This document shows positions 1 to 64,000 of a stretch of 64,000 nt of DNA, one piece after another. Below the pieces are notes generated by a model. It was not told where the DNA came from, did no database searches, and worked only from the letters and a program-made list of their open reading frames with translations. Positions within the stretch are counted from its first letter, which is position 1. Each line of letters begins with the position of its first letter. Both the position numbers and the translations under genes were made by a program. The stretch comes from an uncultured Candidatus Peribacteria bacterium (lineage in GTDB: Bacteria > Patescibacteriota > Gracilibacteria > Peribacterales > Peribacteraceae): contig CAZENR010000007.1 of the NCBI GenBank assembly GCA_964513925.1, positions 2,658 through 66,657 on the forward strand, given 5' to 3'.

Positions 1-2
1 CG

Positions 3-161
3 GAAGCATACGAAACACTGGATGCACTGCGGCAGTTCGAGGGCATGTTCCCCGATCTTCTGCTCGAGAGTGGCGACCTCCCCGCAACACCTCCGTCTAC
101 CATCGTGCGAGTGGATGAAAGCGGGATACTTGTCGTCAGGCAGGGCTCGATTACGGTGTAG
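3..161 (+). CDS. tsaC: 3' end of L-threonylcarbamoyladenylate synthase (TsaC/YrdC-Sua5 family), 5'-truncated by window edge
   Basis: Frame 3 is open from the window edge to TAG 159-161: EAYETLDALRQFEGMFPDLLLESGDLPATPPSTIVRVDESGILVVRQGSITV*. The '...G.LP...PSTIV.....G.I.V.R.G.I' tail is the recognisable C-terminus of YrdC-domain proteins. Absent from the ORF track because it has no start codon in the window. Confidence 0.55.
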   Translation, partial: EAYETLDALRQFEGMFPDLLLESGDLPATPPSTIVRVDESGILVVRQGSITV

Positions 162-201
162 TACGCTTCCTGGGCGCGCCCGGGCAATGTATTATCTCAC
201 C

Positions 202-648
202 ATGCGCTGCCCACGTTGCAAGCATGAGGACACGTCGGTGATCGACTCCCGCCTGACGGAAGAAGGGCGCGCCGTGCGTCGACGTCGCGAATGTCCCAAA
301 TGCGACCACCGCTTCACCACGTTCGAACGTCAGGAGCTCTCCACACTCATCGTCATTAAACGAGACGGCACGCGCGAGCCGTACAGTCGGACAAAGCTGG
401 AACGCGGCATTTGGGTTGCCTGCACCAAAAGGCCGGTAAGTCAGAAAGCCATAGACGACATGCTGAATTCCCTGGAAGAAAAATGGGCGAAGAACAAAGC
501 TGAGGTAGAAAGCTCGACCATTGGTAAAGATGTCATGCAAGCATTGGCTCGCATCGATAAAGTTGCCTACATCCGCTTTGCCTCTGTGCACCGGGAATTC
601 AAGGACGTGGAAGAGTTTAAAAATGAGCTGGGGAAGCTGTTTAAGTAG
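202..648 (+). CDS. nrdR: Transcriptional repressor NrdR
   Basis: MRCPRCKHEDTSVIDSR...RRRRECPKCDHRFTTFE (CxxC...CxxC zinc ribbon) followed by an ATP-cone (IVIKRDGTREPYSRTKLERGI...). Start trimmed from ORF-track 22 to ATG 202 (MRCP...). Alternative ATG at 187. Confidence 0.9.
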   Translation: MRCPRCKHEDTSVIDSRLTEEGRAVRRRRECPKCDHRFTTFERQELSTLIVIKRDGTREPYSRTKLERGIWVACTKRPVSQKAIDDMLNSLEEKWAKNKAEVESSTIGKDVMQALARIDKVAYIRFASVHREFKDVEEFKNELGKLFK

Positions 649-718
649 CATCCCAAGTTGTCGTTTCCCGCCAGCCGCTGTACCCTGCAAGCCACGTTTC
701 GCGATTCCTCTCCTCTCC

Positions 719-2482
719 ATGCTCCGTACCAACACCTGCGGCGAACTCTCTGCCTCCCATGTCGGAAACACCGTCACACTGTGCGGTTGGGTGAACGTGC
801 GCCGCGACCACGGCGGACTGATCTTTATCGACCTCCGCGACCGCTACGGCCTGACACAGGTGGTATTCCATCCTGAGAAGAACAAAGAGGCATTCGCCCA
901 GGCCGAAGCCATTCGTCCTGAGTGGGTACTCAAGATCACCGGAGTGGTGGAGAAGCGCCAGCCGGGAACCGAAAACCCAAAAATGCCCACCGGAGCCATT
1001 GAAATTACCGCATCGGAGTGCGTCGTTCTCAACAAGGCGAAAACCCCGCCGTTCGAAATTGATTCCGACGTGCAGGTAAACGAGGAATTGCGCTTGCAGT
1101 ACCGCTACTTGGACATGCGCACGCCGCGCATGCGCCGCAATGTGGAGCTGCGCTCGAAGGTGTTTCAAATCATCCGCGAATACTTCACCAACGAAGGATG
1201 TCTGGAAATTGACACTCCATGCCTCATAAAAGGCACTCCGGAAGGCGCCCGAGAATACGTAGTGCCTTCCCGCGTGTATCCCGGCCAGTTCTTCGTGCTG
1301 CCGCAAAGCCCGCAACAGCTGAAGCAGTTGTGCATGGTGGGCGGATTGGACAGGTATTTTCAAATCGCCAGGTGTTTCCGCGACGAAGATCTGCGCGGGG
1401 ACCGGCAGCCGGAATTCCTGCAGCTGGACTTTGAAATGAGCTTCGGCGACCAGTTCGATGTGCAACGCATTATCGAGGGATCGCTCTTGGAAATCCTCAG
1501 GCAGTGCAGCCAGAAGAAGCTGCGAAACGGCAAGGTAGAGCGCTACACCTGGAAGCAGGTTATGGACACCTATGGTTCAGACAAGCCTGATTTGCGCTAC
1601 GAACTGCCGATCACCGACGTCACGTCTATTGTGCCAGGATGTGGATTTAAAGTGTTTGAAGACGCGTTGAAGCTGAAGGACGGCACCGTACGCGCCATCC
1701 GGGTACCGGGCGGGGCCGAGTTGAGCCGCAAAGAAATTGACGCCTGGACCGAGTTGGCCAAGGAGATGAAGGCTAAGGGCTTGGCATACATTCTGTTTAA
1801 AGAGGATGGCCCCTCTTCGCCGCTGCTGAAGTTCTTCAAGGATGGTTTCTTGGAACAGTTGCAAAACCTGACCGGAGCCAAAAAGGGCGATGCACTGTTC
1901 TTCGGCGCGGATCGTTACAAAATTGTGTGTGCCAGCTTGGCTAAAGTCCGCAGCGAGGCCGCAAAGCGCTTCAAGTTGATTGATGAAAGCATCCACGCCA
2001 TGTTCTGGGTGACCGACTTCCCAATGTTCGAGGAACAGGATGATGGCACCTTCACGTTCTCGCACCACCCGTTCACTACGCCCAATCCCGAGCAATGGAA
2101 GCAGCGCAAAGAGAACCCTGCAGCCGTGCATGCCGTCTGCTATGACTTGGTGCTGGATGGCTACGAGCTTGGCAGCGGTTCTATTCGTATCCATGATCCG
2201 GTGCTGCAGAGCGAGGTATTCGACATGCTTGGCATCGGCCCTGAAGATCAGCAAAAGCGCTTCGGGCACATGCTGAAGGCGTTTGAGTACGGTGCTCCGC
2301 CCCACGGCGGCTTTGCATACGGCATAGACCGCGTGGTGATGATTCTTGCTGGTGAGCCAAACATCAGAGAGGTCACCCCGTTCCCCAAGGATCAAAAGGC
2401 CAAGGATTTGTTGCTGGGAGCCCCAGCAGCTGTACCTGACACACAGCTGGAAGAGCTGCGCTTGCGCCTGGAAACCGAGTAA
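719..2482 (+). CDS. aspS: Aspartyl-tRNA synthetase (bacterial type)
   Basis: MLRTNTCGELSASHVGNTVTLCGWVNVRRDHGGLIFIDLRDRYG (OB anticodon-binding domain). Class II motifs FFVLPQSPQQLKQL, FQIARCFRDEDLRGDRQPEFLQLDFEMSF, GSGSIRIHD, PPHGGFAYGIDRVVM. Start trimmed from 521 to ATG 719. Confidence 0.95.
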   Translation: MLRTNTCGELSASHVGNTVTLCGWVNVRRDHGGLIFIDLRDRYGLTQVVFHPEKNKEAFAQAEAIRPEWVLKITGVVEKRQPGTENPKMPTGAIEITASECVVLNKAKTPPFEIDSDVQVNEELRLQYRYLDMRTPRMRRNVELRSKVFQIIREYFTNEGCLEIDTPCLIKGTPEGAREYVVPSRVYPGQFFVLPQSPQQLKQLCMVGGLDRYFQIARCFRDEDLRGDRQPEFLQLDFEMSFGDQFDVQRIIEGSLLEILRQCSQKKLRNGKVERYTWKQVMDTYGSDKPDLRYELPITDVTSIVPGCGFKVFEDALKLKDGTVRAIRVPGGAELSRKEIDAWTELAKEMKAKGLAYILFKEDGPSSPLLKFFKDGFLEQLQNLTGAKKGDALFFGADRYKIVCASLAKVRSEAAKRFKLIDESIHAMFWVTDFPMFEEQDDGTFTFSHHPFTTPNPEQWKQRKENPAAVHAVCYDLVLDGYELGSGSIRIHDPVLQSEVFDMLGIGPEDQQKRFGHMLKAFEYGAPPHGGFAYGIDRVVMILAGEPNIREVTPFPKDQKAKDLLLGAPAAVPDTQLEELRLRLETE

Positions 2483-2558
2483 CGCTGACGGCCATCTTGT
2501 GGTATACTGGTAAGATGTAGCTAAAGCCAAAAATCGCGCTTTGGCACATCGTCCTACC

Positions 2559-3524
2559 ATGGACGATCCTGTAACCCCAACACCGCCGGATGCACCCTCG
2601 CCACCACCTGAGTCGCAGGATGTGAGCGCGTTTACGCAGGCGCGTCTTTCCAAGCAGACGGCGCAGCGCGAGGACGAGATGCGGAAAGTGGCCGAGCTTG
2701 GACGCAAACGCTCGGAGCGTGAGCGTGCCATTAAGCAAAAGATAGTCTCTGACCAGGAATCCCGCTTGAAGCGAGCGCAGGAAGGGGCAAAGGCACGAGA
2801 TGAACAACGAGAAGAGCGAAAAGAGGGCGCAAAAGATTTTCGCCGGAGCTACCGCCAGCGCGAGAAGGAGATTTTGGAGGACAAGAAGCGAAAAGAGAAA
2901 TTCCGCCTGGAAATGGAAGCAAAGCAGAAGGCACAAAAAGAGGTCCGAAAGAAGCGGCAGATATACATGAAAGACTTGCACCAACAAGCGCAGTTCAAGC
3001 GCGAGCAGGAACTACGAAAGCTGCGGGCGGAAGAAGAGCACGAGCGACGCATACGGGAGGCGGAGCGCAAATTTCGTGCGCGCATCGAGCAGCTGGAGCA
3101 CGAGTACACTAAAACTACTGAGGCTGCCTTTGTGGAGACACAAGCGCGTAAAGCCGTCATTGACACGAATGCGCATCAAAAACACTACACAATCGAGGGC
3201 TGGCACCGCATGCGAATTGCCGCACTGGACTCCGAGCTTCGTAATAAAATGTCTGCCGCAAGCTTTGGTGTTTCGGCGGCGATGGCGGAGCAGCGTCGCA
3301 ATGAGCTGCAGGCCCAGTACCGCGTACGTGCGAAGGCTGTGGAAAAGGAGTTTGCCGAAAAAAATGCGGGGCTGGAGATGGAAACCAGAGTGCAGAAATT
3401 GAATGCGGACAACGATCTGAAAACCGCTAAACTGCGTGCCGAGGAGACGCTGCGCATACAGAAGCACAAGGCGGAACTGGAGCACGCGCGCTTACTGGAA
3501 GACATTGCGCGGGGTATCCACTAA
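2559..3524 (+). CDS. Hypothetical highly charged K/R/E-rich, probably long-helix/coiled-coil protein
   Basis: ORF 2541..3524 begins at a TTG; first ATG at 2559 (MDDPVTPTPPDAPSPPPE...). About 200 aa of dense E/K/R repeats (RKRSERERAIKQK..., EERKEGAKDFRRSYRQREKEILEDKKRKEKFRLEMEAKQKAQKEVRKKR). No recognisable catalytic motif. Confidence 0.55.
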   Translation: MDDPVTPTPPDAPSPPPESQDVSAFTQARLSKQTAQREDEMRKVAELGRKRSERERAIKQKIVSDQESRLKRAQEGAKARDEQREERKEGAKDFRRSYRQREKEILEDKKRKEKFRLEMEAKQKAQKEVRKKRQIYMKDLHQQAQFKREQELRKLRAEEEHERRIREAERKFRARIEQLEHEYTKTTEAAFVETQARKAVIDTNAHQKHYTIEGWHRMRIAALDSELRNKMSAASFGVSAAMAEQRRNELQAQYRVRAKAVEKEFAEKNAGLEMETRVQKLNADNDLKTAKLRAEETLRIQKHKAELEHARLLEDIARGIH

Positions 3525-3566
3525 TTGTCTTCGCAAGAATCCGCCAACATGACACACTACCACCGT

Positions 3567-3652
3567 GCCGGGGTGGCGAAATGGCAGACGCATCAGCCTT
3601 AGGAGCTGACGGGAGCAATCCCATGGAGGTTCAAGTCCTCTCCCCGGCACCA
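3567..3652 (+). tRNA. tRNA-Leu (anticodon UAG), class II with long variable arm, CCA encoded
   Basis: Hand-folded: acceptor GCCGGGG/CCCCGGC, D stem GCG/CGC, anticodon stem TCAGC/GCTGA, loop CTTAGGA (anticodon TAG, G37), variable arm CGGGAGCAATCCCAT (GGGA/TCCC stem), T arm GGAGG-TTCAAGT-CCTCT, discriminator A, CCA. Confidence 0.9.
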
Positions 3653-3661
3653 CAGCGTTTG

Positions 3662-6367
3662 TTACGTTGCGGTGAGCTCGGCGCGCTGCCTGCGAGCGGT
3701 GGCAATGGACTTTTGCAGTGCCTCCGTGCGTGCATAGGTAGGTGCATACGTATCCTGCAAGAACACAATTTCATTGCGGTATGCGGTAATCATTGCATCC
3801 AGACGGCGCAGCTTTGCGGGGTTATCGGTTTGCGGCAGCGCCTCGGCCTCGTCGGATACCGCGCGGAGCTGGCGTGCCTGCTCATTACCCTTCTGATTAC
3901 GCAACTCGTTGATATTCTTTGCCAGCTGAGCCATGCGGGCGTTAATAGGCCCATCTGGTGATTGGTATTCACGCAGGTGCAGCAGTTCTGCCTCGTTGGC
4001 TGTGATTGCGGCATCAAACGCACGCAGTGTGCCAGGCTTATCGGTACCGCTGGCTAAAGCATTATTCAGTGTTTTTGTTGCAGCCTCCGTCTCCTTGGTA
4101 AGTTTGTCGCGCGTTTCCGGAGTATGCGGCATGCGCGGCTCGATATCTGCACGGCGTTGAATGGTGTCGGATAACGCTGCGGCAAGTGGAAGCAGGCGCG
4201 GATGATTGGTGTAATGCTTCTGGAGGAATTCGATTTGTGTTCGCAGAGCGGCTGCCAAGGCGTCGAATCGGCGCAGCTTTGCGGGGTTATCGGTTTCGGG
4301 TAAGGCACGCGCGCGATCTATTTCCTGCTCGTTCTTCTTCCAAATGGGGCCGTCGACGGACGTGCGTTGGTCGCGCAATTCGGCAACGCGCTTCACTATG
4401 GCGCCCAAGCGGCCGGGGGCAACAGCCTCGGGGTTTGCATACTCCTGCAAGTGTGCAATTTCGTTTTCCAGCGCCTGAATGGCACCTTCGTAACATTTGA
4501 CGGTTGCATCGTGATTGGTGCCGCTGGCCTCCGCATTAGTAAGTGCTTTCTGCGCCTCATCACTGGCTTTTTGCAGAGCCTCGCGATTCTCCACGGTGTG
4601 CGGCAAGCGCGGGCCTTCCCCCGGCCCGCCGGGAGGCGTGTTGCCTTGCTTCTGCAATTTTTCACGCTCTTCGGTGAGTTTCTTCTTCTCTTCTTCCAAG
4701 GTCTTATTGCGATTTTCCAGTTCTTTGCGGCGACCTTCGGTAGGAGCCGGCGTGCGATTAAGCTCGTCGGTGTTTTGTTTTATTTCTTTGTCGATGGATT
4801 CAATTCGCTTGTTGATTTCCTCGATGCGCTTCTTGTTCACGTCCGGAGAGTTGGGCGGATTCTGCCCCTCGGAAATTTCCTTCTGCAGCCTGTCTCGCTC
4901 TTGCGTCAGCTTTTTCTTCTCCTCTTCCAGCTTTGTCTTGCGCTCGGTTAACTCCTTGCGACGGTTCTCGTTGGGCGGCGGGGTGCGACCGAGTTCGGCA
5001 TTGATGTCGCCAAGCTCCTTGTCGATTGCAGTAATGCGCTCATTCACCGCCTTGAGCCGCTTTTGGCGTTCGGCGTTGGTTTTGGCGTTGGGGTCTGCAT
5101 TCAGCTTCGGGTTGTCTTTGCTGAACTTCTTCAGGAAGCCGGCCACAAACGACAGTGCGCCCATAAGCTGCGCACTCTGCAGCTCGTGCAAGGGCACGGT
5201 CTTGAGCACCAAGCGCCCGGCCGCAGGGTCTAGCTGGCTCGCCGCAATGTCTGCGCCCATCATCTGAAGCTTGGCAATTTCCATCTCCTTGTCGGCCTCG
5301 GTTGCGTTGGGGCCGGACGTGCGCTCAATGTAAATTTGGAGTGCGTTGCGGAAGTTGGCCTTGATGGTCTCCGGGTTGGCTCCCCGCGGCAGCTCGCGAA
5401 TTTGAATGTCGGCATTTGCAACTGGGCCGTTGGAGGGAATGTTTCGGGCTTGTTCGCCGGAGTTTCCGGCGCCAGAGCTGTTGTAACGCTCGATATACGA
5501 CATGGCACGCTGCGTGATGGCACGCATGCGCGGATCTGCCTTATTTACATACTGAATAAAGTTAAGGGCCTCGCGCGCATCTTCGGGGGACACACGAAAT
5601 TGCTTCACCACTGCCTCTGGCGAATTTGGTACCAGCGCCGGATTCAGAATGCCCATGTACGCCACGCTGCGCGCTCCGGGTGGAACGGCATTCATACGGG
5701 TAATGAAGTCCTGCATTACAGGGTGCAATTCATTTAAGTCGCGTTCGGATAATCCTGCGTACATCTCCGCAAGTAACCTGGCAAATTCCGGGGGACGGGT
5801 ATTGCGAATCTCATTTTGATACCTAGGTGAAAGTCGGCTGATTGCTTTATCTATGTTCTCCGGCCCTGCAACGCCCGTCACGCGCGTGAAAGAAATGCGC
5901 CCATCGGGTGTTTTTGTAATGCGAAAGAGTGGATATCCGCGATCGCGATGCAGCGTTTCAAGCAGCAATTGGTTTGCCCGGGCTACCTGTTCATCAATAG
6001 TCTTATTCATTTGCTCCCGCAGCTTCTTGGCCTCCTCTGGATTACCGCCGTCCTGTGCGGCTTTTATGGCTTTTTCGGACGTTTCTTTGAAGCGATTGAT
6101 TCCCAACTCAAAGCGGCTGTAGGCATCAGTCAGCTGCTTGGTTCGCGCCTGAACGGAATCCGTATTCGCCCTGTCGACCGCATCCCGGGTGCCAGCCTCC
6201 GGATTCTCGATATCGAACGGCGGCAATGCCTCACGCGAATCTGGCGACGGCTCCCCTTCGGGTGGCCTGCCGCCGCTCTCAGGTGGCGGCATCAGGAACA
6301 TTAGGCGATGCTCTGCAAATGAGGGTGACCATCGCATGGGACGCAGGGGGAAGTATGGGTGTTGCAT
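3662..6367 (-). CDS. Large (901 aa) hypothetical protein with two different internal duplications, coiled-coil rich
   Basis: ATG at 6367, 5 nt after the stop of the upstream small ORF. No signal peptide or TM seen. aa ~436-585 and ~589-876 are two distinct tandem duplications (see repeat features). No catalytic motif recognised. Confidence 0.7.
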   Translation of the reverse strand: MQHPYFPLRPMRWSPSFAEHRLMFLMPPPESGGRPPEGEPSPDSREALPPFDIENPEAGTRDAVDRANTDSVQARTKQLTDAYSRFELGINRFKETSEKAIKAAQDGGNPEEAKKLREQMNKTIDEQVARANQLLLETLHRDRGYPLFRITKTPDGRISFTRVTGVAGPENIDKAISRLSPRYQNEIRNTRPPEFARLLAEMYAGLSERDLNELHPVMQDFITRMNAVPPGARSVAYMGILNPALVPNSPEAVVKQFRVSPEDAREALNFIQYVNKADPRMRAITQRAMSYIERYNSSGAGNSGEQARNIPSNGPVANADIQIRELPRGANPETIKANFRNALQIYIERTSGPNATEADKEMEIAKLQMMGADIAASQLDPAAGRLVLKTVPLHELQSAQLMGALSFVAGFLKKFSKDNPKLNADPNAKTNAERQKRLKAVNERITAIDKELGDINAELGRTPPPNENRRKELTERKTKLEEEKKKLTQERDRLQKEISEGQNPPNSPDVNKKRIEEINKRIESIDKEIKQNTDELNRTPAPTEGRRKELENRNKTLEEEKKKLTEEREKLQKQGNTPPGGPGEGPRLPHTVENREALQKASDEAQKALTNAEASGTNHDATVKCYEGAIQALENEIAHLQEYANPEAVAPGRLGAIVKRVAELRDQRTSVDGPIWKKNEQEIDRARALPETDNPAKLRRFDALAAALRTQIEFLQKHYTNHPRLLPLAAALSDTIQRRADIEPRMPHTPETRDKLTKETEAATKTLNNALASGTDKPGTLRAFDAAITANEAELLHLREYQSPDGPINARMAQLAKNINELRNQKGNEQARQLRAVSDEAEALPQTDNPAKLRRLDAMITAYRNEIVFLQDTYAPTYARTEALQKSIATARRQRAELTAT
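3740..4603 (-). repeat. Intragenic duplication B (2 x ~130 aa)
   Basis: PHTVENREALQKASDEAQKALTNAEASGT...LQEYANPE...ELRDQ...ALPETDNPAKLRRFDALAAALRTQIEFLQKHY versus PHTPETRDKLTKETEAATKTLNNALASGT...LREYQSPD...ELRNQ...ALPQTDNPAKLRRLDAMITAYRNEIVFLQDTY. Confidence 0.8.
4613..5062 (-). repeat. Intragenic tandem duplication A (2 x ~75 aa)
   Basis: KRLKAVNERITAIDKELGDINAELGRTPPPNENRRKELTERKTKLEEEKKKLTQERDRLQKE... versus KKRIEEINKRIESIDKEIKQNTDELNRTPAPTEGRRKELENRNKTLEEEKKKLTEEREKLQKQ... Confidence 0.8.
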
Positions 6368-6374
6368 ATGGGTA

Positions 6375-6761
6375 TTAGGCGGAAAGCATTTGCACCTCGA
6401 GCGAGGCCATGTCTTTGTTGTCTTGGGCTTTCTCCTGGTCTTCCAGCGACTTCAGCGCTTCGGCCTTTACCCTGACTAACGTTCCGTTTCGCTGGCTTAA
6501 GTACTGCGCAAACTGGCGCTCGTATTCTGCGAATGCCTTGGCGTAGCGCGCGCGGCGCTCTTCTTTCTGCTCTGGCGTCTCTGCGGCGTACTTCACCTTC
6601 AATCCCGCCACTTCTTTCGTTGTTAATTCGGGTTCAATGGCCGCCATAAGCTTGTCGTACACCTCTTCGCCGTCTGGAATGGGCTGCACATTGAAAAAGT
6701 CCGCTACATTCAATGTCGGCAAACCGCCGGTTGCACCGCCTGTGGGGTCGAGGGCGAACAT
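6375..6761 (-). CDS. Hypothetical small protein (128 aa), first gene of a two-gene unit with the 901-aa protein
   Basis: Start trimmed from 6890 to ATG 6761 (MFALDPTGGATGGLPTLNV...), which removes the overlap with mfd. A promoter lies just upstream. Confidence 0.55.
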   Translation of the reverse strand: MFALDPTGGATGGLPTLNVADFFNVQPIPDGEEVYDKLMAAIEPELTTKEVAGLKVKYAAETPEQKEERRARYAKAFAEYERQFAQYLSQRNGTLVRVKAEALKSLEDQEKAQDNKDMASLEVQMLSA

Positions 6762-6783
6762 TGGTATTTGTTGAAATCCCTTT

Positions 6784-6812
6784 ATTGTAGCACAAAACGC
6801 CTTTTTTCTCAA
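6784..6812 (-). promoter_or_regulatory. Sigma70-type promoter with extended -10
   Basis: Minus strand TTGAGA-17 nt-TACAAT, with TGC immediately upstream of the -10 (TGnTACAAT). Located between the mfd stop (6820) and ATG 6761. Confidence 0.55.
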
Positions 6813-6819
6813 TTGCCGA

Positions 6820-9800
6820 CTACTTCTTTGCCTGTTTCTTGGCGAGTGCCGATACCTCGGCGGTAAGGCGGGGGAGCCACTCGGCACCATCGCGCAGGTA
6901 CACCTGCTCGTCCAAGCGCAGTGTTTGGCTGCTAATGCGCCACTGCGTATTTTTGGAAAGCAGCTGCATGATTTCGTTTGCCGTCACGCGCGGATGCAGC
7001 GTCAAAACAATCTCCCTGCCCGCACGGGTGCCTTCTGTCTTCACCCGCAGAACGCCGGCACGTCGGCACGCCATTTTAAGCCGCAGAACATCGAGCAGGT
7101 TCGACACCTGTTTCGGCAGCGGTCCGTACTCCTCCTGCAGATCGTCAGCGAATTCCTGCAGCATGGCCTCATCCTCGCTTCCGGCCAGCTTTTGATACAC
7201 GGAGATCTTTTCCTCGTCATCCGGAATGTAGTAAGGCGGAATGAGCGCCTCGAACGGCAGGGTGATTTCGGCGCTTCCGCCGGCATCGTCTTCCTCGCGG
7301 TGACCGCCTGCCTTCAATTCCTCGACGGCGTTTTTAAGCAAACGAAGATAGTGGCTGACGCCCACGGTCTGCATGTTTCCCGACTGGCTGGCACCCAGAA
7401 TTTCGCCGGCGCCGCGAATTTCCAGGTCGCGCATGGCGATTTGGAAGCCGCTGCCTAGCTCGCTGGCCTCCACAATTGCTTTCAGGCGCTTCTTGGCATC
7501 ATCCTTCAGCCGCTGCGAATGGTAGAGGAAGTACGAGTACGCCTGGATGGAGCTGCGACCTACGCGTCCGCGGAGCTGGTACAGCTGGGACAAGCCAAAC
7601 TTCTCGGCCTCGTTGACAATCAGTGTGTTGGCGCGCGGAAGGTCGATACCGTTTTCGATGATGGTGGAGCTGACGAGCACTTGGAATTCGCCACTCTTGA
7701 ATTTGAGAATGCGCTCTTCGAGCACTTCTGGCTTTAATTGCCCGTGGGTGACCACGAACGTGGCGGAGGGAACTATTGCCTTGAGTTTGGCGGCAAAGGC
7801 ATCGATGGTCTCCACTCGGTTGTGCAGTACGTACACCTGCCCGCCCCGAGACGTTTCTTTCATGATCGCATCGCGAATCAGTCCGTCGGAATACTTGCGA
7901 ACCTCGCTGATAATAGGCAAGCGGCCTGGGGGAGGCGTGGTGATGGTGGTAATGTCCCGCAACTTGTGGAGCCCTAAATTGAGCGTGCGCGGAATGGGAG
8001 TGGCGGTAAGCGTGAGAATATCGACGGACGCGCGCAGTTGCTTCATTCTCTCTTTTTGCTTCACGCCGAAGCGCTGTTCTTCGTCGATAATGAGTAAGCC
8101 CAGGTTGTGGAACTGCACATCTTCTTGCAACAACCGGTGGGTGCCCACCACAATGTCCACCTTGCCACTGGCTAGCCGCTTAAGCGTCTCTTTCTGCTCG
8201 GCTGCGGTGCGGAAGCGGGAGAGCATTTCTATGCGCACGTTAAAGCCCTCCATACGCTTAATAAGACTGCGGTAGTGCTGGTCGGCAAGAATGGTGATTG
8301 GCGATAAAAATGCTACCTGGCGCCCACCTTGCACAGCCTTGAATGCGGCACGCATGGCCACTTCCGTCTTTCCGAATCCCACGTCTCCGCAAACCAGGCG
8401 ATCCATGGGGTGGGGGCCCTCCATATCCCGCTTAATATCCTCAATGGCCTTCATCTGGCCCGGGGTTTCGGTGTAGGGGAAGGCTTGGTCGAATTTGTGC
8501 TGATCCCCGGTGTCGCCAGGGAATGAGTGACCCTTGGCTTTGGAGCGCTTGGCGTAAATATCCAGGAGCTCTCGCGCTACTTTTTGCGCTTCCTCCGACA
8601 CCTTCTTGGTCACCTTCTTCCACTCAGATGAACCAAGCCTGGTGAGCACGGGCTCGTCGCCTTCCTCGTGGACGAACTTACTCAACTTATCCGCCTGATC
8701 GACGGGAACGAAGAGCTTGTCTCCTTCGGCGTAGGTGATTTCCAGATATTCGCGCGCCAAGCCATCAACCTCTTTTTGCGTCATACCCTCAAACCTGCCG
8801 ATGCCGTGCTCCATGTGCACCACGTAATCCCCAGCCTGCAACGAGGTGATGAAATCCAGCGCCAGGCGCTGCACAGAGCGCTGCTTCGCCTCCTTGCGCA
8901 ACGAGAAAATTTCACGATCTGTGATCAGTGCGCACTTTAAGTCCGGGTTCTGAAGAGAGTGCGGCAGTAGCGCGTCGGACGCTGCGGCAACCACAGTCAG
9001 CAGTCCGGGCTTACTCTCCGCCTCCGTGGTGTGCGTGATGTTTTCCTCACTCAAAATACCCACCAGTTCCTCGGTGCGCTTTGTCACCACCACCAGAGAC
9101 CAGCCTTGGTTCAGCTTATCTTTCACGTCGTTAATGAAATCCGACAACGTGTAGAACTTCAGCACCGATAAATACCGCAGGTGTACGTGCTGCGCCTCAG
9201 ATTCAGGAAAACTGGTAAGAGCCAAGACTTCGGCGCCGGTTTTTACGATCACACCCTCTTGGTCATCGAGAATCAGCAGTGTTTCCTTTGGAACTTGCGC
9301 CTGCATGGACGCAGCCTTCTCCCAAGTAAGCGGATACAGCACTAAAGACGCTTGTGTGGCTTTCTTTTGCGAATCAGTAATGCTTTCCACCTTGCCGAAT
9401 CCGAAGGAAATGCGCACCGGCTCCTGTTGCCCCACCGGAAAAACGTCGAGGATGTCGCCGGTACGGCGATATTCGCCGGGGGTAAGCTCGTTGTGATCAC
9501 TGTGGCTGTAGCCATTATCAATAAGCGTCGAGAAAAATTTCGTGAAATCCACCTCATCTCCCACGCGTACCTCTATGCACGCGTCGGCCAATTCGCGAAA
9601 CAGCGGTAATTCACGCTCCCACGTCGCACGGTCAATAATGGCAATACCATCGCCGCGCAGCGCGCGAATAACCGTACCCAAATCATGTGATGTGCATTCC
9701 TCTTCGGGGAAGTGAACCAAAAACGCATCTCGCTCGAAAAACTGCAGCCAGTGCAGTAGACCCTCTGCGCGCGAAGCATCTTCTGTGAGTACAATCGCCG

Positions 9801-9948
9801 GCTTTTCCCGGAACCCTAAAATGTGGGCGATGATCATCGCCCTGGCGGTTTCATTACTTAAACCCGAAACAGTGAGATAGTGTTTCGCTGCGAGTAAGTC
9901 GGCCAACTCTCGGTGCGTGGCCGAGCCGATGAATAACGCGGGAATCAT
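6820..9948 (-). CDS. mfd: Transcription-repair coupling factor Mfd
   Basis: CarD/TRCF domain DYVVHMEHGIGRFEG. SF2 helicase motifs: Walker A VCGDVGFGKTEVAMRAAF, LLIIDEEQRFGV, TATPIPRTL, QLRGRVGRS. The ORF-track start 10020 is a TTG; first ATG is at 9948 (MIPALFIG...). Confidence 0.92.
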   Translation of the reverse strand: MIPALFIGSATHRELADLLAAKHYLTVSGLSNETARAMIIAHILGFREKPAIVLTEDASRAEGLLHWLQFFERDAFLVHFPEEECTSHDLGTVIRALRGDGIAIIDRATWERELPLFRELADACIEVRVGDEVDFTKFFSTLIDNGYSHSDHNELTPGEYRRTGDILDVFPVGQQEPVRISFGFGKVESITDSQKKATQASLVLYPLTWEKAASMQAQVPKETLLILDDQEGVIVKTGAEVLALTSFPESEAQHVHLRYLSVLKFYTLSDFINDVKDKLNQGWSLVVVTKRTEELVGILSEENITHTTEAESKPGLLTVVAAASDALLPHSLQNPDLKCALITDREIFSLRKEAKQRSVQRLALDFITSLQAGDYVVHMEHGIGRFEGMTQKEVDGLAREYLEITYAEGDKLFVPVDQADKLSKFVHEEGDEPVLTRLGSSEWKKVTKKVSEEAQKVARELLDIYAKRSKAKGHSFPGDTGDQHKFDQAFPYTETPGQMKAIEDIKRDMEGPHPMDRLVCGDVGFGKTEVAMRAAFKAVQGGRQVAFLSPITILADQHYRSLIKRMEGFNVRIEMLSRFRTAAEQKETLKRLASGKVDIVVGTHRLLQEDVQFHNLGLLIIDEEQRFGVKQKERMKQLRASVDILTLTATPIPRTLNLGLHKLRDITTITTPPPGRLPIISEVRKYSDGLIRDAIMKETSRGGQVYVLHNRVETIDAFAAKLKAIVPSATFVVTHGQLKPEVLEERILKFKSGEFQVLVSSTIIENGIDLPRANTLIVNEAEKFGLSQLYQLRGRVGRSSIQAYSYFLYHSQRLKDDAKKRLKAIVEASELGSGFQIAMRDLEIRGAGEILGASQSGNMQTVGVSHYLRLLKNAVEELKAGGHREEDDAGGSAEITLPFEALIPPYYIPDDEEKISVYQKLAGSEDEAMLQEFADDLQEEYGPLPKQVSNLLDVLRLKMACRRAGVLRVKTEGTRAGREIVLTLHPRVTANEIMQLLSKNTQWRISSQTLRLDEQVYLRDGAEWLPRLTAEVSALAKKQAKK

Positions 9949-10051
9949 ACGCGACTGCAAGTACCCAACTCTCCACACAGCGTGCGGAAAGGGGATATTG
10001 TTGAACCAAAACGATCGCAAACACTTCTTGTTTGCTCCTACGTACTGTACA

Positions 10052-11191
10052 TCATTCTTCCGTCATGCGCAACGGCATGATGAGGTGGAGGTAGTTTTTA
10101 TCTTCAGGGAGTTTGAAGACGGCCGGATGCATTTTATCCGATACCTCGATGTGCAGCTGATCGTCGGAAATACGTGAAAGGAAGTCGATCATGTAGTTCG
10201 AGCTGATGGCAATTTTATTCTCCTTACCCTCCACCTGGGCGTCGATGGTGGATTCATCTTTCCCAAGTTGGGTCTGCTTCGTGGTGAGGTGCACCGCACT
10301 CTTTTCTATAGTGAAAGTGATATTGTTATTTACCTCCTTGGCAAAGTAGTGCATGCGCTTTGCAGAGGTAAGTAGTTCGCGAGTGGAAAGGGTGACTGTG
10401 GTTGCCTTTTCTTTGGGAAGAACCTGAATGTAGTCCGGGAACTTGCCGTCAATTAACCGGCTGGTGAGTTTTGTATGGTGATACTGCGCCTCTATTTGTT
10501 GTGCGCTAAGGTTTATTTCCAGAACGTCGTCTTTCTTCTCCTTTGATTTATCGCCGTCATCTTGTTTATTGGAAATAATGCCCTTTAATTCTTCTAAGAA
10601 GCGTGCTGGAACAATACAAGTAACGTCCCCACTAAGACCATCTACGGGGATTTTATACTCCGACAGGCGATAGCTATCTGTACCAACTAAAATTAATTTT
10701 CCTTTTTCCAGGCGCATATACACACCGGAAATCACGGGCCTTGATGTGGTTTTAGCGCAAGCAAAGGTAACGAGGTTCAATGCACGTAGGAGTGGTGTAA
10801 CTGGAATATGTAATGCTGTTTCTTTTTGAATAGAGGTAATGACTGGGTATCCACTCGTTGCCTCGCCAGCAATAACCGCTTTGGCGTGTTTTGATTGTAG
10901 TTTCACCTGCGTTCCTTCACTAGTTTCCAAGAGAACTTTTTCGTCGCGGTTGTATTGTATGAAGTTGAGAATTGCTTTTGCGGGAATAGTGATTCCACCC
11001 TCATTCTCAATATCCACCTCAATACTGGTCACAACGGATAACTCCAAATTCGTGGCACTGAGTGTGCAGCGCTTTCCCTCTGCTTGTAGAAGAACATTTT
11101 GGAGAATAGGAAGAGTTTGATCACTTCCTATCGCCCTACTTACTAAATGTAATGCATTTAGTAATTCCTGTGTTTTGCATGAGAACTTCAT
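10052..11191 (-). CDS. dnaN: DNA polymerase III beta sliding clamp
   Basis: MKFSCKTQELLNALHLVSRAIGSDQTLPILQNVLLQAEG... has a typical DnaN N-terminus and length. ORF-track start 11203 is a TTG that I read as the -10 element; ATG at 11191. The gene is visibly AT-richer than its neighbours. Confidence 0.9.
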   Translation of the reverse strand: MKFSCKTQELLNALHLVSRAIGSDQTLPILQNVLLQAEGKRCTLSATNLELSVVTSIEVDIENEGGITIPAKAILNFIQYNRDEKVLLETSEGTQVKLQSKHAKAVIAGEATSGYPVITSIQKETALHIPVTPLLRALNLVTFACAKTTSRPVISGVYMRLEKGKLILVGTDSYRLSEYKIPVDGLSGDVTCIVPARFLEELKGIISNKQDDGDKSKEKKDDVLEINLSAQQIEAQYHHTKLTSRLIDGKFPDYIQVLPKEKATTVTLSTRELLTSAKRMHYFAKEVNNNITFTIEKSAVHLTTKQTQLGKDESTIDAQVEGKENKIAISSNYMIDFLSRISDDQLHIEVSDKMHPAVFKLPEDKNYLHLIMPLRMTEE

Positions 11192-11197
11192 GAATTC

Positions 11198-11226
11198 ATT
11201 CAAGTAGAATTTCCTTACTCAATCAA
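11198..11226 (-). promoter_or_regulatory. Candidate dnaN promoter, apparently leaderless
   Basis: Minus strand TTGATT-17 nt-TTGAAT-GAATTC-ATG, i.e. only 6 nt between the -10 and the ATG. Confidence 0.4.
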
Positions 11227-11576
11227 GGGCAGATTTTGGCTTTTTATTGAAGAAAAGTTAAAAAAGTAATTATCAAAAATTCGTAGTAATCATAGGGGAT
11301 TGAGCTTGAGAGGGGTTTCTGGTGTAACCCATAGGAAACCCCCGGAAGAGTAGGAATTGTACTCTGTAAGAATTTGGCTTATGAAAGCCATTTACTATGT
11401 CAATGTGGACAACTTTTGTGTGAGGAATGAGTGTGGATATGATGTGGAAAACTCATCCATGTTTGGCTTCAAATCGTCATTCCCTGGCGTTCATTCCCCA
11501 TAGCGAAATATCCTTTGGGGATGTGGAATGCATCCGAGTCTTCGGGGAAGGCCACGAAAGGCGCTTTCCACATTTC
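11204..11576. other. Candidate oriC-like region: DnaA-box cluster plus AT-rich tract
   Basis: Three 9-mers, each 1 mismatch from TGTGGATAA (reverse complement of TTATCCACA), in the same orientation within 48 bp: TGTGGACAA 11404-11412, TGTGGATAT 11432-11440, TGTGGAAAA 11443-11451. Weaker TGTGGA/TCCACA cores at ~11522 and ~11564. A ~55-bp tract of very low GC at ~11235-11292 (tttggctttttattgaagaaaagttaaaaaagtaattatcaaaaattcgtagtaatcat). Confidence 0.4.
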
Positions 11577-12875
11577 CTACATTTTTTTCTTGAATTTCTC
11601 ACGGTCCATCGGAGCACTGGATGCACTTTTATTTGGTCGGACATCCAATAATGCCGTCGCTTTTACAAATGAATTATCGGGTATGTCCTGAGCGACCAGT
11701 AAATTCGATCCGATAAAACTGGAGGCGCCAATCTTCATACCAGGACTGATGCAGGTGTGGATGCCCGTGCGCACATTGCGGCCGATTGCCGTACCGAACT
11801 TATCCAAGCCTGTGGCAACAGGCTCCCCCTTTACAACGGAAGAGATTTCCCCCTCATCCAGCCGCAAGTTGCCGGTAGTCGTGCCGGCGCCAAAGGAAAC
11901 GTTGCTATCGATAACCGAGTCACCTACGTAGCTGCTGTGCGTCCATACATCGTCTCCTAAAACCGACCGAACCACTTCCGTGTTGTAGCCAATGACGCAA
12001 CGCCTACCTATCGAGCTGCCGCGCACCAGCGCATTGTTACCGATAATGGTTCCAGCGCCGATATAGCACGGACCAATCACGCTGGCGTGCGGCAGAATCC
12101 GCACACCTTCCTCCAGTACGACCTTTCCCTCCACGACCGCGGTTTTATGCACCTTGGCGCGGCGATGGCTCTTCTTGCGCATATCTGCAAGCAATAGTGG
12201 CAGCAACGCCAACATATGCCATGGGTATTTGACCGCCTGCCAAGAGCCTTCGTATGCAACAGCCTCATACACACCCTCGGCGCATAACTCATTCAGCGCC
12301 ACTTCATATCCATCATCTTTCGTGTGCTTTACCCGCGACAAGGCGTCGAACAACACGCCGGCGTTTCGGTGCACATGTGCAACCAAATTCACCAAATCAC
12401 TGGGTTCATTGCCTGCCCCGGGCTTTTCGACAATGCCGCGAATACGCCCCTCGCTTACAGTCAAATATCCTCCAGGGAAATATCGCTGCACCTTGCGTGC
12501 CAGAAGAAGCCCGTCGCAGCGCTTGCTCTTGGTAAAACGCTTGAGTAAAGAGCGGTAGGCCTTTGGCTCCACGACATCGTTCCCGCTGACAATCATTACC
12601 GGTTCGGCGCCGCAGAACGGCAGTGCCGACAGCAAGGCTCCGCGCATACCCAAGGACAAATCCGCTTGTTCGATGATTTTATATTCAGGGAACATGCCGC
12701 GCAGCGCGTCCATATTGTGCGCGCCACCTACAAGCACGATATCCGAACAGCCTCCTTCCAACAGGCGCTCTACCTGGTGTTGCAACAAGGCCTGGCCGGC
12801 AACACGCCATTGGTTTTTATCGCTCAGCGGCCAAAAACGAGTGGATCTGCCGGCGACAATAAGGAGGGCTCGCAT
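11577..12875 (-). CDS. GlmU-like bifunctional sugar-phosphate nucleotidyltransferase / hexapeptide-repeat acyltransferase
   Basis: N-terminus MRALLIVAGRSTRFWP (nucleotidyltransferase G-x-G-x-R-type loop). C-terminal left-handed beta-helix hexapeptide repeats (IGAGTIIGNNALVRGSSIGRRCVIGYNTEVVRSVLGDDVW...). Confidence 0.7.
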   Translation of the reverse strand: MRALLIVAGRSTRFWPLSDKNQWRVAGQALLQHQVERLLEGGCSDIVLVGGAHNMDALRGMFPEYKIIEQADLSLGMRGALLSALPFCGAEPVMIVSGNDVVEPKAYRSLLKRFTKSKRCDGLLLARKVQRYFPGGYLTVSEGRIRGIVEKPGAGNEPSDLVNLVAHVHRNAGVLFDALSRVKHTKDDGYEVALNELCAEGVYEAVAYEGSWQAVKYPWHMLALLPLLLADMRKKSHRRAKVHKTAVVEGKVVLEEGVRILPHASVIGPCYIGAGTIIGNNALVRGSSIGRRCVIGYNTEVVRSVLGDDVWTHSSYVGDSVIDSNVSFGAGTTTGNLRLDEGEISSVVKGEPVATGLDKFGTAIGRNVRTGIHTCISPGMKIGASSFIGSNLLVAQDIPDNSFVKATALLDVRPNKSASSAPMDREKFKKKM

Positions 12876-12919
12876 AGAAAGTCACATAGACTATACCGGA
12901 AACCGTCCAAGCGCGAGGC

Positions 12920-13771
12920 CTAGTTCAGTACCAATGAAATCGTGCCTAGCGTGTCGGTACGCAATACCCGCGCTTCCATAGACGCTAACCTGGCGAGAGT
13001 TTCTGAATGTGGGTGACCATAGGTATTCCCTGTTCCCGAAGAAATGATTACGGTTTTCGCCCCTACCGCAGCCAAGAATGCAGGCGTCGAAGAATCTCTG
13101 CTGCCGTGGTGCCCCACCTTCAGCACCTCGGCTCGCAGGTCTGCGCCTGCGGCCAGCAAGGCGCGTTCGGCGGTTTTTTCAGCATCACCCGTAAACAGCA
13201 CCGCATGTCCCCGCACTCGCAACTTCGCAACAACCGATGCGGCGTTGACATCTTTTACCGCAAGTCCGACGGCTCCGGGCGGAGGCCACAGCACATCCAA
13301 TACAGCGCCACTTTCCAGTTGGATGTGGCGTTGGCGGATATCTGTCACCGGCACTCCCCGCTCCTGCAGCGCGTTTGCGAACGCGGCGTAGCGTCCAGAT
13401 GCGTACGGCGTGCGCGCAAGCAGCACCATGCCGACGTCGTACCGCTTCACCAGCTCGGGGAGGCTGGCCACGTGGTCTAAGTGCGGGTGCGTTAGCACCA
13501 ACAGGTCGATGCGCCTGCGAAAGAACGGCGTGTGACTGCCGATCGCCGATAGTGCGGACCAATCTGGGCCACCGTCGATCACGATCGTGGTGCCAAACGG
13601 CAGCACTACCAGAGCCGCATCGCCTTGTCCGACATCCAAGAAATGGAGGTGTAAACGGCCATCTGGCTGCAGCGACCACTCCCTCCACCCCAGCAGCAAC
13701 GCAAACGCTATGGCACATGCCGCCAATACGATGCGTCCGCAAAAACGAGGAAGATGCTTGCCCGTGGTCAT
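12920..13771 (-). CDS. ComEC/Rec2-type metallo-beta-lactamase domain protein (single N-terminal TM, no channel domain)
   Basis: HLHFLDVGQGDAALV, LLVLTHPHLDHVASL (HxHxDH), FTGDAE, KVGHHGSRDSS, TYGHPH. ORF-track start 13777 is a TTG; ATG at 13771. Confidence 0.75.
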   Translation of the reverse strand: MTTGKHLPRFCGRIVLAACAIAFALLLGWREWSLQPDGRLHLHFLDVGQGDAALVVLPFGTTIVIDGGPDWSALSAIGSHTPFFRRRIDLLVLTHPHLDHVASLPELVKRYDVGMVLLARTPYASGRYAAFANALQERGVPVTDIRQRHIQLESGAVLDVLWPPPGAVGLAVKDVNAASVVAKLRVRGHAVLFTGDAEKTAERALLAAGADLRAEVLKVGHHGSRDSSTPAFLAAVGAKTVIISSGTGNTYGHPHSETLARLASMEARVLRTDTLGTISLVLN

Positions 13772-13780
13772 GCCCAAACA

Positions 13781-15118
13781 CTACACCGTGCGCTTGCGGC
13801 GCAAGCGGCGAGCTGCCGCCACACCGGAGACCGCGGCAATACCCAAAAGACCCAGTCCGGATTCGGGCAACGTTACGACATTCTGAATTCCTGTAGAGCG
13901 GTTACCCGCGCGGTCGAAGGCACTGACGCGAACGCCGAATATGCCTGGCTCTAAGCGGGAATACTGCACGGAACGCTGGTTCGCGTCGGTCGTGGAACTT
14001 GGCACGTACGAAGAGCCGTCCTGGCTGATCGCGACCATATATCCCTGTAAGTCGCGGGCGGTATCCGGGCTTCCGCGCCACTCGGCGGTGACGTTGTAGG
14101 TTCCATCGGAGCGGAGAACGGGTTGCAAGCGCAAGCTGGCCGGGTTTTCCGGTGCCACGGTGTCTCCATATTGCGCCTGTTGTCCGCCCATAACATTTCC
14201 CTGACTGCGGTTGCGCAGCAAATCCAAAAACGTAGCCGTCCCCGCAACAGCTGTGTTGGTGGCCAGGTACGGGTTGCGACCGTACACCTCGGCTGCGGCG
14301 GTGCTTACCGAGCTGCTGGATGCTTCTTGTGACGAAGACGATGCGCTCGATTCCACCGCTTGCTCAGTTGCGACACCGGTGAACCGTGCCTGCGGAGCGG
14401 AACCGTCGATGTATGCGCCATCTTGTCCGGTAATGCGCTGCAGTACGCCCAGGATGTACGTACGTCCGCTCGTTTGGTCGGCTGTGGTAAGGGTGACCGC
14501 GGCTCCGTCCTTTGCATAGTCCTTTACCTCAAGAATGCCGCCGTTTTCATCGACGACAATAAAGAAGCCCGGGCCGAACTCCTGCGAGTCCGCAATGGGC
14601 TGCGAGAATGTGACAGTCACCTTATTAGCTTCGCGCGCCTCTACAGACGCGATGGTCATGCTCTTCTGAGCGGCTGCCTCCGCCTCAGGATTGGCGGGCT
14701 CCGTTTCGGTCGGCTGCTGGGTAACAGCGGGCGCGTCTTCCGAAGGCAGTTCCACGCGAGCCTCTACTTCGAACGCCTCGCTCTCAATACCCGAAGTATT
14801 CACTGCCAATACCGACACATACAGCGCCTGTCCCGGGTAGGGGAAGCGAGGGAATTCGTAACGGGTACCCTCGTCCGACGTCTGCTCAAAATCGTCGTAG
14901 TTTCCATCGTTTTCGAGAATCGATTCTCGGCTGTAGTACACGCGGTACGAGGCAATGCCAGCTTCATCCGAAGCGGCGTCCCACTCCACAACCAATTTGC
15001 CGTTTTCCACCTTGGCATCCACCCGCGTAACGTTGGACGGCATCCCTGCAGCGAATACAGAACCTGCGGCAAGTACGCCGAGGGCTACCAAACCGATGCG
15101 CATATGTGTGTTGAACAT
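13781..15118 (-). CDS. Secreted fibronectin-III-like surface protein with C-terminal sorting-signal-like tail
   Basis: Start trimmed from 15670 to ATG 15118 (MFNTHMRIGLVALGVLAAGSVFAAG, a signal peptide), which removes the overlap with the flippase. FN3-like segments (KLVVEWDAASDEAGIASYRVYYS...; NVTAEWRGSPDTARDLQGYMVAIS...). Ser-rich linker. C-terminus LPESG-LGLLGIAAVSGVAAA-RRLRRKRTV. Confidence 0.7.
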   Translation of the reverse strand: MFNTHMRIGLVALGVLAAGSVFAAGMPSNVTRVDAKVENGKLVVEWDAASDEAGIASYRVYYSRESILENDGNYDDFEQTSDEGTRYEFPRFPYPGQALYVSVLAVNTSGIESEAFEVEARVELPSEDAPAVTQQPTETEPANPEAEAAAQKSMTIASVEAREANKVTVTFSQPIADSQEFGPGFFIVVDENGGILEVKDYAKDGAAVTLTTADQTSGRTYILGVLQRITGQDGAYIDGSAPQARFTGVATEQAVESSASSSSQEASSSSVSTAAAEVYGRNPYLATNTAVAGTATFLDLLRNRSQGNVMGGQQAQYGDTVAPENPASLRLQPVLRSDGTYNVTAEWRGSPDTARDLQGYMVAISQDGSSYVPSSTTDANQRSVQYSRLEPGIFGVRVSAFDRAGNRSTGIQNVVTLPESGLGLLGIAAVSGVAAARRLRRKRTV

Positions 15119-15159
15119 TTCTCCCCAGTGTACCACAAAATGCGTTTTCAGACAAGCAG

Positions 15160-16641
15160 CTAGCCTTCCAGGCAACTGCGTCGCAGGCCCGTTATTTGCA
15201 GCAAGGCAACCAGTACAACCCCCATTCCCACAAGCGCCAATGCCGTAGCAAGTCCGTCGGAAAGCATGGGGCGCAACGCAGCGAGCATGACCCCAAGCAA
15301 CAGCGTAAACAGGCCTAATTGCAGCCAGTACCGCAGCGGGAACCGTGCAGGCAGTCGGCGCAGGGCCTGCGGCAGCAACAAACAGGCCAGTACTACATGC
15401 ACGACGACCGACGTTGTCGCAGCACCGATAAAGCCCCACTGCGGGATAAGCACCACGTTCATCCCCAGTGCCAGCACCACGCCGCAGCACATGCTGGCGA
15501 CTAGCGGCTTCCAGGCGTGCTTGGTAAGCATGGAGTAGAACCCAAACAAGATGAGCCCGTTGCAGAACATGGGCACGCTCAAGATGAGCAGTGCGGTGTC
15601 GGACCCGGCGCGCCCGCCTTGCGAAAGGTACGCTTCCGTTGTTAGTAAGTCGGTAAGCGGCCGCGACCATAATGCGGCGAACAAGAGCGAAATGATGCCG
15701 ATAATAAGCACGATGAGCAGCGTCTTTCCAAGCAGGGCACGAGTGTCTTCCCCCTGCGCATCACGCTCGCTGAGCATGGGTAATGTCGAGTTTAGCAAGA
15801 ACGTCGGAAGCAGGTACGCCATGTCCATCATGCGCTGTACGAAGCCGTAGTATGCGTTCTGTAGCTCGTAGTCCTGACGGAGTAGTGCGATAAGCGCGAC
15901 GTCGAATTGGCGGTAGAGCGCCACGCACAAAAACGCGATGCCGTACGGCGCTGCTTTTCTGAGTAGCGAGCGCAACAACACGGGGTCCCAACAGGGTCGA
16001 ACGCACGCGATGTCACGGCTGAACGCCAGCGACAACACCAGCAGCACCAATGCGCCAAAACCGCCAATACCCAAAAATGCGAAACATACGCGTACATCGG
16101 ACGTCTGGCGCACGCCCATGAAGATAAATGAGCCAATCAACGAGACGGTGATCACGCGCTGCGTCACCTCCGCAATAAATACGTATTGCATGCGGTAGTG
16201 CACCTGGAACACCGTGCGGATAACACCTGCCAACAGCGTGAATCCCGGTACGAACGCAGCGATGCCCACCGCAAGAGGCAGCGCGTCTCCACGCCACATC
16301 GGCACCAGCCATGCAATCACAACCGCACTGCCAAGCGATAGCGCCAAAATAAGCACACGCAATACAATCAGTGCACCAAGCACATGATCCTTGTCCCGGG
16401 CACGACTCACTTCGCGTACGGCGACCGCGTACAGGCCAAAATCCGCAAGGATCCCGAAAATCTGCAGGTAGCCGTATGCCGAGTTGTATGTTCCCGCCAA
16501 CTCCTTCGTCAGTCCTATCGCCACGAACTTCACGGTGATAATGGAGAGGCCTGCCATGACGATTTGGCTGGCGAATTGCCACAACGTGGAACTTGCTATG
16601 GCGCGGGTCTGGCCGCCTGCGGGTGCTGTGCGCGAAGACAT
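15160..16641 (-). CDS. wzx: Polysaccharide/oligosaccharide flippase (Wzx / MOP superfamily)
   Basis: About 490 aa, about 12-14 hydrophobic segments, overall pattern of polysaccharide-biosynthesis (PST) flippases. Start trimmed to ATG 16641 so it no longer overlaps divergent pyrB. Confidence 0.7.
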   Translation of the reverse strand: MSSRTAPAGGQTRAIASSTLWQFASQIVMAGLSIITVKFVAIGLTKELAGTYNSAYGYLQIFGILADFGLYAVAVREVSRARDKDHVLGALIVLRVLILALSLGSAVVIAWLVPMWRGDALPLAVGIAAFVPGFTLLAGVIRTVFQVHYRMQYVFIAEVTQRVITVSLIGSFIFMGVRQTSDVRVCFAFLGIGGFGALVLLVLSLAFSRDIACVRPCWDPVLLRSLLRKAAPYGIAFLCVALYRQFDVALIALLRQDYELQNAYYGFVQRMMDMAYLLPTFLLNSTLPMLSERDAQGEDTRALLGKTLLIVLIIGIISLLFAALWSRPLTDLLTTEAYLSQGGRAGSDTALLILSVPMFCNGLILFGFYSMLTKHAWKPLVASMCCGVVLALGMNVVLIPQWGFIGAATTSVVVHVVLACLLLPQALRRLPARFPLRYWLQLGLFTLLLGVMLAALRPMLSDGLATALALVGMGVVLVALLQITGLRRSCLEG

Positions 16642-16689
16642 CGCACAGCAGTGTAGCGGAAGCGCGATCCAGAAAAGCGACCCCGTTGT

Positions 16690-16718
16690 TTGACTTTCCC
16701 CTTCGGGCTTCGTATCTT
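16690..16718 (+). promoter_or_regulatory. Candidate pyrB promoter
   Basis: TTGACT-17 nt-TATCTT, about 15 nt upstream of ATG 16734. Confidence 0.4.
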
Positions 16719-16733
16719 CCGGTATAGAAACAT

Positions 16734-17654
16734 ATGCCATTCAACTTCAACCACCTTACGTCCACCAAGCAGCTCACCAGAGCCGACACGGACGCAGTTT
16801 TGTCAGTTGCCGAGCGCATGGCCAAAATTCGCGACAGCGGGAAGCCATGCGATTTGCTCAAGGGTAAAATTCTTGCGGCATTGTTTTACGAGCCATCCAC
16901 GCGCACCCGCTTAAGCTTTGAGTCGGCCATGCAGCGACTTGGTGGTGCAGTCATTTCCGCAGAAGGAGTGCAATTCAGCTCGCTGTACAAAGGGGAAACA
17001 ATCGAAGACACCATCCGCATGGCCAGTGCGTACGCCGACATTATCGCCATGCGCCACCCGCAGCAGGGCAGTGCCGACCAAGCTGCAGCCGTGGCCACCG
17101 TGCCGTTCATCAATGCCGGAGACGGGCCGGGCCAACATCCTACACAAGCGCTCCTCGACCTTTTCACCATCCAGCGCGAACGCGGCAAGTTGGATGGCAT
17201 CCACATCACCATGGTAGGAGACCTGCGCTACGGCCGCACCGTTCATTCCCTGAGCTACGTGCTGGGCTTGTACAAGAACGTCACGTTTACGCTCGTGTCG
17301 CCCAAAGAGCTCACCATGCCGGAGAAGGTCACGAGCTTCCTGCGCGAAAAGAACATCGCGTTCACGGAGACCGACGACATTCACCAGGGAACCAAGGCCG
17401 ACATCATTTACATGACGCGCGTTCAACAAGAGCGCTTCTCGGACAAGAGCGAGTACGAGCGCCTGAAGCTGAAATACATTCTTACAGCCGACATGCTGAA
17501 AGGCAGTAAAGCAACGGTCATGCACCCGCTGCCACGCGTCGGAGAAATAGCAACCGACGTGGATGCTCTGCCGAATGCAGGCTACTTCCGTCAGGCGGCC
17601 AATGGCGTGCCCGTACGCATGGCCCTGCTGGCCATGCTCTTAAAAGCTGCATGA
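16734..17654 (+). CDS. pyrB: Aspartate carbamoyltransferase catalytic subunit
   Basis: FYEPSTRTRLSFE (carbamoyl-phosphate site), HPTQALLD, HPLPR. Confidence 0.95.
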   Translation: MPFNFNHLTSTKQLTRADTDAVLSVAERMAKIRDSGKPCDLLKGKILAALFYEPSTRTRLSFESAMQRLGGAVISAEGVQFSSLYKGETIEDTIRMASAYADIIAMRHPQQGSADQAAAVATVPFINAGDGPGQHPTQALLDLFTIQRERGKLDGIHITMVGDLRYGRTVHSLSYVLGLYKNVTFTLVSPKELTMPEKVTSFLREKNIAFTETDDIHQGTKADIIYMTRVQQERFSDKSEYERLKLKYILTADMLKGSKATVMHPLPRVGEIATDVDALPNAGYFRQAANGVPVRMALLAMLLKAA

Positions 17655-18388
17655 CGCTCCCCCCGATTTTTCTGGCGCTTCCGATCCTCGCGGTTGGCGG
17701 CGTATTTTCCGCGGTGGCCGGAGGAGGTCTAAGTATCATTGCCACCATCGTTTTCGATGTGCTGGGGTTTTCCATTCATCAATCCGTTGCGCTCGCCGCT
17801 TTACTAATGACTGCCATGCAGCTGGCGAAGCTGTTTCATTTTCGCGGTAGCGCCAGGTGGTCCATTGCGCTGTGGTACTGCGTGCTTGGCGTACCTGCAA
17901 GTTACGCCGGAGGGCTGTTGCTGTTTTGGGTTCCAGGACGCACCTTGGAGCTGATCATTGGCACGATCATTGGGCTGCTTGGCGCGCACGAACTCCTTCC
18001 ATTTCGTGGCGTCACCCTTCGCACAAAACCTACTCCGGGCGTGTTGCTGCCGCTTGGTGCGTTAAACGGCGTCGTCGGAGGCATTGTCGGTAATTCAGCA
18101 TTGGTACGCGCACCCGCGCTCTTGAGCATGGGCCTTCGCAAAGAAGAATTCATTGGCACCTCTACGGTTATCGCGCTGCCCATGAACTTAGCCAAAGCCG
18201 TACCCTATGCTTACGGCGTGCAGTGGTCGACCGATATTGTATGGTTATTTGTAAGTCTGGTGCCCACATTGTTCATAAGCGTTTGGATCGGCAAGCGCCT
18301 CTTGGCACATTGCTCACACAGGCTGTTCGAAATCTTGCAGGGCGGCATTTTGCTTGCGGGTGCCATAAAGCTGTTGGCGTTTCCTTAG
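17651..18388 (+). CDS. TauE/SafE-family (DUF81) anion exporter-like membrane protein
   Basis: ATGA overlap with the pyrB stop. About 8 TM with two Gly-rich halves (AVAGGGLSII..., GALNGVVGGIVG...), typical of TauE/SafE. Confidence 0.65.
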   Translation: MTLPPIFLALPILAVGGVFSAVAGGGLSIIATIVFDVLGFSIHQSVALAALLMTAMQLAKLFHFRGSARWSIALWYCVLGVPASYAGGLLLFWVPGRTLELIIGTIIGLLGAHELLPFRGVTLRTKPTPGVLLPLGALNGVVGGIVGNSALVRAPALLSMGLRKEEFIGTSTVIALPMNLAKAVPYAYGVQWSTDIVWLFVSLVPTLFISVWIGKRLLAHCSHRLFEILQGGILLAGAIKLLAFP

Positions 18389-18810
18389 CGGCGCTTCCAA
18401 AATTGCCACCAGTGACGGTCTTCATGCGCGCAGAATGCATCGAACGACCAACCGCCCGGGCCAACCGCGGCAATGGCCATCGTTGCAGCAAAGAGTAAGA
18501 ACTCAAATTCCCAAGCATTTTTTCCAATAAACCCTCCGCCCTGCCCAAACTTTGTGGCAATGGCACCCAGCATGACCACTGCAAGTCCTATGGCTGCCAC
18601 ATCCACTGCCATGCCAATAATCAGCATTGCGCCCGCAAGCGGCTCCAGAATTGCCAGGGCCTTTAACACCATATCCATCATAGATGCCGGCGGCACCTCG
18701 AACGTCGCCCACTTCATCATGCCATGAACGATGAAGGTCGCCCCCACTGATAGGCGCAGCAACAAGAGTGCGGAATCGGTGTGGCGTGCGAGCATGGGCT
18801 TCGGCATCAT
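18385..18810 (-). CDS. DoxX-family membrane protein
   Basis: 141 aa, 4 TM. ALLLLRLSVGATFIVHGMMKW is the characteristic DoxX N-terminal block. Confidence 0.7.
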   Translation of the reverse strand: MMPKPMLARHTDSALLLLRLSVGATFIVHGMMKWATFEVPPASMMDMVLKALAILEPLAGAMLIIGMAVDVAAIGLAVVMLGAIATKFGQGGGFIGKNAWEFEFLLFAATMAIAAVGPGGWSFDAFCAHEDRHWWQFWKRR

Positions 18811-18854
18811 AAGACGGCAGGGAATGTGCTGACATTCTCGCTTCCCCTTCCTTC

Positions 18855-20174
18855 ATGCGCAACATCCTCATTCGTGGCGGCACAGTTGTTCAGCCTTCCG
18901 GTCAAGGCATTGCCGATGTACTGGTGCAACAAGGCAAGATTGTTTCCATCGGACAGAACATTGGAGCGCCGAAGGATGTTTCGCTTATCGATGCTGCGGG
19001 AATGTGGGTGTTGCCGGGCCTGATCGACTGCCACGTACATTTCCGCGAACCGGGCTTTGAGTATAAGGCAACCATGGCAACCGAGGCGGCATCGGCAGTG
19101 GCCGGAGGCGTGACCACCGTCTGCGAAATGCCGAACACCAATCCGCCGACGGTTACCGTTGCGGCGCTGGCAGACAAAATCCGTCGTGCAAGCGCCATCG
19201 ATGATTGCGATTTACGATTTTATTTTGGCATCACCGCAGAGGCGCACCTGTTTGCTTTGCGAGAGCTGTGGACAGCGGAGTCCGCGGAACTGGTACGGCT
19301 GAAGGGGGGCTGCTGCGGAGTGAAGTTGTACTTGGATCACTCCACCGGCAACCAAAAAGTAGACGGCGGCATTGTGGAAGACATTTTCCGCACCTGTTTC
19401 GAACTTGGTGTCCCGCTTATTGCGCACTGCGAAGATCCGGACATGAATACGGCTGCAGCCAAGCAAAACACATCTACAGACGTTGCCACGCACTCTTCCA
19501 TGCGCCCACCCGAATCGGAAGCTGCATCCATTACCTATGCTATTGGTCTTAGCCGCAAGATTGGCACACCCCTGCATATTGCCCACCTTTCCACCAAGCA
19601 AGGCATTGCACTTGTAGCTGCGGCAAAAAAAGACGGTTTACCCATCACCTGCGAGGTGGCGCCACACCATCTATTCCTTACCGTCGACGACTACGCTTCG
19701 CTCCAAGCCAAGGCGAAAATGAATCCCCCCATTCGCACTGCCGAGCACCGCGATGCGCTCTGGGCTGGCATTGCCGACGGTACGGTGGATTGCATCGCCA
19801 CCGATCATGCTCCTCATACTCTTGAGGAAAAAACAAAGGGCCTGCAATCCGCAAGCGGCGTCCCCGGCGTAGAGACTATGCTGCCGCTGTTACTCACGGT
19901 TGCCTCGGGGAAATGGCCGCACCCAACATCGAGCAAGCCTGCAACGCTGCCTGCGCTTACAGCAGCGGATATTGCTCGGCTCTGCCATACCAATCCCAAT
20001 CGCATTTTCAAGCTCGGCAAGCAGGGGATCGTTGCAGGGGCGGCTGCCGACATCATTGTGGTAGACCCGAAAAAAACATGGCAAATTCATGCTGCTGCAC
20101 TGCACTCGAAATGTGCCTGGACTCCGTTCGAGGGATGGAATGTCATCGGCGCGGTTCTCAGCGACGTCGGCTAG
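18855..20174 (+). CDS. pyrC: Dihydroorotase
   Basis: LPGLIDCHVHFREPG (HxH metal site), VKLYLDHSTG, IAHCEDP, ATDHAPHTLEEK. Confidence 0.92.
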   Translation: MRNILIRGGTVVQPSGQGIADVLVQQGKIVSIGQNIGAPKDVSLIDAAGMWVLPGLIDCHVHFREPGFEYKATMATEAASAVAGGVTTVCEMPNTNPPTVTVAALADKIRRASAIDDCDLRFYFGITAEAHLFALRELWTAESAELVRLKGGCCGVKLYLDHSTGNQKVDGGIVEDIFRTCFELGVPLIAHCEDPDMNTAAAKQNTSTDVATHSSMRPPESEAASITYAIGLSRKIGTPLHIAHLSTKQGIALVAAAKKDGLPITCEVAPHHLFLTVDDYASLQAKAKMNPPIRTAEHRDALWAGIADGTVDCIATDHAPHTLEEKTKGLQSASGVPGVETMLPLLLTVASGKWPHPTSSKPATLPALTAADIARLCHTNPNRIFKLGKQGIVAGAAADIIVVDPKKTWQIHAAALHSKCAWTPFEGWNVIGAVLSDVG

Positions 20175-20854
20175 GTCGGCCGAGGCCTTTCAGGACTGGC
20201 TATGCTCGCGGGAGCAGCTACGGGCGCACCTGGCATACCGCCGAGTAGCCCTGGCGGCAGTCCTGGCATGCCGCTTGGGACACCCGCTGGCGGCGACAAA
20301 GGCCCCGCAGATGCTTTTGTCTGTGCCTCGACGCCCGCTTTTGTTTCGGCGGCAGTTTTAGCTTTCGTATCGGCTTCTTGTTTTCCTTTCGTTTCGGACT
20401 CCAGTGGGGCCTGGCTTCCCAAACGCTGGGTGCACTCTGCCGCAAGCCGCGAAAGCGATTCCTCATCGCGTAGTAAGTGGCTGGCGTGCGCCGTACCGCG
20501 GCGCTCCGGGAATAGTCGCAAGAAGAACCGTCGTTTGGCAGCAGTACCTACATTGACGATTGCGGCATTGATCTCCGAGCCCATCGGACGCCTGCGCATG
20601 GATGGCAATTCGAATCCAAACATCGAAAACTTAGGCTTAGGCGGCAGGACGCTGGGCGAGATAAACACGCGAAAACCCCGAGGCTGCACACGCGAGACGG
20701 ATACATCGGCGTCTTGCAATGTGCGGCCGAATGCCTGGCTCAAAGCGGTTTTTATGCGCGCCTGCGCGTCACTCATTTCTTTTTGCGCTTCCGCGTTACG
20801 CTCCGCAGTTTGCCTTGCCGCTGTATCGGAGCGACCGCCGAGAATATCGAACAT
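20171..20854 (-). CDS. Hypothetical protein with disordered Pro/Gly/Ala/Lys-rich C-terminus
   Basis: ATG at 20854. Preferred over the antisense ORF 20202..20909 because of its more protein-like composition and clean ATG. 4-nt convergent overlap with pyrC. Confidence 0.45.
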   Translation of the reverse strand: MFDILGGRSDTAARQTAERNAEAQKEMSDAQARIKTALSQAFGRTLQDADVSVSRVQPRGFRVFISPSVLPPKPKFSMFGFELPSMRRRPMGSEINAAIVNVGTAAKRRFFLRLFPERRGTAHASHLLRDEESLSRLAAECTQRLGSQAPLESETKGKQEADTKAKTAAETKAGVEAQTKASAGPLSPPAGVPSGMPGLPPGLLGGMPGAPVAAPASIASPERPRPT

Positions 20855-20905
20855 AGAAAGAAGGGTATCGCATCAGTATACCACGTTTTCACCAGCTAGA
20901 GAACG

Positions 20906-21544
20906 TTAAGCCGACAAGCGCTGATGTAGTTCCGGCAGCGACCGCACCACGAAGTCCGCCTCGGCAATGGCTTGCTTCGGCGTATGGCCGGTGACAATGC
21001 AGCAACTGGTCATGCCGGCAGCTTTTGCCGCGCCGACATCGAACATCTGGTCCCCGACGTACAGACACCGGGAAGGTTCCACCTGCAGGCTGTCGGCAGC
21101 CAACAGCAACCCATGGGGGTGCGGTTTGTGGAAATCCCCCAAATCGTCTGCGGTTACCAATCTGTCGACGTGGGCGGTGACGTCCAGCAATTCGTCGATA
21201 GCATCCACGTATCGCTTCCATGAACCGGTCACAATTGCGGAGGGGCGGTCCTGAATGGAGCGCAGCAGCTCCGTCGCGCCGGCATAGAACACCGTATGCT
21301 GCCGCAGCAGTTCGCAGTATGCGTCATCGCGCTTCGTGCGCAGTGCAGGTACCTGCTTTTCCGTTCCTCCAACCCGTAAAATCCATTCATTGAACGATGT
21401 CCCCATGGGGTATAGACGGTCAAAATCCTGCTCCGAAAACTTCAGCCCGCCATGTTCTATGGCCTGAATGCAGGCGCGCTTGTAGAGGTTGATGGTATCA
21501 ACCAGGGTGCCGTCGAGATCAAAGAGAATGGCATCGTAAGTCAT
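20906..21544 (-). CDS. HAD-superfamily hydrolase (subfamily IA, phosphoglycolate-phosphatase-like)
   Basis: Motif I AILFDLDGTLVDT; motif IV YVGDQMFDVGAAKAAG. Confidence 0.85.
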   Translation of the reverse strand: MTYDAILFDLDGTLVDTINLYKRACIQAIEHGGLKFSEQDFDRLYPMGTSFNEWILRVGGTEKQVPALRTKRDDAYCELLRQHTVFYAGATELLRSIQDRPSAIVTGSWKRYVDAIDELLDVTAHVDRLVTADDLGDFHKPHPHGLLLAADSLQVEPSRCLYVGDQMFDVGAAKAAGMTSCCIVTGHTPKQAIAEADFVVRSLPELHQRLSA

Positions 21545-21598
21545 GGGTGCAAAAGCCTAGCACAGAGACGAGAAGAGGCGGAGGGTTTTCCCGAAAAA

Positions 21599-21643
21599 GA
21601 TTCCGCGGGTCCCAAAGACTCCACGACCCCCTTTCAGGAATCC
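21599..21643 (-). terminator. Probable rnj terminator (long hairpin plus U-run), member of the GGATTCC/GGAATCC hairpin family
   Basis: Minus strand GGATTCC-32 nt (inner GGGTC...GACCC stem)-GGAATC-TTTTT, located 30-70 nt after the rnj stop. Confidence 0.45.
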
Positions 21644-21671
21644 ATGGAGTCAGGGAGTCTCGCAGTCTTCG

Positions 21672-23552
21672 TTACACCTCGATGATGATCGGCATGATCA
21701 TGGGTTCGCGATCAAGCTTGCGGCGGAACATATGGAACAATGCGCCGTTCACTTCGCGTTTTAAAGCGCTGATGTTCTTTTCGCCGCGACCTACGGCCTC
21801 TTCGTATGCTTTGCGGATGCACGCAGTTGCTTCTTTTTGAATACTCAACTGTTCGGAGCCGTAAATGAGTCCGCGCGAGAGTAGCAGCGGGTCGGACACC
21901 AGGCGCATGGATTCGGCGTAGACCTTTAACACCACCACGAACATGCCGGCGTTACTCATAATGCGCCGGTCGTCCAAAATGCGCTGGCCGTCGCCGCCGG
22001 TACCGCGGCCATCAATAATGATGTCGTTGGCAGGCAGCTTGGTCTTGGACTTGCGAGCATTGCCTTGCTGGTCGAATTCCAAAATTTCGCCGTTGACCAT
22101 CAAGTGGATTTGGTTGTCCGAATACCCAATGGAACGAGCCAAATCGCCGTGAGCGGCGCGCATGTATGGCTCGCCGTGCTCCGGGATAACGTGCTTGGCG
22201 CGCACCAAGCGGTGCATGAGCAGAATGTCGTTTTGGTAGCCGTGCCCAGTGGTGTGCAATGCCAACTCCTGGTTGGTAAGCACCCTGGCGCCGAGCAGGT
22301 TTAAGTTGTTGACGACTTTTGCCACCGCGCGCTCGTTGCCCAAGATGGGGTTGGAGGAGAGGATGACGGTGTCACCCTTCTTCACGCGGACGTGCTGGTG
22401 GATACCCAGGCCCATGCGTGCCAAGCTGGCGCGCTCTTCGCCTTGCGATCCGGTGGTAAGAATAACCACTTCGCGGTCGGGGATTTTATCCATGCCCGGG
22501 CCGACTTTGCGAATAAGCCCGCGCGGTACCTGGATGTATCCCAAATTCTGAGCGATCTCGATGTTCTGCTCCATGGAGCGGCCCGAGACGTAGATTTTGC
22601 GGTTTAAGGTTTTTGCATGCTCGATCACCTGTGCCAGGCGGTTGAGCAGCGAGCTGAACGTGGAAATGATGAGGCGCCCCTTTGCGTCGCGCATCAGGTT
22701 GTAGAGCGTCTCGGAAATCACCTTTTCGCTCAGCGAGTTGCCCGGCTTTGTTGCGTTCGTCGAGTCGGCGATGATGGCAAGCACGCCCTTCTCGCCCAGT
22801 TCGGCCAACCGCTGAAAGTCTGCGGGCGGCTCGTTCATGGGCGTTAAGTCGAATTTAAAGTCGCCGGTGTGCACGATGGTTCCGTACGGCGTGTGAATGG
22901 CGATGGCGGCCGAGTCGGGAATCGAGTGCGTCACGCGCAAGAATTCGATGGAGACCTTGCCCAGCTGAATCTGCTTGCCGAATTCCGCAACGTGCATGCG
23001 GGTTTTGGACGTCAGTTTTTCTTCGTCCAGGCGCTTACGCACGAAGCCCATGGTGAGCTTAGTGCCGTAGCACGGCGGAAAGTGCAGCGTAGGTAACAGG
23101 TGTTGCACGGCACCAATGTGGTCCAAGTGACCGTGGGTGAAGAGCACCGCCTTAATGCGGTTCTCTTTGCCGCGCAGACAGGAGACGTCCGGAATCAGGT
23201 AGTCGATACCCGGCATATCCTCTTCTGGGAACTGTAATCCCAAATCAATGATGTACAGATCGCCGTCGACATCGACGACGAAGCAGTTGCGGCCCACTTC
23301 CTCGAACCCGCCGAGCGGATAGAGTCGAAGGCCTTTTCCTGTCCCCGGGCCGCGTTGCGGCTGCGAAGACTGGCGGGGCTGGTGACCCCCTTGGCGCGAG
23401 TGGTTTCCCTGTCGCGGTTGGTGCGGAGCGCGCTGGCTCTGCGAATGTTTTTGCACCGGGCTTGGTTGACGTGGAGCGGCAGACGGATCTGGCGCGGGTT
23501 GCTGTTGAGGTACGACCGGTGTGTCGTTCTCCCCACCTGCAATCTTCTTCAT
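21672..23552 (-). CDS. rnj: Ribonuclease J (beta-CASP metallo-beta-lactamase) with Q/P/R-rich N-terminal extension
   Basis: LRLYPLGGFEEVGRNCFVV, VLFTHGHLDHIGA (HxHxDH), HTGDFKFD, LHTTGHG. Start placed at the ATG giving MKKIAGGEND... (23552 by track arithmetic). The ORF extends to 23645. Confidence 0.9.
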   Translation of the reverse strand: MKKIAGGENDTPVVPQQQPAPDPSAAPRQPSPVQKHSQSQRAPHQPRQGNHSRQGGHQPRQSSQPQRGPGTGKGLRLYPLGGFEEVGRNCFVVDVDGDLYIIDLGLQFPEEDMPGIDYLIPDVSCLRGKENRIKAVLFTHGHLDHIGAVQHLLPTLHFPPCYGTKLTMGFVRKRLDEEKLTSKTRMHVAEFGKQIQLGKVSIEFLRVTHSIPDSAAIAIHTPYGTIVHTGDFKFDLTPMNEPPADFQRLAELGEKGVLAIIADSTNATKPGNSLSEKVISETLYNLMRDAKGRLIISTFSSLLNRLAQVIEHAKTLNRKIYVSGRSMEQNIEIAQNLGYIQVPRGLIRKVGPGMDKIPDREVVILTTGSQGEERASLARMGLGIHQHVRVKKGDTVILSSNPILGNERAVAKVVNNLNLLGARVLTNQELALHTTGHGYQNDILLMHRLVRAKHVIPEHGEPYMRAAHGDLARSIGYSDNQIHLMVNGEILEFDQQGNARKSKTKLPANDIIIDGRGTGGDGQRILDDRRIMSNAGMFVVVLKVYAESMRLVSDPLLLSRGLIYGSEQLSIQKEATACIRKAYEEAVGRGEKNISALKREVNGALFHMFRRKLDREPMIMPIIIEV

Positions 23553-23841
23553 CCACTCATGAACTGTTTTCACTGTGTTTGAATAATGGTAGAAAATTAG
23601 AACTGTCTCCATCGTACTCTTGCAAAGCATTCTTGGCAATGCCATTTTGTCGCATAGTTATTTTTTTGGCTTATTTACAACAAAAAATTAGCAATAAAAA
23701 TTTGTTGTGCTTCTCCAATCGGCGAGACAGTGCCTGGTTGTGGCCCTGCATAGGCGTGCAATCTGCGATGCCGGAAAGATTCCACTTGTCGAGTTGGCCT
23801 TCTTGCTCCAAGCGCCCTGCGCGTGTAGCCTCCTTGCCTGT

Positions 23842-25857
23842 ATGAAACTGGAAGTTTCTACAGGACAGACCAAGGCTCCGTCCGACACAGTTCTTGTGCC
23901 GGTCGTACTCGGTGACGGCAAGGACGATCGCGTGTTCCTTTTGCTGCACACCGAAGGCAAATCCGATGGTACGGATCATCTGCGCCAAGAATGTCTGAAC
24001 GTATTAAAGCATGGCGTGATGGAGGGAGAAGGCGATGCGTATACCCGCCTGGAGAGCGCTCTCAAGGAGTTAAACGGCTTACTGAAGGGCTTTTTGCTGA
24101 GCAACGCGGTCAGCGACGTCCACGCCATTGTCGGCGTGCTCGAGCAAAACGGGAATTTGCACTTGTCGCACATCGGACGCAGCGAGGCATACCTGGTACG
24201 CGATGGATCCGCTGCGCAAATTACCGAGTATTCGCGCGGCAAGCCGCCACAGGCCTTCATGCACATTGTCAGCGGACCGGTGCAGGAGCGTGATCACATT
24301 ATTCTCAGTACGCAGCGTGTACTGCGCGCAATTACCCCGGCTCAACTGGCCCAAATCGTTGCGAGAGGAGGGGATGTCGTGAAGGCGATTGCAGCCCAGC
24401 TGGAAGCAGAACGCGAGGTAGCATGCGTCGCACATCTTGCCATTCATGGACAGGGTGCTGCCGCAACGACGTCCAAAGCTGCTTCCCGTGCAAGAATGCC
24501 CGTGCAACGCGAGCGATCTCGCCGCAATGCCACACCCGTCAGTGCCGTGCTGAGCAAGCTTCGGGGTTTGCCGCTGCCTTCCATTAAGGCTCCGGCCGGT
24601 CTGCATGCCGCTGTAAAAGGAAGGGCCAAGCAGGCGCGTTCCCAGCTCAACTCGCTCGTGAGTAAGTTTGCCGCCGATTTACATGATCCGGCACGCAAGC
24701 GCCGCGCGCACCTCTTGCTGCTTGCGGGAGCGGCCGCGGTGTTCCTGATTGTCTGGATGACTATCCAGCTTTCGCTTTCCAGCCAAAAGAGCCAGAACCG
24801 CGGAGAGCTGGCCTCGCTGGTGCAGCAGATCAACGCCGATATCGCCACTGCCGACAACAGGCAACTTGCCGGAGACACCGACAGCGCAAACGCCATTTTG
24901 CAGCGCGCAGAAGATCGCGCCCGCCAAGTCATGAGCAACGAGAGCGGCCTGTTCCGCAGCGAGGCGCTGGAGCTACTCGACCGCATTAAATCCAAGCGCG
25001 AGGAAATGAATAAAGTTGTCCGCGTGGTGCCGCCGCGCGTTATGGCGAACCTCAGCGCGAAAAAGGCGGATATTGTCGCACAGGGTTTCATGGGCCTGCC
25101 GAACGGCGAGTTCATTGTCTACGACAGGCAGGACTTGTACCGGGTTTCGCTGAACACCGTCGAGCCCAGCGATCGCATTTCCACGGAAGAACTCCTGCTG
25201 GAAGGCGTGGTGTTCCCGCGCTTCCAGAGTCGCGTGTTCCTTACGACGGGCAACAGCATCATCGAGCTCATTAACGGTCAGCCGATCACCATGAAGACCG
25301 AAGATCCCGCCGGCTGGGTAACCGGCGTGGATATGAAGACATACCTGCGCTATCTCTACATCTTGGCCCCGGAGCGCAAACAAATTTACAAGTACGAGCG
25401 CCTCTCCAGCCGCTACGGACCGCCTGCGGAGTACAACGTGAACGGCGATCTCTCCGGCGCGCTGGATATGACCATCGTCGGTCCCGTATACGTTCTGAAG
25501 GACGTGTCGGTAGGCAAGAACCCCGGCGAGCCGGGCACGCGAGAGGTGCTGAAGCTGCTGCGTGGAGAAAAGCAGCCGTTTGCCATTCGAAACCTGCCGC
25601 CAGGTGCTTTGGACGGAGTGACCAAGATCTTCAAATCTTCGACAAACGGTAACTTCTACTTCATGGACCCGGACAACCGCCGTGTCGTGGTAACCACCAA
25701 CGATGGCGACTTGGGTGACTCGCTGTACCTGAAGCAGTTTGTTCTCGAGTCCGATCAAGTGGGTAAGCTGAAGGATATCTTCGTGGATGATAATGACACC
25801 CGCCTGTACGTACTGGATGAGAAGAAGGTGTACGTGATTGATTTGCAGGCCAACTAA
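23842..25857 (+). CDS. Membrane protein: N-terminal degenerate PP2C-like domain, one TM, C-terminal beta-rich (propeller-like) domain
   Basis: Start trimmed to ATG 23842 (MKLEVSTGQ...). AIVGVLEQNGNLHLSHIGRSEAYLVRDGSAAQITE resembles the PP2C block '...vGDSRaYl.r.g...qlT' but with GRSE in place of GDSR. TM HLLLLAGAAAVFLIVWMTI. The C-terminal ~330 aa is beta-strand rich. Confidence 0.6.
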   Translation: MKLEVSTGQTKAPSDTVLVPVVLGDGKDDRVFLLLHTEGKSDGTDHLRQECLNVLKHGVMEGEGDAYTRLESALKELNGLLKGFLLSNAVSDVHAIVGVLEQNGNLHLSHIGRSEAYLVRDGSAAQITEYSRGKPPQAFMHIVSGPVQERDHIILSTQRVLRAITPAQLAQIVARGGDVVKAIAAQLEAEREVACVAHLAIHGQGAAATTSKAASRARMPVQRERSRRNATPVSAVLSKLRGLPLPSIKAPAGLHAAVKGRAKQARSQLNSLVSKFAADLHDPARKRRAHLLLLAGAAAVFLIVWMTIQLSLSSQKSQNRGELASLVQQINADIATADNRQLAGDTDSANAILQRAEDRARQVMSNESGLFRSEALELLDRIKSKREEMNKVVRVVPPRVMANLSAKKADIVAQGFMGLPNGEFIVYDRQDLYRVSLNTVEPSDRISTEELLLEGVVFPRFQSRVFLTTGNSIIELINGQPITMKTEDPAGWVTGVDMKTYLRYLYILAPERKQIYKYERLSSRYGPPAEYNVNGDLSGALDMTIVGPVYVLKDVSVGKNPGEPGTREVLKLLRGEKQPFAIRNLPPGALDGVTKIFKSSTNGNFYFMDPDNRRVVVTTNDGDLGDSLYLKQFVLESDQVGKLKDIFVDDNDTRLYVLDEKKVYVIDLQAN

Positions 25858-25862
25858 GAAGA

Positions 25863-25886
25863 GATTCCGGGGACTCCCTGGATTCC
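25863..25886 (+). repeat. Copy of a short intergenic element (GATTCC-GGGGACTCC-CT-GGATTCC)
   Basis: 20/24 identical to 48576-48599 (GATTCC-AGGGACTCC-GC-GGAATCC). Lies immediately after the stop at 25857. Confidence 0.4.
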
Positions 25887-25924
25887 ATGAGTCCAAGGCA
25901 TGCCAGATGCGGTATCCTGCGTGC

Positions 25925-26308
25925 ATGCGAGTCATGATTTTCGGCACGTTCGACAAGTTTCACCCCGGACACGAGTTTGTGTTGCGGCAGGCGCTTAGCC
26001 GAGGGGAAACGATTGTGATCGTTGCCCGCGACGCCAATGTGCAGCGAATTAAGGGGAAGTTGCCAAAGTACGATGAGCGCGTGCGTTCAGCGGCCATTCG
26101 CACCGCGTTCCCCGATGCCACCGTGCGACTGGGCGACGAATCCGGCGACTTTCTCGCGCCCATTCGCAAGTTTTCTCCCGATATCATTCTGCTGGGGTAC
26201 GACCAGCAATTGCCGCCGGGGGTACAAGCAAAAGATTTTCCGTGCGCTGTTGAGCGCCTAGAGGCCTTTGAGCCACAGAAATACAAAAGCAGCTTGCTTG
26301 ACAACTAA
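25925..26308 (+). CDS. Cytidylyltransferase-like nucleotidyltransferase (RibL/FAD-synthase- or PPAT-like)
   Basis: MRVMIFGTFDKFHPGHEFVL carries the (T/H)xGH nucleotidyltransferase signature. 127 aa. Start trimmed to ATG 25925. Confidence 0.65.
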   Translation: MRVMIFGTFDKFHPGHEFVLRQALSRGETIVIVARDANVQRIKGKLPKYDERVRSAAIRTAFPDATVRLGDESGDFLAPIRKFSPDIILLGYDQQLPPGVQAKDFPCAVERLEAFEPQKYKSSLLDN

Positions 26309-26328
26309 GGCTTGCAGAAGCCGTTTCC

Positions 26329-26357
26329 TTGCGAATTTTGCGTGGTTTTGGTACAAT
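26329..26357 (+). promoter_or_regulatory. Near-consensus sigma70 promoter with extended -10
   Basis: TTGCGA-17 nt-TACAAT preceded by TGG (TGnTACAAT), 28 nt upstream of ATG 26386. Confidence 0.55.
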
Positions 26358-26385
26358 AGTAGAAATACTTTCCCCCATTCGTTCC

Positions 26386-26802
26386 ATGGCTGCAAAAGCT
26401 GCAACGAAGGTTCTGCTTACCAAAGAGGAGCAGGCTCTTCTGAAGAAGTTGGCGCCCAATGTTCAGGCGCTGTTTAAGGACCGTGTTGAGGCAGAAAGCC
26501 TCACCTCTTTCGAGACCGAAGAGGAGCTTGTAGAACGTATGAGCAAAGCATCGTACGAGCAGTATCCGGAAGTAAAAACGATGATGGAAAAGCTGGTGCA
26601 GAGCGGCGATATGACCGATCTGAACTTAGAAAAACTTTCCGATGGAGCGCTGGATGTACTGCTATTCACCATTGGTGCCTGCGGTATTTCTGCGTTGATC
26701 GAACTTTCGCTGCAAGATTCTGTCGGCAAAGATGATGTTGAGGCTCTTGCAACCCTTTCCCTGGCCCGTCACCGCGTTCTTACGGTCAATTCTTCCAAGT
26801 AG
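26386..26802 (+). CDS. Hypothetical acidic protein
   Basis: Start at ATG 26386 (MAAKAATKVLLTKEEQALLKK...), downstream of the promoter. No motif recognised. Confidence 0.5.
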   Translation: MAAKAATKVLLTKEEQALLKKLAPNVQALFKDRVEAESLTSFETEEELVERMSKASYEQYPEVKTMMEKLVQSGDMTDLNLEKLSDGALDVLLFTIGACGISALIELSLQDSVGKDDVEALATLSLARHRVLTVNSSK

Positions 26803-26839
26803 TCGGGCTTTTCCTTTCATTCGATTCCTCCCCCACAAC

Positions 26840-27208
26840 ATGGCTCACACCATTGAAGTTCTCCAAGACGCACCGGCAGAAAACCGCAACACCACCAAGA
26901 GTTTTTTGAACAAGCACAAAGGAAAGATCCTTCTCGCGCTTGGCTTGATCGGCGGCACAGCCGGTTTATATGGCTTGGGTAAAGCCGGAATGGCCGGCTC
27001 CTTGGTTACTGGCGCCAACAACATCTTCATGAGAAATTCTCCTGAATGGCTAACGAAAGCCACGCGCCAAGTTTCCAGCGTCGCAGGCACTCGCGTTGTA
27101 AGTGCTATCGATCGATTGCGTGGACTTCCTGCAAATGGCGGCTTCGGCAATCCAGCCGAAATCGTTCGCAAAAATATTGCCGAGGGCAGGCACCCTACCG
27201 AAGATTAA
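26840..27208 (+). CDS. Hypothetical small membrane protein (one Gly-rich TM)
   Basis: ATG 26840 (MAHTIEVLQD...). TM ILLALGLIGGTAGLYGLGKAGMAG. Followed by a strong terminator. Confidence 0.5.
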   Translation: MAHTIEVLQDAPAENRNTTKSFLNKHKGKILLALGLIGGTAGLYGLGKAGMAGSLVTGANNIFMRNSPEWLTKATRQVSSVAGTRVVSAIDRLRGLPANGGFGNPAEIVRKNIAEGRHPTED

Positions 27209-27221
27209 TTTGCATGACTCA

Positions 27222-27245
27222 CCCCGCCGCTGGCGGGGTTTTTTA
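27222..27245. terminator. Bidirectional Rho-independent terminator
   Basis: CCCCGCC-gct-GGCGGGG followed by TTTTTT, between the convergent stops at 27208 and 27243. Confidence 0.75.
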
Positions 27246-27839
27246 TGCGTTTCTGCGCCCGGCCAATGCCTCGCGCAGGGTGATCTGGTCGGCGAATTCA
27301 ATGTCTGCACCCATAGGCAATCCATGAGCCAGCCGCGTTACCTTCTGCACAGTTGTGCCCAACTGCTGCTTGATGAATGTTGCGGTGGCCTCGCCTTCCA
27401 CATCCAAATTTGTAGCAATGATTACCTCATTTACGCTTCCAGATGCACAGCGGTCGACCAGCTCGCGCAGCTTTAGCTGCTCCGGCCCCATGCCGTCGAT
27501 GGGGGACAGCACGCCATGCAGTACGTGATACAGGCCTTTGTACCCGGATTTTTCAAAGGCGATGACTTCCAGCGGCTCTTCCACGACCAGAATGGTCGAA
27601 GCATCTCGCGATGCATCCATGCATGTCGTGCAACGTTCATCGAGCGTGATCATTTGGCACTGCCTGCAGTAGCGAATATCGCTCTTCAGTGCCAACAGGG
27701 CGTTGCCCAAAGCCTCCGGCGATGCCTTGGATGACCGCAGGAGGTGGAAGGTCAGTCGTTCGGCAGATTTGGGGCCGATGCCCGGCAGCTTGCTGAATTC
27801 CTCCACGGCCTTGCGTATTTGCGGCGGCAATAAACTCAT
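27243..27839 (-). CDS. recR: Recombination protein RecR
   Basis: HhH motif LPGIGPKSAERLTFHLL, zinc finger CRQCQMITLDERCTTC, Toprim ILVVEEPLEVIAFEKSG. Start trimmed to the ATG giving MSLLPPQIRK. Confidence 0.92.
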   Translation of the reverse strand: MSLLPPQIRKAVEEFSKLPGIGPKSAERLTFHLLRSSKASPEALGNALLALKSDIRYCRQCQMITLDERCTTCMDASRDASTILVVEEPLEVIAFEKSGYKGLYHVLHGVLSPIDGMGPEQLKLRELVDRCASGSVNEVIIATNLDVEGEATATFIKQQLGTTVQKVTRLAHGLPMGADIEFADQITLREALAGRRNA

Positions 27840-27893
27840 GCCGCTGCATGGTAAGGCCGAATGCAAAAATACACACCCTGAAATCAAGTCGTA

Positions 27894-28334
27894 TTAGTAT
27901 TCCTTCCCCATGCGCTGCCTACGGTCCATTTCGCGCTCCTTGATCTTCTGTCGTTTATCGAGGCGCTTTCGGCCACGGCCGACGCCGAGCAGTACTTTTA
28001 TAAACCTGCCCGCGCGGATTTCCAGCGGAATGATCGTGGCGCCTTTTTCTGCGGCGGCTTGCTCTAAGCGCGCGGACTCGGATTTCTTCAGCAGTAACTG
28101 CCGATCGCGTCCTGGATCGTAGGCTTCCAATCCGCTTGCGAATTTATATGGCGTAATCTTGGCGTGCTTCAGTAGTGGCTTGCCGCCATGGAATGAAACG
28201 TACGCACCCGCCAAGCTGGCCTGGCCCAATCGGCAGGACTTTACCTCCTGGCCGGAGAGCATCATTCCCGCCTCCACGGTCTCGCCGATGTCATAATCGA
28301 ACCGCGCCCGACGGTTCTGGGCCACTGTCTTCAT
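27894..28334 (-). CDS. smpB: SsrA-binding protein SmpB
   Basis: NRRARFDYDIGETVEAGMMLSGQEVKS... and a basic C-terminal tail, typical of SmpB. 146 aa. Confidence 0.92.
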   Translation of the reverse strand: MKTVAQNRRARFDYDIGETVEAGMMLSGQEVKSCRLGQASLAGAYVSFHGGKPLLKHAKITPYKFASGLEAYDPGRDRQLLLKKSESARLEQAAAEKGATIIPLEIRAGRFIKVLLGVGRGRKRLDKRQKIKEREMDRRQRMGKEY

Positions 28335-28378
28335 GGTGTTATGGTACAGGGGACGGCTCTTTTCGGCATTAGGACGCC

Positions 28379-28407
28379 TAAATATTGCATTAGAATCAAT
28401 TTGACAA
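28379..28407 (-). promoter_or_regulatory. Candidate smpB promoter
   Basis: Minus strand TTGTCA-17 nt-TATTTA. The same palindromic TTGACAA also reads TTGACA-18 nt-TATTAT on the plus strand (28401-28430). Confidence 0.4.
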
Positions 28408-28439
28408 GATTGTAGAATGTATTGTATTATTCACATTGC

Positions 28440-28592
28440 CAACACTCAAGATTTCCTCCCCTTCAAGGGAGGGGCATCCTCCTCGTGAGCCATGCAGCAA
28501 TCTCGTTGGCGTTACGAGGCTCCGCTTCTCTGGGGACTTTCCGCAAAGATCACTTCGATCGTCTGCAGGGAAGCGGAGCCTCTCTCTTTGTG
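28440..28592. ncRNA. Structured intergenic element of unknown class (three consecutive hairpins)
   Basis: CCTCCC-cttcaa-GGGAGG (~28455-28474). CTCGT...ACGAG (~28501-28518). An 11-bp outer stem GGCTCCGCTTC...GAAGCGGAGCC (~28519-28580) encloses the inner stems CTGCA/TGCGG and GATC/GATC. Strand undetermined. Lies between the pilD stop and the smpB promoter. Confidence 0.3.
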
Positions 28593-29354
28593 TTATGCCA
28601 AAAGTCCGCGATACCACTCGGCGACACCCAAAAATGTCAGTAGCGTGCCTGCTGCCAAAAACGGCGCAAAGCCGATGCGCGTGCCGCGCAGCTTTGTCTT
28701 TGTGGTGATAAGCAGCAGCAGTACCCACACCGCTCCGCAACCGTATGCCAATACCAGCATTGCCACTGTAGGCCAGGAACCCAGCCATAGTCCCAGTGCC
28801 CCAGCAAGCAACATGTCCCCGCTTCCCACCCATTGCCCCCGACTAACAAGCCACTGCCAACCAAACCATGCGGCTCCAATGAGTGCGCCAAGACATGCAT
28901 CGAGCAATGATCCAAACAACAATGAGGAAACCATGCCGATAATCGCTATGCCCAGTGACAGAATGTCGGGTAACTGGCGGTGACGCGCATCGATGAGTGC
29001 CGCAATGAACACTAAGTACAGTACGCCTCCGGAAAGAGCTGCCAGTAACGGCGCATCCGGGAGGCGATGTAATGCCAGCAGGAATATGCCGGCACACGCC
29101 AGCTCCACCAGTGGGTACTGCGCAGAAATATGACACTTGCACGAACGGCATTTGCCGCCCAAGAACACGTAACTGGCAACCGGCACCAAGTCGTACCAAT
29201 GCAAGGCAGACTTACATGCAGGGCATTTGGATCTGCCGGCGACCCATTTTACTTGGCCAAACCGGAAAATCAGCACGTTCCCGAAGCTACCCAACACCGC
29301 GCCGATGACGGCGAAGAGCACCACGAGCAACGAAGCGGATTGCATGGGGACCAT
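28593..29354 (-). CDS. pilD: Prepilin peptidase (A24 family, PilD-like)
   Basis: Cys-rich N-terminal region CPACKSALHWYDLVPVASYVFLGGKCRSCK, polytopic membrane body, GSGDMLLAGALG (GxGD-type active-site block). Confidence 0.88.
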   Translation of the reverse strand: MVPMQSASLLVVLFAVIGAVLGSFGNVLIFRFGQVKWVAGRSKCPACKSALHWYDLVPVASYVFLGGKCRSCKCHISAQYPLVELACAGIFLLALHRLPDAPLLAALSGGVLYLVFIAALIDARHRQLPDILSLGIAIIGMVSSLLFGSLLDACLGALIGAAWFGWQWLVSRGQWVGSGDMLLAGALGLWLGSWPTVAMLVLAYGCGAVWVLLLLITTKTKLRGTRIGFAPFLAAGTLLTFLGVAEWYRGLLA

Positions 29355-29386
29355 GCTACCTCGCCTACATCAAAAATGCATGCTTA

Positions 29387-30202
29387 CTATGCGCCTGCCA
29401 ACATGCGCTGCAATGCCATGCGGCGCGAGGGGTCTGACAATGCCATTCCGGCGCAGCCTGCCAGAGCGAGAACCAGTAGCAACTGCTCGCGAGCTCCGGA
29501 ATTCGTAAGGCGCTTGGCTTTCGGCATCGGCTCGTCGGGTACCAACTGCGCACCTTCATGCATAATGGTATCGGTTGCAGCCGCGTGCACTTGCGTATCA
29601 GCTGCGCGTTCCTGGGGCTGTGCCGAAGAAGATGTTGCAGCCTCCGCAAGCGCGGCCAAATCTACCGGTGCGGGCCCATCCATTTCCGCGCGCACGGAAG
29701 ATTCCGTCTGCTCTCGCATCTTACGGGCGTTCTCGGCGCGCTGTGCAAGCCGCTCAATTTGGCTGACAGGCGCGACGCTGGTGTTTCCGGGGTAGGTAGG
29801 TGCCGCTGCGTGCTGGGTTTGCTGGCCCGTGAATGCAGCCAACTGCTCCTGTCGCTGAGCCAAACGCTGCGCAGCATGAACCGTGATCTCCGCCTTGGAT
29901 ACAGGCGTAGGCTGCACGGTATTTGCATACTGCTTCATTTGCTCCGCTACAGTTTGTGCGCGCTGCTCCAGGCGGCGCTGCGTGTCTTCGTCCACTTCCT
30001 TATGTGCAGTCGTTACCTGGTCGGCATTTTCGCTGACGGTGGCGCCCGGTTGCACCAACATGCCGGTGAGCTGCATGCTCCCCAACTGCTCGAAACCGAC
30101 GTACAAACCGCCGGCAATTGCCATCCCGGCAGTAGCCCCCACCAATTGGCGGACGGTACTGGATTTCCAGAATGCAGAGATGTTTGTCTTGATGGACATC
30201 AT
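29387..30202 (-). CDS. Hypothetical membrane protein (N- and C-terminal TM, Gln/Ala-rich middle)
   Basis: The promoter TTGTCG-17-TACAAT lies inside the ORF-track N-terminal extension, so the start is placed at the ATG ATG pair 30202/30199 (MMSIKTNISAFW...), 3-6 nt after the -10, i.e. apparently leaderless. Confidence 0.5.
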   Translation of the reverse strand: MMSIKTNISAFWKSSTVRQLVGATAGMAIAGGLYVGFEQLGSMQLTGMLVQPGATVSENADQVTTAHKEVDEDTQRRLEQRAQTVAEQMKQYANTVQPTPVSKAEITVHAAQRLAQRQEQLAAFTGQQTQHAAAPTYPGNTSVAPVSQIERLAQRAENARKMREQTESSVRAEMDGPAPVDLAALAEAATSSSAQPQERAADTQVHAAATDTIMHEGAQLVPDEPMPKAKRLTNSGAREQLLLVLALAGCAGMALSDPSRRMALQRMLAGA

Positions 30203-30205
30203 TTC

Positions 30206-30234
30206 ATTGTAGCACAAAGTCGTTTTTCCGACAA
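30206..30234 (-). promoter_or_regulatory. Sigma70-type promoter with extended -10
   Basis: Minus strand TTGTCG-17 nt-TACAAT. Shares the 13-mer TTTGTGCTACAAT with the promoter at 6784-6812. Confidence 0.5.
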
Positions 30235-30258
30235 GTATGTGCATGCACCCTCGCAGCT

Positions 30259-30552
30259 ATGCTGCTTGCCATGGAGGCACCCGTCATCATTGGCATTGCA
30301 GGCGCAACACTGCTGCTTGTTGCCTTTAGCTTGAACCAGACCCACGTATGGAAGGATGAGTATTTAATTTATGATTTGTGCAACCTGTTTGGTGGCGCAT
30401 TGATGGTTTGGTACGCGCTCCTGCTCGCGGCATATCCGTTTGCAGCCCTGAATGCAGTGTGGGCTTTAGTGTCTTTCCGAGACGTATGTACTGACGCACT
30501 GCGAAACAGCCGACGCAGAGACAGGGGATTTTTTCGGAAATGGATGCAGTAA
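30259..30552 (+). CDS. Small 3-TM membrane protein (resembles CBU_0592-family proteins)
   Basis: 97 aa. IIGIAGATLLLVAFSL...YDLCNLFGGALMVWYA...PFAALNAVWALVS. Family assignment is from memory only. Confidence 0.45.
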   Translation: MLLAMEAPVIIGIAGATLLLVAFSLNQTHVWKDEYLIYDLCNLFGGALMVWYALLLAAYPFAALNAVWALVSFRDVCTDALRNSRRRDRGFFRKWMQ

Positions 30553-30557
30553 ACCTT

Positions 30558-31250
30558 TTACTGCGCTTCTTCGTCCGGTTCTGCCGTGAGTGTGCCAGTC
30601 TGGAATTCCTCTGAAGAAGACGAGCTATCAGCGATATCCGGAACCACAATCGGCTCAACGGTTTCCACTTCTTCTTCGGTAGATTCAGCAGGTGCATCGA
30701 TCTCCTTTAGCCATTCGAAAGTACTGCCGCTGTCGCCGGGCGTCGTAAAAACGATCATCCGCACCGCCTGCTCTCCAATTGGCATAAGCTTGAATGGCAC
30801 ACCGGCAGGAATGGCGATGACATGTCCTGCGCGGACTTCTTCGGATGACCCATCCAGAACGATTTCTGCGCGGCCGCTTAAGATATATGCGACGCGATTT
30901 TGATTCGGATACCGGTGCAGCTTCCATCCAGTCGTTACTAAGTACAGTTGGGCGCCTGTTTTGGCGCCCGATACGATTGCCTCAGCGTCAAAACCTGCTG
31001 GCTGCTCGCGCAATTTCTCCTGGAATATTTTCAAGATATCGATCACCTCCGTCTTGTAATCACGTCGCTCGACGGAGGATGAGGAAGAGCTGTGGTTCGA
31101 GGACGATGCACTGCCAGCAGATACTGCGCTACCCCGCTCGTCATCTGGGGCCTTCTGCCGCGCCGAAGTTCCTCCAAATATTAAGCTCCTGCAACCTGTA
31201 AGAACCAGGACAGACAGGCACAGTGTCAGACGAATGCGTCGAGCGAGCAT
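30558..31250 (-). CDS. Lipoprotein with C-terminal cupin domain
   Basis: Signal peptide plus lipobox LVLTGC. Cupin-like block HRYPNQNRVAYILSGRAEIVLDGSSEEVRAGHVIAIPAGVPFKL. Confidence 0.65.
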   Translation of the reverse strand: MLARRIRLTLCLSVLVLTGCRSLIFGGTSARQKAPDDERGSAVSAGSASSSNHSSSSSSVERRDYKTEVIDILKIFQEKLREQPAGFDAEAIVSGAKTGAQLYLVTTGWKLHRYPNQNRVAYILSGRAEIVLDGSSEEVRAGHVIAIPAGVPFKLMPIGEQAVRMIVFTTPGDSGSTFEWLKEIDAPAESTEEEVETVEPIVVPDIADSSSSSEEFQTGTLTAEPDEEAQ

Positions 31251-31254
31251 GTAG

Positions 31255-32004
31255 CTACTGTAGTTCGTAGGTCAGGGTGACTTGCGCGGTAATGTCCTGC
31301 TCGCCGCTGGGCACCGGCATGGGGGCCTGTTCGGCCATTCCATCTTTCATCATAGCCATATCACTGCGCATCAGCATGGGAGGCTGCGGACTGCCCGAGT
31401 ACCCCTCGGAGAACCCTTGCAGCTTTCCAAGCGATACACCCAGGCTGGCTGCAAGCTGAGCGGCTTTCTGCTTTGCTTCCGCAATGGCCATGGTGCGGGC
31501 CTTGGCTTGCAACTCGTCCGTATTGTCGAAGGAGAACGTAACGTCTCCGGCTTGGTTAGCGCCCGCATCTGTGGCGGCGGTGAGCACCGCGCCGACATTC
31601 TCTAAATTGCGCACCTTTACTCGCAGTGACTGCCCCGCAGAGTATCCGCGCAGCGTCTGCCTGCCATCCGGATAGTCGTAGCTTGGGCTCAGCCAAAAAT
31701 TCTCAGTAGTGATGTCCTTTTCTTCCACGCCGGCGTTTTTCACTGCGGCGATGATGGTGGTCATGTTCTTGCGTACGCCTTCAATTGCTCCTTTGGCAGA
31801 GTTTTGACGCTCCACCGTAATGCCGAAGCTGGCATATGCCACGTCTGGCAATGCGGAAACACGCGCATCCGCAGAAACCGATATGGTCGCCATTGCACGC
31901 GAAGTTGCGGCTACATGTTGGCCTGCAACGTAAAACAACCCACCGATGACGACGGCGAGCAAGACGGCCCACGTAGCGGGGCGAGTGGTGATGGTGTCGG
32001 GCAT
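31255..32004 (-). CDS. SIMPL/DUF541-family (YggE-like) secreted protein
   Basis: N-terminal TM anchor, then the pattern typical of the 26-kDa periplasmic immunogenic protein family (...GYSAGQSLRVKVRNLENVGAVLTAATDAGANQ...AIAEAKQKAAQLAASLGVSLGKL...). Confidence 0.7.
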   Translation of the reverse strand: MPDTITTRPATWAVLLAVVIGGLFYVAGQHVAATSRAMATISVSADARVSALPDVAYASFGITVERQNSAKGAIEGVRKNMTTIIAAVKNAGVEEKDITTENFWLSPSYDYPDGRQTLRGYSAGQSLRVKVRNLENVGAVLTAATDAGANQAGDVTFSFDNTDELQAKARTMAIAEAKQKAAQLAASLGVSLGKLQGFSEGYSGSPQPPMLMRSDMAMMKDGMAEQAPMPVPSGEQDITAQVTLTYELQ

Positions 32005-32045
32005 GGATCCAATTGTATCGCTCTGTCGCTGTTACATGCAACACG

Positions 32046-32852
32046 CTATACCTCTAAACGGAGCCTTGCAGACGCTTTCCCCACAAAGCGTTCGTACCCC
32101 TCACGCTCCAGTGTGCGTGCAAAATCCGCCCCACCGCTTTCGGCAATATTCCCTCGTACCATGACATGGACGCGGTCCGGGACGATGTATTCCAAAATGC
32201 GTGCGTAGTGCGTTACGAGTATCGCCGAGAATGTGCCCGAACGCTGCTGGTTCACGCCATCGGCCACGATGCGCAATGCATCGACGTCTAGCCCCGAATC
32301 GGTTTCGTCCAGCAGAGCAAGGCTCGGTTTCAAGATATGCAACTGAAGGATTTCCGCTTTTTTCTTTTCGCCGCCGCTGAAGCCATGATTCACGCTGCGG
32401 TCGGCAAATACTGGGTCCATGTGCAATTGGCGCATGGTCTGCTGCAACATGGTGCGAAACTGCACCGGTGACGTTCGCTTATGTTTTGGGTTGCGGGCGC
32501 GCATTTGCGCCTCGTAGGCTGCGAGCAAGAATTGCCGTACCGTCACCCCGGCGATTTCCTTTGGGTACTGAAATGCCAGGAACATGCCCGCGTGCGCCCG
32601 TTGATCCGGCGAAAGTTCCGAAAGCTCCTTCCCAAAGAAGAGTGCGGATCCTTCCGTGCGGTACTTCGGGTGTCCCATGAGGGCATTGACCAATGTGGAT
32701 TTCCCCGAGCCGTTCGGCCCCATGATCGCATGCACCTCCCCGGCACGGATATCGAGATCTATACCATGCACGATTGGCGTGTCTCCGATGAACACTTTGA
32801 ACTTACGTAAGGTAAGAACGGTATCTATGGGCGATGTGCGCTTGCGAGGCAT
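32046..32852 (-). CDS. sufC: SufC-type Fe-S assembly ABC ATPase
   Basis: Walker A GPNGSGKSTL, signature FSGGEKKK, Walker B LALLDETDSGLD, SufC-typical VTHYARILEYI. Start trimmed to the ATG giving MPRKRTSPIDT (32852), which removes the overlap with the divergent gene. Confidence 0.85.
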   Translation of the reverse strand: MPRKRTSPIDTVLTLRKFKVFIGDTPIVHGIDLDIRAGEVHAIMGPNGSGKSTLVNALMGHPKYRTEGSALFFGKELSELSPDQRAHAGMFLAFQYPKEIAGVTVRQFLLAAYEAQMRARNPKHKRTSPVQFRTMLQQTMRQLHMDPVFADRSVNHGFSGGEKKKAEILQLHILKPSLALLDETDSGLDVDALRIVADGVNQQRSGTFSAILVTHYARILEYIVPDRVHVMVRGNIAESGGADFARTLEREGYERFVGKASARLRLEV

Positions 32853-32912
32853 GGAGGCTGACGTGCGGAAACTTACAGATGCAAGTACGGGTGTTCCGTA
32901 TACACTCTCACT

Positions 32913-35546
32913 ATGCACCGATACTGGAAGCATGTCACTGCCCCTTTGCTGGACGCCATTGGCGCCCGTTCGATTGTAGAAATCGGCGCCGGACGCGGCG
33001 AGCACGCGGAGCTGCTCCTTGAGTATTGTGCTGCACACAATGGGACCCTCACCATTATCGACCCGTCTCCGTCCTTGGATATAGCGGCATGGAGACGGCG
33101 TTGGGGCCAGCGACTTACACTGCTTTTAGAGCCGAGTTTGACCGCGTTGCCCAAGCTGCCATCTGCGGATGTGGTGTTTGTAGACGGGGATCATAATTGG
33201 TACACGGTTACCGAGGAGCTGCGCCTGCTGCATGCACATCGCAGCACAGCGGGATTGCCGCCGCTGCTGGTGTTGCACGATACCGATTGGCCCTATGCGC
33301 ACCGCGATATGTACTACGCTCCGGAGCGCATTCCGAAAGAGCATTGCCGCCCATATTCCCGCTCCGGCATGGTTCCCGGACAGACCGGGCTCGACTCAGC
33401 TGGCGTGCATGCGACGTACCTGAATGCGAACGAAGCAGGGGGTACACACAACGGCGTGATGGCTGCAATCCAGGATTTTCTTGCAGTGCACGCAGAAGAG
33501 TATCGCTGGCATGCGCTTCCCGGGCTCTATGGCTATGGCATTCTTGCACATCGCGCTCTAGAGGAGCGGCATCCAGCGTTGCAAAAGCTACTCGATGCCA
33601 TGCGTCTTACCCCCTTCGCCGCTGCGCACGTACACGCGGTTGATGTCGGCCAGTGGCACGAGCGCGTGTCGCTCTCGCGTCATGCTGCCAGGCAGATGCA
33701 GCACCTGGTTGGTGTGCAGGCCGAAACAGCGGAGCTTTGCAAGAAGGTGCTTTTGCTCGAGCAATGGGTGCGCGATTTGGAGTCACATGCTTCCGAGCTG
33801 CGGGCGCATGGTGTCCGCATGGATTCGCATATCCACAATGTTCGTGCGCATGCCGAGCGCGTGGAGCGCCATGCCCAAGAAGTACAAACGTCACTCGATA
33901 GGATTACAAAAAGTAAAAGCTGGCGATATACCGCGGCACTCCGGCAACTCTTTCCCGCCGCTCAATTTATCAAAATCTTCCCCCGTCCCACGCGCAGCTT
34001 TCCGGCGGCGCTGTACCGCCTCTGGCTCGCGTGCGGACAGCCGTTCCCTGGCGCGGCGCGCTTCGTGCGGTACCGATTATTGGGGCGCATATGGCCAGTC
34101 CGGACAGCGCCTGTCGTTACGGGTGGCGGCACCCTTGCCACTGTTGCATGGGAACCAACCCATACCACTGTTGCAGGAAAACATGCCGTGAACGTTGCCG
34201 TGGTGATTCCTTGTCATAATTACGGGAACTATCTACGCGAGGCGATTGAAAGCGTCTTCGCGCAAACATGCATCCCTTCGGAAATTCTGGTCGTAGATGA
34301 CGCGTCCGATGACGACACCGCCGCGGTGGCCGCAAGTTATGCAGCAAGGGGAGTGAAATACAAACGCGGTGAATGGAAGAGCGTAGCCGCAGCCCGAAAC
34401 GCGGGAGCCATGGCCACCACGGCTCCGTACCTGGTGTTCTTAGATGCAGACGATCGCCTGTGTCCGAATTATTTGGATGCCTGTCTCGCACAAATGTCAG
34501 ATTCCCGCGTTGCGATCGCATACGGTGACATGCAGGAATTCGGCGATCGCTCTACGCGCATCTGCATGCCGGAATTCGATCGAAATGTACTCGAGCGCCG
34601 CAACTACATTTCAGCGCATGCCATGATCCGCCGGCAGGCGCTGGAGGTAGTGGGGGGATATCGTGAGCTACGCAACGCGCACCAGGATTGGGATCTCTAC
34701 AAGCGCATCACATCCATGACGTGGATCGCGAAAAAAGCGCCAACAGCCGTGGAGTACCGAGTGCATGGCGACAGCATGCTGCAATCATACTCTCGTACGC
34801 AGCCTTCATACGCACATCGGGCGGGCCTTAGCTCCGTACCCGTGACAATCTTCACGCCATTTGCTGGGCGTACGGCGGTGTTCGACCGTTACGTGCACGC
34901 ATTGCGCTCCTTGGAATACGATCCTTCGCTGATACGGTTGCACTGGCTGGACACCAGCGGGAAAGAGTCATTTGAACACCTCTTGCGTTCCACTGCCGCC
35001 ACCATGCCATTTGCCGCCGTAACCTACGAAAAACGGCCGCTGCCACCTTTATGGAACCAAACGCCGGAGAAGCTGATCGCCAATCGCGTGTCCGGCGCCG
35101 AGAATGCGCGGCACTTTTACCAAATGGCAGTGATCTATGCCTATAACCACATGCTTACCGCCTGCACTACGGAGTTCCTGTTCACGCTTGAAGATGATAT
35201 CGCCCCCGAACCTTCCGCGCTGCGCCGACTCCTGGAAACGTTTCAAGAAGACACCGTTGCCGCAGTTGCCTCGTACCCCTGTCGGTTCCGGAATTGTGTC
35301 ATTGTGTGGTCCAAAGAAGGATCCAAGCGCATTCAGTATCCCAAGGCGCGCACAGGTATAGAGCCGGTTGCGGGCTCCGGATTCGGTTGTTCCTTGTTCC
35401 GCACCAATGTGCTGCGCAGTGAACCTATTCATTACAACGGTGACAGGCCGGACGGTTGGTACGACGACGTCGCATTTGCACACATGCGTAACAACGGCAC
35501 CGTACTGTGCAACTGGGACATCCGCGTGGAGCATATGGAATCCTAG
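32913..35546 (+). CDS. Multidomain glycan enzyme: class I SAM methyltransferase, ~75-aa coiled coil, GT2 glycosyltransferase, second GT-A-like domain
   Basis: aa 1-225: IVEIGAGRGEHAELL...VVFVDGDHNWYTV...LLVLHDTDWPY. aa ~262-335: heptad-like helix ending KSKSWRYTAALRQL. aa ~427-620: VAVVIPCHNYGNYLREAIESV...VVDDASDDDT...VFLDADD. aa ~643-877: VTIFTPFAGR...FTLEDDIAP. Confidence 0.8.
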   Translation: MHRYWKHVTAPLLDAIGARSIVEIGAGRGEHAELLLEYCAAHNGTLTIIDPSPSLDIAAWRRRWGQRLTLLLEPSLTALPKLPSADVVFVDGDHNWYTVTEELRLLHAHRSTAGLPPLLVLHDTDWPYAHRDMYYAPERIPKEHCRPYSRSGMVPGQTGLDSAGVHATYLNANEAGGTHNGVMAAIQDFLAVHAEEYRWHALPGLYGYGILAHRALEERHPALQKLLDAMRLTPFAAAHVHAVDVGQWHERVSLSRHAARQMQHLVGVQAETAELCKKVLLLEQWVRDLESHASELRAHGVRMDSHIHNVRAHAERVERHAQEVQTSLDRITKSKSWRYTAALRQLFPAAQFIKIFPRPTRSFPAALYRLWLACGQPFPGAARFVRYRLLGRIWPVRTAPVVTGGGTLATVAWEPTHTTVAGKHAVNVAVVIPCHNYGNYLREAIESVFAQTCIPSEILVVDDASDDDTAAVAASYAARGVKYKRGEWKSVAAARNAGAMATTAPYLVFLDADDRLCPNYLDACLAQMSDSRVAIAYGDMQEFGDRSTRICMPEFDRNVLERRNYISAHAMIRRQALEVVGGYRELRNAHQDWDLYKRITSMTWIAKKAPTAVEYRVHGDSMLQSYSRTQPSYAHRAGLSSVPVTIFTPFAGRTAVFDRYVHALRSLEYDPSLIRLHWLDTSGKESFEHLLRSTAATMPFAAVTYEKRPLPPLWNQTPEKLIANRVSGAENARHFYQMAVIYAYNHMLTACTTEFLFTLEDDIAPEPSALRRLLETFQEDTVAAVASYPCRFRNCVIVWSKEGSKRIQYPKARTGIEPVAGSGFGCSLFRTNVLRSEPIHYNGDRPDGWYDDVAFAHMRNNGTVLCNWDIRVEHMES

Positions 35547-36250
35547 GTGCGATCTCGCACCCGATGCTCACGAACGATGCGGCCTTTTTCCACGTACAGA
35601 ATGCGGTGGCAGAGCCGCTCCAGGTGTCCATGTTCATGACTGACGATGATTGCAGACGCGCCGCTCTCGCGCATGGCATCAAGTTTTTGCCAGCACTGTT
35701 TCCGGAATTCTTCATCACCTACGGCAAGGATTTCGTCGAACAAATACATGTCCGCATCGATATGCGACGCGGCTGCAAACCCAAGACGCATTTGCATGCC
35801 AAGACTGAAGCATTTCAGCGGCAAATCCCTGTGCGATTGCACGCCGGCGTATGCGATGATCTCATCGATGCGCGAGCGTATGACCGCCGGAGGCAATCCG
35901 TGCAGCAGTCCGTGCATGTAAATATTCTCGGCAGCCGTGCGCTCTGGATGGAATCCAACACCCAACTCAAAAAAGCACGCGCTCGTACCCTTGCGTTCCA
36001 CCGTGCCCTCGTCTGCTTCCAGCAGCCCAGCCAGTATTTTCATCAATGTCGTTTTGCCGCTGCCGTTGGGGCCGTAGATTCCCACCCATTCTCCCCGATT
36101 TACAGTGAGCGACACACCGTCAACTGCCGTGTGCTCCCACATTTTGCGATGACGCCTCCAGCGCAACAGGCGCTCCTGCAGCATGACTGACGGAATAGTG
36201 GAGTAGCGGTACCTCTTGCGAATGCCGGTGCAGGATATGACGTGTGGCAT
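35543..36250 (-). CDS. wzt: Polysaccharide/teichoic-acid-type ABC exporter ATPase (Wzt/TagH-like, NBD only)
   Basis: Walker A GPNGSGKTTL, SLGMQMRLGFA, Walker B YLFDEILAVGD. Start ATG 36250 overlaps the permease stop (TAATG). No C-terminal carbohydrate-binding extension. Confidence 0.85.
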   Translation of the reverse strand: MPHVISCTGIRKRYRYSTIPSVMLQERLLRWRRHRKMWEHTAVDGVSLTVNRGEWVGIYGPNGSGKTTLMKILAGLLEADEGTVERKGTSACFFELGVGFHPERTAAENIYMHGLLHGLPPAVIRSRIDEIIAYAGVQSHRDLPLKCFSLGMQMRLGFAAASHIDADMYLFDEILAVGDEEFRKQCWQKLDAMRESGASAIIVSHEHGHLERLCHRILYVEKGRIVREHRVRDRT

Positions 36251-37092
36251 TAGTACTCTTGGACGAATGAGCGGCTTCTGTGGCGAAACACCAGCATGCC
36301 TGCCAGGAATACGCCCATGCACAACGCGGTCGTGGATGCCACGTGCATGACGCTAGGCATGCCGAGCGTTTGGGCGTAGAGCACCGATCGCCGCAGGTCG
36401 TACAACAGCAGCGATAACGGCTGGAAATGGATGATGGCATCGAGCACCGATGACAAAGACAACGTGAATCCGCTGAAGAAGCGCTGCGCCGCCAATCGAA
36501 ACGGCCCCTCAATATCGTGCGGATATGCAATCGGCGTAAGCCAGAACAACACTTGCAGCGCTACTGCCCACAAGTGGGGAATGTCGCGGAATTTCAGCGA
36601 GAACGAACTGAGAAGCATGCCGATTCCCAGCGCAAGCAACGTTGCTTGTATGGCAGTGACCAATACATACGCTGCGCCAATATCCAGGCGCATGCCGAAC
36701 AAGGATCCCACGACAAAGAAAATACCCAGGTAGGTACCAAGAATAATCATGTGCAGCCAGCCCGTACTCAACATAAGCACGATTCTCGGAAAGGCCACTT
36801 TTTGTACCAGCGATGCTTTTTCCACCAATGTGGACATGCATGCGGTGGTAGTCAGGGAGAAATGCTCCCACATCACAATGCCCAGGAACAAGTACAGGGG
36901 ATACGACGGAATGGATTCCGACACGAACGGTCGGAACACATGGAGGATCACGACGAACTTGGTAAGAGGCAGGGCCAGCGACCAGCAGTACCCCAATACC
37001 GAACCGCGGTACTTGAGTGCAAAGTCGCTCCACCCCATCGCCAAGACAATACGTAGCGTCTGCAAGGGGCCGAAACGGCGTTTCGCGCACAT
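36250..37092 (-). CDS. wzm: ABC-2-type polysaccharide exporter permease (Wzm/TagG-like)
   Basis: 280 aa, 6 TM. N-terminal WSDFALKYRGSVLGYCWSLALPL is typical of ABC-2 permeases. Confidence 0.85.
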   Translation of the reverse strand: MCAKRRFGPLQTLRIVLAMGWSDFALKYRGSVLGYCWSLALPLTKFVVILHVFRPFVSESIPSYPLYLFLGIVMWEHFSLTTTACMSTLVEKASLVQKVAFPRIVLMLSTGWLHMIILGTYLGIFFVVGSLFGMRLDIGAAYVLVTAIQATLLALGIGMLLSSFSLKFRDIPHLWAVALQVLFWLTPIAYPHDIEGPFRLAAQRFFSGFTLSLSSVLDAIIHFQPLSLLLYDLRRSVLYAQTLGMPSVMHVASTTALCMGVFLAGMLVFRHRSRSFVQEY

Positions 37093-37156
37093 GCAAGCAT
37101 GCTAGCACACAAGATCCCTTGAGCTACGGACGCAGCAGCTCTACCCTCGTGCGTGC

Positions 37157-37444
37157 ATGCCGGAAGTCACCTTCGTCCAATCCAATGGCCAAGTCACCAA
37201 AGTTCAGGCGAACAACGGGGACACCTTGCTAAAAGTTGCGCTGGATAACGGGATTCCGGTGGAGCATGCCTGTGGCGGCAACGGTTTTTGCACCACATGC
37301 ATGTGTAATGTGAAGGACGGAATGGCGAATCTTTCGCCAAGAAACGACCGGGAAGAAAACATGGGTGTGGCAGATGACCCCAAGCGCTTAAGCTGCCAAG
37401 CGCAGGTGCAAGGCGATGTGACTGTGGAGGTGGTCGACTACTAA
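37157..37444 (+). CDS. fdx: 2Fe-2S ferredoxin
   Basis: 95 aa. ACGGNGFCTTCMC...LSCQ cysteine pattern on a beta-grasp-sized protein. Confidence 0.8.
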   Translation: MPEVTFVQSNGQVTKVQANNGDTLLKVALDNGIPVEHACGGNGFCTTCMCNVKDGMANLSPRNDREENMGVADDPKRLSCQAQVQGDVTVEVVDY

Positions 37445-37453
37445 TGCCGAGAC

Positions 37454-38218
37454 TTATTTTGACGAGAGGGCGGTGATTTTCTGCTTTACGCCTTCGTTGT
37501 ACGGCTCGATGCGGTTGATGCGGCGGTAAACCTCCTCCGCCTTTTCCGGTTGGTTGAGCTGTAAGTAACACTCTGCCAGAAGATTAAGCAATTCGGTGTC
37601 GCGCGCAAGGCGCAGCACTGCTTTTTCCAGAAGCGGAGCCGCATCCGCAAAACGCTTGGCAGCGATGCATGCGCGCCCCAGGGCGGCCGAGCGTTCCGGT
37701 GTTTGAGGGTCGCGATTTAGAGCTTCTTGGTAGGCATAGCAAGCATCAACGAACTTGCCCTGTTTGTAGTAGGCGAGTCCCAAGTTTGCATAAAACGAGA
37801 CATCCTCGCGCTTGGTAATCAGCTCCTTGTACAGAGCTTCAGCCTTCGCTTCGCGTCCGGTGGTCAGGTACAACTTTGCCAAATGTGCCTGCACGTCCGG
37901 AGCTTCGGGTTGAATGGTCAGAGCCTGGATGAACAGGTGTTCCGCCTTATCCACGTTTTGCAGCGCAATTTCTTTCTCGGCGGAACGCAATAGCGAGCGC
38001 ACCTTTTGCAGCTCGATAGCGGATGTGCGGGGGTTCTTGCGAGGCTTGGAGATAACTTGTTCGTCAACCAATTTGGCGCCGCGCTCTTCTATGGACTGAA
38101 ATTTGCCTTTCATGGAGCGTACCAAGCGCCGCACCATGCGGTGACGCAGCAAGATGCGCAGCAGCAGCAAGGCTGCAATGCCAAAAAGCGATGCGCAGAA
38201 GACAACAAGGTAAATCAT
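37454..38218 (-). CDS. TPR-repeat protein with N-terminal TM anchor
   Basis: MIYLVVFCASLFGIAALLLL TM, then about 5 TPR-like units (AEHLFIQALTIQPEAPDV..., ALYKELITKRED..., ACYAYQEALNRDPQ..., EEVYRRINRIEPYN). Confidence 0.75.
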   Translation of the reverse strand: MIYLVVFCASLFGIAALLLLRILLRHRMVRRLVRSMKGKFQSIEERGAKLVDEQVISKPRKNPRTSAIELQKVRSLLRSAEKEIALQNVDKAEHLFIQALTIQPEAPDVQAHLAKLYLTTGREAKAEALYKELITKREDVSFYANLGLAYYKQGKFVDACYAYQEALNRDPQTPERSAALGRACIAAKRFADAAPLLEKAVLRLARDTELLNLLAECYLQLNQPEKAEEVYRRINRIEPYNEGVKQKITALSSK

Positions 38219-38237
38219 GTGGCAAATCAGACTACCA

Positions 38238-39218
38238 CTATTCCCCGTCCAATGCCAGTGCGAAGCGCTCTAGGAGCAATCCGCGGTGGGCATTGGTATG
38301 CAGTCCGTTTACCAGTTCCACGTATGCGGACGTAGACCGTACCCGGGTAGGGGAAGCCGGCGTCTCGCGCAGCGTTAATCCCAAGTGCAGTAGCATGGCA
38401 TCTGCGAGCTCCGGGTGTTCCAAGAACGATGTGATCCAGGGCAGGCGCTCGTATGCGTTGTGCGAGCGCCAAAATTGCCGCGCCTGCATATGCAGCTGCT
38501 TCTCCTGTCGCAGCGTGTCCGGGTCCTGCAGTAATCGTATTGCCTTGCCGGGTGCGCCTTGGCACAGGTGCAGCACGAATGCCGCATCGTCCGGATCGGC
38601 ATTGGCAACCAGCGGGCGCAATTCCTTTGGATTGGGGGTATGGAACTTCATGACCCGGGTTCGCGAGAGAACGGTGCTTAATACCCTGGCGTCGGATTCT
38701 GCAGTGAGTATGAACACGACGCGTGGCGGAGGCTCTTCCAATACCTTCAGCAGTGCATTTGCCGCCGCTGGTTGCATGCGTTCCACCGAACGCACGAGAC
38801 AGGCGAAGTACTTGCTGCTGCCCGTGTCGTACAGCCGCTCCTGCATGGCGCGCACTTCGTCGATGCCGATGGAATCGGTACGGGCCTTTGGCGGCTTGGA
38901 ACGGTGTTGTTGCGAAATATTGGAGTACTTGCTTATCAGTGCCCAATCATCGCAGATATCTTCAATCCAAAGCTGATCTACACAAAGGAAGTCCGGGTGA
39001 ATAAGGCGCTCCATCTGGTCGCGGACGCCGGGCTTCCGTTCCGGTGGCAGCCCTTCCGCCAACAATTGCCAGGCGAACCAGCGTGCAACGGAAAACTTGC
39101 CAATGTGCTTCGGTCCGGTGAACAAGTACGCATGCGATACGTTGTCCTTGGCAATATCCTGCAGCAACTGGCCGCACTGCTTGCCGTGGCCGATGATCTG
39201 TGAGGGGATGGGTGCCAT
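38238..39218 (-). CDS. holB: DNA polymerase III delta' subunit
   Basis: HAYLFTGPKHIGKFSVARWFA, VFILTAESDARVLSTVLSRT (T.xSR sensor-like block). Length 326 aa. Confidence 0.8.
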   Translation of the reverse strand: MAPIPSQIIGHGKQCGQLLQDIAKDNVSHAYLFTGPKHIGKFSVARWFAWQLLAEGLPPERKPGVRDQMERLIHPDFLCVDQLWIEDICDDWALISKYSNISQQHRSKPPKARTDSIGIDEVRAMQERLYDTGSSKYFACLVRSVERMQPAAANALLKVLEEPPPRVVFILTAESDARVLSTVLSRTRVMKFHTPNPKELRPLVANADPDDAAFVLHLCQGAPGKAIRLLQDPDTLRQEKQLHMQARQFWRSHNAYERLPWITSFLEHPELADAMLLHLGLTLRETPASPTRVRSTSAYVELVNGLHTNAHRGLLLERFALALDGE

Positions 39219-39267
39219 GGAAACGGCATTCTACTGGAACATCGCCCCTTAGCTCCACGGAGTTTTA

Positions 39268-41934
39268 TTACTCCTCCTGGCCGTGGCATTTCTTATACTT
39301 CTTGCCGCTTCCGCACGGACAGGGGTCGTTGCGGCCCACTTTGGGAGCGGCGATTTTTGCAGCTCGGCTGCCTTCGCCACGGGTGACCGGACGGATGGGG
39401 TTCACACCAAGCGTGGACTGTAAATTGTCTTGGATTTGATCCTCGTTGGTCTGCAACGACTCCTCCTCGGGCTGGCGCGCGGCTTGTTGTGCGAACTGGT
39501 TGAAGTCTGCCTGCAGCAACACGCGCACCATGGTGGATGAGATGTTGTTGAGCAGCTTCTGGAACAGCTGGAAACCGCGGTCTTGATATTCGATGAGCGG
39601 ATCGCGCTGCGCATACCCCGAGAACGCAACCTGCTCGCGCAAATGCGCCATGGTGTCGATGTGGTCCATCCAGTGCGTATCGATTGACTGCAGCACGATG
39701 ATGCGCTCGGCGCGGCGGACCGTGTCCGCAGGATAGAATTCGGATTTCTTCGCGTAAAAAGACACGACCAGCGCAGTCAGCACCTCGGTCAGCTTTTCGC
39801 GCTCGAGACACCGCCTCAATTCTTCCACACTGATTGCAGACCCCAATTGCGGGTGCAGCGCGCCAACTGCCTCCAGCATTTCCGCAAACTTCCACTGAGA
39901 ATCATCATCACCCATGGTGTGCGTTTCCACGATTGCCGCAACTTCCTTGCGCATGGCTTCCAGAGCCTCCTCATGCAGGAAATCTTTGCCCTGCTCGGCA
40001 ACAGTTGCACCTTCCGCAATCTTCACCAAAATCTTCTGGCGCCGCTTGTACATGATTTCGCGATGCTTGTTCATGACGTCGTCGTACTGCACAACGTGGC
40101 GGCGGATATCGAAGTTGCGTCCCTCCACCTTCTTCTGCGCGCTTTCAATGGAACGACTGACAAGGGGGTTCTCCAGCGGTACGTCATCCGGCACTTTCAG
40201 GCGCTCCATCATTGCCTTCAGGCGGTCACCGCCGAACAAGCGCATGAGCTCGTCTTCCATGGAGACGAAGAACTGACTTTCTCCCGGGTCGCCCTGGCGC
40301 CCCGAGCGTCCGCGCAGCTGGTTGTCTATGCGTCGAGCTTCGTGGCGCTCCGTACCTAAAATTGCCAGACCGCCCAATTCCTGTACGCCGGATGCGAGCT
40401 TGATGTCGGTACCGCGACCGGCCATGTTCGTGGCAATGGTGACGGCGCCGCGCTCACCCGCCTTCGCTACGATGTCGGCCTCTTTTTCATGGTGCTTGGC
40501 GTTCAGCACCGTGTGCGGAATGTTCATGTCCGTAAGTAGGCTGCTCATTGCTTCGGATTTCTCAATGCTGGTCGTACCGATCAGCACAGGTTGCCCCTTT
40601 ACGTGCTTTTCCTGCGCGATCTTCGCTACCGCAGTGAACTTGGCCTTCACGGTGCGGTACACCGCGTCAGACCTGTCCTGCCGGATCATGGGACGGTGCG
40701 TGGGGATGACGATGGTGTTCAGCTTATAAATTGACTGGAACTCTTCTTCCTCGGTCTTGGCGGTACCGGTCATGCCGGCAAGCTTGGAGTACAAGCGGAA
40801 GTAGTTCTGGAAGGTGATGGTTGCCAGCGTCTTGCTCTCACGCTGCACCGGCACGTTCTCCTTGGCCTCTATGGCCTGGTGCAAGCCGTGGCTGTAGCGG
40901 CGGCCCGGCATAAGGCGCCCGGTGAATTCGTCGACAATAATCACTTCGCCGTCCTTGACCACGTAATCGACATCGCGCTGGTAAATGGCATGCGCGCGCA
41001 ATGCCTGCTCTATGTGGTGCACTTCCTCGAAGCCCTTTTCGGTGTAAATGTTCTCCACGCCGAGAAGCTGCTCCATCTTTTTAATTCCTTCCTCGGTGAG
41101 CGTGGCGGCACGCTGCTTCTCGTCTTTGAGGAAATGCGTGTGTTCCGCCAGCTGCAACACGTGCTTGGCGTACACGCCGTACTTCAGCGTGGACTCTGCT
41201 GCAGGCTGACTGATGATGAGCGGAGTGCGTGCTTCGTCGATGAGGATGGAGTCTACTTCGTCCACGATGGCGTAGTTCAACCCGCGTTGTACCTGGCGAT
41301 CCAGCGTCCCCGCCATGTTGTCGCGCAGGTAGTCGAAGCCGTATTCGTTATTGGTGCCATACGTAACGTCGCTTGCGTACGCCTCTTTGCGCTGGTCTTG
41401 GTTGAGGCCATGCACGATGGTGCCAACACTCAATCCAAGGGTCTTGTACAACACTCCCATCCAGTGGCTGTCGCGTTTGGCCAAGTAGTCGTTTACGGTG
41501 ACAACGTGCACGCCCTTCCCCGAGAGTGCGTTTAGATACACGGGCAACGTGCATACCAGCGTCTTGCCTTCACCCGTTTTCATTTCGGCGATGTTGCCAC
41601 GGTGCAATGCTGCGCCGCCGATGATCTGCACATCGAAGGGGATCATGTTCCATTCAAATGTCTGCGCGCCAATCTGCTCCTTGTGTCCTACCAGGAGTTC
41701 GCACGCCCGGATTGCCGTGGCAAAGGCCTCCGGCAACAAGGCATCCAGCGACTCGCCTTTGGCAATGCGGTCTTTGAATTCCGCGGTTTTGCCCGGCAGT
41801 TGCTCCTTGGTCAAATGCTTGATCTTGTCGTTACGTCCGGCCTCGCGCACTTGCTGCACGATGGGCTGAAGCTTTTTCAGCTCCTTTTTGTTGGGGTCGC
41901 CAAGCAGTTTGTTGAGAGTGTCGATGACGGACAT
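39268..41934 (-). CDS. secA: Preprotein translocase ATPase SecA
   Basis: MKTGEGKT (Walker A), [30 protein letters not shown]-terminal zinc finger [14 protein letters not shown]. Confidence 0.97.
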
Positions 41935-41979
41935 AAGAAGTGAGGGGTGCTCAAGGATACCAGCCCTTGCCCGACCAGG

Positions 41980-42582
41980 CTACGCTCCCCGCCCGTACCA
42001 GGGAAGGAGTGTTTTTTTGTCGTACGAGAGTTGTTCCACCACATCGGGCAAGACGGCTTCCACGGGGCGGGGGTTTGCGATCAACTGCATGCCTATTAGC
42101 AACGCCGCGTGTTCGGGTATCAATTCCCCGGCCCAGGCCGCCTGCTTCGGCAAGTGCGCAGCCTCCTCTACGGATAGGAGCACAGGCTCTGGCCAACGAG
42201 CGGCGTACGCGCCCATCCCGCGGGCAAACATGTGCGTTTTCTTCGTGGAATGCAGCCACATCCAGTCCCGTTCTTGTATGCGGTGTTTCCATACATCGCT
42301 GGCGTGCACGGCAGCGGCTGGCACGTTCAAGCCGTAGGCCAATGCATTCACAATGCTCATTTGCACACGAAGCGTCATGAAGCCGCCGGGTCCGGCGATG
42401 GTGGCTATGCGCTCTATGTCCTGGAGCGTACACCCTGCATCACGCACAAATGCTTCCAGCTGAGGCAGGAACGCAGCTTCGTCACGACTGTCTTCTACGC
42501 GCGACATGCCTATAACAGCTTTTTCGCCGACGAGGGCAAGCAGCTTCTCCGCACCGGCCAGATCTACGTACAAGGTTCTCAC
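41980..42582 (-). CDS. tsaB: tRNA t6A biosynthesis protein TsaB (YeaZ/M22-like)
   Basis: IATIAGPGGFMTLRVQMSIVNALAYGLNVP matches the 'GPGSFTGLRIG...A.gla' block. GTG start at 42582. Confidence 0.75.
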   Translation of the reverse strand: MRTLYVDLAGAEKLLALVGEKAVIGMSRVEDSRDEAAFLPQLEAFVRDAGCTLQDIERIATIAGPGGFMTLRVQMSIVNALAYGLNVPAAAVHASDVWKHRIQERDWMWLHSTKKTHMFARGMGAYAARWPEPVLLSVEEAAHLPKQAAWAGELIPEHAALLIGMQLIANPRPVEAVLPDVVEQLSYDKKTLLPWYGRGA

Positions 42583-42618
42583 TCACACACACTACCAGAG
42601 CAGGTATGATACGTATCC

Positions 42619-43455
42619 ATGGCGTTACTCTCCGTTGTCATTCCCACCCACCGGCGCGCCGATATCTTGGTGCAATGCCTGGAGTGCCTTGAGCGGCAAA
42701 CCATTGCAGCCGACCTGGATGTGATCGTGGTAAGCGACGGACACGATGACAAGACGGCAGCACTGTTTGTAAGCCCTGCTTGGCGATTTGCGCTGCGCTT
42801 CATCGAGGTGCCAAAAAGCCAGCAGGGCGTTGCCCGCAATGCGGGCGTGGCGTTAGCGACTGCCCCGCGTACCTTGTTTATTGGTGATGACATTTTGCTG
42901 GATGCCAATGCATGTGCCGTCCATGCCAAGCCGCTGCGTGCGGATGCTGCAGTGCTGGGGTTTTCCACGTGGGATCCGGCGTGCGGCATTACGCCGGTGA
43001 TGCGCTGGCTGGAGGCGTCTGGCTGGCAGTTTGGGTATCCGCAACTTGCGCGCTATGCGCATGCCGCACTTCCCACAGAGCGCCAACATCTTTTTACGTA
43101 CACCAGCCATATCAGCTTGCCCACTCCGACCGCCAAGGCGCATGCCTTCCGCGAGGACATCCGCATGTACGGCTGGGAAGATGTGGAGTGGGGCATGCGA
43201 CTCTGCGCATCGGGTGTGCCCTTATTCTACGAGCCCTCCGCCCGCGCATTGCACCACCACCACATCGAGCTGCCCCAGTCGCTGGAGCGCATGCGTACGC
43301 TGGGAAGGTCTGCAGTGGAGCTCAAGAAGAGCGTGCCACACTTCGATCGCGTGCCATCGGGGGCAAAGCTGCTGGCGTATCAGTTGCTAGGGATGTTTCC
43401 TACGATGGCGGGCAAACATCGGCGAGCGTTCCTGGAGGGATGCCTGTCTCTTTAG
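42619..43455 (+). CDS. Family 2 glycosyltransferase
   Basis: LSVVIPTHRRADILVQCLECLERQT, VIVVSDGHDD, GVARNAG. Confidence 0.85.
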   Translation: MALLSVVIPTHRRADILVQCLECLERQTIAADLDVIVVSDGHDDKTAALFVSPAWRFALRFIEVPKSQQGVARNAGVALATAPRTLFIGDDILLDANACAVHAKPLRADAAVLGFSTWDPACGITPVMRWLEASGWQFGYPQLARYAHAALPTERQHLFTYTSHISLPTPTAKAHAFREDIRMYGWEDVEWGMRLCASGVPLFYEPSARALHHHHIELPQSLERMRTLGRSAVELKKSVPHFDRVPSGAKLLAYQLLGMFPTMAGKHRRAFLEGCLSL

Positions 43456-43536
43456 GGCAAGAACAAGCCAATGGTAGACCTTGGGGGCATATGTTTTTTG
43501 CCGTGAGAAACCTCCTTCACTAGCATCGCGGTCTTC

Positions 43537-44826
43537 ATGAAACATTCTTTGCTCAAACCCCGGCCAGAGAGCGTAGAAGAAGATTTTGAAGCAATTTGCT
43601 CCTACGTACATGACAAATATCGCGGAAACGCGTTGCGGCGTCTGCATGCCATCGAGCGAGATGCGCTCACAACACCCATGCACCCTCAGTGCAACGTGTT
43701 CATTACTATTCCCGCCCGTCATAACGAGCAGGGATTGCGACACACTCTGGAATTGTACGCGCAGCAGCATGCAGCGAAGCAGAGCCCCCATTTCGAAGTA
43801 GATGTGTTGATTAACGGTCCGCAAGGCGTCGATTTGTTTGACTCTCCGGCATTCACAGATGCATTTCATGCGTACGAACAACTGAGTATCCCGGTCAACG
43901 TGTTCTTGGCGACATACTCCGCACAAGAGCGTCAAATCGGCCGCATTCGTCGCGATCTTGCGGTACTCACCTTGCGTCGCATGCTCAATAGCGGACATGC
44001 AGACCCGGGAGATGCCGTGCTGGTAACCAACGATGCCGATGCGCGAGACATCGCACCCGAGTACGTTTCCACCCTCGCACAACGCTTTGCATCGAATCCT
44101 TCGATTGCCGGGGCTACGGGATTCATCGATTTGCCGGACGAGGACTTTCGGCAGGATCACGTGTTGTTTGCGGCACACCGCATGTCGCAAATGATCGAGT
44201 CCATCTATCGCGCAAAGCATCCGTTTCACCCGCTCACCATGCGCGGTGGCAGCTCTGCGTTCCGCGTGCGGGATTACGTACGCGCAGGCGGCCATGCCAG
44301 CTCTCGCATCAGCGAGCATCGACATCTGTACCGCTCGCTCGCCAAAGATCCGACTGTTTGCATCGAGCGTCTGCCGCGGGCCGGCGCAACGATCATTACC
44401 GATGCCCGCCGTCAGGTTGCCACGCTTGCCAGCGGAAGACCGGTGACTAACTCTTACCAGAATTTCGGACTTCCGGGGGACGTTGCGGAGCAGTATCAAA
44501 CAGAAGTTCCCCAATCACCGGGCAGGTTGCTGGATAGCGGGAAATTCTTGCATGACTTGCAGGAAGAAGTACGCGCGATGTTCGGGAAATTCGTGTCACT
44601 TCACCAAACATTTGGCGAAGATGCGGCAAGACAGCTCTTTCATCGTGCTGCGTTTTTTGCCGGAATGAAGCTCACCTTCGACGAGCAGGGCAGGGTTTGC
44701 ATCGATAACATCGATGCGCTTTCTGCGGGCATACGTGGTCGTTGGAATGCCGCCCTGGCAATACCTGTCACAGAGGCCTGGGCCGACGAAACACCGCCGC
44801 GCATAGCGGTGTCTTCATATGCCTAA
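43537..44826 (+). CDS. GT-A-fold glycosyltransferase-like protein (divergent)
   Basis: VFITIPARHNEQGLRHTLELYAQQ (like 'vsviIPa.NE...l..tL.sl..Q') and VLVTNDADARDI (DxD). Preferred over the antisense ORF 43387..44514. Confidence 0.55.
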   Translation: MKHSLLKPRPESVEEDFEAICSYVHDKYRGNALRRLHAIERDALTTPMHPQCNVFITIPARHNEQGLRHTLELYAQQHAAKQSPHFEVDVLINGPQGVDLFDSPAFTDAFHAYEQLSIPVNVFLATYSAQERQIGRIRRDLAVLTLRRMLNSGHADPGDAVLVTNDADARDIAPEYVSTLAQRFASNPSIAGATGFIDLPDEDFRQDHVLFAAHRMSQMIESIYRAKHPFHPLTMRGGSSAFRVRDYVRAGGHASSRISEHRHLYRSLAKDPTVCIERLPRAGATIITDARRQVATLASGRPVTNSYQNFGLPGDVAEQYQTEVPQSPGRLLDSGKFLHDLQEEVRAMFGKFVSLHQTFGEDAARQLFHRAAFFAGMKLTFDEQGRVCIDNIDALSAGIRGRWNAALAIPVTEAWADETPPRIAVSSYA

Positions 44827-44852
44827 TTCATTGTGCGAACGGCGCTTTGTTC

Positions 44853-44881
44853 TTGCGTAAAGCCAACTGGACGCGTACAAT
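44853..44881 (+). promoter_or_regulatory. Candidate nusA promoter
   Basis: TTGCGT-17 nt-TACAAT, about 80 nt upstream of ATG 44962. Confidence 0.5.
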
Positions 44882-44961
44882 TGTCCCAGATTCGAGTTTG
44901 CTCACTAGTCCGTTTCTACGGAGTGGTGGCTTCCCCGCATCACCCGTTACCCCCTCCATCC

Positions 44962-46179
44962 ATGAAAGCGTCATTCATCGCAGCCATTAACCAAATCTGC
45001 GCCGAGAAGAACGTAAAGCCAGAAGACGTGCTGGAAGCAGTCAAATTGGCCATTGCTACCGCGTACCGCAAGGACTACGGCAACAAAGAACAGGAAATTC
45101 GCATTGTCCTGCGCGAAGACCAAGACATGCCAAGCGTGCTTCTGGTGAAGGAGGTCGTAGAAGAGGTGTTGAACGAGAACTTCGAAATTTCCGTCAAGGA
45201 TGCCAAGAAAGTAAAACCCGATGCCGAGGAGGGAGATGAAATTGAGATCGATGTCACGCCGGTAGGCTACGGCCGCATTGCCGCCCAGGCCGCAAAGCAG
45301 GTCATTATCCAGAAGCTGCAAGAAGTGGAGAAGAAGAGCTTGTTCGAAATGTTCAAAGACCGTGAGAACGAGCTGCTTACCGCAAGCGTGACCAAGGTGG
45401 AGCCGAACTGGGTGACGCTGGAGGTGGAAGGCATGACCGTTTCGCTGCCGTGGCGCGAGCAAATTCCGGGCGAGCACTACTACACCGGCAAGCGCATTCG
45501 CGTGTATTTGGACAAGGTGGAACTCACCGGTAAGGGTCCTCAGCTGCGCATTTCTCGCACCCATGCCAACTTGGTGCGCAAGTTGCTTGAGCTGGAAATT
45601 CCGGAAATCCGCAACGGCGATGTGCAGATTATGGCCATCGCTCGCGATGCCGGCATGCGCAGCAAGGTTGCAGTGAAGAGCGCCGACGCTCGCATCGACC
45701 CCATTGGCGCCTGCGTGGGCCAGAAGGGCGTGCGCATCCAGGCGGTAATGGAGGAAATCAACGGCGAGCGCGTAGATATGATCGAGTGGTCCGATGATCC
45801 GATTAAGCTCATTTCCACCGCATTGCAGCCTGCATCCATTTCCGCAGTCATCATCGTTAATGCCCAAGAGCACAAAGACGAGGAAGGTCGTGCAATCAAG
45901 AAGCGTGCAGCCGTCTTCGTAGAGGAGGCGCAGCGTCCCATGGCGATTGGCAAGAAGGGGCAGAACATCCGCCTCGCGACCCAGCTCACCGGCTTCGAGT
46001 TGGACATGTACAACTACGAAGAGTTGCCTGCATTCAAGGCCAAGCTTGCCGAGCTGAAGGGCGAAGATGTGGCTGTTGCCATCATCAACCCGCCGGCAGC
46101 AGAGGGTGTCGAAGGTGCCGCAGCGGAAGCTCCTGCCGCTGCCGAGGAGCCGAAGACCGAGGAGAAGAAGGCGGAGTAG
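44962..46179 (+). CDS. nusA: Transcription termination/antitermination factor NusA
   Basis: N-terminus MKASFIAAINQICAEKNVKPEDVLEAVKLAIATAYRK, S1 domain, KH domains GACVGQKGVRIQAV and AIGKKGQNIRLA. Start trimmed to ATG 44962. Confidence 0.92.
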   Translation: MKASFIAAINQICAEKNVKPEDVLEAVKLAIATAYRKDYGNKEQEIRIVLREDQDMPSVLLVKEVVEEVLNENFEISVKDAKKVKPDAEEGDEIEIDVTPVGYGRIAAQAAKQVIIQKLQEVEKKSLFEMFKDRENELLTASVTKVEPNWVTLEVEGMTVSLPWREQIPGEHYYTGKRIRVYLDKVELTGKGPQLRISRTHANLVRKLLELEIPEIRNGDVQIMAIARDAGMRSKVAVKSADARIDPIGACVGQKGVRIQAVMEEINGERVDMIEWSDDPIKLISTALQPASISAVIIVNAQEHKDEEGRAIKKRAAVFVEEAQRPMAIGKKGQNIRLATQLTGFELDMYNYEELPAFKAKLAELKGEDVAVAIINPPAAEGVEGAAAEAPAAAEEPKTEEKKAE

Positions 46180-48569
46180 TGCATCACTCGTGCGCAAAAG
46201 AAGCCGCATCCGTCGTGGGTGCGGTTTTTTGTTTGCTGCGCTATGCTCCTTTGGTGAAACTGCCCGCACTCCCCATCGTTGTTCTAGACACCGAGACAAC
46301 CGGTTTCGTGCCGCGCACGCACCGTGTCATTGAGTATGCCTGCGTCGCGCTGAGCGAAGGCAAGCCGGTTTCCGAGTATGAGCAGCTGCTCTCCATTCCA
46401 GCAGACATTCCGCCGCACGTGCAGGTTATTACGAATATTCGCAATGAAGATCTTGTAGGCAAGCCGGCGTTTGCCGACATTCACGCAAAGATCGCGGCCA
46501 TGGTCACCCCCGAGACCCTGGTGGTGGGGCAGAACGTCCGTTTCGACATCGGCATGCTGAAGGGCGAAGGTTGGGATCTTTCGGCACAACCATGGATCGA
46601 TACATCCATGCTGGCGTCACTCGTGTTCCCGGAGCTTGCCAGCTACTCGCTTGGCTACTTAAGCGAGGTGCTGAAACTCAATCACGAACCCAAACACCGT
46701 GCTCTTGGCGATGTACATGCCACCGTGGAACTGTTGGCGAAATGCTGGGAACGACTTTGCCAACTACCGGCGGCATCTCGTGCCCAACTGCAATCCATTG
46801 CCATGCGTTCGCCAGCCGGGTACCGCATGCTCTTTGCGGCACTTGAGGGTGAAGCCACAGGAAAGGCGAAGCCGACATGGCTGAAGCGCGGCATTACGCG
46901 CGATACGGCAACACGTCCGGCGGACGCCGTGCCTTCGGAGGCGGAAAAGGGCAGCGTGTGCTTGCTGGAAGAAGATCTCGACCCGCACTTTGTGTTGCGT
47001 TGCTTGCAACCAGCAAAAGGGAAGCGGCGCTGGGTTGCAGTCAAGAATTTGGAAGCATGGGTACGGCGCTTTGGCACTCCAAGCGGTTCTTGCGTGCTCT
47101 TTCCCCCGGAGCTGGTGCTGCGCCCCGATGCCGGCAAGCAATTCCTTGCACAGGAGACGTTCACGGAGGATGAGTGCACCCTGGCAATGAAACTGGAGCT
47201 ATACGCGCCTACCGTACGTGCGGATGTTCCAGTCCACGGCGATGAGCACGCAGTTTGGACCGGCAAATTGGCGTGCGCCCGCGGCGATGCGGCTTACATC
47301 GCCCAGGTACAAGCCGATGCGCAGACGGTCATTATCGATCATCAAGAGCTTCTGAAGCTGGCTCAAGACAGCTCTTTGTTGCTTGAGGGTGCCACCGAAG
47401 TCGTAATAGACGATGCTTCCATGCTGGAAGACACCGCCACCGCGGCGTACGGCTGGCATTGCGCCGTAGCGCCGCTACGAGCAGCGGCATCCGGCGATGC
47501 GCTGCTGACAAAATTCGTCGACTTGCTGGAGCTGTGGATAGAGAAGACGCGGGGCGGAACGGATGTGCGCTACGTAGTCGGGGCGGACATTGGCAGCCGC
47601 GAGGCCGAAGGATTGCGAGAGATCGTGCAGCAAGTGCTCAAATCCGCCTCTGCCCCTCGCGTACAACAGTACCTGGAGTCCGTTGCCGCGATTTTGGACC
47701 CCACGAATTTGGCGGGCCGCATTACGTGGATGGAAGTCTTCCAAGACGGCAGCCGACATTTGCGTTCGGTGCCCGAAGACATTGCTTCGGTGCTCAAGCA
47801 GCGGCTGTTCGATGCGTACCCTACATCGCTCATTGTGCCGCCAAAGTCGGCCCTGCTGCTCAAAAGCATTCTGCCGACAGGCATGAAGACGCGTGTCACG
47901 ACGCTTGCACTGCCGCCGCCCAGTGCGCCAAACATTCGCTTTCCGGAACCATCCGGGTTACAGCAAATCTTCGCCGGTACGCACACCGGCAAGACCGTGT
48001 TGCTGGTTGGAAGCAAGCGCATTATAGAAGATGTGTTCGTGCGGCACTCACTGCGATTGGAAAAAGAAGGCGTGACGCTCATCTGTCAGGGGTTCAACGG
48101 GGGACAGGGCCGCATGCAGGCGGAGTTCGCCGCCGCGGTAGGCCCCGCGATATTGGTGGTAACGCCTTGGACGTACGAAACCTTCGAGCTCCCGCCAAAT
48201 ACCGTCGACCGGTTACTGGTGCAAACGTTGCCCTTCGACCACCCTTCCCATGCCGTCGTCGGCCGTCGGTCGGAGCGATTCCGCGATCCGTTCAACGAGT
48301 ACTCTTTGCCGCGCGTGCTGCATCGCCTGTTTAGACTGCTGCGCACCTTCTGCAAGCACCGCACTACGGATGCGGCGGCGGAGTTCATAGATGAACGACT
48401 GCGTACCAAGGCTTACGGCAAAGTCATTCGTGCCATGCTGGAGCAGCTAAGCGCCACAGCCGGAGCACCGCTGCCGTCGGGGTTTGCGCGCACGACAGTG
48501 ACAGAAGCGCCCAAGCGCACCAAGACCGCCAAGAAAAAGCCGGAAAGCGGGCAGATGTCATTGCTGTAA
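46179..48569 (+). CDS. DnaQ-type 3'-5' exonuclease fused to a DinG-like helicase scaffold with degenerate ATPase motifs
   Basis: GTG start overlaps the nusA TAG (TAGTG). Exo I VVLDTETTG, Exo II GQNVRFDIGML, Exo III HRALGDVHAT. The downstream region is collinear with DinG (VVIDDASMLED where DEAH is expected; ILVVTPWTYETFELP...LLVQTLPFDHP where 'sFWEGvD...kLPF..P' is expected). No GxGKS/T Walker A is visible. Confidence 0.7.
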   Translation: MHHSCAKEAASVVGAVFCLLRYAPLVKLPALPIVVLDTETTGFVPRTHRVIEYACVALSEGKPVSEYEQLLSIPADIPPHVQVITNIRNEDLVGKPAFADIHAKIAAMVTPETLVVGQNVRFDIGMLKGEGWDLSAQPWIDTSMLASLVFPELASYSLGYLSEVLKLNHEPKHRALGDVHATVELLAKCWERLCQLPAASRAQLQSIAMRSPAGYRMLFAALEGEATGKAKPTWLKRGITRDTATRPADAVPSEAEKGSVCLLEEDLDPHFVLRCLQPAKGKRRWVAVKNLEAWVRRFGTPSGSCVLFPPELVLRPDAGKQFLAQETFTEDECTLAMKLELYAPTVRADVPVHGDEHAVWTGKLACARGDAAYIAQVQADAQTVIIDHQELLKLAQDSSLLLEGATEVVIDDASMLEDTATAAYGWHCAVAPLRAAASGDALLTKFVDLLELWIEKTRGGTDVRYVVGADIGSREAEGLREIVQQVLKSASAPRVQQYLESVAAILDPTNLAGRITWMEVFQDGSRHLRSVPEDIASVLKQRLFDAYPTSLIVPPKSALLLKSILPTGMKTRVTTLALPPPSAPNIRFPEPSGLQQIFAGTHTGKTVLLVGSKRIIEDVFVRHSLRLEKEGVTLICQGFNGGQGRMQAEFAAAVGPAILVVTPWTYETFELPPNTVDRLLVQTLPFDHPSHAVVGRRSERFRDPFNEYSLPRVLHRLFRLLRTFCKHRTTDAAAEFIDERLRTKAYGKVIRAMLEQLSATAGAPLPSGFARTTVTEAPKRTKTAKKKPESGQMSLL

Positions 48570-48570
48570 C

Positions 48571-48605
48571 AAAAGGATTCCAGGGACTCCGCGGAATCCT
48601 CTTTT
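48571..48605. terminator. Bidirectional terminator between convergent genes; member of the GGATTCC/GGAATCC hairpin family
   Basis: AAAAGGATTCC-agggactccgc-GGAATCCTCTTTT. Confidence 0.65.
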
Positions 48606-50058
48606 AATCTGCGCCTTTGCCAAACAGCACCACAAAGACCGTGCGCCACAGAATCCATACATCCAGGAACAGCGACCACTCTTCAATGTACTGCATGTCG
48701 TAACGCACTTCGTCCTCGAAGCGCAGGTTCGATCTGCCCGATACCTGAGCAAGTCCAGTCACGCCCGGACGCACCGCGAACACGCGTCGCTGGCTATCTC
48801 TGTATCGCTGCACTTCGTCCGGCAAGTGCGGTCGTGGCCCAACCAACGCAAGTTGTCCGGCCAAGACATTCAGCAGTTGTGGCAGCTCGTCTATGCTCCA
48901 GCGGCGCAGCAGGCGGCCAAACGGCGTGACTCGCGGGTCATTGTGCATTTTAAACAACGGGCCGTCGCTTCTGTGACTGAGTGCCGCGAGCGTGGCTTTT
49001 TGTGCATCCGCATCGCGGACCATGGTGCGAAATTTCAGTACGGGAATAAGCCGTTTCCCGTGCTGGCCCACGCGCCTGCTGACATAGAACACCGGAAAAC
49101 CGCTCGTAAGCACAATGCCGATTGCCACTATGACCATCAAGGGGCTGAGCAGCAGTAGCAATGCGGCGGAGCCGACGATGTCGGCAATGCGCTTCCATAC
49201 TCGGCCCCAGCCATCCAGTGGCGTCGGTTCGAACTTGAGCAGCGGCACCATGCCCAGTCTGTCCATGGAAAGTTGCTGCGGAGCATCGGCGAAGACCGGT
49301 GGCAAAAACGCGTAGCCAATGTGATGGCTTCGGCAGTAGTCGATAATATGCACGGTATCGTCGCTGCTGGGCGCCGGATCGGTGTGCAGCACCAAATCCA
49401 CATGTCGCTCATGCTCAAAACGGTGCACGCCCTCCATGTCCATGAGGTGACCCACATACCGAAAGCGCACGTCGCCGCGCAATGCTTCGCGAATGGCATC
49501 TGGTAGATCGCGGCCACCCAGCGATATTACCGTGCGTACTCCTATGCCGCGTCGCAGGCATGCGCGTTGCAAGAGCACCATGGATGCGCGGCATGCCACC
49601 GCAAACAGCGTCAGCAGCAGCGTTGCTTGCAGCAGCAGGGCGCGTGAGAAGAAGAGCTGCTTCTGCACCAAGAAGAACCATGCAATCACCAGCGTAAGCC
49701 ACAAGCCAGATGCCAGTACCGTTCGCCCAAGTTCGCGCCACGGTCCCAGCGTTACTCGCAACGTGTACAAGCGCAGGGCTGCCACTACGCCGATGTATAC
49801 GGCTGCCCATGGCAGCACGAATGTTTGAACGTAGTAGCGGAATTCCGGCAGGTTGGATGGCTGGGTAATAACCTGCAGTCCGGGCAGCAGATCGATATTC
49901 GCCTCGCGGAGGCGGTAGGCAAGCAGCAATGCAGCCAGTGTTGCCAGCGCATCGAGCGGCACGCGCAGGACGCCGAAGAGGATCTCGGAATACTTCACAG
50001 GGGGTGAGTATAGCGGAAGGATGCCAAAGAATCCCTGGAGTCCATGCATTCCCAACAT
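48604..50058 (-). CDS. wbaP: Undecaprenyl-phosphate sugar phosphotransferase (WbaP/EpsB-type initiating enzyme)
   Basis: C-terminal bacterial sugar transferase domain: KRIADIVGSAALLLLLSPLMV..., PLFKMHNDPRVTPFGRLLRRWSIDELPQLLNVLAGQLALVGPRP. Start uncertain: ATG 50058 lies 3 nt after the rnpB terminator; alternatives are ATG 50049 and GTG 49998. Confidence 0.88.
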   Translation of the reverse strand: MLGMHGLQGFFGILPLYSPPVKYSEILFGVLRVPLDALATLAALLLAYRLREANIDLLPGLQVITQPSNLPEFRYYVQTFVLPWAAVYIGVVAALRLYTLRVTLGPWRELGRTVLASGLWLTLVIAWFFLVQKQLFFSRALLLQATLLLTLFAVACRASMVLLQRACLRRGIGVRTVISLGGRDLPDAIREALRGDVRFRYVGHLMDMEGVHRFEHERHVDLVLHTDPAPSSDDTVHIIDYCRSHHIGYAFLPPVFADAPQQLSMDRLGMVPLLKFEPTPLDGWGRVWKRIADIVGSAALLLLLSPLMVIVAIGIVLTSGFPVFYVSRRVGQHGKRLIPVLKFRTMVRDADAQKATLAALSHRSDGPLFKMHNDPRVTPFGRLLRRWSIDELPQLLNVLAGQLALVGPRPHLPDEVQRYRDSQRRVFAVRPGVTGLAQVSGRSNLRFEDEVRYDMQYIEEWSLFLDVWILWRTVFVVLFGKGAD

Positions 50059-50060
50059 AC

Positions 50061-50087
50061 AAAAAACACCCGAATGGAATCGGATGT
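50061..50087 (-). terminator. rnpB terminator
   Basis: Minus strand CATCCGA-ttccat-TCGGGTG followed by TTTTTTGT. Confidence 0.6.
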
Positions 50088-50089
50088 CG

Positions 50090-50498
50090 TTTGTCCTGCT
50101 CTTCTATACGCCGGATTCTGTCTGTCCCGCTTTGGGCGGGAGAGGCGACCATCTCTCTAGGCCAATCATTGCTGAAGGGCTCAAGCGGAGGGGTAGCTGG
50201 CGCGACGGAACCATCGCGAATTCCTGCCACCCAATTCCTCCTTGCACCACCAAGAGTTTACCGATCCGCCTACTTTCGCAGGCGAGATGCCCCGTAGGGC
50301 CGTTTCACTCCCATCGTTTGGTCCCCGGAGACCGGAGATGTACGTGACGGGACTCGTCTCTGTGGCACTGGTCCTCACACGCGTTTTGGATATATCGCGC
50401 GTGGGTGGGCGTTACCCACATGGCGTTCCATTGGTGTCCGGACGTTCCTCTCGTCCCGCCGAAGCGGGGCCAGCGGTCGCCCAAAGAGCAGGACTCTC
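50090..50498 (-). ncRNA. rnpB: RNase P RNA (bacterial, type-A-like)
   Basis: Minus strand: P1 GTCCTGCTCTT (50494-50484) pairs with AAGAGCAGGAC (50103-50093). CR-I/P4 5' strand GAGAGGAACGTCCGGAC (compare GAGGAAAGUCCGGGC). GGGAGTGAAACGG (compare GGGUGAAAGGG). GGTAAACTCTTGGTGGTGCAAGG (compare GGUAAACUCCACCCGGAGCAAGG). CR-V ACAGAATCCGGCGTA (compare ACAGAACCCGGCUUA). The ORFs listed here are spurious. Confidence 0.85.
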
Positions 50499-50577
50499 AT
50501 TATCCTCCATTCTAAGCCAACCTTCAAGCTATCGATGGAGTTTTTTGCGAGAGCTTGTACACTGGTTCCCGGAATAA

Positions 50578-50653
50578 GCCGCCTTAGCTCAGCTGGTAGA
50601 GCAACGCACTTGTAATGCGTGGGTCATCGGTTCAAATCCGATAGGCGGCTCCA
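50578..50653 (+). tRNA. tRNA-Thr (anticodon UGU), CCA encoded
   Basis: Hand-folded: acceptor GCCGCCT/AGGCGGC, D arm GCTC-AGCTGGTA-GAGC, anticodon arm ACGCA-CTTGTAA-TGCGT, variable GGGTC, T arm ATCGG-TTCAAAT-CCGAT, discriminator T, CCA. Confidence 0.92.
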
Positions 50654-50674
50654 TATTTCTGTACACAAAAGACT

Positions 50675-50701
50675 GGGCCGGTAGATTGCTCCACCGGCCC
50701 C
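50675..50701. terminator. Hairpin terminator between tRNA-Thr and the islet gene
   Basis: GGGCCGGT-agattgctcc-ACCGGCCC. On the minus strand it is followed by AGTCTTTTGTG. Confidence 0.5.
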
Positions 50702-50766
50702 GGTTCAGTGATCCATCACTGACCTGCGTCTTTGGCTGCGGTTGTCACGTTATCGACTTGGACTGG

Positions 50767-51465
50767 TCACTTGGAGGTCTTCCAGGTGGTCAGCCCGAGC
50801 ACGATCCCCACCTTCGCAGTGGTGGTCGGCTGTGGCACAGCGGATATGAAGAATCCGCGGGTGCCCTCCGCGGTGTTCAGGTCGTCCTTGTAGCGCGGGC
50901 TGACGTAGAAGAGCGGTCCGCCGGCCGCCTTCTCGCCGTAGTTGCCCATGCTACTCCACATGTTGCGGACCTTGCCGTCCGCCGGCTCGTCGCCACCGTC
51001 GTCCTTGCCGGTGTAGACGTTGGCCCCGTAGTCGGTGTCCTTGTCCGTGGTCAGGGCCATCTGCTCGATCATGGGCGCAAGCTTCTTGAACATGATCGAC
51101 GCGTTGTCTCGGTCGGGTCGGTCGTAGCGCAGGACGAGCGCCGCGACCTTCTTGCCGCCGTTGTCGAACTCTTCCAACGACCACTGGATGCTGCCGCCCT
51201 TGCCGACCTGTGCCATGGCGGGGTACTTCTTCTCGCCGATGAACAGGTCGATGTCGATGCGGCCGGAGTCATCCGCCTTGATGGTGACCTTGTCGCCCGC
51301 CTTGGCTAGCTTCTTCATCACGTCGGTGGCGGGGGTCATCTTGGCGGGGGTGTCCTTGTCCTGTGCGGACGCGGACGGGGTTTGCGTGGTGGCCAAGATC
51401 GCGAGGATCAGGCCGAGGAACATGCCGGTGGAGACCGCCGGCGCGGTTCGCATGTATTGGTGCAT
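50767..51465 (-). CDS. Hypothetical secreted protein (islet gene 1)
   Basis: ATG 51465 (alternative 51453). Signal peptide MRTAPAVSTGMFLGLILAILATTQTPSASA. No motif recognised. Confidence 0.65.
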   Translation of the reverse strand: MHQYMRTAPAVSTGMFLGLILAILATTQTPSASAQDKDTPAKMTPATDVMKKLAKAGDKVTIKADDSGRIDIDLFIGEKKYPAMAQVGKGGSIQWSLEEFDNGGKKVAALVLRYDRPDRDNASIMFKKLAPMIEQMALTTDKDTDYGANVYTGKDDGGDEPADGKVRNMWSSMGNYGEKAAGGPLFYVSPRYKDDLNTAEGTRGFFISAVPQPTTTAKVGIVLGLTTWKTSK

Positions 51466-51554
51466 GCGTCACCTCCATTTCTTCTGTAACTAGGGTTTGT
51501 GAATTGCCAAGCGCGTGCATCGTGCAGCGCCAGGCGCGGTCTCTGTGCAGCCAA

Positions 51555-51695
51555 AGAACGTACTATAATTATATCACAGAAAATATAAGAAGTAATTGTC
51601 AATTATTTGAAATTTTCAAGAATAAAGCCATTATTTATTGGTATATTCAATGTAGACAAAAAATATTAAACATTTTAAAATAAACTTGCTGCGCG
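51555..51695. promoter_or_regulatory. Extremely AT-rich block with divergent extended -10 promoters
   Basis: About 140 bp at roughly 20% GC by eye. Minus-strand TGATATAAT (51568-51576) faces gene 1. Plus-strand TGGTATATT (51639-51647) faces gene 2. GC-rich palindromes flank it: GCGCGTGCA-tcg-TGCAGCGC (~51511-51530) and GCTGCG-cgt-CGCAGC (~51689-51703). Confidence 0.45.
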
Positions 51696-51768
51696 TCGCA
51701 GCATGCCTGCACGAAGCGGGCAGTTCGCCGCTCATTCACACACCGTTTTCACACGTAGAAAGGTTCCC

Positions 51769-52707
51769 ATGAACGCGATTCTGTTCCTGGCGCTGGCAAT
51801 GATGCCCAGCGCCCCCGCCGACGACGTGCGGGTTACGTACGTCGATCAAGGCTTCGCCTACCCCGCCACCACCGTCATTTCCTCGGCGGCGGACGGCAAG
51901 CAACTGACCACCAACGAGTGCCTCGGCTTCAAGAAGGACGCCGCGGCCCCGAGCTTCACGGTGAAGCCCGGGACGTTCCGCTTCCTCACCCGTCACTCTC
52001 GATTCGGCTTTCCACAGCCGGTCGAGTACGCCCTCAAGGACGACAAGGGCGTGCTGTTGTGGGAGTCGGGAGCGACCGTCGATGACAAGCAGGTGGCCCT
52101 GAAGGCCGGGCAGACGCTGGAGATTCGTATCCAGCGTCCCTTCGTGAGCTACAACTCTCACAAGGTGCGACTGAAGGACATCGACACGCCGGTCATGATC
52201 GTGGGGGCCAGGCCCTACTGGTTCTACTTCGCCCAGAAGGGAGAGTTTCCGTTGGATGCGCCCGAGGCGTACCCCAACGGTATTTTCTTCCTCGCGGACC
52301 CGAAGTGGGGCGTCAGCGGCGTGGCCAAGGAGCTGGCTTCCAAGGTGCACGCCGACCTCCAACAGGCCGACAATCAGACGTCCGACCACCGCGGCGGCTG
52401 CCACTGGTCTTTGCTCCACGGGGTCACTCCCGAGGGCAAAGTGCCGGAGGCGCTGCGCAAGGTGACCAAGGATGCGTGGGCCACGGCCATCGAAGAGGCC
52501 TTCGGGTCCATGCTGGAGCGCAACTGCTATCGGCCCTTCGACCAGCAGACCGTCCGGCAACTGAAGGCCATCGAGTTCCTGCCCAAGGACACGCCGGACC
52601 AGCAGATGATCGTCACCCTCGGGCAGGGGGTGGAGTACGGCCGCCTCTACCGCCAGCGCTGGCTCGATCAGCGCGAGGCGGAGAAGAAGGCCGTCGAGAA
52701 GAAGTAA
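51769..52707 (+). CDS. Hypothetical secreted protein (islet gene 2)
   Basis: Start trimmed to ATG 51769 (MNAILFLALAMMPSAPADD, a signal peptide). 312 aa. No motif recognised. Confidence 0.65.
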   Translation: MNAILFLALAMMPSAPADDVRVTYVDQGFAYPATTVISSAADGKQLTTNECLGFKKDAAAPSFTVKPGTFRFLTRHSRFGFPQPVEYALKDDKGVLLWESGATVDDKQVALKAGQTLEIRIQRPFVSYNSHKVRLKDIDTPVMIVGARPYWFYFAQKGEFPLDAPEAYPNGIFFLADPKWGVSGVAKELASKVHADLQQADNQTSDHRGGCHWSLLHGVTPEGKVPEALRKVTKDAWATAIEEAFGSMLERNCYRPFDQQTVRQLKAIEFLPKDTPDQQMIVTLGQGVEYGRLYRQRWLDQREAEKKAVEKK

Positions 52708-52745
52708 GCAACGTAGACGCGATTTGTGTGTGACGAGCGGTGATT

Positions 52746-52790
52746 GGGAGGTGGCACGATGCCGCCTCCCTTTCGCTGTGTCTTTTTTTC
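52746..52790 (+). terminator. Rho-independent terminator of islet gene 2
   Basis: GGGAGGTGGCA-cga-TGCCGCCTCCC followed by TTTCGCTGTGTCTTTTTTT. Confidence 0.65.
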
Positions 52791-52816
52791 TCAAAACCAG
52801 CGATACTTCCTTCGAG

Positions 52817-53551
52817 ATGAAAATCCTCCTGTACAACCTGGCATACTGCACCGGCGTGGACGGATCCACCCACAAGTATATTTCCCACGGGTTACGGCAC
52901 TTTGTGGGCTCGTTGCGTAGACGTAAGACGCACATCAACGACCTGCACACCATCATCGAGCGTGAGCAGCCCGATGTGTGCTGTTTTGTGGAAGTGGACT
53001 CCGACTCGCCGCTCATCGATCGCCTGCTGCATAAGTACAAGTACACCGATATTTCCAATAAGTACCGCGCGGGTAGCCTTTTCAGCAAAGCGCCTTTCTA
53101 CAAGAAGAAATCGCTGTGCATTCTTTCCAAATTCCCGTTCGGCGTGCAGCGGCACTACTTCACCCATGGGTTTAAGCGCCTGCTTACCGAGGCAAAGTTC
53201 CACAACGGCTTTTCATTGTTCTTAAGCCATAACTCGCTGCGTCCTTGGGTGCGTAAGCGCCAGTTCCACCTCATTTCGCTGCTGGCGGGAGACGGCCGCA
53301 AGAAGGTCATTACCTGCGGCGACTACAATATTCTCGCCGGCACTCACGAACTGGAGCCACTGCGCAAGCGTGGCATGAAGCTGGCAAACAACCCCACTGA
53401 CTTCACGTTCCCGGCGCACAGACCGCGCAAGACGCTGGATGTCTTTTTGTGCTCCGACGATATTCGCGTCAAACGCATTCGAGCCCTCAAGGATGTTCGC
53501 CTGTCGGATCATTTGCCCGTGGTGCTGGAAGTCGAAAGCGGACACGAGTAG
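52817..53551 (+). CDS. Endonuclease/exonuclease/phosphatase (EEP) family hydrolase
   Basis: Start trimmed to ATG 52817 (MKILLYNLAY...). VCCFVEVD, VITCGDYNIL, RLSDHLPVVLEV (SDH) are EEP catalytic blocks. First gene of the lipid operon. Confidence 0.7.
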   Translation: MKILLYNLAYCTGVDGSTHKYISHGLRHFVGSLRRRKTHINDLHTIIEREQPDVCCFVEVDSDSPLIDRLLHKYKYTDISNKYRAGSLFSKAPFYKKKSLCILSKFPFGVQRHYFTHGFKRLLTEAKFHNGFSLFLSHNSLRPWVRKRQFHLISLLAGDGRKKVITCGDYNILAGTHELEPLRKRGMKLANNPTDFTFPAHRPRKTLDVFLCSDDIRVKRIRALKDVRLSDHLPVVLEVESGHE

Positions 53552-53568
53552 GGGGTATACTTTAGCCT

Positions 53569-54156
53569 ATGAATCTTGCCACATACGTTACCGTTCTGCG
53601 CTTAGCACTTATTCCCGTGGGAGTAATGCTGCTGTTTACCACTGGTGTTCCAGGGAATTACCTGCTTGCGCTGGGAGTGTTTGTTTTCGCGTTGCTTACC
53701 GACTGCCTGGATGGCTACCTGGCTCGCAGGTACAAGATGGTGACGGCGTTCGGCGGGTACTTAGACGGTGTTGCCGACAAGCTGCTGACGCTCTTGTACT
53801 TCGTCTACCTGCAGAACGCAGGTTTGTATCCGCTGTGGCTGCTCGAAATCGCCATCGCCCGCATGTTCATTGTGACAAGTCTGCGCAGCTACTTAATTAG
53901 CCAAGTTGCCAGTGTGGGCGAGCTGAAGACGGGGAAGTGGCAGGGAATACTCATCGGACTTTCGTTGATACTGGGCATCCTTGCGTTGGCCGCCAAGGCC
54001 GGCCAGGCAATGCCGCAACATGCCGAAACACTTGCTGCGTGGGCCGCATACACCATGTACGCAGGAGTCCTGGTGAGCCTGCTCTTCTCGCCGCGAGCCG
54101 CAGTTGCGTACGCGCGACAAGCCATGGCGGGCCTGAAGAAGCCCAAGAACGCGTAA
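53569..54156 (+). CDS. pgsA: CDP-alcohol phosphatidyltransferase (PgsA-like)
   Basis: TDCLDGYLARRYKMVTAFGGYLDGVADK matches D-x2-DG-x2-AR-x8-G-x3-D-x3-D. About 6 TM. Confidence 0.8.
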   Translation: MNLATYVTVLRLALIPVGVMLLFTTGVPGNYLLALGVFVFALLTDCLDGYLARRYKMVTAFGGYLDGVADKLLTLLYFVYLQNAGLYPLWLLEIAIARMFIVTSLRSYLISQVASVGELKTGKWQGILIGLSLILGILALAAKAGQAMPQHAETLAAWAAYTMYAGVLVSLLFSPRAAVAYARQAMAGLKKPKNA

Positions 54157-54192
54157 GCCGTGTTTGCAATGCCCAGAACGTTTGGATAAGGT

Positions 54193-54792
54193 TTGCCCGT
54201 GCGCATACACCCGCTCCTGTCGCCGAACGCATTCACCGTGCTGCGGCTGCTGCTGACGCCGGTGGCGTTGTGGTTGCTGCTAGATCCGGCAGTACCCCAT
54301 CATTTCCGCTGGGCAACGGTTGTGTTTGTGGTTGCCATGACAACCGATGTCATCGACGGATGCATTGCCAGGCGTTACAACCTCATCACCAGACTTGGAA
54401 ATTATCTGGATCCGCTTGCGGATAAATTACTCATCAATCTCATGCTGTTTGCATTCGTTGCGCTCGGCCTGGTCCCGTATTGGCTGGCAGCCGTACTCTT
54501 TGCGCGCGATATGCTTTCCAGCGACTTCAAAAGCTTTGCGGCGATGCAGAAGGTGCATGTGTCTTTTGCCCCAGTTGCCGGCAAAGTGAAGGCATTGCTG
54601 CAAACCGTGGGTATTACCTGCTTTCTCGTCGCTCTCTCCGGCCACGAATCTGCGGCACTGCCTCCCGTTGCAATAGAGGCACTGCTGAATGCGGGTCTGG
54701 GCTGCCTGATTGTTGCGCTCTGCGTAGGCTTGTACGGTCTGGCTCGACTGTTGTCCAAAAGCGCTCGCCTCGTATTCCATGTCGCCCAATGA
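54193..54792 (+). CDS. Second CDP-alcohol phosphatidyltransferase paralog
   Basis: TDVIDGCIARRYNLITRLGNYLDPLADK (same signature). TTG start at 54193, or GTG at 54199. Confidence 0.8.
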   Translation: MPVRIHPLLSPNAFTVLRLLLTPVALWLLLDPAVPHHFRWATVVFVVAMTTDVIDGCIARRYNLITRLGNYLDPLADKLLINLMLFAFVALGLVPYWLAAVLFARDMLSSDFKSFAAMQKVHVSFAPVAGKVKALLQTVGITCFLVALSGHESAALPPVAIEALLNAGLGCLIVALCVGLYGLARLLSKSARLVFHVAQ

Positions 54793-55940
54793 ATACGTTT
54801 CAGTACTTTCTGCCCACGCGGATCATCTTCGGCCGCGGCACAGTTGCATCGCTTCCCGAATACGTGCGCAGCGAATTTCCTTCGGCGCGCAAAATCTTGC
54901 TGGTGACGGGGCGAACATTCCTGCGCTCCCACGCCATTACGGACAAAATCGCCACGCTGCTCAGCGCGTATGACGTTCTTATGTTCGATCAGGTGGAATC
55001 CGGCCCCACCCGCCAAACACTGGATGCCGCTCTTGCCGAAGAGAAGCGATTCCGCCCGGATGTAGTGCTTGGCATTGGCGGCGGCAGCGCCATGGATTTA
55101 GCCAAGGCAGTAGCCATTCTGGCTCGTAACTCTGGTACGCTCGATGAATATCAGCAGGGCAAGAAAATGGCGCACGATGCCATTCCGTACGTGGCTGTGC
55201 CTACAACAACAGGAACTGCATCCGAGATGACCGTGTGGTCGGTCATCATTAATAACGCTGGAATGTACGCCGGCAAGCGCAAGAGCTTCTCAGACGAGCG
55301 TATGTATCCCAAACTGGCGGTGATTGATCCGGATTTAACGGCAACGCTGTCGCCGGAGGCAACCATGGGTACTGCGCTGGATATTCTGTCGGCATCCATA
55401 GAATCCCTGTGGTCCAAGAAGCGCAATCCCGTCTCTACGTGCTTTGCGGTGCAGGCCATTACATTGGCGCTCAAGCATATCCCTCGCGTGTACGCCGATC
55501 CGCACAACCTACAGGAGCGCGAGCAACTATGTCTTGCCTCTCTTTTCTGCGGCTTTGCCGTCTCCAATTCCCGAACCGGTGCGCCGCATAAGGTGTCGTA
55601 TCCTCTAAGTTCGCATTACAAAGTGCCTCACGGCGCGGCTTGTATGCTCTCCTTGCCTTATTTTCTGGAATTCTTCGGCGAGCGAGAACCGGCATTATTG
55701 CAAGATGTTCTGGTTGCCACACAGTGCCATTCGCCCAAGCAGGCGGCGGATCTGCTGCGGACGTTGGTGCACTCCGTCGGTTTCCCCAACTGCCTGAAAG
55801 ATGCCGGTGTGGCGCCGGAAGATATAGAGTTCATTGCACGCAACAGCTACGTGCCGCCGCAGCAGCAAGAGGATCCGGTGCCCATGAGTTACAAAGAGTT
55901 CGTGGCGATTCTGGAGCGAGCGTATTCCGCAGATCGCTGA
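54789..55940 (+). CDS. Iron-containing alcohol dehydrogenase family protein with an altered metal site
   Basis: ATG 54789 overlaps the upstream TGA (ATGA). VLGIGGGSAMDLAKAVA, VAVPTTTGTASEMT, GAPHKVSYPLSSHYKVPHGAA. The usual 'D-A-L-x-H' block reads ALDILSASIE (His replaced by Ser). Confidence 0.8.
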   Translation: MNTFQYFLPTRIIFGRGTVASLPEYVRSEFPSARKILLVTGRTFLRSHAITDKIATLLSAYDVLMFDQVESGPTRQTLDAALAEEKRFRPDVVLGIGGGSAMDLAKAVAILARNSGTLDEYQQGKKMAHDAIPYVAVPTTTGTASEMTVWSVIINNAGMYAGKRKSFSDERMYPKLAVIDPDLTATLSPEATMGTALDILSASIESLWSKKRNPVSTCFAVQAITLALKHIPRVYADPHNLQEREQLCLASLFCGFAVSNSRTGAPHKVSYPLSSHYKVPHGAACMLSLPYFLEFFGEREPALLQDVLVATQCHSPKQAADLLRTLVHSVGFPNCLKDAGVAPEDIEFIARNSYVPPQQQEDPVPMSYKEFVAILERAYSADR

Positions 55941-55982
55941 TCCGTTTGTGAAGCGACTCGGGGGGGTGCATACTCGTAGTGC

Positions 55983-56507
55983 ATGAGTATCCCGGAGGTG
56001 CTGTACCTCTTCTTGCCGGCATTCGTGGCCAATGGCGCTCCCGTGGTAGCGCGCAAAATTCCTGGCATAACGTCTTGGACAACGCCGATTTGCGTTCGCG
56101 CCTTCGGCGCCAATAAAACGTATCGCGGTTTCGCCGTTGGCGTAGCGTCCGCAATTGTGACAGCTCTGGTGCAATTCTCCTTGCGCAACCAATGGATCTT
56201 TAAGGAGCTTACCGAGCTGCATAACTCCTTGGGGCAAAGTGCGCTGGTCGGGTTTTTATTGGGTTTTGGCGCACTTTTCGGAGACTTGGTGAAAAGCTTC
56301 GTAAAGCGACGCATCGGCATTGCGCCGGGGCAAGCATGGCCAGTGCTCGATGGCATCGATTACATTCTTGGAGCCGCACTCTTCATCCTGCCGCTGTACA
56401 AGGCTTCGCTGATGGATATTGTGGTGCTCATCGTCGCCGCGCCGCTGCTGAGCTTGCTTGCAAACAGCGTCTCGTTCGTCCTTGGCTGGAAGGATGTTTG
56501 GTATTAA
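55983..56507 (+). CDS. carS: CDP-archaeol synthase family (CarS / DUF46) homolog
   Basis: 174 aa, about 5 TM. LFLPAFVANGAPVV, NKTYRGF, GFGALFGDLVKSFVKRRIGIAPGQAWPVLDGIDYILGAALF, C-terminal GWKDVWY. Lacks the CdsA PGHGG...DR.D signature. Confidence 0.75.
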   Translation: MSIPEVLYLFLPAFVANGAPVVARKIPGITSWTTPICVRAFGANKTYRGFAVGVASAIVTALVQFSLRNQWIFKELTELHNSLGQSALVGFLLGFGALFGDLVKSFVKRRIGIAPGQAWPVLDGIDYILGAALFILPLYKASLMDIVVLIVAAPLLSLLANSVSFVLGWKDVWY

Positions 56508-56511
56508 TCCC

Positions 56512-57042
56512 ATGCGGCAATCGCCATTCCAATGCGCAGGCAGGCTGCTCTTAAGCCTTGGTGGCATCGGCTTTCTGCCGCGGCTTTCACCCACCATAGC
56601 CACCGCGGTGTCGGCACTGTTGCTGTGGCTGGTTTCCATCGCACTTCCCGCAGATCCACAACAACGACTTGCCCTGCTTCTTGCCCTTTTTATTGGCTTT
56701 GCCGCCGCAGCATTCATTGCTCTTGCGCGATGTGTTCCGGCACAGCATTACGACCAGCGCTATGTGGTCATTGACGAATTTCTAGGCCTGTTTGCTGCAT
56801 TGTTTCCATCATTACTAGCAGGCGTGCCAGCTCCCGCATTGCTGCTTGTCGCTTTTGTTGTCTTTCGGGTCATCGACCACACCAAGCCCCTATTCATTCG
56901 CAGCATAGACAAGTGTAATTCGCCTGCGAGCGTACTTCTCGATGATGTCATCGCCGGCATCTACACCGCTTTTGTCCTGGCGGTCATGCTGGAATTTTTC
57001 CCTCTTGCGGCCCTGCATGCTGCTCCATTGGCGGCAATGTAA
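56512..57042 (+). CDS. pgpA: Phosphatidylglycerophosphatase A
   Basis: Start trimmed to ATG 56512. VVIDEFLG, FRVIDHTKP, LLDDVIAGIYTA are PgpA blocks. Confidence 0.8.
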   Translation: MRQSPFQCAGRLLLSLGGIGFLPRLSPTIATAVSALLLWLVSIALPADPQQRLALLLALFIGFAAAAFIALARCVPAQHYDQRYVVIDEFLGLFAALFPSLLAGVPAPALLLVAFVVFRVIDHTKPLFIRSIDKCNSPASVLLDDVIAGIYTAFVLAVMLEFFPLAALHAAPLAAM

Positions 57043-59251
57043 GCGTAAATACGGTCACGCCTTTTTCGCTCTGGAACGCGAGAGTGCCACCTATGGCTTC
57101 TGCGGCAATTTGCGAAATGTACAAGCCCAGTCCGTTGCCATCGGTATTCGTGGATTGCGCGTTTTTCGCTCGGAACAGCTTACTGAAGACCTTGTGTTGC
57201 TCTTCCGGTGGAATGCCAATACCCGTATCGCGCACCTGCAATACTAATGCTCTGGCAGCTTGCGTCAGCGAAACCCTAACCGTACTGGCTTGGTTGCCGT
57301 ACTTGAGTGCGTTGGCCAGCAAGTTTTCTATCACCAGCCGCAGCAGCACCTCATCGGTGTGGATGGCTGCCGGCACTCCGGCGTTGGCCGTAAGATCGAT
57401 GCGAATTTGCCGCTTAGCGGCATCAACCTGGGCTGCTTTTACCACATCTTGAGCCAGCGCAATCGGGTTTACCGTATCCGTGGCCGCTGAGAGCGTACCA
57501 AGTTCAATGCGCGACACGTTAAGCAGCGCGTTCACCAATCGCACCATTCGCTCATTGGATGTAGATACCTGCTGCACATAACTTTGCTGGTCTTCGTTCA
57601 GCGGGCCGACATCTTTACTCAGCAGCATTTCCAAATACCACCGCATGGACGACAGCGGCGTGCGCAGCTGGTGCGACACCAAGGAAATAAACTCCGATTT
57701 CATGCGATCGATCCGGCGGTCTTCCGTCGTATCGCGGAAAATTGCCACTGCCCCAGAGCAGTGCCAGCCGCGCAATACCGGCGTAATGCGCAGCGCCAGC
57801 GGCATCTTGCTGCCATCCTTACGTTTGAGCGTCAATTGCGGGTCTTGCGTGGGGGCGAATTTCTGCTTCGATGCCAGCACTTGTGTGATGGGGTGTGAAT
57901 CGCGCGGGAGCGCCGCTGCTGAGGCATCTTCTATACCGAGTACCGCTTCGCAACGCTTGCCCACCGCCTCTTCCTGGCTCCACCCGGTCAACAGACATGC
58001 CGCATCATTCAGTAATTCAACGTTGCCCTCGGCATCGGTTACCAACAGCCCGTACTCGATACTCCGTAAAATCGCATCATCTTGGGCGTGTTGCTCCATG
58101 AGCGCCTTGGTGCGCACGCGAACAAGTTCTTCCAGGTGATCGTGCGATTGTCTCAGCCGGCCGGTTAAGTCGAACGCTGCCGCGTCCAGCCGCTCTATTT
58201 CGTTTCCGGTATGAATGGAGCGCGCAAATAACCAACGCTTGGATTCCAGGCCTTCCAACTTTCTGGTCAAATCTTGCAGCGGTTCGGTAATGCGCTGCGC
58301 AAGGCAGTACATGGTCAGTGCCAACAGGAGAATGAGCACGATGCCCGCAATCAGCAGCTTGGCTGCCAGCATCGCAAGCGGCAGGTCGATTTCGTGCGTG
58401 TCGATTTGCACTACAATGCCCCAGCCCATGGCAGGCAGAGAGCGGTACGCAGCCAGCACCCGGATACCTGCGTAGTCGTATGTCTCCTCAATGCCCTCGT
58501 ACCCGGTCACTGCCAATGCCAGTGGCATCTTGCTGCTTAGGCGTGACTCGAATCCGCCCAAATCCAACATTGCCGTCTCGTGTACCCCTTTAGGCTTGTG
58601 GAGCAGCAGCAACTGGCCATCGTTTCTAGCTGACAGCAGAATGTCCGTCGTTTTTCCAAGTTCGTCGGTACTGAGTACCTGGTCCAAAATCGGTTTGGCG
58701 CGGAATATCGCAACCATACGTCCGTTTGCTGTCGGCGTTGCAATTGCATACAAGTCCCAGCCGCGCTCGGTAAGTAGGGTGATCAGCTGTGTCGATGTAC
58801 CCCGCAGACCACGCAGGGCTTGAAGCATGTCATTGGTTGGCTGTTGCCCGGCCAACACTTGCACTGCTCCGGATCTGGAAAGCGTAAACAATCCCTGGAA
58901 TCCAATCAGCTGCGTAAGCTGCGGAATATTTTCCAGACGCTGTTCTTTCGCAAGCGCTGCTACCTGCTCTCGCCGTGCAGAAAGAACGCTTTCGAGCAAT
59001 TCCTCTTTGGCATGAATGATGGATTGCAACTGCGTCGTTGCGCGCGAATACATTTCACTTCGCGCCAATACCAGCGCCGCAACGATTGTTGCGGTAATGG
59101 CGAATGCCGCCAGTACAGACGTCTCGATAAACAGCGTTTTTCGCAATGAGCCGTTGGCGGATTCAATGTGGGTGTTCACGTAGTGACGTAATCTTTGAAT
59201 TATAGCAGAAATATGCGGTTTTTTCCACTGGTCTGCGGCTGATATCGACAT
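56984..59251 (-). CDS. Sensor histidine kinase (TM, extracytoplasmic domain, TM, HAMP, PAS, HisKA, HATPase)
   Basis: H-box FISLVSHQLRTPLSS; N box LLANALKYG; G1 VRDTGIGIPPEE; G2 GNGLGLYISQ. No response regulator in the window. 59-nt convergent overlap with pgpA. Confidence 0.88.
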   Translation of the reverse strand: MSISAADQWKKPHISAIIQRLRHYVNTHIESANGSLRKTLFIETSVLAAFAITATIVAALVLARSEMYSRATTQLQSIIHAKEELLESVLSARREQVAALAKEQRLENIPQLTQLIGFQGLFTLSRSGAVQVLAGQQPTNDMLQALRGLRGTSTQLITLLTERGWDLYAIATPTANGRMVAIFRAKPILDQVLSTDELGKTTDILLSARNDGQLLLLHKPKGVHETAMLDLGGFESRLSSKMPLALAVTGYEGIEETYDYAGIRVLAAYRSLPAMGWGIVVQIDTHEIDLPLAMLAAKLLIAGIVLILLLALTMYCLAQRITEPLQDLTRKLEGLESKRWLFARSIHTGNEIERLDAAAFDLTGRLRQSHDHLEELVRVRTKALMEQHAQDDAILRSIEYGLLVTDAEGNVELLNDAACLLTGWSQEEAVGKRCEAVLGIEDASAAALPRDSHPITQVLASKQKFAPTQDPQLTLKRKDGSKMPLALRITPVLRGWHCSGAVAIFRDTTEDRRIDRMKSEFISLVSHQLRTPLSSMRWYLEMLLSKDVGPLNEDQQSYVQQVSTSNERMVRLVNALLNVSRIELGTLSAATDTVNPIALAQDVVKAAQVDAAKRQIRIDLTANAGVPAAIHTDEVLLRLVIENLLANALKYGNQASTVRVSLTQAARALVLQVRDTGIGIPPEEQHKVFSKLFRAKNAQSTNTDGNGLGLYISQIAAEAIGGTLAFQSEKGVTVFTLTLPPMEQHAGPQEGKIPA

Positions 59252-59254
59252 ACG

Positions 59255-59282
59255 AAAAACCCTCCTAGAAAGGAGGGTTTTT
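59255..59282. terminator. Bidirectional terminator
   Basis: AAAAACCCTCCT-agaa-AGGAGGGTTTTT, between the kinase start and the last pilin stop. Confidence 0.7.
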
Positions 59283-59300
59283 GGCTTTTAGAAGACGAAA

Positions 59301-59747
59301 CTAGCGAGTGACACTGATGGTCACGCTGTTCTCGGCACCAGGCGAGGAAACCGTGATGCGACTGGTCGTGGCGTTCTTGGAGATGATGTAGTTCGTGCCG
59401 GTGGCAGTTGCGCTCTGCGGGTCAGAGGGCAAGGCGACGATGTACGAACCGGTCAACATGTTCAGGTTAATGCCGTTGTTGCAGCTGACGTTCACGCCGC
59501 TCTTACATACCTTGGTGGCAACGGTCGTAATGGTGGTCGGGATGTTGCCGTTGTTATCCAGCGCGTACTGATACACGGCGTTGAGGATGGTGTTTACGTC
59601 GGTGCGGCGCTGTGCATTGCGGGCATCTGCGAGCTGCTTAGTGGGGTTGATGGCCACGATCACCACGGAGGCGAGAATGGCGATGATACCGATGACGAGC
59701 AGAAGCTCGATGAGGGTGAAACCCTTGCGGGAAGAAAAAGTGGCCAT
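59301..59747 (-). CDS. Type IV pilin-like protein (major-pilin paralog 1)
   Basis: MATFSSRKG|FTLIELLLVIGIIAILASVVIVAINP: prepilin cleavage/methylation site with Glu5. 148 aa. Confidence 0.88.
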   Translation of the reverse strand: MATFSSRKGFTLIELLLVIGIIAILASVVIVAINPTKQLADARNAQRRTDVNTILNAVYQYALDNNGNIPTTITTVATKVCKSGVNVSCNNGINLNMLTGSYIVALPSDPQSATATGTNYIISKNATTSRITVSSPGAENSVTISVTR

Positions 59748-59885
59748 GGGAGCAGAAAAGTGAGGAAAGATGGCGCCGCGCAGATGACCGCGCCAGCAAG
59801 TGGGGAATAGTGTATCACCCGTTCAGTTACGTCTCTAGCAGATGCCGAATCCAATGCAGGTGTTTGTAAAGGCTTTCCAGACATG

Positions 59886-59915
59886 AAAAAGGCCCCCGCT
59901 CCGGAGGCCTTTTTT
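59886..59915 (-). terminator. Terminator after pilin paralog 2
   Basis: AAAAAGGCCCCCGCTCCGGAGGCCTTTTTT (stem with one mismatch; A- and T-runs on both sides). Confidence 0.6.
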
Positions 59916-59929
59916 CACGAAATGAACGA

Positions 59930-60373
59930 CTAGCGAGTAACGCTGATCGATGCACTCTGCTCTGCACCTGGGGCGGCGACCGTTACGCGGTTGCCAGCCT
60001 TGATGACAGTGTAGTTCGTACCAGTGGCGGTTGCGCTCTGTGGGTCGAACGGCATACCGACGATGTACGAGCCGGTAAGCATGTTCAGGCTGATACCGTC
60101 GCTGTCACAGTCTACGTTCACACCGCTCTTACAAATGAGCTTGGTGGTCGTGGTGATCGTGGACGGCAGGTTACCGTTGTTGTCGATCGAGTACTGGTAG
60201 ATCGCGTTCAGGATGGTGTTCACGTCGCTGCGGCGCTGCGCATTGCGTGCGTCACCAAGCTGCTTGGTGGGGTTGATGGCCACGATAACGATGGCGGCCA
60301 AAATGGCGATGATACCGATAACGAGCAGAAGCTCGATGAGGGTGAAACCCCCGCGGGTGGAACGAGTGGTCAT
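59930..60373 (-). CDS. Type IV pilin-like protein (major-pilin paralog 2)
   Basis: MTTRSTRGG|FTLIELLLVIGIIAILAAIVIVAINP. Collinear with paralog 1 along its whole length (...DARNAQRR.DVNTILNA.YQY..DNNGN.P..IT...K..CKSGVNV.C...I.LNMLTGSYIV..P.DPQSATATGTNY...). Confidence 0.88.
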   Translation of the reverse strand: MTTRSTRGGFTLIELLLVIGIIAILAAIVIVAINPTKQLGDARNAQRRSDVNTILNAIYQYSIDNNGNLPSTITTTTKLICKSGVNVDCDSDGISLNMLTGSYIVGMPFDPQSATATGTNYTVIKAGNRVTVAAPGAEQSASISVTR

Positions 60374-60554
60374 TGAAGATTGGGAGAAGGGATATGAATG
60401 AGGGCACGACGAGCCCTCCTACTAGGAACTAGGAGAGTAGTATACGCCTTTCGGTGCTTGTCGATAGCGAGAAGTATTGCGTAGCAAAACAGGTTATGAG
60501 CTGGTGACATCTCGTCAGCACACAGCGGTATTCCGCTATTTCATCACATTTTCT

Positions 60555-60995
60555 TTACCGCGTCACGGATAGGTACTCGCCTTGCTCTGCGCCTGGCGCG
60601 TCTACGGTTACGCGGTTGCCAATCCGCACGATTGTGTAAAACGTGGTTGTGGCTGTGGCAGATTGCGGGTCGTACGGAAGCTGTGCGATGTACGAACCTG
60701 TCAGTATGTTCAGGTTCACCAACCCGCTGCAGTCTATGTTCACGCCGCTGCGACAAATGGCGGTGGGGGTGAGCGGAACTGTGGGCGGGAAGTTGCCGTT
60801 ATGATCCACCGAGTACTGGTACACCGCATCCACAATGACCCGCAGGTCGGACTCGCGCTTGGCGTTACGCGCTTCGGCTAGCTGTTTATTGGGGTTAATG
60901 GATACAATAACAACGCCCGACAACACGCCTAAAATACCAATAACGATCAGAAGCTCTATGAGCGTAAACCCGGCATGTGCTCTTCGTACATTCAT
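60555..60995 (-). CDS. Type IV pilin-like protein (major-pilin paralog 3, more divergent)
   Basis: MNVRRAHAG|FTLIELLIVIGILGVLSGVVIVSINP...DPQSATAT...VTVDAPGAEQGEYLSVTR. Confidence 0.88.
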   Translation of the reverse strand: MNVRRAHAGFTLIELLIVIGILGVLSGVVIVSINPNKQLAEARNAKRESDLRVIVDAVYQYSVDHNGNFPPTVPLTPTAICRSGVNIDCSGLVNLNILTGSYIAQLPYDPQSATATTTFYTIVRIGNRVTVDAPGAEQGEYLSVTR

Positions 60996-60998
60996 GCG

Positions 60999-61616
60999 TT
61001 AGCAGGAAACAGCATCAACGGATTGCTCGCAGGTATCGTTGCTGCAGAAATACCAGAAGTACTTTCCGGAGCCACAGGTGACTGCTGGGCAAGTCCCGCA
61101 ACCGCCCGATTCGCTTTTGTCGTCAGGGAAGAGCGTCACATTTCCTTGGAAATGCCGGGTGTAGTCTTTTGGAACCGGTAATTTCAATCGTGCAGTGAGG
61201 TCGAAAGAAACCGTGGCGCTCACGCCGCCCACATTACGGAAGGCGAGATTGCTCATGGTGATGTCGTCACCCAACTCATACGATACGTCTTGCTTTTCTA
61301 TCATCATCAAGTCGCCGCCGCTTTGGGCGAACATAGTGGGGTGCTCGCCGTTGATTGCCATTTGCAGCACGATGATTGTTCCGCTGGCATTCGATGCGGG
61401 ATATAAAATTGTCTCTGCCCGTCGCATGCGTCTGGTCATCGACTGCAATACCTGCGTTCCGCGCTGTTCTAACGCAGCAATGCCCTGTTGGCGAACGCGT
61501 GCTTCCTGCGTGGAAAGGATGACCCCAACAATCACGGTGCCCATTATTGATAAAATCCCCAGGAACAATAGTGTTTCCACCATAGTGAAGCCGCTTCTGA
61601 TGTATCGATTCGTCAT
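60999..61616 (-). CDS. Minor pilin-like protein with Cys-rich C-terminus
   Basis: Start ATG 61616 overlaps the upstream stop (ATGA). MTNRYIRSG|FTMVETLLFLGILSIMG. The C-terminal ~36 aa SGGCGTCPAVTCGSGKYFWYFCSNDTCEQSVDAVSC carry 7 Cys. Confidence 0.75.
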   Translation of the reverse strand: MTNRYIRSGFTMVETLLFLGILSIMGTVIVGVILSTQEARVRQQGIAALEQRGTQVLQSMTRRMRRAETILYPASNASGTIIVLQMAINGEHPTMFAQSGGDLMMIEKQDVSYELGDDITMSNLAFRNVGGVSATVSFDLTARLKLPVPKDYTRHFQGNVTLFPDDKSESGGCGTCPAVTCGSGKYFWYFCSNDTCEQSVDAVSC

Positions 61617-62047
61617 GAGCAAAGCGAAAAAATGGAAACCTCCTGCCATGAGTAAATCTTTGTTTGCGGAAGCACTTCTTGGACGATGATTTCCAGCCGG
61701 CGGTAGTTTTGTCCTACGCGACCCTCTGCGCAGAGCAGGCGGTTCGTGTTTCCGGTGCCGCCTATAGTAAGCACTTCGCACTGGCCGTTGCCCAGCGTTA
61801 CGGTTTCCCCGCCGATATACGATGGATTCTCGCGTAATTTTTGCAGGGCGTATTCAGAGCATCCCTGAGCCAAGGCCATGGCCTCGGTAGATTGCTGCAC
61901 CGACAAGCTGATGTCGCTGGAAGTACTTCCTAGGAACAGGAGCGATGCCACGATAGCCGTAGCGACAGTGCCAATGATCAGAATGGTCATCAGCAGAATG
62001 TAGCCGTCGCGCTGGCGAAGGGCCGAGGTTGGCAGGCAAGGCATCAT
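61613..62047 (-). CDS. Pseudopilin-like protein (PilX/GspK-like, no Glu5)
   Basis: ATG 62047 overlaps the upstream stop (ATGA). MMPCLPTSALRQRDG|YILLMTILIIGTVATAIVASLLFL. The ORF-track start 62107 is a TTG. Confidence 0.65.
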   Translation of the reverse strand: MMPCLPTSALRQRDGYILLMTILIIGTVATAIVASLLFLGSTSSDISLSVQQSTEAMALAQGCSEYALQKLRENPSYIGGETVTLGNGQCEVLTIGGTGNTNRLLCAEGRVGQNYRRLEIIVQEVLPQTKIYSWQEVSIFSLCS

Positions 62048-63480
62048 CCTGGTCGGAAGATGAGGAAGGTGGAAGAGGTGACGGCGAATAATCTGTCGAA
62101 GTGCCAATCGTACGACAGGCCACGAATCGTTGCAGAAGCGTTGTATGTAGCCACGGTCGGCGCTTGCCCGGACGAGAACTTGGGTACATCCAGTACGCGC
62201 AGCTCATTCGGGTCGCCGCTGCTGCCGATAAAGGCATACTTCCCGCCGTAGACGCTGGCGATATCGTTGGCATCTCCGGCAATTTCCTGCGTCCAAGGTC
62301 CGGGCGGGGGAGTGGGCACCGGAGATTCGCCGATGACGTACAACACCACTTCGGAAATCGATGTTCCGGAAATTCGACCGAGCAATGCCGATGTGCCAAA
62401 TGTACTCATGGCGATGCCATCCTCGGTGCTGTCTAAGTCCATGCCCACCCCTGGTGCGTACACCAATTCTGCGGGGTCGAAAATATCGACCACCAGGAAT
62501 TCGCCGGAGTTTTTTGCATCGGCTATGTAGGCATATCCATCACTGAGGCTGATTGCCATCACGCTCCCCGTCGTCGTGAGCGAATCCAAATACGACAGCG
62601 CTCCGGTACCGCTAATTGCCAAAGAAAAGAATTCCGGGTTCCCGGGGTCTTCTGTCGCGCCGATGTACGCCGTGTCGCCATACAGCGCTACCGACCTAGC
62701 CCTACCGGACCCCGGCAAATTGTACGTACCGATGAGATTGGCGCTGGTGAGTGCGGTAGGCGATTCTATATCGTACAGCTGCACTTCCTGCGTTGCGCTG
62801 CCGGTTGCAAGCAGCAGTCCCGTACCGGAGATAGCCAGTCCGTATACCGGGCTGCCTATGCTCAGCGAGCTGGAAACACGTACCGGCGAGGACAAATTAC
62901 TGATGTCGTACACGTACAGGCCGTCGCCAGCGGATGCCGAAACATACGCGTAATTGCCCGACACGACGACTTTCTGGAACGAGGGCGATCCGCTTTGTGA
63001 TACCGTGCTCTGCAGCGAAGGACTAGCCCAGTTGCCGATGGTATACGGCTTGCGCCAGTTGGTGACGTACGTCTGCAGCGTCAACGAGCCCGAGCGCGTT
63101 TGTCCGAAATTCCATGTGACCGTGGCAGCAACTTGTTTCCAATCTGCTGACTGGTTGGTGATCGTGACGTTCGATCGATAGCCGTCGGTGCTGACAACGG
63201 AAGATCCCGTCAGCGCCCAGGCGTTGTTTACAAGTTTGACGCCGTAGGTTCCTGCCGTGAGCGAACTAAACGACACGTTGCGCATTTGGCGCACTGCTTC
63301 CAACGATTGCTCGGCAACGAATCCGGCTCGCACCCGGTCGCCTCCGGCCATGGTACTGCGTTCTCCCAGTACCAGCGAAACGCCTATACCGGCCAAGAAC
63401 AACGCGAATATACCAATGGAAACAATCGCTTCCAGTAGCAAACTTCCACGCCGCGAACGCAAACGCCATGGCAGTGCCAT
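62044..63480 (-). CDS. Prepilin-signal protein fused to an LVIVD-like beta-propeller (candidate tip adhesin)
   Basis: MALPWRLRSRRG|SLLLEAIVSIGIFALFLAG (Gly-1, Glu5), then about 6 repeats of the type YAYVSASAGDGLYVYDISNLSSP / YAYIADAKNSGEFLVVDIFDP / KYAFIGSSGDPNELRVLDVPKF. Confidence 0.75.
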   Translation of the reverse strand: MALPWRLRSRRGSLLLEAIVSIGIFALFLAGIGVSLVLGERSTMAGGDRVRAGFVAEQSLEAVRQMRNVSFSSLTAGTYGVKLVNNAWALTGSSVVSTDGYRSNVTITNQSADWKQVAATVTWNFGQTRSGSLTLQTYVTNWRKPYTIGNWASPSLQSTVSQSGSPSFQKVVVSGNYAYVSASAGDGLYVYDISNLSSPVRVSSSLSIGSPVYGLAISGTGLLLATGSATQEVQLYDIESPTALTSANLIGTYNLPGSGRARSVALYGDTAYIGATEDPGNPEFFSLAISGTGALSYLDSLTTTGSVMAISLSDGYAYIADAKNSGEFLVVDIFDPAELVYAPGVGMDLDSTEDGIAMSTFGTSALLGRISGTSISEVVLYVIGESPVPTPPPGPWTQEIAGDANDIASVYGGKYAFIGSSGDPNELRVLDVPKFSSGQAPTVATYNASATIRGLSYDWHFDRLFAVTSSTFLIFRPG

Positions 63481-63487
63481 GGATAGT

Positions 63488-63493
63488 ATTGTA
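63488..63493 (-). promoter_or_regulatory. -10 element (TACAAT) 7 nt upstream of the pilus-operon ATG
   Basis: Minus strand ...GCGTTACAATACTATCCATG. The -35 (TGGAGC at 17 nt) is weak. The geometry implies a leaderless or near-leaderless transcript. Confidence 0.35.
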
Positions 63494-63540
63494 ACGCTTC
63501 CATGTATTTTGCTCCATAACCGGTTTATGCGTTGTACAAC

Positions 63541-63570
63541 AAAAAACCCCCGGTGCTTCCGGGGGTTTTT
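63541..63570. terminator. Bidirectional terminator
   Basis: AAAAAACCCCCGG-tgctt-CCGGGGGTTTTT, downstream of the partial gene at 63591. Confidence 0.7.
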
Positions 63571-63590
63571 GTAGCCGGCGTCAGCCTGGA

Positions 63591-64000
63591 CTAATCATCG
63601 TCATCGTCGTGCCCATGGTCACGGTCGTCTTTTACGTCGTCTGCCATCATTTTCATCAACGACTTGGCACAGCCGAATCGGCGAGAGTTATCGACGTAGA
63701 AGGAGAACAAGTTACGCATTTGCGACCAGAGTGCCGGGCGGTTGCGGAAGTTGTGCACGCCGCGATCCTGAATGGCGCTGAGCAACTGCTCACAGCTGCA
63801 ACCGCGCGTATCGGCAATGGTAAAGCTACTCACCTGTGCGCGTGGGCCATAACGGAACACCGGCAAGGTGTTACCGCGACCGCGGGCGGCGGTGAGGGCA
63901 TAGCGATCGAATGACATGTACTCGGTCGGCACGCCTTCCGGGATAGCCGTTGCCGGGCAGAAGTCGTCGGAGTTCAGAACGCCGTCGCCATCGGAGTCGC
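63591..64000 (-). CDS. 3' part of a secreted-type protein with a thrombospondin-type-3-like Ca-binding repeat and a poly-acidic tail (5' end outside the window)
   Basis: The ORF-track 'M' at 63932 is a GTG. The frame stays open to the window edge: ...DSDGDGVLNSDDFCPATAIPEGVPTEYMSFDRY... (D-x-D-x-DG-x2-D-x2-D-x-CP). Ends ...MADDVKDDRDHGHDDDDD*. Confidence 0.6.
   Translation of the reverse strand, partial: DSDGDGVLNSDDFCPATAIPEGVPTEYMSFDRYALTAARGRGNTLPVFRYGPRAQVSSFTIADTRGCSCEQLLSAIQDRGVHNFRNRPALWSQMRNLFSFYVDNSRRFGCAKSLMKMMADDVKDDRDHGHDDDDD

Follow-up and report, generated by a model that had tools for sequence, protein, structure and literature searches.

In the present study, we analysed a 64-kb stretch of DNA (the window), taken from a contig that is 222 kb or more in length, and found that one of its genes (55983..56507, + strand) encodes a membrane protein of the CarS-like family, to which the archaeal CDP-archaeol synthases belong, in a bacterial host. 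The family was confirmed, and CdsA was ruled out, by profile search, by sequence match to the CarS of Aeropyrum (ApCarS) and by fold. We consider it probable that the product is a CTP:lipid-phosphate cytidylyltransferase of the CarS family, which supplies CDP-lipid for phosphatidylglycerol (PG) synthesis, most likely from scavenged diacyl-phosphatidate. The host was recognised as bacterial from RNase P class A, Mfd, SecA, DnaN and type IV pili in the window, and the closest relatives of the genome are Candidatus Peribacteria.

Family and fold of the CarS-like protein

The open reading frame begins with ATG and ends with a TAA stop codon at 56505-56507. The reading frame of 174 aa, the approximately five helices and all the sequence blocks quoted in an earlier note on this DNA were verified, namely LFLPAFVANGAPVV, NKTYRGF, GFGALFGDLVKSFVKRRIGIAPGQAWPVLDGIDYILGAALF and the C-terminal GWKDVWY. 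In the Pfam profile search, the protein matched PF01864 (CarS-like) with E=4.9e-30 and 105.3 bits, far above chance and above the cut-off of 22, and the alignment ran end to end (residues 5-174 on profile positions 7-175 of 175), which bears out the CarS assignment of the earlier note. The competing profile, PF01148 (CTP_transf_1, the CdsA family), gave a local match only, of 34.5 bits between residues 44-113 and profile positions 169-230; a full-length match to this profile of ~264 positions was not obtained, and the NCBIfam CdsA model was not matched. In addition, the sequence matched ApCarS (5guf_A) with E=2e-14 and 32% identity. The AF2 model of the protein (pLDDT 91.5, pTM 0.87) was compared with solved structures by Foldseek, as had been proposed, and the best match was Aeropyrum CarS, 5GUF (prob 1.00, TM 0.68/0.74, rmsd 2.8 Å), so that the fold of five transmembrane helices is that of ApCarS. 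The CdsA of Thermotoga maritima (TmCdsA, 4Q2G) ranked second, with TM 0.50 and prob 0.97.

Polyprenol kinases that depend on CTP also belong to the CTP_transf_1 clan. Together with the local PF01148 match and the heavy investment of Peribacteria in polyprenol-linked glycans, this would allow the protein to be a lipid kinase of that superfamily (dolichol/phytol kinase-like), using CTP to phosphorylate polyprenol or diacylglycerol. We regard such a kinase as very improbable, however, because the full-length profile and the fold are both best for CarS and the CarS motif set is intact; furthermore, the neighbours and fusion partners described below use CDP-lipid or dephosphorylate phosphatidylglycerophosphate (PGP), and none of them is a glycan-carrier enzyme.

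The alignment of 83 CPR, DPANN and ApCarS sequences showed K45, D101, S105, K108, R109, D123 and D126 to be invariant, with K57, D100, S104, K107, R108, D122 and D125 as their respective equivalents in ApCarS. The loss of conserved Asp, Lys or Arg positions relative to archaeal CarS, which the earlier note had named as a sign against the family, was not found, since every family-invariant residue is kept. The motif set of the CTP/metal-binding cytoplasmic loops (K-T-x-R/E-G, G-D-x3-S-F-x-K-R and D-x2-D) is likewise present. K45, D101, S105-x2-K108-R109 and D123-x2-D126 are expected to be the ligands of CTP and Mg2+/K+, a prediction based on conservation and on the residue roles that a review (PMC9385802) gives for the structure of ApCarS. 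Some changes are specific to the clade of this protein: in place of G124 most other family members have Q, so that their motif is DQxD and not DGID, and P120, W169 and the C-terminal VWY are further examples.

Comparison with CdsA

Bacterial CdsA (TmCdsA, 4Q2E/4Q2G, and E. coli CdsA) shares the superfamily with the window protein and, as proposed here, the type of reaction, which feeds PgsA. The two differ in length, 174 aa against the 264 positions of the Pfam model and the 261-269 residues of the TmCdsA chains, and in the PGHGG block and PS01315 signature, which belong to CdsA and are absent here. A regular-expression scan for a PS01315-style signature (S-x-[LIVMF]-K-R-x4-K-D-x-[GSA]-x2-[LIF]-[PGS]-x-H-G-G-x-D-R-x-D) found none in the six frames of the 64-kb window and none in 1.3 Mb of CarS-flanking DNA from 87 loci. 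The corresponding region of the window protein reads GDLVKSFVKRR ... DGID, and its S-x2-K-R ... D-x2-D core is what we take to be the counterpart of the CdsA signature. The earlier statement that the protein is not a CdsA and is without PGHGG is thus upheld. Its companion, that no DR.D is present, is literally true but overlooks the homologous D-x-x-D, present as the family-invariant D123-G-I-D126.

The gene cluster in the window

The CarS-like gene is the fifth of six genes on the same strand, in the order EEP hydrolase, two CDP-alcohol phosphatidyltransferases, iron-containing alcohol dehydrogenase (Fe-ADH), CarS-like and PgpA. The first gene (52817..53551, +) encodes an EEP-fold hydrolase (endonuclease/exonuclease/phosphatase) of ~244 aa, with 63 bits on PF03372; no solved structure and no informative NCBIfam model matched it. 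It may hydrolyse lipids or head groups, and it likewise lies upstream of the first transferase in four related loci (L085, L086, L087 and L001).

The CDP-alcohol phosphotransferase motif D-x2-D-G-x2-A-R ... G-x3-D-x3-D is found in both transferases, and both score just under the cut-off of the pgsA model TIGR00560 (109.1 bits). T1 (53569..54156, +; 195 aa) is PgsA-like, with 102 bits on PF01066 and 92.5 bits on TIGR00560; it contains DCLDGYLARRYKMVTAFGGYLDGVAD and is 49-52% identical to the T1 of L085 and L087. T2 (54193..54792, +; 199 aa) is PgsA-like or ClsA-like, with 114.9 bits on PF01066, 106.7 bits on TIGR00560 and 84 bits on the ClsA model. It contains DVIDGCIARRYNLITRLGNYLDPLAD and is orthologous, with 40-43% identity, to the T2 of L085 and L087, which is inverted there.

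The ATG of Fe-ADH (54789..55940, +; 383 aa) overlaps the stop codon of T2 (ATGA). Its Pfam matches are Fe-ADH with 141 bits and ADH_Fe_C with 116 bits, and its best NCBIfam match, TIGR03405, reached 219 bits, below the cut-off of 424. Fe-ADH was considered as a G1P dehydrogenase (G1PDH) and rejected, as the G1PDH model gave it 31 bits, compared with the 219 and 141 bits above, and its position is not conserved: among ~85 loci, Fe-ADH adjoins CarS in this locus alone. The last gene (56512..57042, +; 176 aa) encodes PgpA, phosphatidylglycerophosphatase A, with 87 bits on Pfam PF04608. The neighbours had been named correctly in the earlier note, but the spacing was one nucleotide too wide in each case: read from the sequence, the gap from Fe-ADH to the CarS-like gene is 42 nt (claimed 43) and that from the CarS-like stop to PgpA is 4 nt (claimed 5). 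With the genes packed this closely on one strand, the placement of the CarS-like gene in a phospholipid head-group operon is borne out.

Conservation of the gene order and gene fusions

The gene order transferase, CarS-like, PgpA is found again in both Peribacteria and Gracilibacteria, with genes abutting or overlapping. It was seen in L003/L008 (47% identity), in L004/L005/L010 of the Gracilibacteria, in L016 and in L085-L087. PgpA directly follows CarS on the same strand in nine bacterial loci and, among the loci compared, stands beside CarS in bacterial loci only; for this count the seed profile of PgpA alone was used, as an iterated profile drew in CarS through fusion proteins. Of the 85 loci, 59 have a CDP-alcohol transferase no further than four genes from CarS. 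In the relatives at 78-79% identity, the second transferase is adjoined by an SDR/3-beta-HSD-type oxidoreductase in place of Fe-ADH.

PgpA and CarS also occur as one fused protein, in at least 47 clusters (formed at 90% identity), with identities as low as 41%, from Nomurabacteria, Paceibacterota and Pacebacteria, that is, CPR bacteria of the Paceibacteria type. These fusions (seen in L039, L081 and L088) adjoin a transferase and a PLD-type Cls-like gene. They (for example L081:9461-10465 and P0121-P0167) combine the same two predicted activities as the adjacent genes of the window, but in a single polypeptide of ~325-334 aa with PgpA at the N-terminus, and their CarS domain, with 70-76 bits on PF01864, has diverged further. 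In Saccharibacteria and DPANN archaea the phosphatase partner of CarS is PHP or PAP2, not PgpA: a PHP phosphoesterase directly precedes CarS in 12 Saccharibacteria-type and 11 DPANN loci, and DPANN-like contigs contain a PAP2(DUF212)-CarS fusion with a transferase after it.

Adjacency, the two kinds of fusion (PgpA-CarS and PAP2-CarS) and the PHP neighbours together suggest functional coupling of the cytidylyltransferase with a PGP phosphatase. The earlier proposal that the CarS-like protein provides the CTP-dependent activation for the neighbouring transferases is strengthened by the gene order kept down to 47% identity and by the PgpA-CarS fusions. Because the pairing of CarS and PgpA, sometimes fused, recurs across CPR, the CarS-like enzyme probably does the job of CdsA. 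The wording that it occupies the CdsA position can be kept for this shared role, but not for a shared locus, as pgsA-pgpA operons have no canonical CdsA position.

Distribution of the family

The CarS family is widespread in CPR bacteria, and its members are intermixed with DPANN archaeal sequences in the tree. The gene is not an isolated case of transfer. The closest relatives outside CPR are DPANN archaeal CarS (34-42% identity), and those of the DPANN cassettes (Woesearchaeota, Nanoarchaeota) are about as distant from the window protein as other CPR lineages. No direction of transfer was drawn because the NJ phylogeny was poorly resolved, the bootstrap value being 50 for the clade of the window protein and 69 for that of Saccharibacteria. 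The DPANN cassettes resemble the locus studied here, in that CarS likewise adjoins a CDP-alcohol transferase and a phosphatase and the hosts are also lipid-scavenging episymbionts. They differ in the phosphatase, PHP or PAP2/DUF212 where the window has PgpA, and in their archaeal genomic background (Dph2, Rpr2), and their lipid cores are presumed archaeal. The Tn-seq tables of Southlakia (oral Saccharibacteria) contained no PF01864 or PF01148 gene. In the literature, no paper was found on bacterial CarS or on CDP-archaeol synthase in CPR, Patescibacteria or DPANN, and the preprint of Coleman et al. does not treat CarS.

The lipid substrate

Acylglycerols accounted for all 72 intact polar lipids of a cell fraction dominated by CPR, whose genomes have no complete lipid synthesis (PMC7242380). 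Peribacteria are without fatty-acid synthesis, and the KO table of the complete, closed genome of Ca. Peribacter riflensis includes a DgkA-type kinase and the PG consumer Lgt, but no cdsA/K00981 (PMC4736985). Since CPR bacteria do not make fatty acids or phospholipids de novo and yet have acylglycerol membranes, scavenged diacyl-phosphatidate is the most likely substrate, and the enzyme would thus differ from archaeal CarS in acting on an acyl and not an isoprenoid lipid. The characterised archaeal CarS enzymes prefer DGGGP over phosphatidate, and AfCarS was unable to complement an E. coli cdsA mutant (PMC9385802); given this preference and this failure, activity on diacyl-phosphatidate would need a shift of specificity. 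ApCarS and AfCarS share with the window protein the Pfam family over the full length, a size of ~170 aa, the five helices and the invariant residues. They differ in their archaeal hosts, and the window gene, unlike archaeal CarS, is operonic with a bacterial PgpA. On the equivalog model for CDP-2,3-bis-(O-geranylgeranyl)-sn-glycerol synthase (NCBIfam NF003114, cut-off 148 bits), ApCarS, used as control, passed with 183.5 bits while the window protein stayed below with 129.8; other CPR members scored 129-143 and DPANN members 129-159.

A genuine CDP-archaeol synthase, which activates DGGGP or archaetidic acid made via the mevalonate pathway or scavenged from archaeal hosts, is what the family, the fold and the substrate preference of the characterised enzymes (PMC9385802) would suggest, as would the closeness to DPANN CarS and the mixing with it in the tree. 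No use has been assigned to the products of the mevalonate pathway of Peribacteria, which also possess a weak GGR-like gene, and CDP-archaeol can be processed by PgsA and PgpA of bacteria (PMC7852524). In that case, the cell would hold some archaeal-type phospholipids. However, we found no G1PDH, GGGPS or DGGGPS/UbiA in the 64-kb window and none recurring near the bacterial CarS loci, and the adjoining Fe-ADH fits the G1PDH model poorly. The acylglycerol lipids of the CPR-enriched fraction (PMC7242380), the restriction of the PgpA partner to bacterial loci and the low NF003114 score also stand against this reading, which is therefore quite unlikely.

The enzyme might instead be auxiliary, with a canonical CdsA elsewhere making the bulk CDP-diacylglycerol and the CarS-like protein serving lyso- or unusual lipid phosphates or a special head group. 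The part of the genome examined was 64 kb, the CarS module is patchy within Peribacteria, and the two transferases with a variable oxidoreductase (SDR in relatives, Fe-ADH here) hint at a specialised head group. Such a division of labour nevertheless appears unlikely, as paralogous pathways would be unusual in the highly reduced CPR genomes, the complete Ca. P. riflensis table is without cdsA (PMC4736985), and the PgpA fusions and the adjacency to PgsA-like genes point to the mainstream PG route. Ca. P. riflensis also appears to be without carS, pgsA and pgpA, so the CarS module may be accessory and not essential.

Proposed pathway and its meaning

We propose that the CarS-like enzyme is the lipid-activating first step of a compact, presumably co-transcribed PG module in a Peribacteria-type CPR bacterium. 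The substrate could come, for example, from host lipid by way of diacylglycerol and a DgkA-type kinase, which would give diacyl-phosphatidate. The CarS-like enzyme would convert CTP and this membrane lipid phosphate into CDP-lipid and PPi, the adjoining PgsA-like transferase or transferases would move the phosphatidyl group onto glycerol-3-phosphate, and PgpA would then take off the terminal phosphate to give PG. Cardiolipin or some other head group may be the product of the second transferase and the oxidoreductase that accompanies it. Such a module would explain head-group control and the supply of PG for lipoprotein maturation in CPR bacteria without de novo lipid synthesis.

A wider reading, put forward tentatively and with less conviction than the function proposed above, is that much of CPR has no CdsA at all and makes CDP-lipid by a CarS-type enzyme common to DPANN, through transfer or common descent, and that this CarS has switched to, or tolerates, fatty-acyl phosphatidate on the bacterial side of the 'lipid divide'. 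If so, CarS, a CDP-alcohol transferase and a phosphatase would form a minimal head-group remodelling kit for host-stolen lipids, which the two radiations of ultrasmall episymbionts would have kept by convergence. A CarS-family enzyme in a PgsA/PgpA operon, even fused to PgpA, in bacteria with acyl membranes would be a natural counter-example. The automatic label 'CDP-archaeol synthase' is probably misleading in thousands of bacterial MAGs. With its 174 aa, the protein is a compact and easily expressed candidate in which the determinants of isoprenoid versus acyl specificity in the superfamily may be sought.

Results

The genome of the window is bacterial. A class-A bacterial RNase P RNA lies at 50091-50492 on the minus strand, the GC content is 56%, and bacterial genes for Mfd, DnaN, SecA, RNase J, RecR, prepilin peptidase (28593-29354) and type IV pilins are present. 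Six genes were found head to tail on the + strand, with no convincing internal terminator in the cluster. They encode a hydrolase of the endonuclease/exonuclease/phosphatase (EEP) fold (52817-53551), two CDP-alcohol phosphatidyltransferases, T1 (53569-54156) and T2 (54193-54792), which had already been described upstream of the CarS-like gene, an iron-type alcohol dehydrogenase (Fe-ADH; 54789-55940) whose ATG overlaps the T2 stop (ATGA), the CarS-like protein (55983-56507) and PgpA (56512-57042). The gaps on the two sides of the CarS-like gene, first counted as 43 and 5 nt, are 42 nt after Fe-ADH and 4 nt before the pgpA ATG at 56512. The D-x2-D-G-x2-A-R...G-x3-D-x3-D motif is complete in both transferases, which fit the pgsA model best (T1 92.5 and T2 106.7 bits; cut-off 109.1), and T2 scores 84 bits on the ClsA cardiolipin-synthase model. 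With 141 bits on Pfam Fe-ADH, the dehydrogenase next to the CarS-like gene belongs to the classical group-III ADHs; its assignment as a G1P dehydrogenase was ruled out, with just 31 bits on the G1PDH model.

The CarS-like gene is an intact ORF from ATG to TAA, and translation of its 174 aa confirmed all the sequence blocks that were first quoted for it. The protein belongs to the CarS-like family by profile, fold and motifs. Residues 5-174 match positions 7-175 of the 175 in PF01864 (E=4.9e-30, 105.3 bits), whereas the match to the CdsA family PF01148 is local (34.5 bits, residues 44-113), and the protein fails the defining tests of CdsA, as the earlier note had held. A scan of the window in all six frames gave no PROSITE-style CdsA signature. 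The literal CdsA element D-R-x-D is missing as claimed, but its homologous counterpart exists as D123-G-I-D126. The sole NCBIfam match is the CDP-archaeol synthase equivalog NF003114, at 129.8 bits and thus under the curated cut-off of 148 bits.

The CarS fold was supported by alignment with the sequence of Aeropyrum pernix CarS (ApCarS, 5guf_A) over residues 3-172 (E=2e-14) and by a confident AlphaFold2 model built from 22 homologs (pLDDT 91.5, pTM 0.87). The top PDB match of this model was 5GUF (prob 1.00, TM 0.68/0.74, rmsd 2.8 Å, 32% identity), and Thermotoga CdsA (4Q2G) was the runner-up with TM 0.50. When 83 CarS domains were aligned (46 bacterial, 36 DPANN archaeal and ApCarS), G42, K45, G49, D101, S105, K108, R109, D123 and D126 were invariant, and the Asp, Lys and Arg positions of archaeal CarS are kept: K57, D100, S104, K107, R108, D122 and D125 of ApCarS correspond to K45, D101, S105, K108, R109, D123 and D126. 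In ApCarS, two cytoplasmic loops form the pocket for CTP and Mg2+/K+ (PMC9385802). Since the invariant residues sit in these loops, the enzyme looks catalytically competent. The window clade has G124 where most other family sequences have Q, and also differs from other members at P120, W169 and the C-terminal V-W-Y.

Among named homologs, those of Candidatus Peribacteria are nearest (77% identity), followed by those of Gracilibacteria and other Patescibacteria. When 1.84 billion cluster representatives were searched with a profile, the family numbered 3,168 members at a threshold of E≤1e-3 and 549 members at E≤1e-30, and 501 relatives were confirmed in species-representative genomes. Among the best 80 of these 501, CPR (Peribacteria, Gracilibacteria, Falkowbacteria, Parcubacteria, Saccharibacteria and Nomurabacteria) and DPANN (Woesearchaeota and Nanoarchaeia) alternate at similar identity (31-50%); archaeal markers (such as Dph2) beside CarS in many archaeal-labelled loci support the labels. 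In a neighbour-joining tree, the window protein falls within an all-bacterial, PgpA-context clade of 11 sequences with a bootstrap of only 50%; a Saccharibacteria clade has 69%, and the other CPR and DPANN sequences are interleaved. Because of this weak bootstrap and interleaving, the direction of transfer is left uninferred. On NF003114, ApCarS scores 183.5, DPANN 129-159 and CPR 129-143 bits, so ApCarS passes the cut-off, and the sampled CPR and most DPANN proteins do not rise above it and thus lie further from the model. CarS-like annotations were also seen in MAGs of non-CPR bacteria (proteins P0186 and P0195 of Omnitrophota; locus L028 of a 'Nitrospirae' MAG).

In the related loci L085-L087 (78-79% identity), the whole neighbourhood is kept except for T2 and its oxidoreductase, a pair which is inverted and in which the enzyme is of SDR/3β-HSD type instead of Fe-ADH. 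The pairs lie at 54193-55940 in the window (Fe-ADH) and at L085:6291-7910 and L087:5095-6664 (SDR/3β-HSD, HpnA-like). As an oxidoreductase stands beside T2 in all of them, the partner was retained and its fold swapped. This has the appearance of a non-homologous displacement, and it is a hint that the alcohol substrate of T2 is made or modified by its NAD(P)-type oxidoreductase. Among about 85 loci, Fe-ADH adjoins CarS in the window only. The order transferase, CarS, PgpA, with genes abutting or overlapping, holds at 46-55% identity in L003/L008 (1.02-Mb contig), Gracilibacteria L004/L005/L010 and L016. Of 85 loci drawn from genome and metagenome collections, 59 (36 bacterial, 23 archaeal) have a CDP-alcohol transferase no more than four genes away from CarS, in most cases as the next gene upstream and in the same orientation. 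Directly upstream of the trio in some Gracilibacteria-type loci (L003:8968-9462, L004:8941-9504, L010), where the window lineage has its EEP hydrolase, is a YdjM/Zn-dependent phospholipase-C-like membrane hydrolase, which may perform the first step of lipid scavenging.

Phosphatases are also fused to CarS. In Nomurabacteria/Paceibacteria-type CPR, PgpA (PF04608, residues 13-164) and CarS (PF01864, residues 172-332) form one polypeptide of about 325-334 aa (L081:9461-10465, L039:2577-3581, L088:6001-6978; proteins P0121-P0167), and a database search gave at least 47 such clusters with identity down to 41%. The L088 fusion overlaps an upstream CDP-alcohol transferase and faces a PLD-type (Cls-like) gene. 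On DPANN-like contigs with the archaeal markers Dph2 and Rpr2, a fusion of DUF212/divergent PAP2 with CarS precedes a CDP-alcohol transferase (L089:635-1552, P0170; L090:130-1047, P0169); the pathway logic is that of the bacterial fusion, but the phosphatase fold is different. In 23 loci, the gene just upstream of CarS, in the same orientation, encodes a PHP phosphoesterase (PF02811 and PF13263); 12 of these loci are Saccharibacteria-type bacterial and 11 DPANN archaeal (e.g. L022:5610-6248, L030, L040, L064, L065). The pattern suggests a cassette common to bacteria and archaea, and the PHP protein is a possible unrecognised PGP phosphatase.

Other features of the window were recorded. A PAS/HisKA histidine kinase gene (56984-59251, minus strand) is convergent with pgpA, with a 3' overlap of ~59 nt that is kept in L085-L087 (~56 nt). 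Three tandem paralogous pilin-like genes (59301-59747, 59930-60373 and 60555-60995, minus strand) encode proteins of ~146-148 aa that start with the prepilin motif GFTLIELL and are conserved in the C-terminal half; a fourth pilin-like gene lies at 60999-61781 (minus strand). At 50767-51465 (minus strand) is an ORF of 232 aa whose N-terminus resembles a signal peptide. Its GC3 is 0.91, against 0.5-0.75 in nearly all other window genes, and L085-L087 keep it as a gene of 231-235 aa that lacks a Pfam match there. Large ORFs without a Pfam match at E≤1e-5, at 3662-6367 (minus strand, 901 aa), 23707-25857 (+, 716 aa), 2541-3524 (+, 327 aa) and 43537-44826 (+, 429 aa), are typical CPR 'dark' proteins.

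Discussion

Three unrelated phosphatase families, PgpA, DUF212/PAP2 and PHP, adjoin or are fused to CarS, always alongside a CDP-alcohol transferase, and this makes a strong guilt-by-association case for CarS in a head-group pathway. Such a pathway would lead from a lipid-phosphate to a CDP-lipid, then to a phosphatidylglycerophosphate-like intermediate and finally to the dephosphorylated head group. From this context, we infer that the protein acts as a cytidylyltransferase, that its product feeds the adjacent transferases and that it replaces CdsA, as the earlier note proposed; functionally, its role would be most like that of CdsA. Neither the window nor 1.3 Mb of DNA flanking CarS at 87 loci contains a CdsA signature.

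Scavenged diacyl-phosphatidate is favoured as the substrate. A 0.1-µm cell fraction dominated by CPR yielded 72 intact polar lipids, every one an acylglycerol, and as complete lipid synthesis is missing from CPR genomes, scavenging is the presumed source of their lipids (PMC7242380). Fatty-acid synthesis is absent from Peribacteria (PMC4736985). For the closed genome of Ca. Peribacter riflensis, the KO table includes a DgkA-type kinase and several copies of Lgt, a consumer of phosphatidylglycerol, and has no entry for cdsA, carS, pgsA, pgpA or an acyltransferase (PMC4736985 supplementary file 2). Neither GGGPS, DGGGPS nor G1P-dehydrogenase genes occur in the window or recur near bacterial CarS genes. 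Together with the class of the Fe-ADH, these points are in favour of an acyl substrate. The preference of characterised CarS for DGGGP and the failure of Archaeoglobus fulgidus CarS to complement a cdsA mutant of E. coli (PMC9385802) advise caution here, and an isoprenoid ether lipid is kept alive as a minority possibility by the mevalonate pathway of Peribacteria, which has no assigned role, and by the acceptance of CDP-archaeol by bacterial PgsA and PgpA (PMC7852524). The head-group module is patchy even within Peribacteria, since cdsA, carS, pgsA and pgpA are all missing from the KO table of Ca. P. riflensis, which also has a weak GGR-like gene.

Public annotation already names such CPR genes 'CDP-archaeol synthase'. 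A full-text literature search found no paper discussing CarS in CPR bacteria, its PgsA/PgpA linkage or the fusions, and a lipid study surveying 675 CPR genomes does not mention a CarS-type activation step (PMC7242380). The finding challenges, in a specific and testable way, the view of CarS and CdsA as partitioned along the lipid divide, with its key biochemical claim drawn by inference, and it offers a plausible account of head-group tailoring in lipid-scavenging CPR bacteria.
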